Shown here: in pieces, positions 1-60,844 of the stretch
How positions within the stretch are numbered: the first letter of the stretch is position 1
Layout: each line of letters starts with the position of its first letter
IMG/VR virus record: IMGVR_UViG_3300048496_000015
Source of the DNA: a virus
Taxonomy: Duplodnaviria > Heunggongvirae > Uroviricota > Caudoviricetes
Direction: 5' to 3' (one strand)
Length of the DNA stretch: 60,844 nucleotides
Notes under the pieces: generated by a model
What the model was told of the DNA's origin: nothing
Database searches by the model: none
What the model saw: only the letters and a program-made list of their open reading frames with translations
Made by a program: the position numbers and the translations under genes

Positions 1-2000
1 CTGCACTCACACGAACAGAGAGGTCATCCGACTGGATCCTCACGTCAACGATCTCGCAGTACAAATAATCCTTGGTGCTGATCGAGACCCAGCTACCGTG
101 ATCGAGATGGAGTGTCCTGACTTCACGAGCCATATCAAGACGGATTTCTGGCACCCAGTTACGACCTTCGTGCGAGACCACGATAAGAAGAGGTTTCCCA
201 ACAATAAGCTTGGTGATGGATCTTGCCCACCATTCGGCTTCCGGCTGAGTCATGTATTTCTTTGACATCATACACAGAGCCTCCACTGCTGGAAAACGAT
301 GGTAAAGAAGTCGTGTTGAACGATTTCTGCCTCTCCCCAGAGCTTCTGACCACAACAGTCTCGTCCATCGAAGTCGCAGCGACACTGTCTGGGTCGAGGA
401 GCAAACTCATCCATGAGCTTCACTAGACTCTCATGAGAGCCGTCGATGGGAGGGACAATCCTGAATTCCATTCCGGATTCCCCGTCTTCGGAACGAACAG
501 AAATAGTCTCTCCGTAAGAATGATCGGAACCTTCCTGGATTCCTTCTCGCCGGGCATCTTGGTTGACTGCGTCAATCACGCTTTGGAAGCCGGTGAATGT
601 GGACGATTTTTGGTCCCGGATCAAAAAAGCATCACCGTGCTCGGGATGGGCCTCCTCGAGGGTGATGATCTCACCGAGGGGGATTCCGTGACACGTTGTG
701 TCGTTGGTGACACGAACCTTATCTCCGGCTTGGAATGCGCCCTGCTTAGCGCCCAGATGCTCGATCTCGCAATCTCGTATGAATAGACGCACAGTTCACT
801 CCTTATGGTTGAGGTCTCGTGAAACCAAAATTTCTTCGATCTCCGTCTTGATTCGAGCCAAGAGATTTGGAAGTTTGTCCGTCTGCTTACTCTCGATTAG
901 AGCATCAGAGATATCGAAGAGACCGATGATCGACTCGCAAGCACCTGTGCACCAAGAGGTCACATCCGGCCTTATTGAGGGACCGTCATGTACACCTTCT
1001 CTGTTATGTGTGATCACAGGTCGCTTACAATAAGGGCACTCGTAAGTCATTAGTTGTAACAAAGTGTGATGAAACGAAATGGACCCATCGACACTAACAT
1101 GCCCTCAAACGAGTTGGGAATTCTGGGAGAACCGAAGTAAAGACGCGTCTTCGACGTGAAGCAATACTTGACGTTGTTCATTTCCGCTTCCCTTCGACAA
1201 CGAGGGAGAGCTTGTCCACAAATATGTTCATCAGAACCGGTGAAGCCCAACCTGGACTCCCTCGAGAAGCTCCTCGGACCAGAGCTCGGTATGGTTTTCA
1301 TGCTCGATCTTGGTCTCAGGGAGAGCGAGCAATGCCTTGGCAAGCTCATGGGTCGTGAGCGTCGGTTGGCTGAGAATCGCCTCCGCTTCGCTTTCAGTCA
1401 TTTTGACAGTCACCTAGTTTCTCCTTCCTGGCCAGCCTCTGAGAATGACAGCCAATGCAAAAAAGACTCCAATAACGGAGCCCGCAACGGCAATTCCTTC
1501 ACCTATCGTCATTCCTTGATTCCTTTGATCTTGTACTCCCACCGACCATTAAACCATGTGGAAGGTTTTGCGAAATACCACTTGTTGCTGACCCAACGAC
1601 GTGCGGTCGTTTGGGTTCTACTTGAGCCGCATTCCGGACAGAGGAACATGTGTCCCCAGAACGCGCCACCGCCATGTTTGCAATCCTCGCAGTATTTGGC
1701 GGTCTCCCACGCTCCGGTATAATCGGGCTTGGCAGTCATCCAAGCTGGGATGACCTCAGGATCCGGAGGTCTGCGTGTGGTACAAAGGAGATGTTTTTCC
1801 TCACCCAGAATAGCTGCGATTGCGGCCTCGAGTGCCACCTCTTCCACGTCCTTGATCGTCATGTGCGGGAGAAGCACGTCGTTGCTTCCCCACGTGACTT
1901 GACTCCCGTTGCGTCGTTTCCACTGAACCCAGTTACGGGTTGCACCGAGCCAATCGCCCCCGTTCTTGAGGCGTTCTCTGATTTCTTCACTGGTCTTCAT

Positions 2001-2441
2001 TTAGCCCCTCCCTAGGCTTGGAATTGCGACGTCTGGGTAGACGCCTGGATTCTCGAATTTAGCGAGGGCATTGCCCTTCTTGGTCAACCCCCACAACATC
2101 GCTGTAGAAAGACTGGCGGAGATTGCATACTTGTGCATCTGCTGGTGGCAGGTCCGGTGGCAGATTGCAAGATTCCGCACCGCGTTGTTGTTCCGGTCTT
2201 CATCCATGTGATGAAGAGTGATCCTGTCATCCACAGGATTGACGTCGTGGACTAGAATCTTCTTGGTGCACCAGTAACAACGAGGTTTGGAACTGCTGAT
2301 GAGTTCTCGGACCTTGACTGTCAGCTCAAGAACTTGCTGAGCACCAGCCGTCTGATTAGAGAGCTTGTTTGTCGCCCCGTACTTCAACTCAAACCAGCGA
2401 GCGAACTCCTTCAGCCGTCTACAGCGTGCTTGGAAGGTCAT
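2001..2441 (-). CDS. HNH endonuclease family protein
   Basis: CYWC zinc knuckle then 'TLHHMDEDRNNNAVRNLAICHRTCHQQMH' (HH..D....N...NL...C..CH). Confidence 0.8.
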   Translation of the reverse strand: MTFQARCRRLKEFARWFELKYGATNKLSNQTAGAQQVLELTVKVRELISSSKPRCYWCTKKILVHDVNPVDDRITLHHMDEDRNNNAVRNLAICHRTCHQQMHKYAISASLSTAMLWGLTKKGNALAKFENPGVYPDVAIPSLGRG

Positions 2442-4215
2442 GCAGCTCCTTGTTGGTAATCTTGATCATGCGCTTCCGTTCTGGCGACAGGTCATCTTTG
2501 TAGCAGGTTACATATGACGCTCTGCCATCTTGGAACCCGACCTTGCCACCAAAACCCAGCCCGCCTTGAAAACGCCATTCGCGGGTTGATTCAACATCGG
2601 CGGTCGCAAGGAAGTTCTCCCGCAGAGGCTCGTGGGCCCCCGCATGCTCCACCAAGATGTCCCAAACCTTGTCGAGGTAACTCTTGCTCTGACTCATCCG
2701 AGTATCCTCTCACAGAAATTCCAGACAGAAGATATCCACCAGCCGAGTGCCCAAATGACAACTAGTAAGACTGTAAATGCCACCGGCATCACGGTCGCTA
2801 TGCCGATGATCTTGAGTGCCTTCATGCGAACCTCTCCACAAGAAGATCACGGAAATCCTTGTACTTGAGTCCTTGATTCATCTGCTCGCGCACGGCGGGG
2901 ACGAAGGTCTCCTTAAAGAACTCTTCTCCCATCCGGCCAACAACATCACCCATGAAGTGTTTGGCCGTCTGTGGTTTGCCTCCCAGCTCGCGAACCTTGT
3001 GGACACGGCGTTCTCCGTGTCCATAACCTCGACCGCCCATCCGAGCGGCCACAACCTTGGCGAGCCAGATTCCTTCCGCCTGCGCATCGTCCTCACTCAT
3101 CCCGGCATCGAGATTCATGAGGTATTGGTGCGTGGCGAAAACGTCGAAACGACGAATGCTCATCTTCTGCTTCACTTGAACTCCTCTTCGATGAGAGTAG
3201 CTAGACGCTCCGCTTCGGCCCTGCAGGCTTGTGCCGTGTCGTGGTCGCCGATGTCACGCCAAATGATGGCGGTATCAATCAGCTGATCATGACGCTCCTT
3301 GAGTTTTCGGAACCTCCGCCTTTCACGCCATTTCCACCATATGAACATGGCGAAGAAGCCAGCGGTGGCGGCAACAATGCCCGCAATAATGCCTTCGAAC
3401 AACTTACACCCGGTATTCCCGGGCGATCTCCTCGACCGTCTTGCGGTCGATGCCCAGCTTGGTGTGGGGCGCGTAGCGAACGATGAACCGCGCCAGATTC
3501 CTCAGGGGGAGCCTCATCGGGGTTGCGCCCGAGGGGAGCTTGCCGTTCGTGCGGCCGAACCAGAAGGTGGTTGCGGCCCCGGCGTACTCGCTCAGCTGCT
3601 GACCGGGTTTCCATCCCAAGTGACCGAGGAGGACGATCCGCTTCTGACTGTCGGACAGCTGTCCCTTCCTGTGCATCATAAAAGTCTCCATGCTCAACGT
3701 GTGGTACCCTGCGTCACAACCCCAAACTTAATCAGGGCCAATGCGCCGCTGGCTTTCCACGACACCCGCCAAAATAGGCGGGTGTTTCGGCCGGGAACCA
3801 TCCGGCCTCATCAGGTGGGTTAGAGATCGTACTCGATACGAACTGCCGGGTGGCTGACCTTACCACCCTCCTCGACGCGACACTTCTCCTTCCGGACCCC
3901 AATGATCCAGCCGTTGTCGACAACCGGCATGTTGGAGTCGAACTTCTGTAACTCTTTGATCAACTCCCCACAGGTCATCGTGCGCGTCGGAAAACGCTCG
4001 ACAGTCATCTTGGGTTTGTGTCGAACCGTCCTGATTCGTTGCTTCGTGACCTTCACCGCTGCTTCCCTCGACTCCGCGACCTTGCATTCGCCCAATGCGT
4101 TCTGGGTTTGGTGCGAGGAGTCGTCTTGCCGGTCTTCCGGTTAAAGGATCCGCGTCTGCTCATACCGCCTCCAATGACTGGTAGCGCATCGAGCTGATCA
4201 AGTGGGTGTGTCAAC

Positions 4216-4554
4216 TTACCTCCGTTTCAGGGTTTTTGTGAACGCTTCCATGACCTGCGCCTTGGTTCTCTCCTCCTCATTGTTCCAGGCACCGAGATTG
4301 CTGTCAAAGTCCTTCTCGATCACGGGGTTGGCTTTGATCACGGCCTTTTCGGCCTCCACACACCGAGGAGAATTCCAATAAAAGTCCCAGTGATCGCCCT
4401 CGCCCAACTTTTCATTGGGGTGGATTGCACGGAGGATCGCTCCACGAGCGCAAACTGGCCCTCCTTTTTCTTCCTCGAACACATCCTTGATCAGGCCACG
4501 ACGGCGCAAAACGCCAAGTGCCTTTGTGAGGTCTTCTCTTACTTGTTTCTTCAT
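4216..4554 (-). CDS. Phage hypothetical protein, DUF6197-like
   Basis: 'VCARGAI' and 'AWNNEEERTKAQVMEAF' resemble the C..GA / WND...RT..EV pattern I recall for this family. Confidence 0.45.
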   Translation of the reverse strand: MKKQVREDLTKALGVLRRRGLIKDVFEEEKGGPVCARGAILRAIHPNEKLGEGDHWDFYWNSPRCVEAEKAVIKANPVIEKDFDSNLGAWNNEEERTKAQVMEAFTKTLKRR

Positions 4555-5204
4555 GGCTATCTCTTGTCGAACCCGATCTGGGGAACGTGCGCGGCCAAAT
4601 CCGCGAGAGTTGGGATCTCATCGACCTTCCGCTGAAGGTCCGGGGAGAGCTGGGAGTTATAAAGGTCGCGAACTCGGTTGTTCGTCTCGTCCGAGAGATG
4701 AGCGCGCATGTCCGCTGCCTTCTTGGTGATCTCGGCCGACCTGATCGCAACCTTGTCCCGAACTTGCGTCTGAAGTTCCCGCCAGGCATTCCCCGCGTCG
4801 TTCATTTCCTTCTCAAGCTTGGCCAGCTTCTTGTAGAGCTCCTGCTTGAGGGAGGATTCCTTCTCGCGATAAGCCTGATTGGCTTTGTTCATCTTGTCGC
4901 GAGCCTTGTCGAAGTTGAGCTCCTTGGAGACCTTGCCCTCGAGCTCCTTCATCGCGGCGCGCTCGTACTCATCGATCTGCGTCCGCGTGGCTCCCATCCG
5001 GGACCGAATCATCGATTCGGCCAACTTCAATTCCTGCATCTGCTTGCTCTGGCCCATGTCGTATCCTCCATGCCTCAGAAAAGTAAAAGCTTCAAAGTAG
5101 TTAAGACTACTGCCGCAATGCCAAGGTCAATCAAGATGATCTTCCAGTTGTCTCTCTCGCAGGGATCGACGTCATCGAGCTCCCCGTCTTCCATCTCCTT
5201 TCTC

Positions 5205-5807
5205 CTATCGAAGGGTCATTTGATTGAGGGCCGCATCGCCGGTTAGCAACATAGCCAACACGAAAGCGTGGCCCATCTTGCGTTTCGGATCGTTCAGGAC
5301 TTGGGTGAGTGTCTTGTTCATTGCCCCATAGTCGTAACCGTCGAAGTCCCGCAGGACGATCAATGGCTCGGTGTTGTAGGCTTGAACAAGGCGGTTCCAC
5401 CCGTTCGTTTTCTTGACCGCTTCAGCGTAGAGGGGAGCGTAAATCTGCTTCCGGGCGTCGATGTAACCCAGCTTGTTGCCTTCCCACCAGCTGTACTTCG
5501 GTACTGCCCCTCTTCCCATCGGGTAACGGTGAGCGAACTGATCCCCCCAGCCCTTCTCGGCCCAAACCCAGTAAGCCGGGGTTGGGTCGCCGTTCTGGTC
5601 GGCGTGTTGGGCGTAAACCTTGGCGAACTGCCAAGCGTTCTCCATGTTAAGACTGACCTTCCCGTCATAAAGCGGGCAAGGTCCCACATGGAAGGGACTC
5701 AGGTCCCGTTGCCAGTCGCCATTGGCCTTGCTCGTGGTATTGACCACAAGCCCGTTGGTCCCCAGGACCTTCGTGTACATGTTCACAACCCGAATCTGAG
5801 CTGCCAT
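5205..5807 (-). CDS. NADAR-like / DUF6939-like protein (possible ADP-ribose processing)
   Basis: 'LSPF', 'MENAWQFAKVY', 'YIDARKQIYAPLY', 'VLRDFDGYD', 'GHAFVLA' motifs. Confidence 0.5.
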   Translation of the reverse strand: MAAQIRVVNMYTKVLGTNGLVVNTTSKANGDWQRDLSPFHVGPCPLYDGKVSLNMENAWQFAKVYAQHADQNGDPTPAYWVWAEKGWGDQFAHRYPMGRGAVPKYSWWEGNKLGYIDARKQIYAPLYAEAVKKTNGWNRLVQAYNTEPLIVLRDFDGYDYGAMNKTLTQVLNDPKRKMGHAFVLAMLLTGDAALNQMTLR

Positions 5808-8053
5808 TCACACCTCCTCAAAAGAGTTAGCTGACGAAGTAGATCCCAAAGGTCATAACGGCCCAAACAACAACCGCGCCAGTCCAAAAACCAGCGCCAA
5901 ACGACGCTGCGATTTCCTGCTTCACTTTCATTTCTCAACCCTCGTATTCTTCATCTTCTTTTTGAGATCCTCGAGATAGCGAATGTGGTCGATGTACCAG
6001 CCTCCCTCTAAGGAGCCAGGTACCTTAATGGAAAGCTCGATTTGCCGCTCCTTAGCTGCGACGATAGCGTTCTGAACGCAATCCATAATCATCTCAGCAT
6101 CGACATCATCGACCACAAAATCGAAGTGGATCAAAACGACCTCCCAACCTCCTGCTTGAGCTCTTCAAAGCGGCGTTTCATCGCCTCTCGTTTCCCTGAA
6201 GGGACACGATCCCAAGTAGCCCGAACCTGCCAGTCGGTGGCCTGTGTCATTGGGTACATCCTGCGTGGAATGATGCGAAGACTGTCGTAGACTGGATCGA
6301 AAATCGTGAGGTGGTCCTCAGTCGCCTCTGCACAATAAGAGGCTTCATAGGCCCAACTCATGTTCATTTTGGTGAGAACAGGGCCGCCAGGATATTCAGT
6401 TTCTTCATTCACAATGCCCTTGCAGATGACCCAATCACCGGCTTCGATTTCGTCGTCTTTTGGCATTGGGTTTTCCTTTCTTCTGTTCGATTTCGGTGGC
6501 CTTCAGGGCCTCAAAAAGCTTATTGAAGTCCTCGGCTTCCAAGACGAACTTCCAGTGACCGTGCCCCATGAACTGGTCGTACCAGCGAAGAGCCTTCTTA
6601 TTTAGGGTTAAAACGGTCTCAATGGCTTTATTCCTCCTGGAGGATTGGGCCTCCTTAGCATCTCGTTCCGCCCAAAGCTGCTTGAGGTGTTTAGCCACCG
6701 CTCTGTCGGCGGGATCGAGTTTGATCTTCTTCTTCATTTGACCACCGAGAAAAGAGTCCTGTGATGAGTGGGAATGAACGTCCAGTAGGTCGCCCCGAAG
6801 CGCCTGGGGTTGTCGATTGCCTCGCGGGTAAGCTGGACGAACATCTTCTCTTCCCTGTCCTGGTCAAATGCCTCGTGGCGCTTCATCCGACCGATGATCG
6901 CGTCGACCGTCTCATGGAGTGCCTGCTTGATCATGCTCATCTTCTCTCCTCCACTCGAATGTCCAAATGTCTTCCCTTAACGAGGTCGATGGCAACAGTG
7001 GCGCGCTGTTTGGGTTCGTAAAGCGCGTCCCATCCCTCCTGCGTGAACCGGGTCGCAAAACCAGTTGCGTGGAGGAGGTGCTTCATCGCCTTGTAGAGCA
7101 CCTGTGTCTGCTCCTTCCAACAAGCATTGTCGTGCTTGCCGTCGTCGTGAGCGCAGATGTGGCACTTCGGGCCCTTACTCTTGTGGGGTACGTCCAAATA
7201 TCCTTCCCAACGCCAAGCGTCCTTGTGGCCGACATCCTCCTTCTTCAGGACGCCCGTAGAAATCGCATCGCGGCAACCGGGGCAAAGGATCTTCTCCCCA
7301 AATTCCTGCCGTTGTGCGAGAAGACGCTCCGGGGTGTCATCCCAACAAATTCTGCAATGAAAGCATTGAGCTCGTTCCATTAACGCACCACCTCATCTTC
7401 ATCCACTTGATGGGGACGACTCCATTCAACATTCACCATCACACCATCCAGCTCGCCAACCCACCAATGGTTGTGGCTCACCCAATGATCAATATTGTGT
7501 TTGTCTCTCGAGACTGGATGATTCCCCTTGCACTTGATGGGTTCAGACCCAATCTGGAGCTCAGCAGGGCAGATTTCGATTTCTGGTCCTTCGTCCATGT
7601 CACTTAAGCTTTCATGTGGGGACAAACGAGAGTGTTGTATTCGCGAGGGAAGTCCAGCCCGTCTGTCTGCCGTACCCGAGCAGGTCGCTTCGCCTCTTCC
7701 ACCGTCTTCGGATCGAAGCGCACAAAGATGTGTGCAATGCCGTCAGACGAGGAAATGTCGTAAACCAGCCCGTTGTCTCCCTCGCTGGCATGGAGGTGTT
7801 GCTTCTGGCCATCAGACCAATAAAGGTCCTTGACTGCTTGGACGGTGTCGCCAATATGAACTTGCATCTTAATCCTCCTCAACTTGAATTTCTGCGTAAC
7901 CCTTCTCTTTGAGTTCCCGGTTGGGGTAATGAATATCACCACAGACGAGGATTTGAGCGACACTGAGGTCCCGGTTCTGTGCCCCTGTCACGATTACAGG
8001 AAGATCCGGGTCCGCACCGCGAAGAGCATCCAGGATTTCACCGACTGTCATCT

Positions 8054-8416
8054 TCACTCTCCTAGACCAATGATTAGTGCATTGTCCTTGAATGGGACAA
8101 TCTTGTATCGTCCGTAACTGGAAAGCCGGAAGGTCCATTGCCTACCCTTACGACTCTCAAGTTCATATTCATCATTTGCAATAAGTTTAACGTCCCCTGC
8201 TCCGTATCCGTCCTTCAACTCTCCATTGAAGTCCTGATAGCTGAGTGGGTGATCCTCAGTCGGCACCGCCAAGAAGCGCTGTCCCTTCTTGGGGAGCGCG
8301 TGTTTGGGGATCGCCCACGAAGCCATCGCCCGAGAGGGGTCTGCAGGGATCTCAAGGCGAAGATCCCAATGCAGCCCCGCCCTCTTTGCCGCGTGTTCCT
8401 GAATCGTGAATCTCAT
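8054..8416 (-). CDS. Stand-alone LigD 3'-phosphoesterase (PE) domain protein
   Basis: 'RFTIQEHAAKRAGLHWDLRLE...SWAIPK...LAVPTEDHPLSYQDFNG...GYGAGDV' is the LigD_N signature; start reset to ATG at 8416. Confidence 0.9.
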   Translation of the reverse strand: MRFTIQEHAAKRAGLHWDLRLEIPADPSRAMASWAIPKHALPKKGQRFLAVPTEDHPLSYQDFNGELKDGYGAGDVKLIANDEYELESRKGRQWTFRLSSYGRYKIVPFKDNALIIGLGE

Positions 8417-9334
8417 TAGTGTGAGTGGGGAATAAGAGAAGCGATGTACATACCAGCAATCAAACCCAGAGCAAATCCGAAGGCAATCGCCATCCAGAAG
8501 CTCGTCAGAGCCGCTGCTCCGGTCCGTCTTTCGTAGGTGATCTTCACTTGGCTTCCTTCTTCCACCAATAGTCAACCGCGAGGTTGACAACGACCTTGGC
8601 GTTCTGGTCAAGACCCTTCCTATACGAGGAGACGAGCTTCCACGGCCCTTTCTGCTTACACCATTGGCGTCGGTTGGACCGCCAACCAGGAATGGCTTCT
8701 CCGTGAACATCGGCGTAGCTCACTCCATCCGAAGCCACGTAACGGAAGCGCCTTCCACGCCCGACCTGAATCATCAAGACCACAAACGGTCTAGCATGAG
8801 GAAGAGCCAGGTCAACGACCTCATCGTCCTTGATGCCGATGGTCGCAACCGCCTGCGCCAACCAGCCGCCGTCAACGACAAAGCGCTCTCCGTATTGACG
8901 GGTCTTGACCTCGTTCTCCACAAACGACTTAACCTTGAGCTTCATCTGCCCTCCTCTTGATGAACGCCTCGTACTGCGCCAAGAAGTCCTTGAGTTCGCC
9001 AAATTGGAGAGGATCTGTGTCCTCTGGCATGGATACGAGAGCCTCTCGCAGATCGTCGGGCGTGATTCCGTGCTTCATGGCGACAACAAAGAATTCGTCG
9101 CTGCCTTCCTTGACTCCTTCCATGTCAGTGAGGAGTCTGCCCACTGCCTCGAGCCACGGAGGCGGGACTTTCTTCTCTAACTCTTCGTCTTGCATTAGAT
9201 CTCCTTGATCTCCAGGATCCTCACTTGGCCGTGCTTCTCGATCAGGATTCGACGGCAGATCGACGTGTCAAGACATTCGATCAAGGCGAGTTTCTCCTCG
9301 CCCTTCTCGTTCTCGTAGCGAGCCTTAAAGCGTG

Positions 9335-9637
9335 TCATGCCTGCGGCCCTGCTTTCGTCGGGTTTTCACTGAGCGGGTGATGCTCAACTCCATGCAGCGT
9401 GTAGTGGAAGAGGCCCTCTAACTCCTGGGCCTTCTCCTCTGCTGCCTCCATGATCAGTTCGAAGATTTTCAAGGCGTCGGCCTCGGTGTAACCGTAAGGG
9501 ACGTGGACGTGAACCTCTCCGTGGGGTACAACTCTCCCCGGAGGAGGCTTGGGGATGCTCGTCCTCACCTCGTGCGCGTGGGTGGTGGTGGCTGAGAGAG
9601 CGACCGTCCCCGCAATGAACGCCCTCCGTGTAAGCAT
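9335..9637 (-). CDS. Small His-rich protein with twin-arginine (Tat) signal peptide
   Basis: N-terminus MLTRRAFIAGTVALSATTTHA/HE; 'PHGEVHVHVP' and 'HGVEHH'. Confidence 0.6.
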   Translation of the reverse strand: MLTRRAFIAGTVALSATTTHAHEVRTSIPKPPPGRVVPHGEVHVHVPYGYTEADALKIFELIMEAAEEKAQELEGLFHYTLHGVEHHPLSENPTKAGPQA

Positions 9638-10786
9638 GAAATGCTCCTTCCTTATTTGGGGTTGAACAGTCTCGTGATCTGATCGAAGTAATGAACCATC
9701 TGCATGACAAGATCTGCGGCCTCGCCGATCTTGGCTTCGTCGCCCACAGCGAGGAGAGTTTTTTCCTCGACGTTGTAGTAAGCCGCCCCACCGTAACCAG
9801 CGTCGTTCATGAGGCCGACCGTCAGCTTGGACTCATCCAGGTGACGCTCGCCACCTGCCCAGACGGTGGCTCCGATTCGGACCCACACCTTCACCGGTTG
9901 GCCATAGAGGAAGACCCGGCCGTACGGACCGCGTTTCGCGGCATTGCCGTCAATCAGACGGCGGTCGATCTCTTTCGCTAAGCGGTAGTTGATGTTCTTC
10001 TTGTGTTCACCCAGCCGCTGACGACGTTTCGCCTTACGTCTCTCGAGTCGCTGTTGCGCGTACTTCTCTTCCATCCTTTGATGGAATAGAAGGATTCTGT
10101 TCTCCTCCATCAGGCCCCCTTCATCAAGTTCATTACAACAAACAGCTCATCGATGAACTTGTCGTCGTTGAGCTGGTCCCGGTCCTTCAAGCCGAAAAGG
10201 AATTCGGGTTTCTTCATGAAAGACGTCCTGTTGTCCTCGATGTTCCAAGAGTCGCTCACACGGCTCTGGTAAATCGAAATCGTCCGTTTCTCCCTCATGA
10301 AGATGGCTTGGCCACACTCGAAGTGAGCCACGGCCCCGTCACCGTAATCCTTTTCGGCCGGTTCCGAACCCTTCTCCATAATGAAGTCGTGTTCATGGAT
10401 CAGCCGATGGGCCAAACGGGATTCAGCCAGAAAGTTAGCGAATGCCATTCCCCTGAGATTGGTTGCCGTTTTCACAGAACCTCCTTGATTTTCTCGAGGA
10501 TCTTAAGATCCTGATATCCGTGACCAGAATCGAAGACTAGAGCGGGTTTGGGAGCTGAGATGTCTCCGTGGTTGTCACCGAACAGAACAGCGAAGTGGTT
10601 GTCTTCCGGCATTGGAGCAACGCCCAGCTTCTTGATGCTAATCTCTCCCCGACTTAAGGGGGTGCTGGGGAGAATCTTCCAACCAGCCTTCTTGAGCTTG
10701 GCGGCAACCTGCTGTGATGAGAGACCTGTTGTCATGATTGCTGATCCGTAGAATCCACAACCCTGAGAAATGAGTAACGTCTTCAT

Positions 10787-11176
10787 TCACACCTCCTCAC
10801 ATTTTGAACAAAGATCCCAGCCCTCGTTGATAAGAATGCCGCAGATCGCACAAAGCGTTCCCCGCTCGAGCGACCTGCCGTCACGTCCAACCAACATCGT
10901 TCGAACCCCGTCATACTTCTCCTGAACGACCGGAGGAGTGTTGATCTCATCGATGAGAAGCGGGGCAGCCAACTTCCAGTCTCGCTTCAGGACTACAGCA
11001 TGCCTCCAGAAGTAGGGCAGGTCCTTTTCGAACTTGCGCCTGAGGCGCAAACGCACGGCTTCCAAGCCCATCTTGGAAGTCAGGTAGAGATGGGGAATCG
11101 TGTCATATGACACGCCCACCTCATGGAATGCAGTGAGCATTTCTTGCTCACTGTCAGACATGAGCTTGGTCTTCAT
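10787..11176 (-). CDS. Hypothetical protein with DNA-ligase motif I-like segment and C-terminal Zn ribbon
   Basis: 'VQEKYDGVRTML' then CAIC...CSKC. Confidence 0.5.
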   Translation of the reverse strand: MKTKLMSDSEQEMLTAFHEVGVSYDTIPHLYLTSKMGLEAVRLRLRRKFEKDLPYFWRHAVVLKRDWKLAAPLLIDEINTPPVVQEKYDGVRTMLVGRDGRSLERGTLCAICGILINEGWDLCSKCEEV

Positions 11177-12008
11177 TAAATCCCTCCCACAAAGAAGCTT
11201 TTCAAAACCTTCTCGGCGTCAACAGCCACGAGCCTTATCGAACCGAACATCGGTTTCTTGACCAACCACTCGACCAACTCGCCTCTTCGCCACCTCGCGA
11301 TTGGATACTTGCCCGCTCTGTTGGGCATCTCGTGTTCTCCACACACGTCCTTGTAATCGACCCTGCTCCAGACCTCGCCGTTGATGTAATAGGCGAGGCC
11401 GGTAGGGAGGATTACCTCGACGGTGGGAATCACTGAAGGGTCTCCCGGATTCGCCTCCTTGTGGGCCTGGCTCTTGGCGGCTCCCAGGTAATTCAGCTCG
11501 TGGATCCGTGCAACGGGATCCCACTTAGTCGCCTCACCCTCGACCAGCTTCCAGCGCCAGACCAACATGTGAAGGTTGGGAAACAGCCCTCGATCGACCT
11601 CCCTTTGAATCCTGTAGTGAAGGTGGGAGCCGTCGTGGGGCTTAAAGCGTGCATACCGAACATCGTGCAGAAAAATCCGTCGATGCCCTCTTCCTCTGCT
11701 CATTCGACCTCCTCTCAGAGTTGAGTTCCCGCGCCCTCGCCAAGCACACAGACGGGGCGGCACCGCCAGTCCATCACGCGCGCCAAGCGGCCGTCAATCA
11801 CCGGTTAGCTGTGCAATATAACGCTGTATTTCAAAGGTATGCAAATTATCGGCCGAATGATGCGAATTTCTACCGCTATTGCCACAGGGTTCTTCTTCAC
11901 ATATGCGGTTGAGGGAGCCATCAGTTGGTGGTTGTGGGGAGTCCTGGCGGTCCTGACAGCAGCAATATTCACTTTAACTCTCTGGTATGACATACGCAAA
12001 GGTCGAGT

Positions 12009-12107
12009 ATGTCAATAGTTCTAATCTGGCTTCTCTTGATTGGCTTCATTCTGGGACTGACCTGGCTCATGGACTGGTTCATCTTCAGACGTTACAAGAA
12101 GGGTTGA
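12009..12107 (+). CDS. 32-aa single-pass membrane peptide
   Basis: Hand translation MSIVLIWLLLIGFILGLTWLMDWFIFRRYKKG; first gene of the plus-strand micro-operon. Confidence 0.6.
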   Translation: MSIVLIWLLLIGFILGLTWLMDWFIFRRYKKG

Positions 12108-12113
12108 AGCTAA

Positions 12114-12320
12114 GTGATTGAGCGGTCCGCTCAGTTTAGGAGATTGGCCCCGATACTTGCACACGGTCGTGCGCCCACGTACATTGCTTCTGGGGGAGTG
12201 TGGTACATAAAAGTAATAGCAACCAACACTCCTTACCGCAAGATTCCCTTGGCGATTTACGATGAGGAGGGCCGGGAGAGAAGGCGTGCGGCTTGGAATG
12301 CCGCACCTGAATTTTTATGA
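12114..12320 (+). CDS. Hypothetical protein
   Basis: 68-aa ORF; stop overlaps the next ATG (12317). Confidence 0.55.
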   Translation: MIERSAQFRRLAPILAHGRAPTYIASGGVWYIKVIATNTPYRKIPLAIYDEEGRERRRAAWNAAPEFL

Positions 12321-12478
12321 AAGTATCAGTTAAAGGCGAATTTTATCCCGTGATTAAACATACCAACCACAAGTTAGTGTGGAAGAGAATAAAGGGGAAC
12401 TTCCTTATCCGTGCTAGCAGCTCCAGTGAACCCTTCTTCGAGCCTAATCCTCCTCCAACCTACGCGTTAGCAATATGA
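12317..12478 (+). CDS. 53-aa hypothetical protein
   Basis: Hand translation MKVSVKGEFYP...PTYALAI; ATGA overlaps at both ends. Confidence 0.55.
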   Translation: MKVSVKGEFYPVIKHTNHKLVWKRIKGNFLIRASSSSEPFFEPNPPPTYALAI

Positions 12479-12594
12479 ACTTCATAATTATTGGCCCCTG
12501 TATCATAAAACCCTTCCTGTCAGCGTTTTATAAGGGTAAGTTTATTGCTCATACCGAAGTCTTCATGAGAGGGGAGCTCAAGGGAGTATTATGA
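12475..12594 (+). CDS. MNF-family micro-protein (39 aa)
   Basis: MNFIIIGPCIIKPFLSAFYKGKFIAHTEVFMRGELKGVL; ATGA-coupled. Confidence 0.6.
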   Translation: MNFIIIGPCIIKPFLSAFYKGKFIAHTEVFMRGELKGVL

Positions 12595-12911
12595 ACTTCT
12601 TTGATATCTTGAGCGACTGGCTCGAAGAAGAGGGCTTCGAGGAAGAGGGCTTCCAACTTATAGTTGGGCCACCCAGCTTGGGCTCCAAAGAGAAGACGCA
12701 AATACTTGTTCATCGTTGCACTCATCCTTCTCAGTGGGGAATGTTCTTAGAGGAAGGACGTGCTGGGGTTGCTCTGGCCTGGAATTATGAGATCACTCGA
12801 GAGACACCAGATGACTTTGAGATCACTCCTCGCAAGATTCTACCCCTGTCCGATCCAAAATTCTTCTCTAAACTCAAAAGACGCCTCAACACTCACAAGT
12901 GTAAGTCATGA
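12591..12911 (+). CDS. ADPxFF-family paralog, dispersed copy
   Basis: 'FFDILSDWL' ... 'PLSDPKFFSKL' ... 'HKC'. Confidence 0.75.
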   Translation: MNFFDILSDWLEEEGFEEEGFQLIVGPPSLGSKEKTQILVHRCTHPSQWGMFLEEGRAGVALAWNYEITRETPDDFEITPRKILPLSDPKFFSKLKRRLNTHKCKS

Positions 12912-13039
12912 ACTTTGAGATAATTGCCCCAAGGAGATTTAAAAGTAAGCACCCAGCCTATTGGGGAGTGAGGGAAGCTTGGATGCTCAAGAAAGAGTAC
13001 AGTAAAGTCAGGCGTCTAGTGAGGGAGTTCTCCAAATGA
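12908..13039 (+). CDS. MNF-family micro-protein (43 aa)
   Basis: MNFEIIAPRRFKSKHPAYWGVREAWMLKKEYSKVRRLVREFSK; ATGA-coupled. Confidence 0.65.
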   Translation: MNFEIIAPRRFKSKHPAYWGVREAWMLKKEYSKVRRLVREFSK

Positions 13040-13245
13040 CCGAAACAGGAATCCCCTGCTTTAAGTGTTCCAAGAGATCAGGAACCGATTGTCCGGGCCG
13101 TAAGAAAGATGAGGCGACCCTCTGCGACCCTTGTTTTAGGGTCAAGATGCTGGTCGATAGGGGCTCTGAGGCCCAGCACCTCCTCAACCAGTTGAATGAG
13201 GGGACTCTATCTCTCAAGGACTTCTATTACTTGGTCAAGGACTAA
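13036..13245 (+). CDS. Small zinc-finger protein
   Basis: CFKC...C...LCDPCF. Confidence 0.65.
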   Translation: MTETGIPCFKCSKRSGTDCPGRKKDEATLCDPCFRVKMLVDRGSEAQHLLNQLNEGTLSLKDFYYLVKD

Positions 13246-13352
13246 TGAATTTTAAAGTTATTGCCCCTAGGACCATCAAGTTGCATCATTGTATCCTAGG
13301 AATCCTCTATAGCCTCAAGAGGGATACCAAAAGACATCATTGGGTTGTATGA
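13245..13352 (+). CDS. MNF-family micro-protein (35 aa)
   Basis: MNFKVIAPRTIKLHHCILGILYSLKRDTKRHHWVV; TAATG/ATGA coupling. Confidence 0.65.
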   Translation: MNFKVIAPRTIKLHHCILGILYSLKRDTKRHHWVV

Positions 13353-13546
13353 ACTTTAAAGTCATTGTCCCATTTAAGAAGGTCCGCTTCTCACGTGTCC
13401 GTTTCGATAAGAAGAGGGTGGACACAGGACCGCTTGTTAGAGCCCGCTGGAATGGCTCAACAATTCCTCATGAGATTATTTATTGGGAGCACACTAGGCG
13501 TTTGATTTGGAGGGGATCAGATGGGTGGAGGGATTGTGAACTTTAA
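13349..13546 (+). CDS. MNF-family micro-protein (65 aa)
   Basis: MNFKVIVPFKKVRFSRVRFDKK...; start at ATG 13349. Confidence 0.65.
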   Translation: MNFKVIVPFKKVRFSRVRFDKKRVDTGPLVRARWNGSTIPHEIIYWEHTRRLIWRGSDGWRDCEL

Positions 13547-13700
13547 GAAAGTCATATCTTCACACCTGTTCCAAGAATGGCAAAAGAACAGAAAGAAGAG
13601 GGGGCTCTTTTTTACAACCATAATAGGTGTCCCTAGGATCCCTCACCTGTTCCCTTATCAGCTTACTGTACTGAAAACCCTTAATCGAAAATTCCAGTAA
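13536..13700 (+). CDS. MNF-family micro-protein (54 aa, GTG start)
   Basis: MNFKKVISSHLFQEWQKNRKKRGLFF...KFQ. Confidence 0.5.
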   Translation: MNFKKVISSHLFQEWQKNRKKRGLFFTTIIGVPRIPHLFPYQLTVLKTLNRKFQ

Positions 13701-14477
13701 GGGCTAGCATCCACACCGCAAGACATAGGATTAAGAACCAAAAGAGGCAGGCTAGACACCCCGCACATCCAAGGTAATCTTTATTCATGTTGCTCATACT
13801 TTAAGCTCTTAGAAAGTAAACTAAGCTGGGGAGAGGGGAACCCCCATTTGAGATATGTGTTGGGAGGGGGGATCCCCCACACGTGACCGGCCCCCCTCAC
13901 CCACGCAATTATTTCCACGCGCGGGCTCTTTAGGACCTAGTTCCCCTCTCGCCCAAAGACGTCCTTAAGGCACGTCCCTATCAGGGCCAACACCGAAGCA
14001 GCAAATCCAAAGCCCATGTAAATCATGACTTATTTACTTCAAGATGAGAGGGGGGCTTTATGAAGCGATACGCCATCCAATATAAAATAGTCGCCTATCT
14101 ATCGGATTTGGGAAGTAGTGAGGAGTTCCCCTCCTGTGTCATGTACATCGGTGTTCCGCACGCGGAATGATTATCGGGATGCTTATATGATCTTTGTGGG
14201 GTACAAATGATATGTGCAAAGCCGAGAGCGTGAGGCAGCGGACAAAGACCAAGGAGTAGACGCGACGACGGCCACTTTAGTACAGTCGAAGCTTATATAA
14301 TTCATGGACGGCGTAGAAATGTTCTGGCGGAGTCGAGAGGCTCCAGAGGGATTCTTCTTCATTTGGTTATTCTTACTGGCGTTGGCTATATTCCTGCTAT
14401 TTTGGCGAGGGGATAAAGCATCAAGCTCGGATAAAGAATAGGGCTTCCCTCCCCCGCTATCTTCCGCTTTTTAAAAA

Positions 14478-14523
14478 GCGAGTTTCAGGGTTTTTTAAGA
14501 GGTTCCCTTGTAGCCTCTACCTC
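14478..14523. repeat. 46-bp dispersed repeat, copy 1
   Basis: gcgagtttcagggttttttaagaggttcccttgtagcctctacctc; aligns without gaps to 15748-15793. Confidence 0.85.
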
Positions 14524-14581
14524 CGGTATTGTGTGTGAGGGCTTTCCTCACCTTGGGCCCTCCATAGAGGACCAAAAGTGA

Positions 14582-14606
14582 GGCTCCCCCTTGCTCGAGG
14601 GGAGCC
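14582..14606 (-). terminator. GC-rich hairpin downstream of 14626-14994
   Basis: ggctcccc-N9-ggggagcc; no clear U-tract. Confidence 0.45.
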
Positions 14607-14625
14607 CCGTTGGTGCCTTGGGCGC

Positions 14626-14994
14626 TTACTCTTCGGAGCCCTTGGCCTGGGCGGCCTTGAAGGCGTCGAAGTCGGCCTTGTCCTGGGCCTTCTTCGCCTT
14701 CCGGGCGTCGTTGCGGTGCTCGAGGCAGACCTTCACCTGGAAGAGGTCCGAGGTGAAAACCTTCCGGCGCTGGTCGCAACCCTCGTGGGTGCACTCGATC
14801 TCCACGAACTGCTTCTTGGCGACGTCGTCCCAGGCGAGCGTCCCCTCGATGAAGACCCGGTTCTTCTCGCGAAGCTGGGCTTCCGTGACCCGGCGACCCG
14901 GCTTGCCCTCCTTGGCGACGGCCTTGCGGATCTTGTTCTTCTGCTCGTCGGTCAGGTGGGTCATTCCGGCCAGGGTCTCTTCCACGTTCGGCAT
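14626..14994 (-). CDS. Basic Lys/Ala-rich Zn-finger protein, paralog A
   Basis: CTHEGC...TSDLFQVKVCLEH; GGAGG RBS; about half identical by eye to 18698-19141. Confidence 0.85.
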   Translation of the reverse strand: MPNVEETLAGMTHLTDEQKNKIRKAVAKEGKPGRRVTEAQLREKNRVFIEGTLAWDDVAKKQFVEIECTHEGCDQRRKVFTSDLFQVKVCLEHRNDARKAKKAQDKADFDAFKAAQAKGSEE

Positions 14995-15072
14995 CTCAAA
15001 CCTCCATGCTTTTACCTTGCCCTCAAGTCCCGCCGCGCCTCACGGCGCTCAAAGCGGTCTCGCGGCCCCCGC

Positions 15073-15101
15073 AGCCTAGCAGGCGCGCCGAGCCGCCGCA
15101 A
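15073..15101 (-). promoter_or_regulatory. Sigma70-type promoter (proximal) for paralog A
   Basis: Minus strand TTGCGG-N17-TAGGCT with extended -10 TGn. Confidence 0.7.
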
Positions 15102-15181
15102 CCACCGGCTGAAACCCCGGCCCTTCGGGGCGGGTGAGCGGCGGCGCGGCCTTGGAGCGCGTGACAGAGCGGGACGCCACC

Positions 15182-15210
15182 AGCCTAGCAGCCGCGCCCA
15201 GCCATCGTAA
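15182..15210 (-). promoter_or_regulatory. Sigma70-type promoter (distal) for paralog A
   Basis: Minus strand TTACGA-N17-TAGGCT with extended -10 TGn; 109 bp from the proximal copy. Confidence 0.65.
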
Positions 15211-15747
15211 CCATCGCTTGGCTGTATGAATATGACACAAGAGAGTTTAATTAAGCATGTGCGGAATCCTAACAAATTGATTCCCGTCCCATGTGCACAT
15301 GCCACAGGGCCGCTACAATAAGAACCGCCATTGATTATAATTGCGCACGTGTTCGCGATGCATATGACACAGCAGGACTGTATTAAAAAGCGCGCGCCAT
15401 CTAATGGCGGCCTGGAGACGCGATGCATATGCTATAGCGCGTCAAAGGTCTATGTGTGGTACCGTTTAATGTGCGATATCGCGACCAGAGACCCGCGCTT
15501 CGGACGGCTAAACACGAATCGCGGATCGGCGATCTGGGGGCACTGGGATCTTCTACATTAAGGCGGCGTATCGGCTCAATATATGCATCCCCCTCGTTCT
15601 GTCCAATTACCAGGTGGAAATACCGGCGGATATGACGCATCAAGACTTTCCCATCAAGCTAAGTGTATTGACAGGATCTCCCTCCGCCTCAGCTATCTTC
15701 CACCTGACCGCCGAGGTCAGCCTTACCCCTGGCTTCGCTCGGCGGCG

Positions 15748-15793
15748 GCGAGTTTCGCGGTTTTTAAAGAGGTTCCGCTAAAGCCTCTACCTC
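15748..15793. repeat. 46-bp dispersed repeat, copy 2
   Basis: gcgagtttcgcggtttttaaagaggttccgctaaagcctctacctc. Confidence 0.85.
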
Positions 15794-17002
15794 TAGTTGT
15801 CTATTGACCCACTAACCCTAGGAACGCCAGGATCGCCAGGATAAACCAAAGGAAATCGAGATCCTTGCTCGATGCCTTGGCCTTCATCCTTGCCATCAAG
15901 CGCCCTCCTAAAAGGGACTCGAATTTTAAGCTCCAAGCCATAAACCCCCGGCATGCTTGACGCAAGCATGTTGTTCCAGTTAGGTGTGGCTGCGTCCGAC
16001 CACTGCTTGGAGCAAGATTTAGGACCCCCTGCCTTCAGCGCTCTGCGTCAGTTCTCGCCATCTCGACCGTCTGGTCTACTGGGCGTGATCTGCTCGGTCG
16101 CCTAACGGGAGGGGGTCAAATTTTTGCCCCCCTGTGAATCAGATCCCCAAAAGGAGGGGCTCTGAGTCCGGGAGGACTTTGGTCGTTTCCGTCACTTGTT
16201 TATACTCGGTTGGCGGAGAGCAACGAGTTAAACTTCCTTGCCGACCTTACCGAGTGTGTGCCGCAAAGCGGCGTTCAGCGTGTGTTACGCTGCTTTTTGA
16301 TGTGAGTGCTTGCAACGACGGCGAGCACGCCAGCCTTTGAAGGCGGCAAAGCCCCCGGTTGCTAAGATGAAGAGACCCACGAGAGCCTCCCCGATCCCGA
16401 AACAGAGACAGGCGAGTGCGGTTTCCATGAACGTTCTCCTCTCTGGATTTTTGTCAGAGACCCAGTACGTGGTTGTCTGAGGTTCCTGGTCTTAACCAGC
16501 ATCAAGGGCTGCCTACTGCTTAGTCACAGATCGGCACCTAGAACCTTGAAGCCCGAGACAACCACCCAACAGGCCTCGCAGCGCAGGAACCTCTTTGCCC
16601 CTTGGGGCTTGAGGTGTGTTACGCCACATTGAGGGCTCACGCCCCACACAGGGGCTTAATTGAGCAAGTTTTACTGCCGGTCAGCGCTTAGCGCATAACT
16701 GGCCCTTTCCTCTTTGGAAGCCCGCCCAAAGCGAGGACGGACGCCCAAAGAGGGGCCCTCATCCGAGGGCCCCGGATCCAGAGAGAGGAGGTGCCTGTGC
16801 TTTCTAGCCCTTAGCGGGCAAGGCCTTTACTGCCCCCCACAGGGGAGGCGCGGCCTCTTTCGTGCGCCGCTATCCCACCAGGGCGGGCAAGCGCCCGCCA
16901 CCATCCGTTAGCTGCGCTGGTCTCCATCTCGACTCCCCGCAGGGAGCCGGGAAGGAGAGAGGCCCGAGCACCAGACTCGGACCTCAACTCCCCGGTGCTT
17001 GG

Positions 17003-17521
17003 TTAGTTCAGCGGACCGTCCGGGATGTCACCTCGCCGCAAGCGCGGCGGGTTGAGCCCGGTGACCGGGAGCTGGGGCGAAACTCCCTCGGCTTCGGGCG
17101 GAAGCGCGCCCATACCTGCGAGCAAGGCGAGGATCGGGTTCTGCCCGCCTTCGGCCTTCATGAAGGCCGCGTGCTCCTTCTTCCAGGTCGCGATCGCCTC
17201 GGGGCTGAGGTCGATCTCGGTGGGGAGCTCACCCCGCTGGAGCTGGCTGTACTTCTCGTGCAGCAGCTCGAGGGCCGGGACGGCCTTGCCCAGCAGGTCG
17301 CCGATGAGCGCCTTGGTGTCGTGGACTCCCGCTTCCACGAACTGGGGCTCGATGACCTGGATGTCCTTGAGCTTCAAGGCCATCGCCATCGCGACCTTGG
17401 ACGTGATGGTGAGGGCGGTCATGCCCTCGCGGAGAGTGCTCTTCTCCTTGTGGCTGAACGCCAGACCACAGGTGCACTCGGGGGCGAAACAGGCCGGATT
17501 CGGCTTGGCTTTCTTCTTCAC
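17003..17521 (-). CDS. Hypothetical protein with N-terminal Cys cluster
   Basis: GTG start after ggaggtgcttg; 'CFAPECTCG'; strong GC3 bias. Confidence 0.75.
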   Translation of the reverse strand: MKKKAKPNPACFAPECTCGLAFSHKEKSTLREGMTALTITSKVAMAMALKLKDIQVIEPQFVEAGVHDTKALIGDLLGKAVPALELLHEKYSQLQRGELPTEIDLSPEAIATWKKEHAAFMKAEGGQNPILALLAGMGALPPEAEGVSPQLPVTGLNPPRLRRGDIPDGPLN

Positions 17522-17672
17522 CAAGCACCTCCTTGAAAGAGAGTCGAAATACCTGACCACCTGGACCTTGGTGGGTTACCAAGACCAAGGTGGTGGCTCC
17601 CCGCAGGAGCCACGGCGCGGGCCTGTGCCATATCCCATCAGGATGGCCAAGCCCGCGCCACCACCGCTGTGC

Positions 17673-17894
17673 TTACCGGCGGTTCCTCTCGCCCATGGCG
17701 TGTTCGCGGGCACCCCGCAGCATGGAGCTGTTGAGCTGGATCCGCACGATCCCACGTTCGGCCAGAGCAGGCAGATTTTCTTGGATGAGCCGGTGCATCT
17801 TGCCCCGTGCATCTCCAAGGTCCAGCCTGGCTTTCTCGACGTTGACGGCTTCGCCCATCAACTGGCGCTCTACTTCCTTCATTCGTTCGTCCAC
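17673..17894 (-). CDS. Small helical hypothetical protein
   Basis: GTG start with the same 14-nt initiation region (ggaggtgcttggtg) as the gene starting at 17521. Confidence 0.7.
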   Translation of the reverse strand: MDERMKEVERQLMGEAVNVEKARLDLGDARGKMHRLIQENLPALAERGIVRIQLNSSMLRGAREHAMGERNRR

Positions 17895-17954
17895 CAAGCA
17901 CCTCCATTAAAGAGAAACGATCCCAAGTTTGTGTTTCCCCCTCAAGTGTGGTAC

Positions 17955-18137
17955 CTAGAGCCCTTGACCAGCAGCTCTTTCCCTCCGTCCCTCCAGATCC
18001 TTGATCTCCTTGGAGATCCTCTCAACTTCGGGACTGGCCTTGATGAGCTTCGCCGCTTCAAGGCGACGATAGGCCCCTTCGATCGCCCGGGTGAACCGGA
18101 CGACGTCCTGCTCCTTCTGAGTGAGGGTTCCTAACAT
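17955..18137 (-). CDS. Small helical hypothetical protein
   Basis: 60-aa ORF with ggaggtga RBS. Confidence 0.65.
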   Translation of the reverse strand: MLGTLTQKEQDVVRFTRAIEGAYRRLEAAKLIKASPEVERISKEIKDLEGRRERAAGQGL

Positions 18138-18201
18138 ATGTCACCTCCCTGAGACGTACCTCACGACTCATATTTTGTGTGGTACGCCTTAGGGAAGCCC
18201 C

Positions 18202-18438
18202 CTACTTAAGGGGGAACCCCGCCACCTTGTACGTTGCCGCTATAGACCTTAAGCCCATAGCTTGCAAGTAGTAGGTTGCTCGGATAGAGGGCCACCTGTT
18301 TCCAAGGGCCCTCAGTTCACGGGCCTTCTCCAATGCCCACTTTCTGGCAAGGTATAGACCCCTTGCCTGTCCGTGATTGAAGGCAACAGCTTCTCCTACC
18401 AGCACGGTGCCTCCTTTCTCCCTAGGAGCTCGGATCAC
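18202..18438 (-). CDS. Basic hypothetical protein
   Basis: 78-aa ORF in the same transcription unit. Confidence 0.5.
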   Translation of the reverse strand: MIRAPREKGGTVLVGEAVAFNHGQARGLYLARKWALEKARELRALGNRWPSIRATYYLQAMGLRSIAATYKVAGFPLK

Positions 18439-18653
18439 GAGCGCCTAGAGAGGCCCCCGATCGGGGGCCAGGTAGAAACTAGACGGCCGGAGGCGCGATT
18501 GAGGCTGCCCAGAGCACGGACTCGCGTGGGCTCCAGCGCGAAGGTTAGGCTAGTTCACAAGCATCTCCTTCATGTGTTAGAGTTGGCCGTGGGATGAAAG
18601 ATAGCGCTATCTCCACTCGAGCCCCCGGTGTGTTACAGGAGCTTGAGTGGAGA

Positions 18654-18679
18654 GGGGTGCCCCCTTTCGGGAGCACCCC
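18654..18679 (-). terminator. GNRA-capped hairpin downstream of paralog B
   Basis: Minus strand ggggtgctccc-GAAA-gggggcacccc; 11-bp stem with a G-U pair that works only on the minus strand. Confidence 0.65.
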
Positions 18680-18697
18680 CGCTCCGGCCCGTGTGTG

Positions 18698-19141
18698 TTA
18701 CTCCTCGACTTCGGCCTCGCCCTCGGGCTCGGCCTCGGCCTCGGGCTCCGCCGTGGTCGTGGCCTCGGCGGCGCGCTGCTTCTTGAAGTCCTCGAAGGCC
18801 ACCTTGTCGGCGTCCTTCTTGGCCTTCTTGGCGGCAGCCCGGTGGTCCAGACACACCTTGACCTGGAAGAGGTCGCTGGTGTAGACGTCCCGCTTGGTGC
18901 TGCAGCCGGAGTGCGTGCAGACGATCGTGACCTGCTGCTTGCCTGCCGCCTCGTCCCAGCGGAGGCTGTCCTTGACGACGTGGGCGTACTTGCCCTCGAT
19001 CGTCTCCTTGGAGATCCGGCGGCCCTTGCCCGCCTTCTCCTTGGCCACCGCCTTGCGGATCGTCTCCTTCTGAGCGTCCGTGAGGTGGCTCATTCCCGCG
19101 AGCGTCTTCTCGACCTCGGGGGAGCTCTTGAGATCGGCCAT
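18698..19141 (-). CDS. Basic Lys/Ala-rich Zn-finger protein with acidic tail, paralog B
   Basis: Start MADLKSS at 19141 after AGGAGG; CTHSGC...TSDLFQVKVCLDH; tail EPEAEAEPEGEAEVEE. Confidence 0.85.
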   Translation of the reverse strand: MADLKSSPEVEKTLAGMSHLTDAQKETIRKAVAKEKAGKGRRISKETIEGKYAHVVKDSLRWDEAAGKQQVTIVCTHSGCSTKRDVYTSDLFQVKVCLDHRAAAKKAKKDADKVAFEDFKKQRAAEATTTAEPEAEAEPEGEAEVEE

Positions 19142-19277
19142 TCTGGCCTCCTGTCTTCTTGGGGGGTCTTCCCGCCGGGGTCCCCCCCCGGCCGGGCCGC
19201 TCCGCCTTGCGGCGGGGCGGGGGCGGCGCGCGCCCCCCGGCGGCGCGCCGCTGCTGCGCGGCGGTCCCGCGCCCCAG

Positions 19278-19504
19278 CAGCCCACCAGAGCCGCCGAGCC
19301 GCGCAACCACCGGGCGCAACTCGCGGTGGCCGCCCCCCCGCGAGCGCGGGGAGCGACGGACACGGCGAGCGCACGACCAGCCCACCACGGCCAGCGGGCC
19401 GCACAACCACCGGGGAAAACCCCGGCGACGGCGGCACCGCAAAGACGCGGCGAACCGGACACGAAAAGCCACAAGCAGCCCACCAGGGCCCCCGCCCCCC
19501 ACAA
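19278..19504 (-). promoter_or_regulatory. Three tandem promoter-like motifs at 100/98-bp spacing
   Basis: cagcccacca at 19278, 19378, 19476; minus strand TTG(C/T)G(C/G)-N16-TGGGCT; homologous to the 15073 and 15182 promoters. Confidence 0.5.
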
Positions 19505-19521
19505 GTATACGGGGGAACTAT

Positions 19522-19553
19522 GGGGGAGGGGGGGGGCCCCGGGGGGGGAGGGG
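19522..19553 (+). other. G-tract (G5-A-G9-C4-G8-A-G4) at the GC-rich/AT-rich junction
   Basis: Read directly; composition switches abruptly to AT-rich after about 19560. Confidence 0.7.
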
Positions 19554-19621
19554 TTGTCGGGTCGATTTCTGACGAAAAATATGTTCCGTGTCAGCCTTTA
19601 ATATGTTAATGTATGGAGAAT

Positions 19622-19930
19622 TTATATCACAAGATTTAGACCGAGCCAATCGTCCATCTTATCAAAAAATTTAGGATCAGCTAGAAATACACGTAATTTA
19701 CTGGGGCCTGGATTTGTCATACTCATATCAACGATAATATGCCGCATTAACTCAACATGCTCAGGATAAACATAAATGCTGATAGCCTTAGGGTCGTTGA
19801 TACGAATTATACCCATAAGAGGACAAGACATGTCCATTTGGGCCGGATCTTCACAAGTTCGTATAGAAAGGTAGCCGCGATGCTCTTTGAGCCATTCGTG
19901 GATCAGTTCTAAAACGCTAGGTTCATGCAT
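19622..19930 (-). CDS. ADPxFF-family paralog
   Basis: VLELIHEWL / FLADPKFFDKM. Confidence 0.8.
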   Translation of the reverse strand: MHEPSVLELIHEWLKEHRGYLSIRTCEDPAQMDMSCPLMGIIRINDPKAISIYVYPEHVELMRHIIVDMSMTNPGPSKLRVFLADPKFFDKMDDWLGLNLVI

Positions 19931-20002
19931 ACGGGTCCTTCTGGGTCCTTGCTCTTGTCGATTTTGAATTCGTGAAAATTCATATGTTAGGCTTTAATAA
20001 GT

Positions 20003-20287
20003 TTATGTACAACGAGTTTGTTTATTTCGTTCATATCGAGTAGTGATAATGTCATGACATATTGCAAGATTGTTCATAAGCTTAGTAAGAAACTCAGGAT
20101 CGGAAGCGTGAATGATATCACCACAATGCCACGCAAATGCTCCGTCGTTAGAAATATATCCGACACTGCCAATACCTCGGCACTGACAAATTATAACATC
20201 TTTAAAATCATTGATTATTTGATAATGACCGCCACATATCTTGAAGTGGTCAGCAACGAGCATCGAGAGAGTGGGGAACTCGCTCAT
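20003..20287 (-). CDS. ADPxFF-family paralog (CxC+H type)
   Basis: LSMLVADHF / ICQCRG / HASDPEFLTKL..ICH. Confidence 0.8.
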   Translation of the reverse strand: MSEFPTLSMLVADHFKICGGHYQIINDFKDVIICQCRGIGSVGYISNDGAFAWHCGDIIHASDPEFLTKLMNNLAICHDIITTRYERNKQTRCT

Positions 20288-20574
20288 ACATCCGCTTCCG
20301 GCTGATCATGCCAATCTCTAATAGCATGCATCATTTCTGCGAAAAAAGTGGGGGAGGCTGCATAAATATTGACGCTATTAGAACCTCGTATATCTCGGTG
20401 ATTATAAACCCAAATAGCGACTCGATCTTTGTAGACAAACCCCAAATTGTAATCGCGACATCGACAACATATTGATATTGGATCAAGAGGGGCAGTTCGA
20501 ACACGATAATGAGGTTCGTATTCACTAAACCAATCCCCGAGAATTCGATAGAAAGGAGGAGGGAACTCGCTCAT
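20284..20574 (-). CDS. ADPxFF-family paralog (CxC+H type)
   Basis: YRILGDWF / ICCRCRD / YAASPTFFAEM..DWH. Confidence 0.8.
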   Translation of the reverse strand: MSEFPPPFYRILGDWFSEYEPHYRVRTAPLDPISICCRCRDYNLGFVYKDRVAIWVYNHRDIRGSNSVNIYAASPTFFAEMMHAIRDWHDQPEADV

Positions 20575-20906
20575 GGCATCACAATCTTGAAATTATTCAG
20601 GAGACGCTTATCTTTCGGATTGTTATTGAGATAGATTGCTGAATCATGACAAAGAGCGAGGCTCGTATCGAGCTTATCGAAGAACTCGGGATCTGCAGCA
20701 AGAATATAACCAGGATTCTCTGAGCCTACTGCAGATGCAACCAAAACACGATCTTTATTAATTTCAGCAAGTACTTCGATGCTCGGACACGCGCAAGTCA
20801 CATAATCCTCACCACCGTACTCTTCACCATCAACCATTATATGAAAATGAGACCGGCTCAGCCACCAATGTTCTTTGATTAGATCTTTAAGAGTGACGTC
20901 GTCCAT
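20571..20906 (-). CDS. ADPxFF-family paralog (CxC+H type)
   Basis: LKDLIKEHW / TCACPS / LAADPEFFDKL..LCH. Confidence 0.8.
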   Translation of the reverse strand: MDDVTLKDLIKEHWWLSRSHFHIMVDGEEYGGEDYVTCACPSIEVLAEINKDRVLVASAVGSENPGYILAADPEFFDKLDTSLALCHDSAIYLNNNPKDKRLLNNFKIVMP

Positions 20907-21222
20907 TTTCTTTCCTAAACTTATGATAATCGTTCATCGCATCAATCATGTCTTCAAAGAAGGTGGGGGACGCTGCGTAGACCGCACGCGGCCCAGGTTT
21001 TGTTTCTAGATTCGTATACTCGTCATTCCATTCTCTCGTATGGAGATAGCAAGCCATGTCTCGATCTTCGATCCAACCCATAGCCCAATCAACGTTGCTG
21101 CATTTACAGATAATTGAATTACTGTTTTGAACTACAAAATAATGTGTTGCATATTCATATAGCCAATCGTCAATGAGCTGGACGAGAAGAGGGATGCTTT
21201 TGTCTTCGACACTCTTGCTCAC
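20887..21222 (-). CDS. ADPxFF-family paralog (CxC+H type)
   Basis: LVQLIDDWL / ICKCSN / YAASPTFFEDM..DYH. Confidence 0.8.
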   Translation of the reverse strand: MSKSVEDKSIPLLVQLIDDWLYEYATHYFVVQNSNSIICKCSNVDWAMGWIEDRDMACYLHTREWNDEYTNLETKPGPRAVYAASPTFFEDMIDAMNDYHKFRKENGRRHS

Positions 21223-21521
21223 TGCATAGCGCCTGAACGATCTTTCTTAAGGGCAGCCGCGTGCGCGATTTTCAACGCTTCTTTGAATTTCTTAAAGAAG
21301 TTGGGGTCTGCGGCTTTGAGGGTAACAGCATTATCACGATTCATATCCTTGCCCCAAAGGAGCGCTGAATTTTTCTGCACATAACCCATATTGAAGCCGA
21401 GAATGCAAGGACAGTTAATTGAACCGTCTTCCCAGATGTTATAATGACGTTTAAGATTCGTCTTAAACCATTGCTGCATAAGTTCTTTGAAAGTAATTTT
21501 CTTATCCATCATTTCTTCCAA
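21219..21521 (-). CDS. ADPxFF-family paralog (CxC+H type)
   Basis: FKELMQQWF / NCPCIL / KAADPNFFKKF..IAH. Confidence 0.8.
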   Translation of the reverse strand: MEEMMDKKITFKELMQQWFKTNLKRHYNIWEDGSINCPCILGFNMGYVQKNSALLWGKDMNRDNAVTLKAADPNFFKKFKEALKIAHAAALKKDRSGAMQ

Positions 21522-21907
21522 GGAATATTGGGGAAATCTTTATCGGTAGGGCTAGGATTGCGATCACCAATTACACCGCCATTTGAAATCAATTCTTCAT
21601 GTTGCTTACCTCGCGCATGTTCAAATTTTCTCGCCCGCTCATGCCACACAATTATTGCTGATTTTAATTTCTGAAAGAAGAGGGGATCAGCTGGATTAAA
21701 TGAGTTGAAGGGAGGATTCTCTGTATCCATATTCGTCAATGATGTGTTCCAGATTATCACATCACTATTATTTCTATCACCAACCCAGCCCATATTCTTA
21801 CCACGAATACAATCGCAGACTATTTCACCATCTCTGATTACGCTGAAGTGGGACATATTCTCATAGAACCACTTCTTCATGATGTCTTGGAGGGAGAGTT
21901 CATTCAT
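21509..21907 (-). CDS. ADPxFF-family paralog (CxC+H type)
   Basis: LQDIMKKWF / VCDCIR / NPADPLFFQKL..VWH. Confidence 0.8.
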   Translation of the reverse strand: MNELSLQDIMKKWFYENMSHFSVIRDGEIVCDCIRGKNMGWVGDRNNSDVIIWNTSLTNMDTENPPFNSFNPADPLFFQKLKSAIIVWHERARKFEHARGKQHEELISNGGVIGDRNPSPTDKDFPNIPWKK

Positions 21908-22296
21908 CCTGACACCGACCTATATCGTCTTGTTCTAGTTTCGTCAATTTTCTTTCTAATAATCACGTGCCATTTCTCTAGCGCTGGAACTAGCTTGTCG
22001 AAGAAGAGGGGATCGCCCGCACTTAAGATTATTCGATTTTGCTTACCCGTGCTTATCAGCGCATTGTCTTTCCAGACAAGTATCCTGTCCTGGAACACCC
22101 ACCCCATATAGTAGATGCTGTCCACACATTCACACTTAACCGGAAGCCCTCCCTTAGTAGAGGCCCTGCTATAATCTACAAAATAGTGCTCCTGGTTCTC
22201 TGCAAACCAGTCATTCAACAAGTTGCTGAAGGAGGCTCCCTCCTCTCTACCGAGAGGTGGAACTGGCGCTTTGGTCATTAAACCGCACCTTTCCAT
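21904..22296 (-). CDS. ADPxFF-family paralog (CxC+H type)
   Basis: FSNLLNDWF / KCECVD / SAGDPLFFDKL..KWH. Confidence 0.8.
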   Translation of the reverse strand: MERCGLMTKAPVPPLGREEGASFSNLLNDWFAENQEHYFVDYSRASTKGGLPVKCECVDSIYYMGWVFQDRILVWKDNALISTGKQNRIILSAGDPLFFDKLVPALEKWHVIIRKKIDETRTRRYRSVSG

Positions 22297-22655
22297 CTAT
22301 ATCCCGCTATCTTATGCCATTCAACCAATGCTTGATACATCTTCTCAAAGAATTCAGGATCACTGGCACTTATCTTCTTTCCCTCGTCATCAGTCCTTCT
22401 TGAGGTCCATATAATCGCACAGTCGTCATGGATCCACCCCATATTATATCCTGCTGGACGTTCCCCGCTGCTCCCGTGTCCAACGCAGCGACAGAGCACA
22501 TGAGTGGCGAAGCCATCGCCTTGCCTATAAGTAGTTGCATTCTTAGTTTGGTAGGGAGCCAGGTAGAAGTGGGGATCTCGCCTGGCGAGAAAGTCACCAA
22601 CTAGGTCAGCTAGTAGAAGAGGGGACCCAGGAGTGCGCTTAATTTTAGCAGGCAT
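22278..22655 (-). CDS. ADPxFF-family paralog (CxC+H type)
   Basis: LADLVGDFL / LCRCVG / SASDPEFFEKM..EWH. Confidence 0.8.
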   Translation of the reverse strand: MPAKIKRTPGSPLLLADLVGDFLARRDPHFYLAPYQTKNATTYRQGDGFATHVLCRCVGHGSSGERPAGYNMGWIHDDCAIIWTSRRTDDEGKKISASDPEFFEKMYQALVEWHKIAGYRWKGAV

Positions 22656-22980
22656 TAATCATCTCGTGCCATTTCTTCATCGCTTGATAAAACTTCTCGA
22701 AGAACTCGGGGTCCTCTGGGTAAAAGGTCAACCCATCTCTAGCCACGTTGAGGGGGTTATTCCAGGTCACAACGTGGTCCTCGTAAATCAATCCCATGTT
22801 ATAAGTCAAGGAGAGGCACCCACAGATTATCTGGGAGAAAGGTTTCCCGTCATCAACTCCAGCACCAGTGTGCCAATGGTTTGGGGCGAAATGGGGGTCC
22901 CTCTCACCCAGCCATTCCCCGACAACGTCGATTAATCTAAGGGAGGACAGCTCGCGGGGTGGATTAGCTTGTTGTGCCAT
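22645..22980 (-). CDS. ADPxFF-family paralog (CxC+H type)
   Basis: LIDVVGEWL / ICGCLS / YPEDPEFFEKF..KWH. Confidence 0.8.
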   Translation of the reverse strand: MAQQANPPRELSSLRLIDVVGEWLGERDPHFAPNHWHTGAGVDDGKPFSQIICGCLSLTYNMGLIYEDHVVTWNNPLNVARDGLTFYPEDPEFFEKFYQAMKKWHEMINAC

Positions 22981-23330
22981 AAAACCAACTGACTCCGCAA
23001 CTTGGGGAAGAAGTCGGGGTCCCCCGCTTTAAATACAACACTATCTGGGAATATTGGGAATCCCTCTCCATCAAAGTGCCTGACTCCAACCCAGACCTCA
23101 TCTTCCTTAGTGAGAGATTGGTTCCCAATGTAACCAACAATAATTCCATCATTCCGTTGAGGGGGACAATACTTGTCCTTAGGGGCACAAGTAAAGGTGA
23201 TGACCGAGGAACGCACCCCTACTCGGAGATGCTTGCCAAGTGGGGAGGCCTCCTTGCTGCGCAACCAGTTCTTGACTATCAAAGTGAGAGAGGGGGACCA
23301 CTGGGTTCCAGGATTAGTGGAGCGGGCCAT
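22932..23330 (-). CDS. ADPxFF-family paralog
   Basis: LTLIVKNWL / TCAPKDKYC / KAGDPDFFPKL..LWH. Confidence 0.8.
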   Translation of the reverse strand: MARSTNPGTQWSPSLTLIVKNWLRSKEASPLGKHLRVGVRSSVITFTCAPKDKYCPPQRNDGIIVGYIGNQSLTKEDEVWVGVRHFDGEGFPIFPDSVVFKAGDPDFFPKLRSQLVLWHNKLIHPASCPPLD

Positions 23331-23676
23331 TTTTACACCTCAATGTCTTAGCCAACAACATATCCCGTAACTTGTTAAAGAAGAGGGGGTCCGAAGGGTG
23401 GAGCTCATAATATGGACGATAGGAAAAACTTATATCCCGATATATCTCTCCGTTTGACCAGATCATAACATGGTCTTGATACGCGGTTCCAACCAAGTTT
23501 GGAACAGGACAACAACATCTGAAGTCGACAATATGAGTCCCACTTCCGTCAGACCTTATCCCATCGATAGGGCTTTCCTGGAACCAGTCATATACTAGCT
23601 CAGGAAGAGTAGGATTAGTTTCGTCTACCATAACATTCTTTACGGCTTCTTTCCAAAGCCTTTGTAAGCTTCTCAA
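23314..23676 (-). CDS. ADPxFF-family paralog (Cys-terminal type)
   Basis: LPELVYDWF / RCCCPV / HPSDPLFFNKL..RC; true start probably internal. Confidence 0.8.
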   Translation of the reverse strand: MRSLQRLWKEAVKNVMVDETNPTLPELVYDWFQESPIDGIRSDGSGTHIVDFRCCCPVPNLVGTAYQDHVMIWSNGEIYRDISFSYRPYYELHPSDPLFFNKLRDMLLAKTLRCKNGPLH

Positions 23677-23947
23677 AGAAGTCCGGATCCTCTGGATGGA
23701 GAGTTTCTGAATAACGGCTTGCTATCCTAGCCCTTGTCCAGACATCCACTCTATCACTATAGATAGAAGCTAAAACACAAGTAGGTTGACAGTAGTCACA
23801 CCTGAAAACAGGTGGCCAACCTCTAAGATCCCTAAACAGACGAACTCCCAAAACACGAACGCGGCGGTCCTTCCACCACTCATGGATTAGATCTAAGAGA
23901 TCAGGTTCGTTATATAATTCCTTATCCACAACATCTCTTTCGTTCAC
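23615..23947 (-). CDS. ADPxFF-family paralog (Cys-terminal type)
   Basis: LLDLIHEWW / RCDYCQ / HPEDPDFFEKL..EC. Confidence 0.8.
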   Translation of the reverse strand: MNERDVVDKELYNEPDLLDLIHEWWKDRRVRVLGVRLFRDLRGWPPVFRCDYCQPTCVLASIYSDRVDVWTRARIASRYSETLHPEDPDFFEKLTKALERSRKECYGRRN

Positions 23948-24221
23948 GGAGAAGTATCCTCTCGAGTTTAGTAAAGAAACGCGGGTCCTCCGCCCTGAGA
24001 ACTGTATTGGTAGTCTTGCCAGTATAATGCTGATCCCAGACTTCTATATTGTCATCGTTGACATCGGCAAGTATGCCGTATTTAGGACAACCATTACATC
24101 TGAAACCCATCGAACTAAAGAATGCTACTCCAGAATAATTAACCTGTTCTCTAAATGATATAGGTGTATTCTGAAACCAGTCAAGCAATATATCTGAAAG
24201 TTTAATCACGGTCCACAACAC
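23922..24221 (-). CDS. ADPxFF-family paralog (Cys-terminal type)
   Basis: LSDILLDWF / RCNGCP / RAEDPRFFTKL..RCC. Confidence 0.8.
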   Translation of the reverse strand: MLWTVIKLSDILLDWFQNTPISFREQVNYSGVAFFSSMGFRCNGCPKYGILADVNDDNIEVWDQHYTGKTTNTVLRAEDPRFFTKLERILLRERKRCCG

Positions 24222-24508
24222 TGCTTCTGTTTGTTAAGTAGCGCGTCTGTTAGATTATCTAGAAACTTAGGATCTGCAATATTAAGAATCTCGGTAGAAG
24301 AACCGGACGAAGTAGTCCCATCGTGATCAATTACTACGCAGTCTTCTTTAATCCAAGCCAATTTGGTTGATCTATTACAGTTACAGGTAAATCCTGGGGT
24401 ATAGTATACGTAGCGAACCTTCTCCCTAAACCAACGTGGCGTCTGCTCGACCCACCAGTCCATCAGTAGTTCTGAGAGTCTAACGTTTATTTCGGACATT
24501 TCGGGCAC
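24206..24508 (-). CDS. ADPxFF-family paralog (Cys-terminal type)
   Basis: LSELLMDWW / TCNCNR / NIADPKFLDNL..QCC. Confidence 0.8.
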   Translation of the reverse strand: MPEMSEINVRLSELLMDWWVEQTPRWFREKVRYVYYTPGFTCNCNRSTKLAWIKEDCVVIDHDGTTSSGSSTEILNIADPKFLDNLTDALLNKQKQCCGP

Positions 24509-25119
24509 CGTTGTTTAAGTAATGTCTCCTGTAGATTCTTGAAGAAGTCGGGCTTGGCGGAATCGTGTACAACGCCCATTGGCCTTCCATCCGGGTTAAC
24601 GACTCCAGCCCTATCCCAAACAATTACATGATCATCGTTGACTGTAGCAATCCAAATGGGCGGACTACATCCACAAGCAATTCCAGCAGCGTACGAGACA
24701 CTGGTTGAAGTATGAAAAACAACTCTCTTTTTAAAAGATTTAGATCTTTTGAGCCACCAATCAAATACTATATGCGATAAACTAATACCGTTGTTCAAGC
24801 AGCATTCTCGAACAGTACGATACAGACCTTCAACCATTTTCTTGAAGAGTTCGGGTTCCGAAGGATTGTAATCCTTACGTTCAAAATTCTGAAGATCATG
24901 TTTCTTCGGTGCCCAAATAGTTACAACATCGTCTACCTCATCATATACTTCAGCTTCCCAGAGGCTAATAACCCAGGTCTTTTTTCGACATTTACACTCA
25001 AACCCCGGACACTTGTTGCTATCGCGTGGTTTATATTGGAATAGGTGATGGAGATGGGATTGTGTGCCCCACCATTCGAGCATCAGATCGTGGAATTTAA
25101 TAGACAAATCGTTGTTCAT
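24487..25119 (-). CDS. ADPxFF-family two-domain fusion
   Basis: Domain 1 FHDLMLEWW / ECKCRK / NPSEPELFKKM..ECC; domain 2 LSHIVFDWW / ACGCSP / DSAKPDFFKNL..RCPKC. Confidence 0.8.
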   Translation of the reverse strand: MNNDLSIKFHDLMLEWWGTQSHLHHLFQYKPRDSNKCPGFECKCRKKTWVISLWEAEVYDEVDDVVTIWAPKKHDLQNFERKDYNPSEPELFKKMVEGLYRTVRECCLNNGISLSHIVFDWWLKRSKSFKKRVVFHTSTSVSYAAGIACGCSPPIWIATVNDDHVIVWDRAGVVNPDGRPMGVVHDSAKPDFFKNLQETLLKQRCPKCPK

Positions 25120-25429
25120 GGCGACAATTACGACGTTGTTCTAACATCGCATCAACGAGCTGCTCAAAAAAAGCAGGATGAGAAGGATAATAACTAGTAC
25201 GGGTACAATTTACACCTTTCTGCGGACCCCAGACAACAGCACGATCATCACAGATAGTAACGATCCAGTAAGCCCCGCAATTGCAGCGAATGCCAGGCTG
25301 AAACTTCCCATCACCCGAAACATATTCGAAGAGATCTTGGAGAGAATGTCTTTCTTGCCACCAATCTCGCATTATAATCCTAAAATCGGGAGTTATGTGC
25401 GACGATGGATTAGAGCCTGTTGTCATCAT
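25097..25429 (-). CDS. ADPxFF-family paralog (Cys-terminal type)
   Basis: FRIIMRDWW / RCNCGA / YPSHPAFFEQL..NCRH. Confidence 0.8.
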   Translation of the reverse strand: MMTTGSNPSSHITPDFRIIMRDWWQERHSLQDLFEYVSGDGKFQPGIRCNCGAYWIVTICDDRAVVWGPQKGVNCTRTSYYPSHPAFFEQLVDAMLEQRRNCRHEQRFVY

Positions 25430-25760
25430 AATCAGTCACCGGTGGTAATCCCCTTATCTGCCTGATTCCAATATGTGAACAACTGGCAAGACAAATATTG
25501 ATATGCATCTCAAGCTCACTAAACATTTCAGGATCGTAAGCTGGAATTTCAGACATTCTCTCATCACGCGGCGGTGTCCAACCTCTAACTGTTAATTTCT
25601 TATTGTTAATCATAGCGATCCAGATCGAACAACATCTACATGATATTACCCATTCATGTTCTACTTCTTGCATTGGCTCAACGTAGAGCTTCTCGTACAA
25701 CCATGGCTTGGTTACTAACCATCGCTCTACTGCCATCGATAATGTTATATCATTCATCAT
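25410..25760 (-). CDS. ADPxFF-family paralog (Cys-terminal type)
   Basis: LSMAVERWL / SCRCCS / PAYDPEMFSEL..SCSH. Confidence 0.8.
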   Translation of the reverse strand: MMNDITLSMAVERWLVTKPWLYEKLYVEPMQEVEHEWVISCRCCSIWIAMINNKKLTVRGWTPPRDERMSEIPAYDPEMFSELEMHINICLASCSHIGIRQIRGLPPVTDYDDNRL

Positions 25761-26052
25761 GTGCGCTCACATGAACAAAGATTGCGTGTTCGAGCTTACC
25801 GAAGAGATTAGGATCGGAAGCTGTGATTGTCCGTATGCCATCATCAGTATCCATAGCAACTTCCGCGTCTTCATTACTAACGAGGATAATATAATTATTG
25901 CAAGTGCTGCATCTAATAACATGATGGTGAGTTTCGTATATCATCATAGGTAGCACTCCTCGAGTCCCAATAAAAACTCTCTCGTTGAGCGCTTCGTGGC
26001 AATCTAACCACTTCTCTAGAAGTTCAGACAGCGTTACTTGATCAGTGGCCAT
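25750..26052 (-). CDS. ADPxFF-family paralog
   Basis: LSELLEKWL / RCSTCN / TASDPNLFGKL..H. Confidence 0.8.
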   Translation of the reverse strand: MATDQVTLSELLEKWLDCHEALNERVFIGTRGVLPMMIYETHHHVIRCSTCNNYIILVSNEDAEVAMDTDDGIRTITASDPNLFGKLEHAIFVHVSAHDE

Positions 26053-26098
26053 ATTAGATAAACAACCATACCTATAAAAGCGATCCAGACGATCACCT

Positions 26099-26473
26099 CT
26101 ATTGTTCGTCCGATTGTTTCGACTTTATCTCCCACGGCTTCTCCCTAGTATAGTGTCCCCTATCTCCCCCACAATGCGCCTGCTCTTCAATTAGAACCTT
26201 CTTCAATTTCTCAAAGAAATCTGGATCTGAGGCTTTAATATAATCTTTCGGACGCCAGCGAGTTGCCTCTATATCAGATGTGGTTGTCCAACCATGATTC
26301 CAACCAACCTGGTCTTCCCCGATAATAATTAACCATCTACTACAACCACAAGCAATACCATATTTGGCCCATGCCATCTCTGGCGAAGAAACTGCCATAA
26401 ACCTCTCTGCGAGGTCTGGATCTTTATTAATCCAATCGAATACTAATTCGTGAAGTTCAACGGTGTCGCCCAT
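26099..26473 (-). CDS. ADPxFF-family paralog (Cys-terminal type)
   Basis: LHELVFDWI / ACGCSR / KASDPDFFEKL..HC. Confidence 0.8.
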   Translation of the reverse strand: MGDTVELHELVFDWINKDPDLAERFMAVSSPEMAWAKYGIACGCSRWLIIIGEDQVGWNHGWTTTSDIEATRWRPKDYIKASDPDFFEKLKKVLIEEQAHCGGDRGHYTREKPWEIKSKQSDEQ

Positions 26474-26751
26474 AGTCTCTTATCTCTATGAATGCCTTCA
26501 ATACGAGCTATCAGATATCTTTCGAACTTACTAAAGAATTCGGGATCAGCGGCCCGTAAAACATACAGCCCTTCATCAAGATCAGCAAATCCAATAAAGT
26601 AAACAGAATCTTCACGAATACGGGCGAACGATGATCTTGTCTCCCGATCATAGATGTCATATGATGAAGCCGCTGTTCCAATGGTGTATCTCGCGGGAAA
26701 TTTTGGTTCCATCCAGTCCTTGATTATCTGTCTAAGATTTAAAGCGTCCAT
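26443..26751 (-). CDS. ADPxFF-family paralog (no Cys pair)
   Basis: LRQIIKDWM / RAADPEFFSKF. Confidence 0.8.
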   Translation of the reverse strand: MDALNLRQIIKDWMEPKFPARYTIGTAASSYDIYDRETRSSFARIREDSVYFIGFADLDEGLYVLRAADPEFFSKFERYLIARIEGIHRDKRLWATPLNFTN

Positions 26752-27080
26752 GTCTTACCGTAACAATGTTGTGGTGGCAATCTTAATGACCTGTCGTTTA
26801 AATAATCTTTTAACTTCTCAAAGAAGTTCGGATTTGCAGCCCGCAGTGTTAACTTATCACCACTGAGCAGCTGCACTAACAAGTTGTCTTCCCAGATTGC
26901 CGCCGGATAACTCTCTGTAATCTTATCGAATAAACCATATTCACTAAATGGCCCGATAAATATACTCACTGCTCGTTTCACTTCATATCGTCCGTGAAAC
27001 TTCTCTGCGACGAGCCAATCAGCTATTATTGTAGTGAGCTTCAGAATATCACCTGATCTCGAGCAACAATCTCTTCCCAA
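26739..27080 (-). CDS. ADPxFF-family paralog (no core Cys pair)
   Basis: LTTIIADWL / RAANPNFFEKL. Confidence 0.8.
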   Translation of the reverse strand: MGRDCCSRSGDILKLTTIIADWLVAEKFHGRYEVKRAVSIFIGPFSEYGLFDKITESYPAAIWEDNLLVQLLSGDKLTLRAANPNFFEKLKDYLNDRSLRLPPQHCYGKTWTL

Positions 27081-27367
27081 GTTGGTTCTGCCAACATGAC
27101 AGCTTTAACTTTCTTAAAGTATTCAGGATCAGCAGGATTAAGTTCTTCTTTAGTTATTCGAGATATCTTAAGATTACCTTCAAAGTCAATTGTGGCATTG
27201 GGCAAATCCCGATGCTGCTTGGGTGTGAGATGCCGTTTGGGTGTAATGAACCATGTATAGAGCGGATTATCTATAATAGTGTTCTCTTTAATGTCGTAGA
27301 GCTCTTTCATTACTGGATCTGTCTTAAACCACTCTACCATTATATGACCAAGATTGATCTTTTCCAT
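27041..27367 (-). CDS. ADPxFF-family paralog (no Cys pair)
   Basis: LGHIMVEWF / NPADPEYFKKV. Confidence 0.8.
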   Translation of the reverse strand: MEKINLGHIMVEWFKTDPVMKELYDIKENTIIDNPLYTWFITPKRHLTPKQHRDLPNATIDFEGNLKISRITKEELNPADPEYFKKVKAVMLAEPTWEEIVARDQVIF

Positions 27368-27419
27368 ATGTTATTGTATAATAGAATAATTATATAGATA
27401 TCTAATACCGAAGTTCGCG

Positions 27420-27734
27420 CTACGACGAGACGTGCGGAGTACGTTGTTCAAAATGATTTCTCCGCCAGGTCAGATACTTTTCTAATTTCGGGAAGAATTC
27501 AGGATCGGCAGCCCAAAAGGTAATTTCCTTATGGCCGTGTCGGTGTGCTATTTCTACCCTATCTGGAGAAATCAAGCCTATTTCAAAAGCCCAAGATGAT
27601 TCTCTAACATCAGCAATGGTATTACGACCATTCTTGGCTTTAATGACTCCGTAGAACCTAGGGAATAGGTTGAAATGTGCATTACGAAGCCAGTATTCAA
27701 CAAGTTGTGTTAGGGTGAGATTAGGATCGGTCAC
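27420..27734 (-). CDS. ADPxFF-family paralog (no Cys pair)
   Basis: LTQLVEYWL / WAADPEFFPKL. Confidence 0.8.
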   Translation of the reverse strand: MTDPNLTLTQLVEYWLRNAHFNLFPRFYGVIKAKNGRNTIADVRESSWAFEIGLISPDRVEIAHRHGHKEITFWAADPEFFPKLEKYLTWRRNHFEQRTPHVSS

Positions 27735-28081
27735 TTTTCCTCTACTACTTCCTTAATCAGGAATGTACTCACTAACGAATCAAGTTCTTTACGTCTTGCG
27801 GCCAGCTTTTCTGCTGACACCTTCTTATCCATTCCTGCTAACATTCTACGATAATGACGATGCGACAAAAATGAATCGGCGAGTTTTTCAAACATCTTTG
27901 GATCAGCGGCTTGCATTATAGCAGGTCCTTCCGGCGTTATAACCTTAACCAAATCGCCTCTGATCAAGCCTGCGATATGTGGTGCACTATCATTGAACAT
28001 AATAGTACCAGCAATGACTTTAAAATCTTTAAATTCTTCCTGCTCACTGACCCAGGTTTCAACAAAATTTTCCAATTCCAT
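27731..28081 (-). CDS. ADPxFF-family paralog (no Cys pair)
   Basis: LENFVETWV / QAADPKMFEKL. Confidence 0.8.
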   Translation of the reverse strand: MELENFVETWVSEQEEFKDFKVIAGTIMFNDSAPHIAGLIRGDLVKVITPEGPAIMQAADPKMFEKLADSFLSHRHYRRMLAGMDKKVSAEKLAARRKELDSLVSTFLIKEVVEEK

Positions 28082-28187
28082 AACTCTTGTCTATCCTATT
28101 TGTAGATTTTCATAATCATTGACAATAAATTATTAGATAATGGGATAATTATATCTAGTTCTCATATCGCGTAACGCGCGCGGCGCG

Positions 28188-28580
28188 TTATTTTAGTATT
28201 ACCGGACACTGCTTACCGTCATCATGGGACCAATTATGAGAAGACACAAGTGCTTTCCTCAATTTCTTGAAGAACTCAGGATCAGTGGCTTTTAAAGCAC
28301 GCCAATCACCGTATCTCTTTAACCATTTAGTATAAGGGCCCTCTCCTCCATAATCTGCGTCTCTCTGGATAACTGGTCTAATCTCAACACCATCTTCTTT
28401 GATCCAACCGAGAATATTAATGACCGGCCCACCACTAGTACAGAATGTGACAATAGTTGGAGTACTACCGTCTTCGACATTGAAATCTAGACTGTTATCC
28501 CAAACCCTTAAATGTTCTTTTAAAACTGGACTGCGATCTATCCAATCTTTTATGATTGTTGTTAGTTTAATCATTTCCAA
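28188..28580 (-). CDS. ADPxFF-family paralog
   Basis: LTTIIKDWI / KATDPEFFKKL..SHNWSH. Confidence 0.8.
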   Translation of the reverse strand: MEMIKLTTIIKDWIDRSPVLKEHLRVWDNSLDFNVEDGSTPTIVTFCTSGGPVINILGWIKEDGVEIRPVIQRDADYGGEGPYTKWLKRYGDWRALKATDPEFFKKLRKALVSSHNWSHDDGKQCPVILK

Positions 28581-28855
28581 TCATAATGTCTAAAGGACTT
28601 TAATAATTCGATTTTTATCTTCCTAAAGAAATCAGGATCTGCTGCCTCCATCTTACATGAGCGAGGCTCCAGGAATTCTACATAAGTGTCATATACTTTC
28701 GCTTGCATATATCCTAAAGCTCCACACTCACATTCTATTGTATAATTCGGCATATTCCCCCACATAATCAATTTAAAATGGTTCTTGAAAGCAGAGTCTT
28801 TAAGCCAATCGGATATGGCCTTAGAGAGGTGCACTAGTCCTCTCCGGTTATCCAA
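28571..28855 (-). CDS. ADPxFF-family paralog (CxC+H type)
   Basis: LSKAISDWL / IECECGA / EAADPDFFRKI..RH. Confidence 0.8.
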   Translation of the reverse strand: MDNRRGLVHLSKAISDWLKDSAFKNHFKLIMWGNMPNYTIECECGALGYMQAKVYDTYVEFLEPRSCKMEAADPDFFRKIKIELLKSFRHYDWK

Positions 28856-29199
28856 TCATAATCCTCGATCATATCACCCCAACTTTCGCGAATAATGTAC
28901 ATGTCTACCCCTATGGGGTACCATGCAGAGCCTTGAAGCTTGGGTATATGTCTTCGGAAGGTTAGTGCTCTCCCATTCTTTGTCTGTAAAGCCCAAAAAC
29001 CTTTATCGTAGGAGAGTTGCTCTGGTGATATATCAACAGGAAGAAAGATATTAACTCTCTTCCAATCGGTTGCGTATTGACTCGGGATGCTTTCATAATC
29101 TAGGATTACAAATGCTTCCCGGCTTGTAGTCTTAACAGCGCCTTTCAAGATGGGCGTCGGGTTGCTAAAGGCATCATCGAGCTCATGCTCGAATACCAT
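28834..29199 (-). CDS. Hypothetical protein (not an array member)
   Basis: 121-aa ORF lacking both family motifs. Confidence 0.65.
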   Translation of the reverse strand: MVFEHELDDAFSNPTPILKGAVKTTSREAFVILDYESIPSQYATDWKRVNIFLPVDISPEQLSYDKGFWALQTKNGRALTFRRHIPKLQGSAWYPIGVDMYIIRESWGDMIEDYDWITGED

Positions 29200-29344
29200 A
29201 GATTCATCCTAAATAGTAGTTTGGAATAATTCGGACAGAATAGTCCTTTAGATGTTCAGGAGTGCCCTACACAGTAAGGTTCTCATAAGGTATATTTATT
29301 CTGCAAAGCTTCATCCAAAATGATTCGGAAAAATCCAGAGGTGG

Positions 29345-29575
29345 TCATTCTGGCCTCCACATACCTTGCCAAAAATCTACAACCTTATCAATTTTCTTAC
29401 CCCAACGTTTCTTAAGCTTTTTCTCTTTACGCTCCCAGTCGTATTTCCTACCAACCTGCGTAATTTCGACGTCCGGGTAGAGACAAAGTAAGAAAGTAGT
29501 ACCTATAAGTATCACCGACATAAAGAAAACAGAAAGTCGAAACCACGGGAACCAAAACTTACCTTCTCTTACCAT
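29345..29575 (-). CDS. Small membrane protein
   Basis: Hydrophobic stretch LSVFFMSVILIGTTFLLCLY followed by a basic tail. Confidence 0.65.
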   Translation of the reverse strand: MVREGKFWFPWFRLSVFFMSVILIGTTFLLCLYPDVEITQVGRKYDWERKEKKLKKRWGKKIDKVVDFWQGMWRPE

Positions 29576-29903
29576 TATACAAGCAGAAGAATGGTTCTAA
29601 ATGCTTTGCTATTTCTTCAAAAGAGTCAGGCTTAGATAAGTCTATACGAGGCATTTCACCGTTCTCATCGAGAGTTCGCACTATAACAGCATTTGAGCCT
29701 TCAAATGCCAATATTTCCATTTGACATGCACGTGTTATATCATCTTTAGGCACTGCGCGGGTATATTCTAAACATAAGACTACACGATCGGGATCCTCAG
29801 CTGCAATTGATAAATAAACATTATCGGGGTCAGCAAACACGTAGTGTTCATTTAACCATGTCCCGATTATTTCCGGTAGGTGTTTTTCTATTGGATTTTC
29901 CAT
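29559..29903 (-). CDS. ADPxFF-family paralog (divergent)
   Basis: LPEIIGTWL / DLSKPDSFEEI. Confidence 0.7.
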   Translation of the reverse strand: MENPIEKHLPEIIGTWLNEHYVFADPDNVYLSIAAEDPDRVVLCLEYTRAVPKDDITRACQMEILAFEGSNAVIVRTLDENGEMPRIDLSKPDSFEEIAKHLEPFFCLYNGKRR

Positions 29904-30207
29904 TCTTCTTATTTAGATGGAAACGCCTACGCGACTTTTGTTGCCGCTTATTCTTCCGTCGCTGTTTTATATCTTCTTGATGTTCTTGATTGTGTTTACG
30001 TAATTTAGCTTTAATCTCTTCTGACATCGGTTTGGAAACGCCAAGAAGTTTTCGGATTATTAAATTCGCTTTATGGTCGCTACCTTCTTCTCGAGCCTCA
30101 ACAACTTTAACCCACGGATCTGCAGCTCTGCATTCGGGAGATTTCCAATGACCGAATAATTCACCAACATTTTTGGTGCGAAACTTCATGCAACGCCCGC
30201 AGATCAT
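29848..30207 (-). CDS. Hypothetical protein, N-terminal C2H/C Zn finger and basic tail
   Basis: CGRC...HWKSPEC; K/R-rich C-terminus. Confidence 0.65.
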   Translation of the reverse strand: MICGRCMKFRTKNVGELFGHWKSPECRAADPWVKVVEAREEGSDHKANLIIRKLLGVSKPMSEEIKAKLRKHNQEHQEDIKQRRKNKRQQKSRRRFHLNKKNGKSNRKTPTGNNRDMVK

Positions 30208-30485
30208 AAAAATTTCTTCTTAACGTAGCTTATAGATTGTTCAATCTTATCAAACAACTTCGGGTCAGTCGCATCAACTGATAACGGTCCATCCTCATGT
30301 TCTAATACTATCCAATGATCCCCTACCATTCCAAAATAATGGTCCCATTTATGATCGTATCGCTTAAGAGTGATTCCCAATTGATAATGGCCTGAACGGC
30401 GTGTCAAGAGTAATTCGCTGGAAGATTTAGTTCCCATCCAGACGGTTAGTAATCGATAAAGTGTAAGTTGCGTATCATTAATCAT
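30204..30485 (-). CDS. ADPxFF-family paralog
   Basis: LYRLLTVWM / DATDPKLFDKI. Confidence 0.75.
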   Translation of the reverse strand: MINDTQLTLYRLLTVWMGTKSSSELLLTRRSGHYQLGITLKRYDHKWDHYFGMVGDHWIVLEHEDGPLSVDATDPKLFDKIEQSISYVKKKFL

Positions 30486-30727
30486 CAGAATTTCTTTATG
30501 GATTCTTTAAGAAGAGCAAAAAAATCAGGGTTATCGGCATACAAAATCCGCTGTCCAGACTCATTTTCATATTTGAAATCAACGTGATTATCAATGACCC
30601 ATCCAATCCAAGTGCCTTCAATCCACATAGCTACAAGTTTTGACTCTTTAATGGGTGTGAAGATTAAGGTTGGATATTCATCTTTGGCCCAATCTCGAAT
30701 GAGTTGCCAGAGCTCCACTTTACTCAC
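30485..30727 (-). CDS. ADPxFF-family paralog (minimal, 80 aa)
   Basis: LWQLIRDWA / YADNPDFFALL. Confidence 0.75.
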   Translation of the reverse strand: MSKVELWQLIRDWAKDEYPTLIFTPIKESKLVAMWIEGTWIGWVIDNHVDFKYENESGQRILYADNPDFFALLKESIKKF

Positions 30728-31099
30728 TCACTTATCTACTGGGTCCTTCCTAGCGTCGAATGTCCAATGTTCTTTATTCTTGGCTTGATACCAATTTGTA
30801 TGCCTGAAGAGCGCATGTGTTAGACCTTGTTCGAGTTGTTCAAAGAATTTTGGATCAGCAGCTTGGATCTTTCGTTTGTTGTTTGTGTCATAGATGAATT
30901 CTATATTGTCATTATTAATTGCAGCAATGCGGCCATCCATATAACGGTCTTCAAACTTTACATCCCCAGTGGCGAAACGAGCGATATACTCCATAGTTGG
31001 TCTGATATGGCATAGACTTACTTCGACAATAGCCCAGTTATTTCGGGACAACCATTCCTGGACTATTTCTACTAGCGTTACGTTCATTGTTTTTAACAT
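30728..31099 (-). CDS. ADPxFF-family paralog
   Basis: LVEIVQEWL / QAADPKFFEQL. Confidence 0.8.
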   Translation of the reverse strand: MLKTMNVTLVEIVQEWLSRNNWAIVEVSLCHIRPTMEYIARFATGDVKFEDRYMDGRIAAINNDNIEFIYDTNNKRKIQAADPKFFEQLEQGLTHALFRHTNWYQAKNKEHWTFDARKDPVDK

Positions 31100-31850
31100 A
31101 AGAGATTAGGTTCTTAAGAAATTTGCTATAATCATCTCCCGCAGGTAGATTCTCGTCGGTTAGCAATCTGCGACGAATGGTCTTAACAGTCTTTTGAGTG
31201 ATTGGGTTATAGCCCTCATGCTCACGGTTTCCCCAATACATTGCCGTGCCATTCTTTTGCCATTTTGGGAGTTTGTCGTATTCAATACCATGCTCATCAA
31301 GTATAGCTAACTTCTCGGTATTAGTCCTGTTCTTCATATTAGAAGTCGCAGTCCTAGCAGATAAGTCTTTTCCGCGTAGTGTCCAATAACACCAGCTATT
31401 CAATGCGCACCGCTGAGCATCTGCTTGTCTCCATCTGAAATAGTCGATGACATTGAGACTACGAAGACCAACCCAGACTCGGCTATCAAAGTTTCCCTCT
31501 ATATCAGTAGCTTTAGTGAAAGCAGCACTAGCAATGCCAGCTGAAACAGAGACTGTTTTTTCAGCTCTACGATTGAACATATCCCAACTACGGGGGAACA
31601 AGATAGAGATTTCATCACTCTCAGTGTATGCATAAGCGCCCCCTAATTGCTCCATCAGGGCAGTAGTGGCAGTCAGCATATGATGATGAAGAGTGACATC
31701 GAATGGCTTCATGTAGTGTTTTTCTGTCAGCGCTGAGAAGCTTCTTCCGTCTATCCTCAAGATTATCCAAGTTTCAGGTGCAATCTTGGTACGACTGAAG
31801 ACTTCCATTTTCTTCATTTGTTCGGACAGATCATCGAATTTCATCACCAT
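31038..31850 (-). CDS. thg1: tRNA(His) guanylyltransferase / Thg1-like 3'-5' polymerase
   Basis: 'ILRIDGRSFS', 'KPFD', 'YTESDEISILF', 'FDSRV', 'YFRWRQADA'. Confidence 0.93.
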   Translation of the reverse strand: MVMKFDDLSEQMKKMEVFSRTKIAPETWIILRIDGRSFSALTEKHYMKPFDVTLHHHMLTATTALMEQLGGAYAYTESDEISILFPRSWDMFNRRAEKTVSVSAGIASAAFTKATDIEGNFDSRVWVGLRSLNVIDYFRWRQADAQRCALNSWCYWTLRGKDLSARTATSNMKNRTNTEKLAILDEHGIEYDKLPKWQKNGTAMYWGNREHEGYNPITQKTVKTIRRRLLTDENLPAGDDYSKFLKNLISYVKNNERNASRNSPGMVVPK

Positions 31851-32421
31851 TCTCCAGGTAGTTTCGAATCTTCATAAAGATTTCTGCTTGTTCTATAGCA
31901 TCATCTAATGCATTATGTGTATGCGGTTTCTTCGAGAGAAATCGCTTCTCCATATTACGCTTTGTTGTATCCGACCACCTTTTTTTTCGCAAGGCCCCCA
32001 TATAGTACGCTTTGATATCTAGCCCAGAAATGCCAAATGGGTTATTTCCTATAAAGTGGTGGAAATACCAACTTACCCACGACCAATCGAACGATGCGTT
32101 AAATGCAACAAGTACAGGACGACTATTGTCTTTATTAGAAACAGTGCCGAGCCAGGACGAAAAGTTATACATCGCTGTTTTCGGGTCTTGACCCTTGGCA
32201 ATCAAGTAATCTCGTTCTAATCCCGACACAGCTAAAGCTCTGGGGTCCCATTTATCACTAATAGGTTTAAGCTCAGCGTAGTAATTGCGGCCAGGATCAT
32301 CCGCTACACAAGCCCCAACAGAGGCCATAGAATAATCACCAGGTATCTGGCCATCCGCCTCTATATCAACTGAAATCCAAACATCATTACGCATATACCA
32401 TACCTCACCTCTAAAATACAT
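31831..32421 (-). CDS. DEDDh 3'-5' exonuclease
   Basis: 'ISVDIEADG', 'AFNASFDW', 'HTHNALDDAIEQA'. Confidence 0.9.
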   Translation of the reverse strand: MYFRGEVWYMRNDVWISVDIEADGQIPGDYSMASVGACVADDPGRNYYAELKPISDKWDPRALAVSGLERDYLIAKGQDPKTAMYNFSSWLGTVSNKDNSRPVLVAFNASFDWSWVSWYFHHFIGNNPFGISGLDIKAYYMGALRKKRWSDTTKRNMEKRFLSKKPHTHNALDDAIEQAEIFMKIRNYLENGDEIR

Positions 32422-32424
32422 TGG

Positions 32425-32763
32425 ATGTATCGTTCGATATTCGAATGGGAAGGCTTAAATACTGACGCTAGGTTAGTAGCTTCTCTAGTCGATCAAGCCA
32501 TAGAAAAGAGCGGCGTGGATATGACCGTTCAATTTATGAGAAGTGGATTCTATATCTTCTTGTATATGCGTGGACACACCGGAACTTGGAATTTTGAATG
32601 GAACACTAAGGAACCAGGCTACATTGATACTGGAATATCTCACATCCCAATAGCGGACCCAGATTGTATACAAGCTCTAACTATTGAAGTATATAAGGCT
32701 AAAATCCTGATGTTGCAGTTCTGTGGATGTAATAATTGCAGCGATCAAGATAAGCCAAGATGA
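32425..32763 (+). CDS. Hypothetical protein, possible distant ADPxFF relative
   Basis: C-terminal 'IPIADPDCIQAL'. Confidence 0.6.
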   Translation: MYRSIFEWEGLNTDARLVASLVDQAIEKSGVDMTVQFMRSGFYIFLYMRGHTGTWNFEWNTKEPGYIDTGISHIPIADPDCIQALTIEVYKAKILMLQFCGCNNCSDQDKPR

Positions 32764-33596
32764 TAGATTTGATACTCGAAAAACGAGACACTCATCCATT
32801 TTTGAAATGGTATGAAGAAGTCTTAATTCGATCTGAATATTTTAATGTCCGTCGAGAAGAACACCCTGAAAATACCGAATATCTTGAATATCATAAGAAA
32901 TTATATCAAGATGATCTCTGGCAGACAAAACATGGCTCATTAAGTTTCTTGCGTATAGCTGGTAAGTTAATTGTTTTGGATCTTTTTGCATTTCCAGATC
33001 ATTCATATCAATTGTGTAAATCAGGTCTATTCAATGATATCAAACCGGATTTTTGGATCTCATATGATCCAAGTCCTAAGATAGAACGCTTATTAGGATG
33101 CCCTGCCAAACCGTGGATAATGTTCCCTGCAGGATGGGAAGCCGTTAATAAATTTCGTTGGTCAGGAAACTGGACTTATACTGGTATCATTACTTCAGGC
33201 CAAAATAGCATCAGACGGATGAGACGTATATCGTGGGTTAGGAAAGCTGAATCTCTTGGTGATTTCTATTGTACAAGACGTCAAATTAGGCAATCTAGAT
33301 ATCTGAGATTGTTAGCTCGCAGCAAATGGGGGCTTATCATATCTCATAAAGGTCTGAAGAACACAAGAGAATATGAGTTTCCATCCTGTGGTATCCCTAT
33401 GGCTATGAATTATCAACCAATCTATGAATATCCGTTCTATCCAAATGAACACTACGTCTTATTAAATAAGCCTAATGATTTAGAAAAATTACGTGATATC
33501 GATGCGCATTATTATGCTAGACAATCAAGATGGATTTGGGATCATTATTTGCGACCAGACAAGGCTGCGGCGTTATTGTTGCGGATGATAGATTGA
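32760..33596 (+). CDS. Glycosyltransferase-like protein (CgeB / Glyco_trans_1_2-type C-terminus)
   Basis: 'YLRLLARSKWGL...NTREYEFPSCGIP...FYPNEHYV'. Confidence 0.6.
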   Translation: MIDLILEKRDTHPFLKWYEEVLIRSEYFNVRREEHPENTEYLEYHKKLYQDDLWQTKHGSLSFLRIAGKLIVLDLFAFPDHSYQLCKSGLFNDIKPDFWISYDPSPKIERLLGCPAKPWIMFPAGWEAVNKFRWSGNWTYTGIITSGQNSIRRMRRISWVRKAESLGDFYCTRRQIRQSRYLRLLARSKWGLIISHKGLKNTREYEFPSCGIPMAMNYQPIYEYPFYPNEHYVLLNKPNDLEKLRDIDAHYYARQSRWIWDHYLRPDKAAALLLRMID

Positions 33597-33962
33597 ATGG
33601 CACGGACACTCGTTAGGACAACAACAATGTTGGTCAAGCATTGATTGCACGGATTCAAGAAAATGACCTTCGTAATTCTGAATAAGCATTTGATTCATCA
33701 AATAAATCATTCGGATCAATGCTCTGTTTTCTTTCCGTAAGGTAATGACCTGCCATTCGAGATTCTTGATTTGAGTCATCCCTTTCTCACCAGCATCACA
33801 TTGTAGGACTGCCTGGCAGAAATTGATTAAACCCCGAAGGCTTTCCTCTTTATAGGGACAAACCGCGTCATGTGTTTCACATTTTTCGACCAGATGCTTT
33901 AAAGCTCTTCGCAATAAAGTTGATGATGCTTCGGTTCGACTAATTTCAGGGTCTTCGCTCAT
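33573..33962 (-). CDS. Hypothetical protein, Cys-rich ends
   Basis: 129-aa ORF. Confidence 0.6.
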   Translation of the reverse strand: MSEDPEISRTEASSTLLRRALKHLVEKCETHDAVCPYKEESLRGLINFCQAVLQCDAGEKGMTQIKNLEWQVITLRKENRALIRMIYLMNQMLIQNYEGHFLESVQSMLDQHCCCPNECPCHSIYHPQQ

Positions 33963-34875
33963 CCTTGGTCGCTCGGTACCACTCGATGGTTCGTTTCAAC
34001 CCGTCATGTAATTCTGTCTTAGCTTTGAAACCAAATTCTTTTGTCGCACGGGTTGCATCAATACATCTGCGTGGTTGACCATCTGGTTTAGATGTATCCC
34101 AGTTGATCTTGCCTTTGAAATCGTAGAGTGACCCAATTGTTTCAACAAGCGATTTAATCGATGTTTCTGTCCCAGTACCTACGTTGATAAGTTCAGAATG
34201 TTCCAGCTTATCTAGAGCCCGTAGAACAGCATCGCCAAAGTCTCGAGCATATAGAAATTCACGAGATGCTGAACCGGTTCCCCAGATCGTTACATCCCCA
34301 CCGCTTGCTGTAGCTTCATCGAATTTCCTAATCAAGGCTGGAATCACATGTGAATTCTCAGGATCACAATGATCATAAGGCCCATACATATTTACAGGGA
34401 TAAGATTACAAATCTTCATTCCGTGCTGTTTAGCATAAGCTTGTGCCCCTATTAACGAATTCAACTTAGCCACACCATAAGCACGATTGGTTGGTTCCGG
34501 CATACCATGACGCATTAAATCTTCTTCTTTAAAGGGGACAGGACAATGTTTGGCATAAGAACATACAGTACCAACCATCACTAATTTTTGGATCTTGGTA
34601 CGAAGTGCAGCATCTAGAACCGTATGTGAAATCTGCGTAGTCGCCGCCCATAGAGTGGCTGGGATTTTTTGGTTTAGGCCAATGCCGCCGCAGTCAGCAG
34701 CCAAGTTTACGAGGTGAGTGATTTTGTTGTCTTTAATCCAGTCTGTTAAATTCTCCAGATTAGTGGCATCAACGCCTAAGCGGCGGCTCCCACCACAATG
34801 GGGAACATTGCGCTCCCACAATACTTCCATAAGATTGGAACCAATAAAGCCTGTAGATCCAAGAACACCAATCAT
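33946..34875 (-). CDS. fcl: GDP-L-fucose synthase (extended SDR)
   Basis: 'GSTGFIGS', 'LAADCGGIGLN', 'PEPTNRAYGVAK', 'NMYGPYD', 'HVIPALIRKF', 'WGTGSASREFLY'. Confidence 0.92.
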   Translation of the reverse strand: MIGVLGSTGFIGSNLMEVLWERNVPHCGGSRRLGVDATNLENLTDWIKDNKITHLVNLAADCGGIGLNQKIPATLWAATTQISHTVLDAALRTKIQKLVMVGTVCSYAKHCPVPFKEEDLMRHGMPEPTNRAYGVAKLNSLIGAQAYAKQHGMKICNLIPVNMYGPYDHCDPENSHVIPALIRKFDEATASGGDVTIWGTGSASREFLYARDFGDAVLRALDKLEHSELINVGTGTETSIKSLVETIGSLYDFKGKINWDTSKPDGQPRRCIDATRATKEFGFKAKTELHDGLKRTIEWYRATKDERRP

Positions 34876-34909
34876 TTTACTTTACCTCTGCTTCACCTTT
34901 ATATAATAT

Positions 34910-35629
34910 ATGAGATTTGTTATCGTAGCGTTGATGGCATTATTGGGGAGTATTACTCTTATTGGTCAATTATATGTAGTACCAGTATCCACTCCTGTGC
35001 CAGAGATCACAAACGATATCCAATCTTTGTATAGGAGTACTGTTTGGATCGGGATCGACAAACCCAATATTAAAGGTATATCCCCAACCTTCTTAATGAC
35101 TGGTTGGTCGCTGTTGAATAAGGATGGACGTAGTTATATTGTTACAGCCGCCCACGGAGTTGCTTACAATAAAACTGATCTAATAATAGGTTATTGGTTA
35201 GGTGGCGGGACATGGACTATTGTGCCTGCCAAAATTGAAGGTGCATTTTATGGTCATCAAGGTGGTGATATTGCTATCTTGTCTGTCCCTGTTGTTATTC
35301 CACCTCTTCCAATTAAAGGCCCATCTCATTTTTCAAAGGATGATGAGATTCTCGTTGGTGGTATTCAACACGATTTAATTGGTAAGCGTGTAACACCCGC
35401 TCGTGTAACAGTTGGGAAAATTATACAGACCAACACATTGAGCCATACATTTACTATTAATGGCTGGGCTTGGAATGGATTCAGCGGCGGTCCGGTTTTA
35501 CATCGACCAACCAAATCAGTGATTGGATTTATTAGTCATTCACCTAAAAGTCACGCTCATAACGCTACGCGGACTGTGTGCATGGATGCAACACGAATTA
35601 GTGCTTTGATTCTTGATTTGGGGTTGTAA
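34910..35629 (+). CDS. Exported trypsin-like serine protease
   Basis: N-terminal signal/TM; triad 'VTAAHG', 'GDIAIL', 'GFSGGP'. Confidence 0.85.
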   Translation: MRFVIVALMALLGSITLIGQLYVVPVSTPVPEITNDIQSLYRSTVWIGIDKPNIKGISPTFLMTGWSLLNKDGRSYIVTAAHGVAYNKTDLIIGYWLGGGTWTIVPAKIEGAFYGHQGGDIAILSVPVVIPPLPIKGPSHFSKDDEILVGGIQHDLIGKRVTPARVTVGKIIQTNTLSHTFTINGWAWNGFSGGPVLHRPTKSVIGFISHSPKSHAHNATRTVCMDATRISALILDLGL

Positions 35630-36245
35630 ACGTTGCGTTATTGAAGCTCGTAGTGTCGAAGACATATCCAAAAGGCTTCAACTTCTTCTTCAGAACTTCT
35701 AATCCGACGTGTGGATATTCTACACAGAAGACTTTAGGAATGACAGCACTCCCTTCCATCCCTTCTATTACTTCTATTTCGTGACCCTCAACATCAAGAA
35801 CCATTAGGTCGATTTCCCCCAGATTCATAGTATATATCAAATCCGAGAATCGTACAGTTTCAACATCAAATTCTTCAAATTTACAGCCTTCTTGTTTTAA
35901 AGATTTTAAATGCTTATCATTATGTGAAATCGAGCCATTTCCAAACATCTGTCCTATTGTTGGGGATACGGCTTGTTTAAAGCGTGTAATTCCATTTTTG
36001 TTCGATAGAGCTTTTTTGATATTAGTCGCCTTTGGACGATTCTTAATCAACCTATCATAGATGTATGGAACAGGTTCGAAATTGATTCCCCACCATTCCA
36101 TTGATTCTTCGAAGAATTTACAAGAACTTTCAAGAACCCCATCGAAGGCTCCACATTCAACGAAGACTCCCTGTTTGCGGTTTTTGAAGTATCGCTCCCA
36201 TAGAAACTTGTCAACCGGTGGATTCCACTGACCATAAAATTTCAT
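35598..36245 (-). CDS. FkbM-family methyltransferase
   Basis: 'FVECGAFDG', 'GINFEP', 'DLMVLDVEGHE'. Confidence 0.9.
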   Translation of the reverse strand: MKFYGQWNPPVDKFLWERYFKNRKQGVFVECGAFDGVLESSCKFFEESMEWWGINFEPVPYIYDRLIKNRPKATNIKKALSNKNGITRFKQAVSPTIGQMFGNGSISHNDKHLKSLKQEGCKFEEFDVETVRFSDLIYTMNLGEIDLMVLDVEGHEIEVIEGMEGSAVIPKVFCVEYPHVGLEVLKKKLKPFGYVFDTTSFNNATFTTPNQESKH

Positions 36246-36270
36246 AACATTATTTATTCAGAAATACAGT

Positions 36271-36588
36271 ATGAGGAAGAAACCAGGACTGGCTTACTAC
36301 TCAGTCCATCGTAAACACTTCTGTGTCTCTGTCGGGGATATGAAATATAAGGACCTAACAACTGGAGAAGAATTCGAAGAGCTGGACAGCAATGCGATTA
36401 GGCATGTTGTGCCGGAGGATTTACTGGATTCTACAATTCTAGTAGAAATGTCAGATAAAGATCACTACATTCGTGTCTCATATAAAGAGATTGATTCTAC
36501 TAAAGATGTAGGCGATCTCGTGTCTATAGACCTGGACAAGGATGGGCACGTAGTCGGTATTAAATGCAACTACCCGTGGCCCGCTTAG
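36271..36588 (+). CDS. Hypothetical protein with DUF2283-like C-terminus
   Basis: 'GDLVSIDLDKDGHVVGI'. Confidence 0.5.
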   Translation: MRKKPGLAYYSVHRKHFCVSVGDMKYKDLTTGEEFEELDSNAIRHVVPEDLLDSTILVEMSDKDHYIRVSYKEIDSTKDVGDLVSIDLDKDGHVVGIKCNYPWPA

Positions 36589-37382
36589 AGCGAGACCTTA
36601 ACGTCCCAGCGCTTTATACCCAACTGAACACGAATCGCACCTCGAACTGCGGGTGGGAACCCTGCACGCTCAGCGTATGATTCGTTCCAATTGAGGAAAC
36701 ATCCTGTGACGCCATAAGCCCGCTTCCGCTCAATTGGAGCAGCCGCGCCATGTGGCCAAGACCAGTAGCCGTCTTCATAAACGAGTTTCTTGTGATGGTG
36801 ACCCATCAAGTAGACGTCTGCGTGATGAGAATCAGCCTGCGTACGACATTTCTTTAGGGCCGATTCTGGCGTAGCACCACCACCCGAGCCGTGCCAAGAG
36901 TGAATTTTATAAGTCTGCTGACCAACATGTAGTTTTGTAAATGCCATCCATCGACCCCACTTCGGGCCAGCACTTTCTTTCTTAGTCCCCTTTACCATGT
37001 TGTTCAAGAAGACATTCATCTGTTGAGCTTGCGATATACCAGTCTTAGCCTCTGATCTCCACCAGTGATTTGAATCCTGTGTGAGCAGAAGTTTACCAGC
37101 TTTTGTAACAGGTTCCCAATAATCAAGTGCACCCTGGAACTGTTCTGCGGGAGGCATGTTCTGGTCCCACATCATACTATTGTGCTTCTCATCACCAGGG
37201 AGTGCGTTCTCAGTGTCATCACCCAAGCTAATGGCGTATGTGTTAGGAGTCTTCAGGATATAATCCCTATAATCCAAAGCCTTCTGTTGATCATAACCTC
37301 TGTGACCAATGTGTAGACAAGAGATTACAAAAATCTGGATGCTGTCACCCTTCGGCTTCAAACTAATTTCGTGTGATCTCAT
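36585..37382 (-). CDS. Calcineurin-like metallophosphoesterase
   Basis: 'SCLHIGH' (DxH with D to C), 'LGDDTEN', 'SNH', 'HSWHG', 'MGHHH'. Confidence 0.8.
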   Translation of the reverse strand: MRSHEISLKPKGDSIQIFVISCLHIGHRGYDQQKALDYRDYILKTPNTYAISLGDDTENALPGDEKHNSMMWDQNMPPAEQFQGALDYWEPVTKAGKLLLTQDSNHWWRSEAKTGISQAQQMNVFLNNMVKGTKKESAGPKWGRWMAFTKLHVGQQTYKIHSWHGSGGGATPESALKKCRTQADSHHADVYLMGHHHKKLVYEDGYWSWPHGAAAPIERKRAYGVTGCFLNWNESYAERAGFPPAVRGAIRVQLGIKRWDVKVSL

Positions 37383-37401
37383 GCAATAAAATCTCCGTCA
37401 A

Positions 37402-37824
37402 TTAACGTGTTGATTTCTTTGTTTTTACTTGATTAGCTTTGAGTGAATTTAAGAATGTTTTCAGTTGCTCTCGCACCTGTTCTAGCGTCAAATTCACTAT
37501 TGTCGTGGGCATTAAAGGCACGAGACGCCAACCTTCAACGGCAAATTCTTTACTCTTGCGCGCGACATCGCCTCTACTTCTGTGAAAGAATATTGCAAAT
37601 TTGTATTTTGGAAAGGTGAAATGAGCAGTGGCAGACCCAGTAACTCCTGGACAATCATATTCAAGGCATAGGTCTTCACATGCTTGACGTATGAGGTCAA
37701 ATTCTTTACCAGTTGTACGAAAATTAGATAATGATTTTCGAATGTTGCTTGGAACTTCGGGACCGTAACTCTTCTTAACTTGAAAGATATTACCTGCGGC
37801 CATTTCATCTCCCTTGCTAAACAC
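37402..37824 (-). CDS. Hypothetical protein, possibly degenerate Vsr/DUF559-like nuclease fold
   Basis: Weak similarity ('HFTFPKYKFAIFF...GWRLV'). Confidence 0.35.
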   Translation of the reverse strand: MFSKGDEMAAGNIFQVKKSYGPEVPSNIRKSLSNFRTTGKEFDLIRQACEDLCLEYDCPGVTGSATAHFTFPKYKFAIFFHRSRGDVARKSKEFAVEGWRLVPLMPTTIVNLTLEQVREQLKTFLNSLKANQVKTKKSTR

Positions 37825-37827
37825 GAT

Positions 37828-38460
37828 CTAGTTACTACTCGTAGACAATTCAAGTAACCGATGTGACCATTCTAATACTCGAGCTGGTTTTGATGCTGGC
37901 ACGTTTACAAATGAAATTTCTCGACCAAACATTCCCCAAACGATACCGCGTGCAAAGACATAACGACCATTTTTACTATAACGATATCCCGGATCGTGTT
38001 TGCACGTGTTCATATCTGTACCGTCTAATGTACACGTGACCTTTACAAGTTCGAAGCTAATTGATAAACTATTAAACAACCCATTTTTAATTCGTTGCAT
38101 CGCATTTGCATCTAAAATTTTAAAAATTGTCTCCAAATAGTGAAGTTCACGTTCTTCATCATATCGAATATCAGCTTTGATTACAACTCCAACTGACATG
38201 TATGGATTACCTTTTTCATGAGCTAACAACACAGGTTTTCCAATAAACGATCCTGCGCTTTCTCTTATTGCTTCTTCAGTTATCCAAAAGCGACGATCTA
38301 TGTGCCCTTCGTATACCGATGCTGTTCTAACGTATAATGGTGTTAGTGGTTCATAAGTGAAGTCATGATAAACGTAAAGGGCTGAAATTGATAAAAGACC
38401 TGATAGAACAACAACTGCAAACACAAAGAACCATGCTTTTGGACGGGGAGGTCGCTCCAT
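37828..38460 (-). CDS. Phage prohead (HK97/assemblin-type) protease-like protein with N-terminal membrane anchor
   Basis: 'FIGKPVLLAHE', 'SLSISF', 'REISFVNVPA'; N-terminal AWFFVFAVVVLSGLLSISALYVY. Confidence 0.7.
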   Translation of the reverse strand: MERPPRPKAWFFVFAVVVLSGLLSISALYVYHDFTYEPLTPLYVRTASVYEGHIDRRFWITEEAIRESAGSFIGKPVLLAHEKGNPYMSVGVVIKADIRYDEERELHYLETIFKILDANAMQRIKNGLFNSLSISFELVKVTCTLDGTDMNTCKHDPGYRYSKNGRYVFARGIVWGMFGREISFVNVPASKPARVLEWSHRLLELSTSSN

Positions 38461-38792
38461 TATAAAGCCTCCACAATAGCCTGTTCAACAAGTACTTCCA
38501 CGTACGGCTCAATGTCATCATATAACTCAAAGACATATTCTTGTCTTCCGTACTTATCTAGCTCGGTACGCTCAACCAAGTTATAGACTTGTCCACGTAG
38601 TGCTAGAAGGAGCCATATATGATCAGACTGCCATGGGCGCTTTCCATGTTTGAAGATTTCTGTTATAACACCGACCGGATACTTAGGGTTAGCAATATCT
38701 TTAGTATCCAATGTAACACGATTTTGTTCTACATCAGTGGCCACTACTGCAATCACGCTTGAGCTCAATATCTCGTATTTGTCACGATGCAT
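38460..38792 (-). CDS. Hypothetical protein
   Basis: 110-aa ORF, TAATG-coupled to the protease-like gene. Confidence 0.65.
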   Translation of the reverse strand: MHRDKYEILSSSVIAVVATDVEQNRVTLDTKDIANPKYPVGVITEIFKHGKRPWQSDHIWLLLALRGQVYNLVERTELDKYGRQEYVFELYDDIEPYVEVLVEQAIVEAL

Positions 38793-38845
38793 AAAGTATA
38801 TTTGGAGGGTACCATTGGTAGATAAGACGTTTAAAGGAGAAAATT

Positions 38846-39454
38846 ATGCGTACTGCCCAGTTTCGAGATGGTAATGGACGGTGGCTTGACATACCTTCAG
38901 TCGGCGTTGTCGAGAACCCAGACAATCTTGCATGGCATTACTGTAAGCAACACGGTATACGTACTCGCATCGTTGAAGTAAATGGCAAAGAAGTCAAGGT
39001 TTTAAAAGAAATCAAAATACAAAAGCGTTAACTAAATATACCCTAGATGTGGGTATTAACTAAAGAATCAACCGGGCTGATGTGGTTGGTGATCGATGGA
39101 GAAGATCACGACCACTTCATATTGCCGATTTTTACTACAACAGAGTCTGCAATGGACTTTGTGGGTGATATTGTGCATAATGATGAATTAGTAATTATGC
39201 GTCATATTGCTAGTTCTGAACTTATCAAAGATCTTGGTGAAGCGATTGCAGATAAGCCTGCCACTGCAATAGTTCTAGATCCACCAGATCCTGATACTCT
39301 TACAGGTGATGATGAGTTGGTGTATTGGTCAGGCCCAGAATTCTGTGAAATTCTAATGCCACTCATTGAAATGTCCATCACTTACGATGACAAGCATATT
39401 GTTGAAGTACTTGATCGCTACCTCAATAGTAAGACTTTGGTCAATCCTAAGTAA
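38846..39454 (+). CDS. Two small hypothetical proteins (38846-39031, 39047-39454)
   Basis: AGGAG RBS before 38846; clean ORFs. Confidence 0.65.
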
Positions 39455-39478
39455 CCTCACCACGGTTGCATATAAATT

Positions 39479-39502
39479 GGACCGCTACATGTGTAGCGGT
39501 CC
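39479..39502. terminator. Perfect hairpin between convergent genes
   Basis: ggaccgctac-atgt-gtagcggtcc. Confidence 0.6.
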
Positions 39503-39533
39503 TAGCAGGGAGAGGTCGGGATGGCTAAGTTAT

Positions 39534-40837
39534 CTACTCTTCGATATCGAACTGAGGTGGAGGTTCTGGCTCAGGTGGTGGTTCAACATGTTTCACCACA
39601 TCCTTAACCGGTTTGGTTTTCACCTCCTTGATCGGTTTGGGAGCCTTCTTTTCCTCTTTCGTAACCTCAAATTCGAAATGCTTTGGACTCTTCCTGCGAG
39701 TGCGTCCAAAGCGCCCTATTTCACGAATAACAAACTTCGGACCATCAGATGTGATTTCAACAGCTTCAACTACATTCAGAAACGACCGCGATCTAAACGT
39801 CTTGTAACGTCCTCGCCGCCCTACAAGTGCTTGCAACTCCTTTAAGAGAGCAGTTGCTTGCTTGTCCGGGCCCCAGGTTCCGACGCGGCCCTCTTTGATG
39901 ATCATTCAAATTTCCGTGGTGGTGCTCCGTGATCTTCCATACAATGAACGGCGATACCGGCACATTTTCTCATGATATCAAGGGCAGGTTCATTACCACC
40001 ATTATCTGTCCAAGCTTGCTGGAGTTTGTTCACGTAGCTCGAAAGCATTGTGATATAATCACCAGGCGTATGCTTGTGCCCATCATGACGGGCAGGACTC
40101 TTTTCGATGATGTTAGTCTGATATTCTCTTTCACCATCGATTAGCTTGTACACTTCTTCTCTATTCATCGTTCATCCTTTCTAACGTATTCTTTAGAGCG
40201 CGCAAAGGCCCAACGGAGCCATTCATGTTTACTTCGCCCCGCCAATATCCATTTGGCCAACCATATTCAATAACCGCTTCTGCAGCGGCTATTACTTTTA
40301 TTGCTTTTTCAAGTTCGGTACGAAGCTCATCACGTTCCTGTTCCATTTCAGCGACTTCTACAGCTAGATTACCAACGGGCCGATGAGAGCAATCTCTCTG
40401 TAGATAGAAAGCCAAACCGAAGACAGCAATAAGGACACCAAACATAATTCCCAAAATCACATCTTTCATAATTACTCCGTATCGAAAGGACTTACACTAT
40501 TCATACTAACTTCTACGGCCTCGATCAGATCCATCAGTGGATCCGGACCCATAACATCGAAAGGAGTACTAATAAACTTGTCACCTTCTAAATGTTTACA
40601 CACTAATCTAACACCCTCTGCCTTCGGGGGCCATTGTAACCTGAATCGAGCAATATGTACCGCAAAATCAATTTCTCCATATTCAGCCCTATAGAGCGTG
40701 CATGGACGCATTAACCGTATCTCAAGTACATATTTTAGTGCCGTTCCGAGAGATCCGACGCTAACCGTCTTATTCTCTTTAATACGGTCCAAGGCCTCGC
40801 GACAGGTCTTACTCTTTTTAAGAAAATCGTTATTCAT
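39534..40837 (-). CDS. Four hypothetical proteins (39534-39905, 39902-40168, 40161-40469 with N-terminal TM, 40472-40837)
   Basis: Coupled ORFs on the minus strand. Confidence 0.65.
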
Positions 40838-40846
40838 GGGAGACTT

Positions 40847-41725
40847 ATGAACGCCAATAAGTTATTTAAACTTCTCAATGAAGCTGAAGATTCTTTCAAT
40901 AATTTAGGATTATACAAGAAGATACTCTCGCAATCAGCACACATCAATTTTGATTTCTCAAACTTCAAATCCTTTGATATCCTAGGCGACAAAGCAATGG
41001 ACACGGCAAAGGCGAAAGGTTTATCACTCCCCTTCGATAATGTATTGTTCGACATCGATGGAGTAGATGCTCCTGATTTGTCGGGAGAGATCAAAAAACA
41101 GAGTTTGTTACTACACATAATACCAGTCGAAATTTCTACTGATATATCTACATTCAAAGTAATGTTGATCCAGGATATGAGATCTATGGATCGAGACATC
41201 TATCCACGCAGTCACATTGTGAGTTTAGACTCTACTAATATAATGTCGGTATCAGCAGTTGATGAAGGTATGGCCTCATTAGGATGTAAATGTTCAAGTA
41301 AGAGTCCTTTCTCGTACGGTAAGATATTCAAACAACTTCAATCGTTCACACCAGGTTTCAAGGCTGACTGTGGATTTATATCACCTAAATGCGAATCCAA
41401 TCTTGCGTGTTGTCAATATTTGCAAAGTAATTCTAAAGCGATCTCAAAGATTGCAATCGCTACTATCATCTATATGAATATGCCAGAGCATGAAACGATT
41501 AAGGTGACCAATGCGGCTGGTCAGGATGGTTTGAGGAATATGCCTCAACATCTGATTTGTGATAAGACCACTTGGGATGGTCTCCACATTGGTGGAACTA
41601 GCGGAGGGTCTAATTTCAAAGATGGCAATGATTTCGATAAGTTCTACAGCGCAGAACAATTCACATTGACTGCTGCCGATAAATTCACTAGGGGGAGTCT
41701 CCAATTCGAACCAGTGATAGAATAA
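40847..41725 (+). CDS. Hypothetical protein (292 aa)
   Basis: Long ORF with a Cys cluster; no motif recognised. Confidence 0.75.
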   Translation: MNANKLFKLLNEAEDSFNNLGLYKKILSQSAHINFDFSNFKSFDILGDKAMDTAKAKGLSLPFDNVLFDIDGVDAPDLSGEIKKQSLLLHIIPVEISTDISTFKVMLIQDMRSMDRDIYPRSHIVSLDSTNIMSVSAVDEGMASLGCKCSSKSPFSYGKIFKQLQSFTPGFKADCGFISPKCESNLACCQYLQSNSKAISKIAIATIIYMNMPEHETIKVTNAAGQDGLRNMPQHLICDKTTWDGLHIGGTSGGSNFKDGNDFDKFYSAEQFTLTAADKFTRGSLQFEPVIE

Positions 41726-41789
41726 TAAGTGTATTTAAAAAACAAAGATACTGCAGTAGCGGGTTTACTGATACCGCGAAAGGAAAGAA

Positions 41790-42692
41790 ATGAGAGAAGT
41801 TACCCCTCCCAGGGCCGATGTCGGTGTAATTGTTGGTCGATTCCAGGTCCACGAGCTCCATCAGGCACACCTCGATCTGATCTCGTTTGTTCGTAAGCGG
41901 CATGACCGCACCCTAATCTTCTTAGGATTATCACCATGCCGCGTAACGACGAATAATCCTCTCGATTTCGACGCCCGGAAGCAGATGCTCCAGGATGCTT
42001 TCCCCGACGTAGGGATTTATTATATTAAGGACTGCAACGACGATTCATTATGGTCTAAGCGACTTGATGGAATGATTACGGATCACTCCAAACCTGGTGC
42101 TAAAGTAATGCTTTACGGCGGTCGCGATGCTTTCATTAAGCATTATGATGGCAGGCATCCTGCCACTGAGTTAAAACAAGAAACATTTATGTCCGGTTCC
42201 GAAGTACGCAAGAGTATTAGTAACAAAGTTAAGGGCACCCCTGACTTCCGCGCTGGTGTTATTTGGGCCTCTCAGAATCAGTATCCAAAGGCCATTCCAA
42301 CTGTGGATATTGCGATATGGGATGATAAGAAGAAAATGCTCCTTATGGCTCGCAAGGAAGAGGAGCAGTTGTATAGATTCGTTGGAGGTTTCGCAACTGG
42401 GCCGACTTTCGAAGCTGATGCACGTCGCGAGGTTGAGGAAGAAACTGGGATTGATATTACTGATCCTGAATACGTTGGCTCTCGTCAGGTTGATGATTGG
42501 CGTTATCGCAGTGAAATTGACAAGATTGTGACTATCTTGTTTGAAGCAAAACATTTTAGTGGTAGGCCACGCCCAATGGATGATATCGTTGAACTGAAGT
42601 GGTTTCAGTTCAGCACCCTCAAGGACAAGGACCTTGTCCCTGAACATAGAGAACTCCTAAAGATGCTACGATGCAAAAAGGAGAACCGATGA
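41790..42692 (+). CDS. nadM: Bifunctional NMN adenylyltransferase / Nudix hydrolase (NadM-Nudix, NatV-like)
   Basis: 'GRFQVHELHQAH', 'NNPLDFDARKQM', Nudix box 'GGF...EADARREVEEETG'. Confidence 0.92.
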   Translation: MREVTPPRADVGVIVGRFQVHELHQAHLDLISFVRKRHDRTLIFLGLSPCRVTTNNPLDFDARKQMLQDAFPDVGIYYIKDCNDDSLWSKRLDGMITDHSKPGAKVMLYGGRDAFIKHYDGRHPATELKQETFMSGSEVRKSISNKVKGTPDFRAGVIWASQNQYPKAIPTVDIAIWDDKKKMLLMARKEEEQLYRFVGGFATGPTFEADARREVEEETGIDITDPEYVGSRQVDDWRYRSEIDKIVTILFEAKHFSGRPRPMDDIVELKWFQFSTLKDKDLVPEHRELLKMLRCKKENR

Positions 42693-44086
42693 ATTTCAAT
42701 ATCTGCACCGCAACAGACAGCTACAAATTGACTCACTGGAATCAGTATCCCCATGACACCGAGAAGGTCTATTCCTATCTCGAAGCTCGGAAGGGTGCGA
42801 GATTCGATGAGACTGTGTTCTTTGGACTACAGTACATCATGAAACGCTACTTGGAAGGCGTAGTCGTTACCACTAAGATGGTCGATCAGGCCGAAAAGCT
42901 TGCTGCCGCCCATTTTGGCAATCCTGATATTTTCAACCGTGAACGGTGGGATTATATCGTTAGAAATTTTGGCGGGCGTCTACCCGTTCGGATCAAGGCT
43001 GTTCCTGAGGGGATGCCGGTTCCAATTAATAACGTCATGATGACGATTGAGAACACTGATCCTAAGTGTTATTGGTTAACTAATCACCTTGAGACCATCC
43101 TTACTCATGTCTGGTCTCCATCTACTGTGGCGACCCAGAGTCGTAGAGCTAAGAAGGTTATCAAGCATTACCTCGACAAGACTGCTCAGAGCGATGCTGG
43201 CCTAGATTTCATGTTACATGACTTCGGATACCGAGGTGTCTCCTCAATCGAATCTGCGGCTCTTAGTGGTGCTGGCCATCTGGTGAATTTCAAAGGAACC
43301 GATACTATTGCGGCGATGGAACTGTTAATGCAGTATTATGGAGCAGAAGTCCCTGCATTCTCAGTTCCGGCAACTGAACATAGTGTCATGACTAGCCAGG
43401 GTCAGGAAGGCGAAGAGAAGGTTCTTGAGCAGGTCCTTACTGCCTATCCAGCTGGCATTCTGTCGGTTGTTATCGACTCTTATGATTACCGAAACTTCAT
43501 TAAGTTAGCAGGCACTAAGTACAAGTATCAGATCTCGAGGCGTGACGGTAAAGTTGTCTTCCGTCCTGATAGCGGTAATCCGATTGCTGTTACTAAAGAA
43601 GTCCTAACGTTATTGGCGGCTCATTTTGGATCCACACGCAATGATAAGGGTTACATCACCTTAGATCCTAAGGTTGGAGCATTGTGGGGAGACGGAATCA
43701 ACTTAATGGATATGACCAATATCCTAGATGCGATGGCTAAAGCTAATTGGAGCGCTGATAATATCGTATTTGGTATGGGCGGAGGATTGTTACAGAAGAT
43801 CAATCGCGATACGCAGCGGTTCGCCTTCAAGAGCAGCTATCAGGAGCGCAACGGTATCGGCTATGATATCTTCAAGGATCCAGTTGATTCATCTAAGGCG
43901 AGTAAGCGTGGTAGATTGAAGCTGGTTCGGACAGGCGACACTATGACAACTCTCCGTGAAGAAGAACCCGGCGAGGACCTGATGCAGATCGTATTTGAAA
44001 ACGGTGATGTCAAAAAGTCCTACACTTTGGACGAAGTCAGAGACAACGCAACTCTGCGAGAGAACCTCTTTGCAGGGGTAATTTGA
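42689..44086 (+). CDS. nadV: Nicotinamide phosphoribosyltransferase (NAMPT)
   Basis: 'TDSYKLTHW', 'LHDFGYRG', 'ATEHSVMT', 'FRPDSG', 'FGMGGGLLQKINRDT'; start ATG 42689 after AAGGAG. Confidence 0.96.
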   Translation: MNFNICTATDSYKLTHWNQYPHDTEKVYSYLEARKGARFDETVFFGLQYIMKRYLEGVVVTTKMVDQAEKLAAAHFGNPDIFNRERWDYIVRNFGGRLPVRIKAVPEGMPVPINNVMMTIENTDPKCYWLTNHLETILTHVWSPSTVATQSRRAKKVIKHYLDKTAQSDAGLDFMLHDFGYRGVSSIESAALSGAGHLVNFKGTDTIAAMELLMQYYGAEVPAFSVPATEHSVMTSQGQEGEEKVLEQVLTAYPAGILSVVIDSYDYRNFIKLAGTKYKYQISRRDGKVVFRPDSGNPIAVTKEVLTLLAAHFGSTRNDKGYITLDPKVGALWGDGINLMDMTNILDAMAKANWSADNIVFGMGGGLLQKINRDTQRFAFKSSYQERNGIGYDIFKDPVDSSKASKRGRLKLVRTGDTMTTLREEEPGEDLMQIVFENGDVKKSYTLDEVRDNATLRENLFAGVI

Positions 44087-44403
44087 TGCGTTGGCATGAA
44101 CAATCATTAGTTGTTAAAGGTCTCCCAGATGGAGAAATACTTCTTATTGGTATCCTAGAAGAAAGTGTTCTTCGGCTCGATGTGGAATTTTGGAAAAATG
44201 ATAAGTGTTATACGATTACGGAGTGGTCTAAATCACTTAGAATGTGGCGATCACAAGAGATCCTCAACGAAGAAGTCCGAGAGAAATACTGGGACAAAAT
44301 CATCAAAATAAAATCTCGCCACGAATCGTTCCCCTATTCAGATTGGTTATATTACTTCACATCGAAATTGAATCCTGAGGAACGTAAGGAGTTATTAGGA
44401 TGA
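44083..44403 (+). CDS. Hypothetical protein
   Basis: ATGA-coupled on both sides. Confidence 0.65.
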   Translation: MMRWHEQSLVVKGLPDGEILLIGILEESVLRLDVEFWKNDKCYTITEWSKSLRMWRSQEILNEEVREKYWDKIIKIKSRHESFPYSDWLYYFTSKLNPEERKELLG

Positions 44404-44786
44404 GAGCGTTGAGTGTTAGGCAACCATACGCTGAGTTGATCCTTCGTGGCAACAAGGTTATTGAATTTCGAACAAAGCCAACTAATATTCGTGAGCGTGT
44501 CTATCTATACGTCTCTAAACATCCTAGTGGCCCAGAAATTTGGGAAGGATTAGATTTTACTGCTGATGATGTTCCAACTGGTATTATTGTGGGAACAGTA
44601 GAGATTGCCAATTGTGGGCGCATACCTCACGAAGATAAGGAAAAGTTCGGCCTTGATAGATCAATATTCCCTGAAGACGACGAAGTTGTCTATGGTTGGT
44701 TATTAGAAGCGCCACGTCGACTTAAGCGAACTTTAAAACCTGAGGGGCACCCCCAGCCTATCTGGTTTAATCCATTTCCTAAATAG
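44400..44786 (+). CDS. ASCH domain protein
   Basis: 'ALSVRQPYAELILRGNKVIEFR'. Confidence 0.9.
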   Translation: MRALSVRQPYAELILRGNKVIEFRTKPTNIRERVYLYVSKHPSGPEIWEGLDFTADDVPTGIIVGTVEIANCGRIPHEDKEKFGLDRSIFPEDDEVVYGWLLEAPRRLKRTLKPEGHPQPIWFNPFPK

Positions 44787-44794
44787 GAGAATAT

Positions 44795-45130
44795 ATGAGC
44801 GGTTGGATTGGAGTAGATTTAGACGGTACTTTGGCCCATTATACAGGTTGGAAGGGGCCTGAAATTATAGGAGACCCTATACCCGAGATGGTCTCCCGTG
44901 TTCTTGATTGGAGCAATTCGGGGTGCGAAGTTCGAATTTTTACAGCTCGTGCTTCCGTACCAGAACAGATTCCCCCTATTATTGAATGGTGCAAGAAACA
45001 TTTAGGGAGAGAACTTCCTGTAACCAACGTGAAAGATTTCGGGATGATTGAGTTATATGACGATCGTTGTGTCCAAGTTGAAATGAATACAGGAAAATTA
45101 GTTGGATATTCGACACGAGAACTTCGTTGA
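44795..45130 (+). CDS. Small HAD-superfamily phosphatase-like phage protein
   Basis: 'WIGVDLDGTLAHY', 'IFTAR', 'LYDDR'. Confidence 0.85.
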   Translation: MSGWIGVDLDGTLAHYTGWKGPEIIGDPIPEMVSRVLDWSNSGCEVRIFTARASVPEQIPPIIEWCKKHLGRELPVTNVKDFGMIELYDDRCVQVEMNTGKLVGYSTRELR

Positions 45131-45140
45131 TAGATAACTC

Positions 45141-46115
45141 ATGAAAATTTTAACCTGTAATCCAGATGGTGGTGCGTTTAAGTATATCCTCACTGGTATC
45201 AATAGTGCATTCAAAGCGGCTGGTAATGAAGTAAGCGTTCAGAAGGGTCGAGATGTTCTTGGCGAATTCGACCTTTATATTGGCTGCTCCGGTTGGCGAC
45301 AGAATATCCCCCAAAAGAATAAGCGTAAGGGCTTAGTGGGTATTCACGTAAACCCGTACGGTAAGAAGAAAGTCGGAAGTGTTGATCGTGGACCAGTCAT
45401 TGATGAAAGTCAAGAAGCTATCAAATGGACACTGGCCCAAAAGCCTGATTTTGTATTTGGTTATATTGGCGAAACATTCATTCCCGATTATTTCGGATAT
45501 TGGACATCGAAGCACGGTATTCCAGTTGTGCCTATGCCTACAGCCGCCGATATTATGGTTTATAGGCCGAAACCACCTCAGGACAAGTTTAAGTGTGAGA
45601 TTGGGTGGGTTGGTGGCAAGTGGGGTTACAAGGCGATTATGCTGGATAAATATATGACCCCACTCTCTCGAAAGAAGAAGTGCCTAATCTATGGTTGGGC
45701 AAACTCTTGGGGCAACAAGATGGCCATCACCGATGCGGACGTACCTTTCCTGTTCTCTTCGGCTAAGATCTGTCCGAGCGTATCGGAGCCTCATAGTGTT
45801 CCTCATCCTGTTGATGTTCCCGAGAGAGTGTTCAAAGTTTGTGCGTCTGGTGGATTCACTATCCATACGCCATCCCCAGCCATTCCAGATATGTTCGGTG
45901 ATGCTATGCCAATGGCTAGAGATCCAAAACATTGGTTTGAGTTAATTGATCATTATCTGAAGAATGACGCTGAGCGGCAGGCAATGGCTAAGAAGCAACG
46001 AGCTGTGACTTTAGCTAAGCACACTTATTTTGATCGCTGTCAGGGTATCGCTAAGGTGATTGGCAATACCAAAATGGTCGCAGATCTAGCGCAAGCTAAA
46101 GAGAAGTTGTTATAA
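45141..46115 (+). CDS. Glycosyltransferase (GT-B, CgeB-like)
   Basis: 'IGWVGG', 'SSAKICPSVSE...ERVFKVCASGGF', 'HTYFDR'. Confidence 0.8.
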   Translation: MKILTCNPDGGAFKYILTGINSAFKAAGNEVSVQKGRDVLGEFDLYIGCSGWRQNIPQKNKRKGLVGIHVNPYGKKKVGSVDRGPVIDESQEAIKWTLAQKPDFVFGYIGETFIPDYFGYWTSKHGIPVVPMPTAADIMVYRPKPPQDKFKCEIGWVGGKWGYKAIMLDKYMTPLSRKKKCLIYGWANSWGNKMAITDADVPFLFSSAKICPSVSEPHSVPHPVDVPERVFKVCASGGFTIHTPSPAIPDMFGDAMPMARDPKHWFELIDHYLKNDAERQAMAKKQRAVTLAKHTYFDRCQGIAKVIGNTKMVADLAQAKEKLL

Positions 46116-48020
46116 CTTGTACTTCTTTTTCAATGTTGTACTCAAGATATTGGCAATATCTCTAATTGAGTGCCTAGCCCGCATATCGTGAAAATATTTC
46201 TTGTTGGCTATATGACATTGTTCCCATCCTGGTGTGCGATCATGCCATAGGTGGATCATCTTTACAACACGCTCGCTATTAAGGTTGGACTGATCTTTTA
46301 AACGATGATAGAATTCGCAATCTTCAACACCATAACCAACAAAACGTTCGTCAAATCCACCAATACGAATATAGATCGCCTTACGCACAGCTAAAGATCC
46401 ACCTTCAAAATAATCGACAGCTTGATTACATTGCCGCTTTTTGGCAGTGACGCTGTGGCTTCTGTTAACATCGCTAGTCGATGGCTGAGTGAGATATAGA
46501 ACTTGTTTACCAAAGTGGCACGATTCGTGGACCTTTAACGTATTATAAACTCGCTGCGTATAATTCATTGGAACTAATATATCAGCATCATGAAGCACAA
46601 TATATTCAGACGTGCTACTAACCACTCCTTTATTAAATGCTGCTGATTTATTAAATTGTTGTCCTTTTGAAGAGCTCGGAACCAATATGTGTTTAGTTGG
46701 TCCTATATCAGCATCCCTTAAAGCTATCTGTACATCTTGTTCCACTACTATGATTTCTATGTTAGGGAATCTCTGAGCACGAATATTTCCAATTACTGAT
46801 TCAATAGATGGACTTCTGTTGGCAGAACTCCGACATGGTATCACGTAACTGATTGTTGGAACCAAAGTAGCCGATGTAGGCGAAATATATCGACGTTTGA
46901 TATTACGAACAGCCTTAGCATACGCCTCTTTAGCTTTGGCATATAGTTGAGTTCGATTCTCTACAGCCGATTCTTCGTGCCATATCCGAAAGTAAGCTTC
47001 AGAATTCGCAACATCATGGAAGCCTGGTGGTTGGATCCCTGAAAGTGAAACACGACGAGACCAATCTACATGTTCCATTCCGTATATGCCAAAAGATTCA
47101 TCAAAATATCCAACTGTTCCAAATGCTCGCTCATCAAAAGCCATAACAGATCCATGCGGTCTGTCGTTGATAGTCTTAATTAAAACACCATTATGATTAC
47201 GCTTACCACCATCATTATGACCAGCACCATAAATTCCATGTTGTCTATAACAGAAGTGATGGAAATTAGTCTTGGACATGACGTTGAAGTAAAATGTTTC
47301 CCATCCTGCCTTCGACACCTCAACATCGTCGTTCAATAAGAGCTTATAACGGAATCTAGATAGACAACGTAGCAATCGATTAGTATTACCTGCAATACCT
47401 AATCGCTGCTTATTATCAACTAGAATTATATCAGGTTGTTCACGAAGCCATTGTTTAACTTGAAGAAGTGACGATTCATCACTGACAAAAATCTTTACCC
47501 GATTCATGTCAGTACACCTTCGTATTGATTTAATCAGTCGCTGGAGACTCCCCAGTCGATTATAACTTAAAATCCCAACACCAATATTATTCGAGATAGG
47601 GTACTCATCCTCACCTATCGCTTGCTGGTAGAATGCTGCAGGATTTCCTCTAGCTCTATGTCCAACGACTGGTTCACCAGGAGTCCGAATGGAACGAGGA
47701 ACTCTATGATAACTGGCTGGTCTACGAGTGACTGCACTAGCATCACCCTGCTGAGGAGGATTATGAGCAACACGTCTCCTCGGGGGTCTTGGTCTTGTTT
47801 TGGGTTGTGATTTAGCTTGTGGTTTTTTTACTCCTGGAGGTGAATTATCTTCTCCCAATATACGGACTACCCGCAAATATTTTGGAACATATTTGGAGAT
47901 ATACCAATCAGACAGGACGACTTTGGCGTGGCGGGCGACGGGTGTTACTCTTTTGTCCGGGCCTACTAGCTGAACGGCGAACGAGTTGGGGTTTATGAAC
48001 TCTACCAACTTGGCCATCAA
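46110..48020 (-). CDS. Tandem GT-A (family 2-like) glycosyltransferase with N-terminal extension
   Basis: 'GILSYNR...LLNDDVE' and 'SYVIP...LHDADIL...GGFDERFVGYGVED...HLWH'. Confidence 0.88.
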   Translation of the reverse strand: MMAKLVEFINPNSFAVQLVGPDKRVTPVARHAKVVLSDWYISKYVPKYLRVVRILGEDNSPPGVKKPQAKSQPKTRPRPPRRRVAHNPPQQGDASAVTRRPASYHRVPRSIRTPGEPVVGHRARGNPAAFYQQAIGEDEYPISNNIGVGILSYNRLGSLQRLIKSIRRCTDMNRVKIFVSDESSLLQVKQWLREQPDIILVDNKQRLGIAGNTNRLLRCLSRFRYKLLLNDDVEVSKAGWETFYFNVMSKTNFHHFCYRQHGIYGAGHNDGGKRNHNGVLIKTINDRPHGSVMAFDERAFGTVGYFDESFGIYGMEHVDWSRRVSLSGIQPPGFHDVANSEAYFRIWHEESAVENRTQLYAKAKEAYAKAVRNIKRRYISPTSATLVPTISYVIPCRSSANRSPSIESVIGNIRAQRFPNIEIIVVEQDVQIALRDADIGPTKHILVPSSSKGQQFNKSAAFNKGVVSSTSEYIVLHDADILVPMNYTQRVYNTLKVHESCHFGKQVLYLTQPSTSDVNRSHSVTAKKRQCNQAVDYFEGGSLAVRKAIYIRIGGFDERFVGYGVEDCEFYHRLKDQSNLNSERVVKMIHLWHDRTPGWEQCHIANKKYFHDMRARHSIRDIANILSTTLKKKYKL

Positions 48021-48549
48021 TTATCGCCTTAGCTATTCTAGATGCAGCGTTGACCAGGTCGGTCTTATCGCTGTCATTATTTTTAATAAAGAAGAATTTA
48101 TCGCTTGCCTTACGTAGCTCTGGAATAGATTCTTTAAAATCACTGGCGTAACCAGTAATAATTTTGTGATTCGGCCACTTGTCCCCTGCACGATTCCTAC
48201 AATCGTCCATTACGGCTCCTACAAAAGCATAGATTATAGTATGCTTCTGTGCTTTGGCCGTCACGAAGTGTTGTAACATAGTCTTAGTCTTTGCAGCACA
48301 GGTATCAAATATTATAATTGTATCATTATCCTCAGTTTTTAATGATGCTATTAACATATCTTGAGCTACTTCCCAAGATGTAATGCGGGTTTTGGTCTTC
48401 TCGCCTTCGTTCATAGAATCATACTCGGGCGGACGAAGAGTTGAGGGATCGATATGAAGGGTTTTACGCTTTTTGCCGACTGCTTTAAGGATTTCCTTAG
48501 CGAATTCGGTCTTACCGCTGAACGGATAACCTGCTGTGAATATGATCAT
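47908..48549 (-). CDS. P-loop kinase (AAA_33 / PNK-kinase-like)
   Basis: 'AGYPFSGKTEF', 'IIFDTC', 'CRNR'. Confidence 0.8.
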   Translation of the reverse strand: MIIFTAGYPFSGKTEFAKEILKAVGKKRKTLHIDPSTLRPPEYDSMNEGEKTKTRITSWEVAQDMLIASLKTEDNDTIIIFDTCAAKTKTMLQHFVTAKAQKHTIIYAFVGAVMDDCRNRAGDKWPNHKIITGYASDFKESIPELRKASDKFFFIKNNDSDKTDLVNAASRIAKAIIDGQVGRVHKPQLVRRSASRPGQKSNTRRPPRQSRPV

Positions 48550-48564
48550 ACCGGTTTAGATACG

Positions 48565-49685
48565 TTAGCGCTGGATCGCGTAACGCTCATACCAGTATTT
48601 CTTCTTCTTTTGAGGTAGGACTCCATGTCTCCGGGAATCACCGTGGCTGAGTGGTAAAGCGACTGGACGGATTGCGATTGCACCAGTAGTTACCGCCATT
48701 TCCAAAAGCTTACGATCAAATACTCCGGCAGCCTTGTCTTCTGGTATTTCTTCAGTAATTGGCAATTGACAACTACCACCTACATTGGTCTCAAATATTG
48801 CGATGCTACGATGGATGTTATGGCACAACAGATTAAACTTATATGCCTCATTAAGAAGCGTATCTGCTGAATTGACATCAAAACCATTGATAGCGTCTAT
48901 GAGTTTATAGGCAGTATTAACATAATCCATACTTTCAATTGGGGAAACTTCATCAAGAGTGAGCTCTGGCTTGTCTGGGGCCGTTGTGTCAATTATGGCA
49001 CATGTCAAGTCTAATACATCATCAGCTGTCTCGACCAGGGTATCCACTCGAGTAGCAAGTTCATTTAACGCGATCTTACCATTAACAAATTCAGCTAGCC
49101 CGTGGCGCATCCGTAAAGTAGGTACCAAAATACCAGTTGTTTTAGAAGCATGTTCTGAAAGACGTTGCAACGCCTCTTGATAGGTAAGGACCATTCTATC
49201 TGATTGATGGTCCATCTGACGTGCAATGTTCCTGATATCGTCAGCCATTATTCCTCCACGCCCAACCATTTAGCAACAGATGTTTGTGCTTCTGGTGATT
49301 CTGCAGCCTTGGTTGTCGCATGTTCTCTGGCTTTGCTTATATGTAGAACCAATTCCTGTTTCAAGCGTTCAAGTTTTCTGGATAAGGAGAAATCACTGAA
49401 TACATTCTGAATGACAAAACGAGCCCCCTCGATATCCGCTGCCGCGCCTTGAAGCTTTTCGATGGCCTTTAGACCTTGATTGATATTGACCTTGCCTCCG
49501 GAAGGGCCCTCTCCGAGCTCTCCGTTGCCCTCCTCGGGCTTTTCTGGGACTGGAGGGGCCTTAGCCCCGTCCAAGGCTTTCTCGGGCGCAGGAGATACCT
49601 CTTCTGGGCCTGGGGTGGGCGCAGGTTTGACCGCTTTCGGATCCTGCTCGGACAATAATCTACGCTGACGTGAAGTTAAAGCCAT
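48565..49685 (-). CDS. Two hypothetical proteins (48565-49269, 49248-49685)
   Basis: Long clean ORFs; the second has a Pro/Glu-rich linker. Confidence 0.7.
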
Positions 49686-49699
49686 TGAAATACCCCAAT

Positions 49700-49861
49700 T
49701 TAGTTTCTAGAGGTATTTTTGCGATTTTGTTTACGTAGTTCCTTCTTGATCTCATATCCCAATAGGGTTAGAAGGGATCCCACAACCATCCCGATAAGCC
49801 CCCACATTACGGCCAGCTTCGTCATCATCTCAGACGAGATGACATCCATGTTTGGATCCAT
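49700..49861 (-). CDS. 53-aa single-pass membrane protein
   Basis: Hand translation MDPNMDVISSEMMTKLAVMWGLIGMVVGSLLTLLGYEIKKELRK... Confidence 0.6.
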   Translation of the reverse strand: MDPNMDVISSEMMTKLAVMWGLIGMVVGSLLTLLGYEIKKELRKQNRKNTSRN

Positions 49862-51314
49862 TATCTCACCACCTTAGCATAGACAGGATACATACGTTGA
49901 TTAGGCTTGGTTCCCCGAGTTATTGTTTTAAAAGCTGAAGTTTTTAATATCAAATCACCAGTGTAACTGCCTTTCCCGTTTTTAATAGCAGTTATAATAT
50001 CAGGGGTCAATGTCACGACTTTTATTACTTCTTGTGTATCAATAACCTTGGAGAACAAGTCACGTATCATGCCTGGACCAGCCATCTTATTCAACGAGGT
50101 ACGCATATCCACGAGACGCAACTTCCTCTTCTGTTTGACGATATAAAACAAACCTTGAGGAATCTTGGCAGCGGCCATCAATGATAAAAATTTCTGGTTA
50201 TGTTTCTCTAGAAATTCTTTTCCCATCCGTGCTTGTGGTCCCCTACTATTGACTGGATCCACTCTATTACCGTTAAAATCCGCCATTTGGACATAAACGT
50301 ATCCCTCATGGCGGTATAAGAGAACTGTCAATCCGTTGATTGGATAAGCTTTTATAATATAAACGAATTGATCAGCAATTTCGGGTATGTCTTTCAGATC
50401 CAATATCTCTGGATATGGAATAATAGAGGGTATCTTAGATACATCCCAAGTTTCAGCATCTTGCATCATTATATGAACCAGGTTGGAAGATTTCCATCTG
50501 TGTTCTGGATGGCGGCGTATGTCCCTCTCTTACCTGCAGCGGCATGAATTTTAGATATTGGGATAGTTACAGTGCCTTTAGCAATTTGAGCTTCATCTAG
50601 CTGAAGAAGCAAGAAGGGAAGCCCCGATTTCACAATCGATAATTCTTCATCGCGGATCCCATTAACAATACCGAACCAATGAGTCATTAACCCATGCCAG
50701 ATAACGATATCTCCAAGCTGTGGCTTCCACGCTGCGATCGATTTATATTGTGCTAGATTAAGCGTGCTTTGTTTCATAACCATCCTAATAATTTTAGGGC
50801 CGTGGCAACTATCACGCCTTGTGGCACAACAACCTTACACCACCATTTGAAATACAACCTCTCTCCAGTGACACGCCCAAACAACAGAGCTAGCCAGTAG
50901 AAGACTGCCGCAAGCGCCGAACCAACTACTAGGACTTCAATCGCTGGCTTTATCAGGTCCATGAGTTTGTTTTAGTTTCTGAGAATATGGGTCGAATTCG
51001 TACTGGCCTTCTGGTAGTTTCCAAGTAACCTTTAGACCATCGCGCTTCCCATCGAGTCGCTTAGTGATCAATGTGTCTACCCATAGATAGTGACCACCTA
51101 CATTAGGACGAGCGGGGAGAAAGCCACCATAACTTGACTGATCTCCCGTAGGGGCCTTACTGTATTCAGCCTGGCGTTTAGCAACGTCTAATCCTTCTAT
51201 GAGAAGCTTTTTAATGGTTGTTTCTTTGGTGAAGGGTTCAATAGCTTGCACTAATTGTTCATAATTAGTTACTGTTACCTTCTGAAGCTCCTGCATCTCC
51301 TTTTTCTTGTTCAT
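49861..51314 (-). CDS. Four hypothetical proteins (49861-50469, 50469-50783, 50774-50962 two-TM, 50937-51314)
   Basis: Coupled ORFs. Confidence 0.65.
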
Positions 51315-51720
51315 TATTACCTCCAGGTTTATGTATCACGAAAGTCCATGGATGACGACTTAACCATCTAGCCATTAATTCATGGAACCAATTTGCGAAT
51401 CTATGTGCACAAAATGCTTTAATAATTAGATCTATCCACCATATTGTAAAATCTCCTGGTAGGACAAATGCGAATGCGATTGCTGGCCAAACAGAGAAAC
51501 AATATCCACAATGGAATAATTCTCCAATTTTAGAATACCATTTTTCATTCTCACTACCATATCCTGTCTTTCTACTAATCCAATCCCGAAATCCAAAGAA
51601 TAGACTAGAAGATGTTATAATCTCCGTGATAGCCTCAATACAAACGACAACAAGCGTCCAGACAATTACTGCTTTAAGGAACGCGAAGATTGGCAGGATT
51701 ATTTGAATGTATTCCGACAT
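51265..51720 (-). CDS. Membrane protein, DUF1360-like
   Basis: TM helices plus 'LFHCGYCFSVW'. Confidence 0.65.
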   Translation of the reverse strand: MSEYIQIILPIFAFLKAVIVWTLVVVCIEAITEIITSSSLFFGFRDWISRKTGYGSENEKWYSKIGELFHCGYCFSVWPAIAFAFVLPGDFTIWWIDLIIKAFCAHRFANWFHELMARWLSRHPWTFVIHKPGGNNEQEKGDAGASEGNSN

Positions 51721-51878
51721 GACCTATTTATACAAACGTTTAATAAGTCATTTGTTCGAGATTTAATATTATATTTATAGCTACGACGACTAGGATAACT
51801 GCATTTTGGACATACCTTAGAGGCCTTCTGGGCGTGTAATTTTGGTTGTTTCTTTCCACAGCCGCCGCATGGCATATC

Positions 51879-52295
51879 TTATCTTTCCCATACTACAATT
51901 AACCTATCAGTGGCTTCTTTAAATGTTTCTGCCCGTTCTCTTTTCGGCTTCTGTAGCATCAACCACTCCCACTTATCTGAATGATGGGCTATTAGCCATC
52001 TATAAAAGACTATTGATCCTCTATGGGCTGATACTTCGAAACTGTATTTGTGATGCCGTGCACAGAGTAGAATCCCATTCTCTATAATATGACGATGCGA
52101 ATACATCTCCCTAGGGATTAAATGGTGGGCCTGAGTAATCTCAGTTGTGCCACAATAGGCGCACTTGCCGTCCCATGTCCTAGCAACAAGTTTTCGCCAC
52201 AGGTAATCTGCTTTGTTTCGCCACAACCTTGAATTTGGATCCTCACGCCGTTTCTGTAGAGAGCTCTTCTTTTTCCTCTTTTTACGACGCTTCAC
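51879..52295 (-). CDS. HNH / NinG-like nuclease
   Basis: 'CAYCG...QAHHLIPR...NGILLCARHH'. Confidence 0.8.
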   Translation of the reverse strand: MKRRKKRKKKSSLQKRREDPNSRLWRNKADYLWRKLVARTWDGKCAYCGTTEITQAHHLIPREMYSHRHIIENGILLCARHHKYSFEVSAHRGSIVFYRWLIAHHSDKWEWLMLQKPKRERAETFKEATDRLIVVWER

Positions 52296-52555
52296 AAAGC
52301 TTTCTTGAGTAATTTAACAACAATACCAGCATATGAGCTAATATTCTTGATTATCTGCTTCTTCTTATTGTTTTCGGATGTAGCACCTTTAACGACGCTC
52401 ATAAGCTTGGCAAGTTGCTCTTTGTCTACCTTGGTAGGGAACAATTTGCGCAATTCATCATCAGTTAGACGAACAAGAGATGAGATTTTAGTGTCCAACT
52501 CAGCATTGGTCATCTCTTCAGCTTTATCTAGAATATCATCAAAAGGGTCACTCAT
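52292..52555 (-). CDS. Small helical hypothetical protein
   Basis: 87 aa, coupled. Confidence 0.65.
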   Translation of the reverse strand: MSDPFDDILDKAEEMTNAELDTKISSLVRLTDDELRKLFPTKVDKEQLAKLMSVVKGATSENNKKKQIIKNISSYAGIVVKLLKKAL

Positions 52556-53160
52556 TATCCACCTATTAATTTTCCAATTGCTGCACCCAACATGTCTTCA
52601 ACTTTTTCAGAACTCTTTAGGAGTTTTGTTTCTATCTCTAGTGCCTTGGCGCGAACTTCAGTCCCAAATACATCTAAGAGTTCATTTCTAGCTTCCCCTA
52701 GACCGGCTGCTGAACTGAGTAAACTAGTAATACTAGCATTTACCTCAATCATCGTAGAATAATAATCTTCTAAAGAGCGCAATAACGATTGTCTATCGCT
52801 ACGAACAGCGTTGATCCATTTCTGCCTATTCTTTAAAATCCGCATTATTGTCTTGTCATACTGCTCTGGTGTTAATTCAATAAAGTCTGGGTCTCTCTCT
52901 TTTAAAAGTTTTCGCACGTTAGCTAAGAAAGCTTCTTTGTATTCTCCGAGCGCGAATTCATCAATATTCTTTTCTACCAGATCAAAATGACGGTTAACCA
53001 AATTGATGTGGCTAGTCCGTGCACCGGTTACCATCTCTCCCAAAGCTGTAGACAGAGGGACAGATTCAGTAGGGATATAGATGCAGCTCACCATAGCCGC
53101 CATTAAGACAACTATGGTGAGCTTACTCAGTCTTTTAATCAATCCTGACATTACTCGCAA
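52555..53160 (-). CDS. Putative lipoprotein (helical)
   Basis: Signal with lipobox-like 'AAMVSC'. Confidence 0.6.
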   Translation of the reverse strand: MRVMSGLIKRLSKLTIVVLMAAMVSCIYIPTESVPLSTALGEMVTGARTSHINLVNRHFDLVEKNIDEFALGEYKEAFLANVRKLLKERDPDFIELTPEQYDKTIMRILKNRQKWINAVRSDRQSLLRSLEDYYSTMIEVNASITSLLSSAAGLGEARNELLDVFGTEVRAKALEIETKLLKSSEKVEDMLGAAIGKLIGG

Positions 53161-53801
53161 TCACAAACGTCGCACTCGCACACGTCGCAACCGCAATTGG
53201 ATGGCCACCTGATAACTGCTGGACACTTACAACTACCCTCGTTCTCTTCACACTTGCAGTTGACACATGGACATGACTTGAAGTTGAACTTAAACTCCTG
53301 AGGCCCATCTGGACCAGCTTCCTCTTCAGGAGCGATGGCAGCAGCCATACCATCTCTTAGACCCTTAAAGAAAGCGATCAAGGCCTTATGAGCACGCTCG
53401 CTCAACTTATCTGTTGGATTGTCTGGCATCTCGATGTGATGCGAAGCCACATTGACCGCCAACTGGATAGCTGAGGCGACATCGGGTTCAATTCTCTCAG
53501 ATAGGTAGGCGAGAGCCGTATCGACCGTACTCCGAAGAACTTCACCTACTTCAGCTCCTTCAAACACAGGAAGGATAGTGTCATTGACGACCTCAATGGC
53601 AGTCTGAGTATAGTTTACGTAGTCTTCTTCCTTCTCGGGGTTCTCTTTGATGAGATACCGAATACCTTGATTTGCAGCATGATATGCGCCCTTCTCGACG
53701 TATTCAGCTAGTTCCTCATCATCGAACCTTTCCAGAAGCTTGCAGCCAGAAAGACCAGAAAAAGCCAAACCGACTAGCGCAGCGAACGCGATTAACTTCA
53801 T
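53151..53801 (-). CDS. Putative lipoprotein with Cys-rich metallothionein-like tail
   Basis: Lipobox 'LSGC'; 12 Cys as six CxC pairs in the last about 40 aa. Confidence 0.7.
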   Translation of the reverse strand: MKLIAFAALVGLAFSGLSGCKLLERFDDEELAEYVEKGAYHAANQGIRYLIKENPEKEEDYVNYTQTAIEVVNDTILPVFEGAEVGEVLRSTVDTALAYLSERIEPDVASAIQLAVNVASHHIEMPDNPTDKLSERAHKALIAFFKGLRDGMAAAIAPEEEAGPDGPQEFKFNFKSCPCVNCKCEENEGSCKCPAVIRWPSNCGCDVCECDVCDCE

Positions 53802-53825
53802 GATTCCTCCAATTATTTATGTTAT

Positions 53826-54716
53826 TTACTGTAAATTTTTAAATGGCAACAGTAGATTACCAGTATCAGCCATTAATCCGCGCAGTTTATATTCTTGTGA
53901 CATAATACCTATTTTATCTAAGTTATAATTAACAGATGAAACTTGCTTCTTCTCAATATAATTGATATTATCATTTAATTGAGGAGATAAGCTTAAATCT
54001 ATCAATTGGCGATTACGTTCAAATAATGTATTTCCAACATGAGATTGATGTCCATTTTCAGAAACGAGTGCTTTTTCAGAATTTAGGAACTCATGTCTAG
54101 CTCGTAGATCATCAATTAACGGCTTAACACGTGCTTTACCAATTTGATAATATCCCGGAATATTATCTGAGGCGTCTCCAGTAAATGCCTTAACAAGGAC
54201 GGGGTCGCGCTCAGGTTTTTCTACTAAATCTCTCGTAAATGGATTGAACAATTTAACATGATTAAATCTATATAATAACTGTTTAAAATCTCCATCACTC
54301 GATATAACAAGTTGCTCATCTCTAGGGTTATTATAAGCAAATGCATAAATTAAGTCATCAGCTTCCTGACCATCACGAAAATATTGTCTAACATTTAAGT
54401 TCTGTAATACCTTAATCGATACTTTCATCTGTCGAACAAGCTCAGACTTCACATCAAGACCAACGCGTTCTTTATACATATCAGCCCGCTGGTCTTTGTA
54501 TGCTGGAAATACTTGTTTACGCCATAGAGTAGCAGATGGTGCATCCCAGAAAATATGGACAGAATTAGGTCTGAATTTGTTTATATAACTTGATATGAAT
54601 CTCAGAAATATTACAAAATAATCATGACCTGATTGTCTGAAACGCTCATCAGCATGACCTGCGAACATACTTCGATAGATGTTATTCTTGCCATCTATCA
54701 GCATGTGCTTAATCAT
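53826..54716 (-). CDS. 5'-3' exonuclease / T4 RNase H-like flap endonuclease
   Basis: 'LIDGKN', 'FWDA', 'EADDLI', 'SSDGDFKQL', 'GDASDNIPG'. Confidence 0.92.
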   Translation of the reverse strand: MIKHMLIDGKNNIYRSMFAGHADERFRQSGHDYFVIFLRFISSYINKFRPNSVHIFWDAPSATLWRKQVFPAYKDQRADMYKERVGLDVKSELVRQMKVSIKVLQNLNVRQYFRDGQEADDLIYAFAYNNPRDEQLVISSDGDFKQLLYRFNHVKLFNPFTRDLVEKPERDPVLVKAFTGDASDNIPGYYQIGKARVKPLIDDLRARHEFLNSEKALVSENGHQSHVGNTLFERNRQLIDLSLSPQLNDNINYIEKKQVSSVNYNLDKIGIMSQEYKLRGLMADTGNLLLPFKNLQ

Positions 54717-54731
54717 AGTCTATTTATGCTT

Positions 54732-54763
54732 GTGGCCGGGTGCCGTCCTCAACACCCGGCCAC
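54732..54763 (-). terminator. Hairpin downstream of the SSB gene
   Basis: gtggccgggtg-N10-cacccggccac, 11-bp perfect stem. Confidence 0.6.
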
Positions 54764-54780
54764 TAGCAACTACTCTTCAG

Positions 54781-55836
54781 TTACTTAGTCGACTTGATGT
54801 CGTTAAGCAACTTCTCCAGTTCATCGTCGTTGGGATCCTCAACGGCCGCCTCTGCTGGAGCCGGGGTCGACTTGGTCGCCGCCGGTACCGCCTTCTTAAC
54901 CGCCGTGGCACTAACGGCAGTTTTAGGGGCGGGTTCTGCTGGCTCCTCGATCAGCTTATCCTCTGACTCTACTGGAGTAGAGGCCGGAGTTTGAGCTGGA
55001 GCGGGAGCTGGCTTAGCTTTCTGAGTGGGCTGACGTTCAGGTTCACCACTCATGACTTCTTTTACCTTCTGAGCCAACACCTTAGCATCGCGACCTGCGA
55101 ACTTGGTGAAGACATCATGACGCAATGAGAGGATCTTCTCGATTGCCGCCGTGTTTGGCTTTCCATCCTTACCCTTGACCAATGGGCCGAGAGTGTTGGG
55201 GAGGAATTTGGAGCCCTGTTTGTACTCATTGAATTCACCCTGGCGGTGAACTTCGAGCTGGAAGACGTAGCAGTTCTCAGGGTCGTAGAAAAGACCATAA
55301 GCCTGCGGATCATCCGGATCGTTGGAAACATCCCGCATGATGGTGGCTTCCATGATGTCAAAGACCGTCTTTGGCATCGAGTAAAACATGACCTTATTGC
55401 GTAGCTCGGTTGGGGTGCTCTCGAACGGTGGGAACCAAATGTTCACCACGTACGTGACGCGGGGCAGGTACGTCTTAGCGATGTTCCTGCGAGCCGTGTC
55501 GTCGTCAGTTTCGTTGAGCAAATCAAATCCAAGCTGACAATATGGACAATCATTGCCGTCATGAATGCGTGGGCACTCAAATGGCCGATTATTGATCCAG
55601 TGCGTACCTGCGGGGGTGAACCAGAGACTCATAGAGTTGCTGACCTTACCACCAACGCACGTGTCGCCCTTCTGGATACCGGGCAGGACGACGAACTTGT
55701 ACTTCAAGATCTCGTCCGGCTTAACCTGTGGCGGCCGGAATTCCATTGGATCGCGCTGCCGTCCACCCTTCTTCTCTCTCATTCTCTTGCGAACTTCTGC
55801 CAGTGCTTCATCCCGATTCATCATTTCATTCCTCAT
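54781..55836 (-). CDS. ssDNA-binding protein, T4 gp32-like
   Basis: 'THW...FECP..HDGNDCPYC', 'YVVNI', 'FYDP...F', acidic C-terminal tail. Confidence 0.85.
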   Translation of the reverse strand: MRNEMMNRDEALAEVRKRMREKKGGRQRDPMEFRPPQVKPDEILKYKFVVLPGIQKGDTCVGGKVSNSMSLWFTPAGTHWINNRPFECPRIHDGNDCPYCQLGFDLLNETDDDTARRNIAKTYLPRVTYVVNIWFPPFESTPTELRNKVMFYSMPKTVFDIMEATIMRDVSNDPDDPQAYGLFYDPENCYVFQLEVHRQGEFNEYKQGSKFLPNTLGPLVKGKDGKPNTAAIEKILSLRHDVFTKFAGRDAKVLAQKVKEVMSGEPERQPTQKAKPAPAPAQTPASTPVESEDKLIEEPAEPAPKTAVSATAVKKAVPAATKSTPAPAEAAVEDPNDDELEKLLNDIKSTK

Positions 55837-55855
55837 AAATTAAAAGGTTCATTAG

Positions 55856-56335
55856 TTACGGATTACGTTGTTCTTGTCTTTTAAATCCTGCTAGGCTTCT
55901 TAAATGCTCTGATTTCATTCTTACAGCATCAACAATCGCAAACAGCTTACTTAGCGTCTTGTTGGCGATTATCAATTTCGCCTCTAATTTGTTCAAATCA
56001 TCATCAGTTTCTATTAAATCCTCCACATCGCTTCCACGTAATTTAACTCCCTGTTCTCTTGCTTCCTGTAGCAGGTGCTTTGTTACTTCTCCTTTGCGCC
56101 GCTTGATCATTCGCTCTAATGTTGCTGATTGTTTCTTACCCTCAGCTAGAAGCGAACTCCAGAAAGCAAATAATGCAGGGGTCTCATCAAGCTGCTCTTC
56201 AAGGTTTTCATAGTCGATTATAACATCGGGTTGGAAATCCCGCTCAACTATCCGACCATCAACCTCTACTCGGAGTTTGAATAGCGTACGGGCTACGTCT
56301 TCTCCGATATCAGCTTTTTCAAACCAATTGCTCAT
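55856..56335 (-). CDS. UvsY-like recombination mediator
   Basis: 'IDYENLEEQLDETPALFAFW', helical; typical position next to gp32. Confidence 0.65.
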   Translation of the reverse strand: MSNWFEKADIGEDVARTLFKLRVEVDGRIVERDFQPDVIIDYENLEEQLDETPALFAFWSSLLAEGKKQSATLERMIKRRKGEVTKHLLQEAREQGVKLRGSDVEDLIETDDDLNKLEAKLIIANKTLSKLFAIVDAVRMKSEHLRSLAGFKRQEQRNP

Positions 56336-56597
56336 GTTTCATCTCAGTGAACTGCCATCCACCATTAAATTGCTTAGCAAAATAAGGGACTGTTTTGTCT
56401 CCCTCAACCGAAAGATGTAACACCTTCTCATTGTCCATAATATCAAGATGCCTGAAGATATTATTAATAGACAATGGATCGGTCACCGATTTGATCCAGT
56501 CGCTTCGACGTGATTCGAGCTCTAAAATGTTTAGCCAGACCATCCCTTTGCTATCCTTCATCCCCGGAACTCCTTGAAGGGCCGCCAGGCTCTCCAA
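56319..56597 (-). CDS. Hypothetical protein
   Basis: 92 aa, within the replication operon. Confidence 0.55.
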   Translation of the reverse strand: MESLAALQGVPGMKDSKGMVWLNILELESRRSDWIKSVTDPLSINNIFRHLDIMDNEKVLHLSVEGDKTVPYFAKQFNGGWQFTEMKHEQLV

Positions 56598-57703
56598 CGG
56601 TTCCCTATACTTACTCGTAGAGGGAACATCGGATTGGTTCCCACAATATTATTAAGTGGGTGGAGCATGACATCTTTTATCTCTTTAATAACATCTCTAA
56701 CCATATCTTCCGAGCAACATAATACAACTGAATCATATAGTTCCGTCAATATACATTCCGGAACACGCTCGTGCAATTGGACCAATACATTTTGCATCGC
56801 GTGTGCAACGCTGCCTTGAATGGCAGCATTGAAGACAGACCTCTGAGTACGCTCATTGCCATCCAGGTAAAATCGCCGTCCTAACATAGATGTAAGGTAT
56901 TGTTGATGTTCCAATTGGTTGCACAATTCTGCAGTCCAATCTCTCAATTTTGGATAGATCTCTAACCTATTATTGGGGTCTAGTGAGTAAATGCTCTGGA
57001 ATAAGGTACGTTTAGACTCATCGCGAGTGATTCCTAACCGTTTGGCGAGATACTTGTATGGGTCGGAGTCTTGGAAGGTCCCCTGCATTTCCTCATCGCC
57101 AGATAACAATGATACTACCCTCATATCAGCCGATATCCAATCGCCGCAGATAAACATGTTATAATCCTGACGAATTGCAGATATTTGCTGTTTGTCTCCC
57201 ATCCCCTGGATACTAAATCCGAGCGTTTTAGATCTACCAGAGAATGTATTGATATCGTAGACTGGATGAACAATTGATGGTCCTATCATCACACCGCGTC
57301 TTTCTAATTCTTCATAAACCAACGCGGCATCTGCGGCTAGACTCATCCACTTCATCGCTCCACATTGCTTAGTTTCGGCCAGGCGACGGGCAAGTGCTTT
57401 CTTTAATTGCGTCGATTCGCGAGGCCACATTGCATCACGTTCGGGGATATTGTACACCGAATAATTGATGTCTAACGGTAGGTCGAATGCTTCTATATGA
57501 GACTTGAAATCATTTACTATGACGTCATCTTTAAAGAGTGATGCGATATAACTTTCGTTCTGTTTTACATCCTGCAATTGCATACCAGTTCCAGGCATAT
57601 AGAGATGTACAAAGTCTAATTTATTGGTGGCATCATCATGGACTAGAGACGCCAGTGGTTTAGATCTGCCGAGCTTATCAAAAGCTGTTTGTATATACCG
57701 CAC
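56558..57703 (-). CDS. Family A DNA polymerase, polymerase domain only (divergent)
   Basis: 'FSGRS', motif A 'GDWISADMR', motif B 'RDESKRTLFQSIY', 'FNAAIQGS', motif C 'ELYDSVV'. Confidence 0.85.
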   Translation of the reverse strand: MRYIQTAFDKLGRSKPLASLVHDDATNKLDFVHLYMPGTGMQLQDVKQNESYIASLFKDDVIVNDFKSHIEAFDLPLDINYSVYNIPERDAMWPRESTQLKKALARRLAETKQCGAMKWMSLAADAALVYEELERRGVMIGPSIVHPVYDINTFSGRSKTLGFSIQGMGDKQQISAIRQDYNMFICGDWISADMRVVSLLSGDEEMQGTFQDSDPYKYLAKRLGITRDESKRTLFQSIYSLDPNNRLEIYPKLRDWTAELCNQLEHQQYLTSMLGRRFYLDGNERTQRSVFNAAIQGSVAHAMQNVLVQLHERVPECILTELYDSVVLCCSEDMVRDVIKEIKDVMLHPLNNIVGTNPMFPLRVSIGNRWRAWRPFKEFRG

Positions 57704-58071
57704 TATTTCCTTGGGGTTTTCTTCTTACGAAGAGTCGATTTCAATTCATCAACTTCACCAGGCTGCCTCATATGCGCATATGGATCATTGCCACTTTCTA
57801 ATGTGCGTATGTCCATCTGGCGCTGGGCATCAGCCCTATTCAGATAACAATTACCTTTAATATAAAATTGTTGATCATAGCCATATAATGTCTGGGTAGC
57901 CCTAGTTCCACATACAGGGCATGCAATTTCAGGTTCTTCATGCATGCCATGCCGCTCTGTCCAAACTAGTATATCGTCCGGATGTTCTTCAAGAGCTATT
58001 TTATCACGTTGCTCATCGGTGAGCTGTGATGCTGTGCATTCTTGACTACACGTATAATTATAAAATGGCAT
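57703..58071 (-). CDS. FmdB-like zinc-ribbon protein
   Basis: 'MPFYNYTC...ACPVCG'. Confidence 0.75.
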   Translation of the reverse strand: MPFYNYTCSQECTASQLTDEQRDKIALEEHPDDILVWTERHGMHEEPEIACPVCGTRATQTLYGYDQQFYIKGNCYLNRADAQRQMDIRTLESGNDPYAHMRQPGEVDELKSTLRKKKTPRK

Positions 58072-59411
58072 TATACTCCAAGTCCTGATTTAACACGCAT
58101 GTTCTCATAATTGATGTATGCATGAATCAGCTTCTCATCTGGGCCATTACGATTTTTAGCTATCCAAAAGCGCAATTTTGGGGTCTTGGAGTTCCGCTCT
58201 TCATGTGTCTGGTTGAGCGTGACGCAATAATCAATTGACATCATCTTTTTGAGCGATTCAGATGTCTTATTGATACCTATCAGTTCACCACCATTAGCTG
58301 CTTCTTTCCCTTGGCTATTCAACCCTTCACGGTTAGTTTGTGTAGCTGTAATAACTAACGCATCCTCGTTGACTGCTAATGCTCGTATTTCTTCAGCTAC
58401 GCAACCTTGGCGGAGGTAGTTATCTCTATTATTAAAGGGGCTCCTAGAGATCATCAATTCGAGGTAGTCGATTATGATGACATCAGGCTTCCAATTTTTG
58501 GTTCGCTTCAAGACATCAACTAGCTGATGAATGGTATCAGTAGTGATCTCACCCGGTGCGAATCTAGCGATAATCAGATCGCCCTTAGGGTGAGAGGCTT
58601 GAATTTTCTTTAATCTTTGTTCAATGACATCGCGCTTACTCAATCTGGTACCAATATTCTCTTCAGTGAAGGTACCCATATAGCGCTGCATTGTTATTTC
58701 GGTGGAGTTTTCTAGCGTCACATGCAACACTTTCAGATTTCTCTCTACACACATACGCCCCGAGTTAACCAGCATAATACTCTTACCTCTGCCGGTCGGA
58801 GCCATCCACACAAACACCTCGCCCCTGGAGGGTCCACCATGATTGATGTGGATATCCAGTTCAGGGAATCCGCACGTCAATTTCTGTGCACCTTCACCTT
58901 TCCACAATAAGTGGAGATTATCGAAGAATCTAGTACCAGAGTTGGTTACATCAGTGATCCGTTGGGCTTGTGCGTGGATCTTATCCAGTTCTTCGTAATC
59001 CTCATTCTCTAGGGCTTCGTGAGCCTCAGAGGTGTACATGAGCCTATATGCTTGCTTTCGGGTCCAATTTAGAAGCTCATCCTTGATTACGGGAACTTCT
59101 CGGTAATCCGTCTTTCGAGTGATTGCTTCAATGACTGGTTCGTAATCATCATCAACCGTGAGGTTTCTACGAGCAATATCTAGAACTAACTCGCGAGTTG
59201 GGACACAACCATGTTTATCAAAACACTGTTTGATGATTGTGAACACGTACCGATGATGATCTTTCTTAAAATGCTTTGGTATCATATGCCGAGCTACTTG
59301 GGTAAAGAACTCAGGCATATCAAGCGCTAAGGAAAGGATAGCTTTTTCTTGATGGGGACCGAAGGGCTGTTCTTGAGTGGTAGGTTCCAGCTTATCGTTA
59401 TCGTTCTTCAC
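58071..59411 (-). CDS. Replicative DNA helicase, DnaB / T4 gp41-like
   Basis: Walker A 'APTGRGKS', 'IIIDYLELM', 'TATQTNREG', 'KNRNG'. Confidence 0.93.
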   Translation of the reverse strand: MKNDNDKLEPTTQEQPFGPHQEKAILSLALDMPEFFTQVARHMIPKHFKKDHHRYVFTIIKQCFDKHGCVPTRELVLDIARRNLTVDDDYEPVIEAITRKTDYREVPVIKDELLNWTRKQAYRLMYTSEAHEALENEDYEELDKIHAQAQRITDVTNSGTRFFDNLHLLWKGEGAQKLTCGFPELDIHINHGGPSRGEVFVWMAPTGRGKSIMLVNSGRMCVERNLKVLHVTLENSTEITMQRYMGTFTEENIGTRLSKRDVIEQRLKKIQASHPKGDLIIARFAPGEITTDTIHQLVDVLKRTKNWKPDVIIIDYLELMISRSPFNNRDNYLRQGCVAEEIRALAVNEDALVITATQTNREGLNSQGKEAANGGELIGINKTSESLKKMMSIDYCVTLNQTHEERNSKTPKLRFWIAKNRNGPDEKLIHAYINYENMRVKSGLGV

Positions 59412-59428
59412 AAACCTAGCTACGCTGC

Positions 59429-60175
59429 TTACGCTGTGCCTGTGCCATCTGGTGTAAGTTCTTCAGTACAAAGACGTAATTTGACATTCAATAATCTACT
59501 CATTTTTCGATCTAATGCTTCTAACGCCAAGATTAGTGCTTCACATTCTGTTACTAGTTCCCGCTCTTTAAAGAAAATTGGATCTCTAAATTGAGGCTGT
59601 TCTATAAATCTAATCCCACCAAATTCATCGAAAATAGTAGACCGTCTCTTGGTAAGGTCTAAATCATAACTGAATTCTGTAGAAGATGGGATCTTGTGGA
59701 CGTTTTCCACTTCGTATTGTTCGAGGAATCCAATCGCAGCTGATGCGCGCATAAAGATCTTATCGCCAACGCTAAATTTTGGAGCTCCAGCTTCCAATAC
59801 CGGCTCTGCAATCCCAGTTGCTTCACACAGTCCATCATTCTTAAACTGGAGTCGAGTTATAGTGACAGAAACGCTATTAATCGCAGCATCTACTGCGTCA
59901 CACAACAGTAGGAGCTCTTCTTCCTCAAATTCGAGACGAGCAGGACTCTTTAAATCTATGCGGCCGCCGACCGAAGTCTCTTGAGGCCCCTTCTGATCAA
60001 TTTCGATACGGTATACCCAAGTATCCTTGCGACTGCGCGTGAGGGCAGTGATTTTGTAGGCTTCTAATTCACCTAGCGCAGTGGATGCTGCTAGATAAAC
60101 AACTTCGCCTATTGCAAATAATGGAGCTGGTGTTGTCATTCCCAAGTACCTTTGGGTCCGACAAACATGCCACAA
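59429..60175 (-). CDS. Hypothetical protein with two internal repeats
   Basis: 'PLFAIGEVVYLAASTALGELEAY' and 'PKFSVGDKIFMRASAAIGFLEQY'. Confidence 0.75.
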   Translation of the reverse strand: MWHVCRTQRYLGMTTPAPLFAIGEVVYLAASTALGELEAYKITALTRSRKDTWVYRIEIDQKGPQETSVGGRIDLKSPARLEFEEEELLLLCDAVDAAINSVSVTITRLQFKNDGLCEATGIAEPVLEAGAPKFSVGDKIFMRASAAIGFLEQYEVENVHKIPSSTEFSYDLDLTKRRSTIFDEFGGIRFIEQPQFRDPIFFKERELVTECEALILALEALDRKMSRLLNVKLRLCTEELTPDGTGTA

Positions 60176-60844
60176 GATGCCTTCACATCGAAGCCGACTC
60201 TCGCAATCATCTTAATTTTAGAAAATGGGAGAAGTGACTTCAATATCTCGACATTACGATCGATTACTTCGATGCTAGACTCCTTGCCATATTCTGAACT
60301 ATATGGATTGAACTTGACAATCGCTATGTCAACTCGTAACCCCATAGTCCGAACACGATGGCATAACAACGCGATGTCTTCTTCACTATCGTTCTCACCC
60401 TCAATGAAAGCCCAGTGAAGCTTAATGATTTTCTTGGTGTTATCTTGATATTCCTTCAGAAGTTTTAAAGCATGAATCGGGGGCATAGCGTTGGGTAACC
60501 ACTTTTTGCGGAAATCAGGATTAACACTATAAATTGAGTAGTAGATCTCTGGATTTATAATTGGAAATATGTCGCTTAATGACTTATCCATAATAGTCTG
60601 AGGCATTATTGTGGAAATGAGGAATCTTGGAAACAAACTACGTTTCGATGATTCCGCGCCTAAGTGATCGAATAATTCTTTGCCGTGTTTAATGAACAAC
60701 TCGTTATCGAATGCCTCACCCCTGGACATAAAATTGAAATGCACAATCTTGGCCTTTGGGCAATTCTCATCATACCAATTAAGAACTGCTGCTGTCTGTT
60801 CACGATATATGTCTAGAGTTGCATTCGATCGCTGGGTTTGTTTA
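60136..60844 (-). CDS. Radical SAM enzyme, RlmN/Cfr-like (5' part outside the window)
   Basis: Frame open to the window edge; 'FNFMSRGEA' (cf. MGMGEP), 'FNPY', 'GFDVKASCGM' (cf. GxDIxAACGQL). Confidence 0.75.
   Translation of the reverse strand, partial: KQTQRSNATLDIYREQTAAVLNWYDENCPKAKIVHFNFMSRGEAFDNELFIKHGKELFDHLGAESSKRSLFPRFLISTIMPQTIMDKSLSDIFPIINPEIYYSIYSVNPDFRKKWLPNAMPPIHALKLLKEYQDNTKKIIKLHWAFIEGENDSEEDIALLCHRVRTMGLRVDIAIVKFNPYSSEYGKESSIEVIDRNVEILKSLLPFSKIKMIARVGFDVKASCGMFVGPKGTWE

Follow-up and report, generated by a model that had tools for sequence, protein, structure and literature searches.

An array of 31 minus-strand genes, encoding 32 domains, at 19622-31099 of the window (the whole stretch of viral DNA analysed, 60,844 nucleotides) represents one family of small proteins that is undescribed and confined to a clade of T4-like jumbo phages that have not been cultivated. 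The array is best explained as a collection of diversified modules that act in the cytoplasm and bind host factors, a reading to which we give somewhat less than an even chance.

The ORF listing contains the 27 consecutive minus-strand ORFs (19622-28855), one of them a double, and the four additional ones (at 29559, 30204, 30485 and 30728) that had been counted in a sequence-only reading of this DNA. All 31 genes are intact and encode 80-132 amino acids, except for the two-domain protein of 210 amino acids at 24487-25119. The description as a consecutive array holds for the 27 genes in a row, while three non-family ORFs (28834-29199, 29345-29575 and 29848-30207) interrupt the upstream part and a 33rd domain is found outside the interval on the opposite strand. 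With longest-ORF starts, the gene overlaps its upstream neighbour or directly adjoins it at about 25 of the 30 family junctions, in several cases as ATGA, in agreement with the translational coupling proposed for most genes; five junctions have gaps of 46-145 nt. Promoter-like and terminator-like sites were not found above chance. A Thg1 gene and an exonuclease gene are located upstream, and the strand is that of the gp32, DNA polymerase and helicase genes further upstream. Because the stops and starts overlap behind Thg1 and the exonuclease on the strand of the replication genes, the array genes are probably made together in the infected cell.

Members of the array and neighbouring genes (LOO, leave-one-out profile; HMM, family profile; id, identity)
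Feature	Position	Strand	Evidence
RNase T / Rv2179c-like exonuclease gene	31831..32421	-	probable first gene of minus-strand unit
Thg1-like tRNA-His guanylyltransferase gene, directly upstream	31038..31850	-	PF04446 E 2.8e-29, PF14413 E 6e-12
Family member 1, first transcribed, overlaps Thg1 end	30728..31099	-	LOO E 2.3e-13; positional orthologue L004 8711-9007, 28% id
Family member, 80 aa, minimal form, without Cys/His ligands	30485..30727	-	LOO E 4.9e-9; AF2 pLDDT 91.1
Family member, ligand-free	30204..30485	-	LOO E 2e-7; orthologue L004 9011-9274, 27% id
Non-family ORF in array, Cys-rich N-terminus and basic tail	29848..30207	-	no family HMM match, no Pfam match; conserved in L004 9317-9637, 44% id
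Family member, most divergent	29559..29903	-	LOO E 9.5e-4; full HMM E 4.5e-13
Non-family ORF, 76 aa, hydrophobic segment	29345..29575	-	ORF list, family HMM, Pfam
Non-family ORF, 121 aa	28834..29199	-	ORF list, family HMM, Pfam
Family member, H/CxC/H type, ligands HCCH	28571..28855	-	LOO E 1.1e-12
Family member, partial ligand set (H.CH)	28188..28580	-	LOO E 1.8e-16
Family member, no CxC, long C-terminal tail	27731..28081	-	LOO E 5.4e-8
Family member, no CxC	27420..27734	-	LOO E 5e-12
Family member, ligand-free	27041..27367	-	LOO E 1.5e-6
Family member, no CxC	26739..27080	-	LOO E 6e-11
Family member, no CxC	26443..26751	-	LOO E 5.4e-11
Family member, CxC and C-terminal His/Cys	26099..26473	-	LOO E 5.9e-17
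Family member, CxC and C-terminal His	25750..26052	-	LOO E 1.8e-14
Family member, CxC and C-terminal Cys/His	25410..25760	-	LOO E 2.1e-14
Family member, CxC and C-terminal C-x-H	25097..25429	-	LOO E 2.4e-19
Two-domain fusion member, CxC and CC / CxxC	24487..25119	-	full protein E 2.6e-45 in two HMM stretches; LOO E 2.2e-14 and 2.7e-17 for the halves
Family member, CxC and C-terminal CC	24206..24508	-	LOO E 3.6e-19; AF2 pLDDT 87.4, pTM 0.76
Family member, Cys pair and C-terminal CC	23922..24221	-	LOO E 1e-18
Family member, Cys pair and C-terminal Cys	23615..23947	-	LOO E 1e-17
Family member	23314..23676	-	LOO E 1.2e-14; orthologue L001 702-1118, 47% id
Family member, H/CxC/H type	22932..23330	-	LOO E 2.4e-10; orthologue L001 1084-1476, 59% id
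Family member, H/CxC/H type	22645..22980	-	LOO E 7.2e-18
Family member, H/CxC/H type	22278..22655	-	LOO E 5.7e-16
Family member, H/CxC/H type	21904..22296	-	LOO E 4.7e-18
Family member, H/CxC/H type	21509..21907	-	LOO E 3.7e-18; orthologue L001 2055-2402, 42% id
Family member, H/CxC/H type	21219..21521	-	LOO E 4.4e-19
Family member, H/CxC/H type	20887..21222	-	LOO E 9e-13; orthologue L001 2359-2715, 47% id
Family member, H/CxC/H type	20571..20906	-	LOO E 3.8e-16; protein has 99%-identical copy from another sample (P0018)
Family member, H/CxC/H type	20284..20574	-	LOO E 2e-17
Family member, H/CxC/H type, N-helix Trp replaced	20003..20287	-	LOO E 1.4e-9
Family member, last of array, atypical middle	19622..19930	-	LOO E 4.8e-7; orthologue L001 3022-3327, 47% id
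Outlying family member, starts M-N-F, in MNF micro-gene cluster	12591..12911	+	HMM E 2.6e-9; outside HMM training set

The location of the array also bears on whether the proteins are associated with or packaged in the virion, as decoration, internal-head or ejected proteins. Many small proteins are packaged by jumbo phages, and the outlying copy has a leader-like M-N-F start. The 31 array members, however, lack such a leader and have no signal or transmembrane segments, and the array lies apart from the structural genes and is co-directional with the replication genes; a virion role is considered very unlikely.

The claim that these genes form one paralogous family was borne out, since an HMM trained on 31 of the 32 domains recovered the one left out in every case (E 2e-19 to 1e-3, or 2e-19 to 1.5e-6 for all domains but the weakest, at 29559-29903). 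Pairwise identity among the members is 21% on average and 37.5% at most. Three motifs that had been described are all present: L-x-x-[LI]-[IV]-x-[DE]-W in the N-terminal helix, [GA]-x-I-x-x-D-x-V in a hairpin and A-x-D-P-x-F-F-x-K-L. The last of these forms the N-cap and the opening turns of a C-terminal helix of 17 residues, and not the end of the protein as had been stated. A relaxed regular expression for it gave about 30 minus-strand matches between 20087 and 30862 and only degenerate chance matches outside the array. The family comprises 488 cluster representatives at E<=1e-3 in 1.84 billion proteins (1.84e9 clusters), with lengths of 54-222 amino acids among the 150 listed out of 488. 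The members have a pI of 4.6-9.5 (median 6.2), a net charge down to -11 and a negative GRAVY. No match to the family was obtained in Pfam, PHROGs, NCBIfam, PDB sequences or cultured phages, so that it corresponds, as first thought, to no described family in these databases. Neither was there any similarity to known anti-defence, immunity or host take-over proteins in Pfam, PHROGs and NCBIfam, and the suggestion of anti-defence proteins or signal sponges found no support in any PHROG or Pfam family.

The copies are predicted to be compact two-layer sandwiches, in which a sheet of five strands has both helices packed on the same side. AlphaFold models of two members, with and without Cys ligands (pLDDT 87 and 91), have the same order of helix, five strands and helix and gave the same top matches in structure searches (frataxin/CyaY, YjbR, TriTu immunity protein and Med17C), in line with a shared fold. 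Because the matches, with Z 4.5-7.3, are all under the noise bar of Z 8, they indicate a common arrangement only, and Foldseek gave nothing against PDB, AFDB and BFVD (E-values above 0.1). The same helix, five-stranded sheet and helix are found in frataxin/CyaY, the YjbR/DUF419/YdhG/TfoX-N-like sandwiches, TriTu, the Med17 C-terminal domain and class I type III secretion chaperones, but these differ in that Z is below 8, Foldseek E-values exceed 0.1 and there is no Pfam match. To our knowledge none of them has the A-x-D-P-x-F-F cap or the H/CxC/H tetrad.

The variation that had been proposed for the core is found mainly in three hypervariable loops, b1-b2, b2-b3 and b4-b5, with lengths ranging from 0-6 up to 29-38 residues; the b3-b4 turn hardly changes in length (median 4), and the spacing from b5 to the DP is invariant. 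Conserved residues other than the ligands are mostly hydrophobic. Since the conserved positions of both helices are, judged by helix periodicity, on the side that should contact the sheet, and the remaining ones are candidate metal ligands, a beta-turn Asp and a helix cap, the conservation is explained by the scaffold. It lends no support to the postulated single docking surface shared by all copies.

A co-varying tetrad, His / Cys-x-Cys / His-or-Cys, was overlooked in the first list of motifs and is found in about two thirds of the copies. Among 150 sequences the ligand columns are occupied as H27 in 90, C39 in 87, C41 in 117 and H/C91 in 106, and the ligands co-occur non-randomly (Fisher p 4e-7 and 7e-6, kinship between sequences ignored). 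The tetrad defines three subtypes, which lie in blocks along the array. Members with none of the four ligands, about 10% of the family, still model with confidence. Judging from this sequence pattern, the tetrad is probably a structural zinc site.

Fold and metal ligands together raise two other explanations. Nucleic-acid-binding regulators, with DNA or RNA bound on the open face of the sheet and a different sequence or RNA recognised by each paralogue, would have models for such binding in the C-terminal domain of T4 MotA and in YjbR/MmcQ proteins; the MotA domain (Z 5.4), YjbR (Z 6.5) and DUF419 (Z 5.6) are among the matches, the neighbouring genes act on tRNA/RNA, and zinc sites are common in nucleic-acid binders. 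Against this stand the median pI, the many strongly acidic members, the lack of a conserved basic patch, structural matches under the noise bar and the number of copies, as it would be uncommon for one operon to encode 31 regulators. Regulators are therefore regarded as rather improbable. Metal handling, by frataxin/CyaY-like iron or zinc chaperones or by metal sponges, could be suggested by the high rank of CyaY/frataxin in the structure searches (Z 5.8-6.6), by the acidic bias of helix 1 at positions 10, 14 and 18, which should face the solvent according to helical periodicity, and by the His/Cys tetrad itself. The tetrad looks structural, however, with a helix residue and residues at strand ends, and is absent in a third of the members; there is no match to PF01491 and no reason for 31 divergent copies, which makes this explanation highly improbable.

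In other phages, the family was recovered almost exclusively in tandem arrays (3-24 copies) on T4-like jumbo-phage contigs, the exception being one contig with only two, separated copies. Locus L001 has 11 copies within 3.3 kb that are collinear with 24490 to 19625 of the window, and L004/L022 has at least 22 on a 122.8-kb IMG/VR contig where the array again starts next to Thg1. Nine copies were found in L005, 13 in L006 and 24 in 11.5 kb in L015, while L016 has three next to genes for T4 gp19, baseplate and primase, and a copy in L002 lies behind an RNA ligase gene. Between phages the array genes are 27-28% identical, compared with 33-59% for the flanking genes. Because the window paralogues interleave with the copies of other phages in the tree, most of them are older than the split of these phages. 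In the family-variable columns orthologue pairs are 30% identical and paralogue pairs 8%. A crude dN/dS for seven orthologue pairs was 0.23-0.65 where computable, with dS saturated, and thus gave no sign of positive selection. Of a rapid arms-race turnover, only the divergence beyond the flanking genes remains; the age of the paralogues and dN/dS below 1 speak against it.

The same data argue against functionless filler, that is, tandem duplication that merely enlarged the genome to fill a larger capsid. Expansion of jumbo-phage genomes by duplication has been proposed (PMC5646251, PMC13282480), but here all copies are intact at about 21% identity, the 150 sequences have conserved scaffold residues, distinct phages have paralogue lineages in common and dN/dS is below 1 where computable. 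Filler is disfavoured and hardly probable at all.

The likeness to multigene families of large DNA viruses that had been pointed out is a fair analogy, and tandem arrays of more than 30 similar genes are on record for two jumbo phages, G and 121Q (Hua et al. 2017, PMC5646251; also given in a 2026 review, PMC13282480). They share with the present array a very large phage genome, some 30 head-to-tail paralogous small genes, an unknown function and an origin attributed to tandem duplication. The genes of G and 121Q are, however, very similar, whereas the copies here are far more diverged (about 21% identity), have their own predicted fold and candidate zinc site, and are known from uncultivated phages only; the two-domain member had no match by tblastn in 50,697 phage records. 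ASFV MGF110/360/505, poxvirus host-range genes, herpesvirus US22/SUKH and polyimmunity loci are likewise clustered, divergent paralogues on one scaffold. Their copies bind different host or toxin targets, a property that may be extended to the present family by analogy only. No sequence or significant structural relationship to any of these systems exists, and the array is internal to the window, beside RNA-repair-type and replication genes.

A specific sub-case of the binding-module reading, analogous to bacterial tandem immunity-gene arrays, is a viral poly-immunity locus whose copies each neutralise a different host toxin or abortive-infection effector, such as RNA- or tRNA-targeting nucleases. 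The layout, with divergent small paralogues in tandem, resembles that of polyimmunity loci (Zhang et al. 2011, PMC3113570). Both models have the TriTu immunity protein among their best structural matches (Z 5.4 and 6.7), the array is directly behind tRNA/RNA-repair-type genes (Thg1, RNase T-like) and the L002 copy is behind an RNA ligase gene. The TriTu scores nevertheless do not rise above the noise, there is no match to a Pfam immunity family (SUKH or Imm) and no toxin gene is nearby. Immunity families normally occur in cellular genomes too, where none of 120 candidate loci had a homologue. This sub-case is thus unlikely.

The broader binding-module reading can be outlined as follows. An ancient tandem duplication would have given rise to a family of small, soluble, cytoplasmic proteins, in which the amphipathic N-terminal helix and the capped C-terminal helix would pack on one sheet face and zinc would be bound structurally in the copies with the ligand set. 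As the copies differ in charge and in the three loops of very variable length, each may recognise a different macromolecule, and the array would then provide a panel of binding modules. The targets would most plausibly be host proteins, in host take-over, counter-defence or toxin neutralisation.

The minus-strand genes at 19622-31099 belong to one genuine protein family that is so far undescribed, and their tandem arrangement is conserved. The ORF listing gives 27 consecutive minus-strand ORFs (19622-28855) and four more at 29559, 30204, 30485 and 30728, all encoding proteins of 80-132 amino acids except one of 210 amino acids. A relaxed regular expression for the C-terminal motif gave about 30 minus-strand matches between 20087 and 30862, while in the rest of the 60.8-kb window it matched only degenerately, at chance level. 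Three features can be aligned across the 32 domains: the N-terminal helix L-x-x-[LI]-[IV]-x-[DE]-W, a [GA]-x-I-x-x-D-x-V hairpin and the A-x-D-P-x-F-F-x-K-L block. Pairwise identity within the array has a mean of 21% and a maximum of 37.5%. Every one of the 32 domains was recognised by a profile of the other 31, with E-values from 2e-19 to 1.5e-6 except for the weakest member, 29559-29903 (9.5e-4). With longest-ORF starts, about 25 of the 30 junctions abut or overlap the upstream gene, several starts lying in ATGA-type overlaps, and the remaining junctions are five gaps of 46-145 nt. The sequence-only reading, which had described an array of divergent paralogous small genes, is thus confirmed by ORF count, motif, alignment, leave-one-out profiles and junctions.

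Features of the array, its surroundings and related contigs (residue numbers refer to the 24206-24508 protein)
Feature	Position or source	Strand	Remarks
Two-domain protein, 210 aa	24487-25119	-	two copies of the family domain
Untrained family member	12591-12911	+	family profile E 2.6e-9
Thg1-like gene	31038-31850	-	directly upstream of array, same strand
RNase T-like exonuclease gene	31831-32421	-	upstream of array, same strand
Protein with C-terminal NUDIX domain	41790-42692	+
Nicotinamide phosphoribosyltransferase	42671-44086	+	adjoins NUDIX-domain protein
H/CxC/H type	most genes 20003-23676, and 28571-28855
CxC type, without His 27	23615-26473		C-terminal CC, CxxC or CxH about one helical turn later
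No or few ligands	26443-28081 and 30204-30727
His 27	start of strand 1		90/150
Cys 39	strand 2 end region		87/150
Cys 41	Cys 39/41 pair at and just past end of strand 2		117/150
His or Cys 91	C-terminal helix		106/150
Array in L001	ENA, 3.3 kb		11 copies, collinear with window genes 24490 down to 19625, 30-59% identity
Array in L004/L022	IMG/VR, 122.8-kb contig, CheckV 34% complete		at least 22 copies, starting right after Thg1
Array in L005	10 kb		9 copies, downstream of RNase T-like and AAA genes
Array in L006	7.7 kb		13 copies
Array in L015	IMG/VR, 43-kb contig		24 copies in 11.5 kb
Array in L016	IMG/VR		3 copies, adjoining T4 gp19, baseplate and primase genes
Copies in L002	6.3 kb		two copies apart from each other, one immediately behind an RNA ligase gene

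The untrained member is a 33rd, solitary domain within a cluster of micro-genes starting with M-N-F; its own product starts M-N-F-F-D-I-L, which makes this gene a meeting point of the two families. The array is broken by three ORFs that the family profile did not match (28834-29199, 29345-29575 and 29848-30207). The last of these, on the minus strand, combines a Cys-rich N-terminus (C-x-x-C ... H-x5-C) with a strongly basic tail. Pfam has no match for it, and the related phage contig L004 carries it at the corresponding place (9317-9637, 44% identity).

No characterised family was matched by the profile searches of phage and metagenome databases that had been proposed for the array. Searches of Pfam-A (hmmscan, all 32 domains, E<=0.1), PHROGs and NCBIfam gave no family match, only three isolated rows at chance level, a PHROG match being absent for 31 of the 32 domains. 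The PDB-sequence profile search was empty, and no similarity to described anti-defence families was found in any of these four resources. The two-domain member (P0001) gave no tblastn match at E<=0.01 against 50,697 phage records. When 1.84 billion cluster representatives were searched with the profile, 488 proteins were obtained at E<=1e-3; the 150 listed are all 54-222 amino acids long, 24 being the window's own and 126 from elsewhere. A word-index protein search with the family profile returned 5 proteins only, the index being ill-suited to such divergence. One family protein (P0033) carries the IMG name 'aspartate carbamoyltransferase regulatory subunit', which was rejected since no Pfam match backs it. 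Judged by sequence comparison, the family has no relatives among cultured phages.

Within the reach of the tests made, the family occurs only in a clade of uncultivated T4-like jumbo phages, usually in arrays. A tandem array was found in nearly every context recovered, with 3-24 copies in most of the related contigs and L002 as the exception. The cellular genomes were scanned, one genome per prokaryote species, with a degenerate DNA pattern for A-x-D-P-x-F-F-x-K-L-x3-L. At least 120 loci were obtained, each with a single hit, and there was no convincing member among the matches listed; in this limited test the family was therefore not found in cellular genomes. The best cellular matches (L110, L112 and L075) were rejected as an antisense frame of a small gene downstream of an RNase R gene.

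The window is phage DNA. Among the 50,697 phage records there was no DNA nearly identical to it, and its polymerase had distant relatives only. Further from the array than the Thg1-like and exonuclease genes are genes for nicotinamide phosphoribosyltransferase, a NUDIX protein, glycosyltransferases, a 5'-3' exonuclease, gp32, a family A DNA polymerase and a DnaB-type helicase. The first two (41790-44086) we take to resemble the NadV/NatV NAD-salvage pair of large phages, a pair linked to the countering of NAD-depleting defences. Between its epimerase and Thg1 genes, L004 encodes a protein of 239 aa in which a Cys/His-rich HNH-like motif is repeated twice (6040-6759, plus strand); this protein has no counterpart at the equivalent place in the window.

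The first 20 kb have a GC content of 52-61%, as against about 41-44% from the array onward, with a sharp change near 19600. A long tract rich in C/G homopolymers lies after the last array gene, at about 19505-19570, and four consecutive minus-strand array genes (21904-23330) have a GC content of 47-51% compared with 38-44% in the remaining array. Scans for sigma-70-type promoters and for terminators gave nothing above shuffled expectation. Two of the five gaps share the AT-rich motif ATAATTATyCyATTAT (27378-27393 and 28137-28152, minus strand), which has 6 matches in the window at up to 2 mismatches against 0.7 expected, and one of these two gaps opens with a perfect GC-rich palindrome (28167-28191). 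The motif and the palindrome may represent an internal promoter and a hairpin.

Two AlphaFold2 models were made, each from a family alignment of about 150 rows. The model of the Cys-containing 24206-24508 protein (mean pLDDT 87.4, pTM 0.76) has a helix at 8-19, a short helix at 22-27, five strands and a helix at 79-95. The same order of elements was predicted for the Cys-free, 80-aa protein of 30485-30727 (pLDDT 91.1). With Foldseek, no entry of PDB, the AFDB clusters or BFVD reached E<=0.001; weak rows in AFDB and Atlas were for YdhG, DUF5655 and TfoX_N, and the ESM Atlas feature search had no usable match. An exhaustive structure search with VIA returned the same families for both models, every Z being below the stated noise bar of 8: the Med17 C-terminal domain (5.9 and 7.3), frataxin/CyaY (5.8 with 4hs5_A, 89 aligned, rmsd 3.6; 6.6, 74 aligned, rmsd 2.9), the TriTu immunity protein (5.4 and 6.7), VP1028, YjbR and DUF419 (4.5-6.5), the T4 MotA C-terminal domain (5.4) and type III secretion chaperones (4-5). 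YdhG-like proteins were also among the matches of both models, and the YjbR/MmcQ (DUF419) and YdhG-like structures 2fki (4.5/6.5), 2a1v (4.8/5.6) and 9t2w (5.1/5.6) were likewise under that bar. Frataxin/CyaY (PF01491) had no sequence match in hmmscan of the 32 domains at E<=0.1, nor was there a Pfam sequence match to YjbR/MmcQ (DUF419, PF04237) or YdhG-like proteins. Because every Z is below 8, the matches are read as a common helix-sheet-helix sandwich arrangement and not as homology. The recovery of one list by two models shows that divergent members share one predicted fold, which answers the refuting condition set in the sequence-only reading, namely predicted structures of differing folds. 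A complex prediction for the two halves of the 210-aa protein, run without controls, scored 0.00.

The strongly conserved helix positions are L8, L/I11, I/V12, W15, L16, F79, F80, L83 and L87, which by helix periodicity fall on the face expected to pack on the sheet. Also conserved are hydrophobic strand positions, four potential metal ligands, Asp 53 in a beta-turn, and Asp 76 with Pro 77, which we interpret as a helix cap. Among the charged residues of the helices K82 alone is well conserved, and the helix 1 positions 10, 14 and 18, expected by periodicity to be solvent-facing, have an acidic bias only. The conservation is thus accounted for by the scaffold and lends no support to the earlier idea of one shared docking surface. 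The connections are variable in length between strands 1 and 2 (0-29 residues), 2 and 3 (5-30) and 4 and 5 (6-38); the turn between strands 3 and 4 hardly varies (median 4 residues), and strand 5 always lies the same distance from Asp-Pro. The members span predicted pI values of 4.6-9.5, and each is hydrophilic overall.

The ligands occupy four columns of the 150-sequence alignment. The motifs named in the sequence-only reading stand, but these candidate zinc-ligand columns had been missed there. The full H-C-C-H set is found in 47 of the 150 sequences and at least three ligands in about 100. The ligands tend to occur together (Fisher p 4e-7 and 7e-6, uncorrected for shared ancestry), and in sequence pattern the four conserved, co-varying Cys/His columns are like those of structural zinc-binding domains. 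An antiparallel hairpin of strands 1 and 2 would bring the beginning of strand 1 beside the end of strand 2, so that the four ligands could plausibly meet. The tetrad is a probable zinc site, its proximity deduced from the strand pairing and the position of the helix in the model.

In a tree of 89 domains the copies of the window interleave with those of L001, L002, L004, L005 and L006 and do not form one clade, so most duplications are probably older than the split between these phages. L001 is the closer relative: its gene order is kept, but the stretch from the orthologue of 24490 to that of 22935 contains fewer genes. Compared with L004, the flanking genes have 33-59% identity (Thg1 47%) and the first two positional array orthologues 27-28%, and most other array copies are without a clear one-to-one partner. 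In the columns that vary between paralogues, identity is 30% in window-L001 orthologue pairs versus 8% in paralogue pairs. The proposed dN/dS comparison with a related genome (NG86) could be made only crudely: omega was 0.23-0.65 in five window-L001 orthologue pairs and non-computable in two, and since dS is saturated (0.8-2.1 or non-computable) values below 1 are a crude indication. No demonstrable sign of positive selection was seen in these pairs with this crude method at saturated dS. The tree, the rate comparison, the column identities and dN/dS together indicate that the paralogues are long-lived and individually maintained, and that they evolve faster than the neighbouring genes.

The jumbo phages G and 121Q are on record as carrying arrays in which more than 30 similar genes stand in tandem (PMC5646251; restated in PMC13282480), so the phenomenon as such is already known. 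The present array is like these in having about 30 or more head-to-tail paralogues (31 genes) in a phage genome above 200 kb (one array protein is also on record on a 384,188-bp contig), but the family is much more diverged and has its own predicted fold and ligand set. No homology to the arrayed families of G/121Q-type phages was found by tblastn of P0001 against the 50,697 phage records or in PHROGs for 31 of the 32 domains. Polyimmunity loci (SUKH and Imm families) are also tandem arrays of divergent small paralogues; the array differs from them in having neither a Pfam immunity-family match nor a linked toxin domain, none being present among its neighbours.

The reading with most support is a set of small binding modules in the cytoplasm, which would share one rigid, often zinc-stabilised scaffold and differ between copies in loops and charges. 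They would probably be co-expressed from a long minus-strand unit starting at the exonuclease and Thg1 genes. By analogy with the early-gene clusters of T4-like phages and with viral multigene families, host proteins would be the most plausible targets, and the RNA-repair type of the neighbouring genes makes the neutralising of RNA-targeting host effectors one attractive sub-hypothesis. A more far-reaching proposal, which we regard as improbable, is a repertoire of zinc-stabilised mini-binders with one rigid scaffold and three hypervariable loops, duplicated some 30-45 times and long kept in this jumbo-phage clade. Each copy would then neutralise a different host defence effector or toxin, so that the array would be a phage 'poly-immunity' or counter-defence library, a type as yet undescribed in bacteriophages.

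Tandem multigene arrays make up several percent of some jumbo-phage genomes, and we know of none in jumbo phages with an assigned function. The present family offers experimental handles in its small (80-130 aa), confidently modelled domain, the likely zinc site, natural ligand-free variants and orthologous arrays in several phages. Should the copies bind host proteins in a target-specific way, the array would in effect list the vulnerabilities or defences of a poorly studied host group, and it would also be a natural binder scaffold. Any other function would likewise settle the purpose of one large jumbo-phage array.
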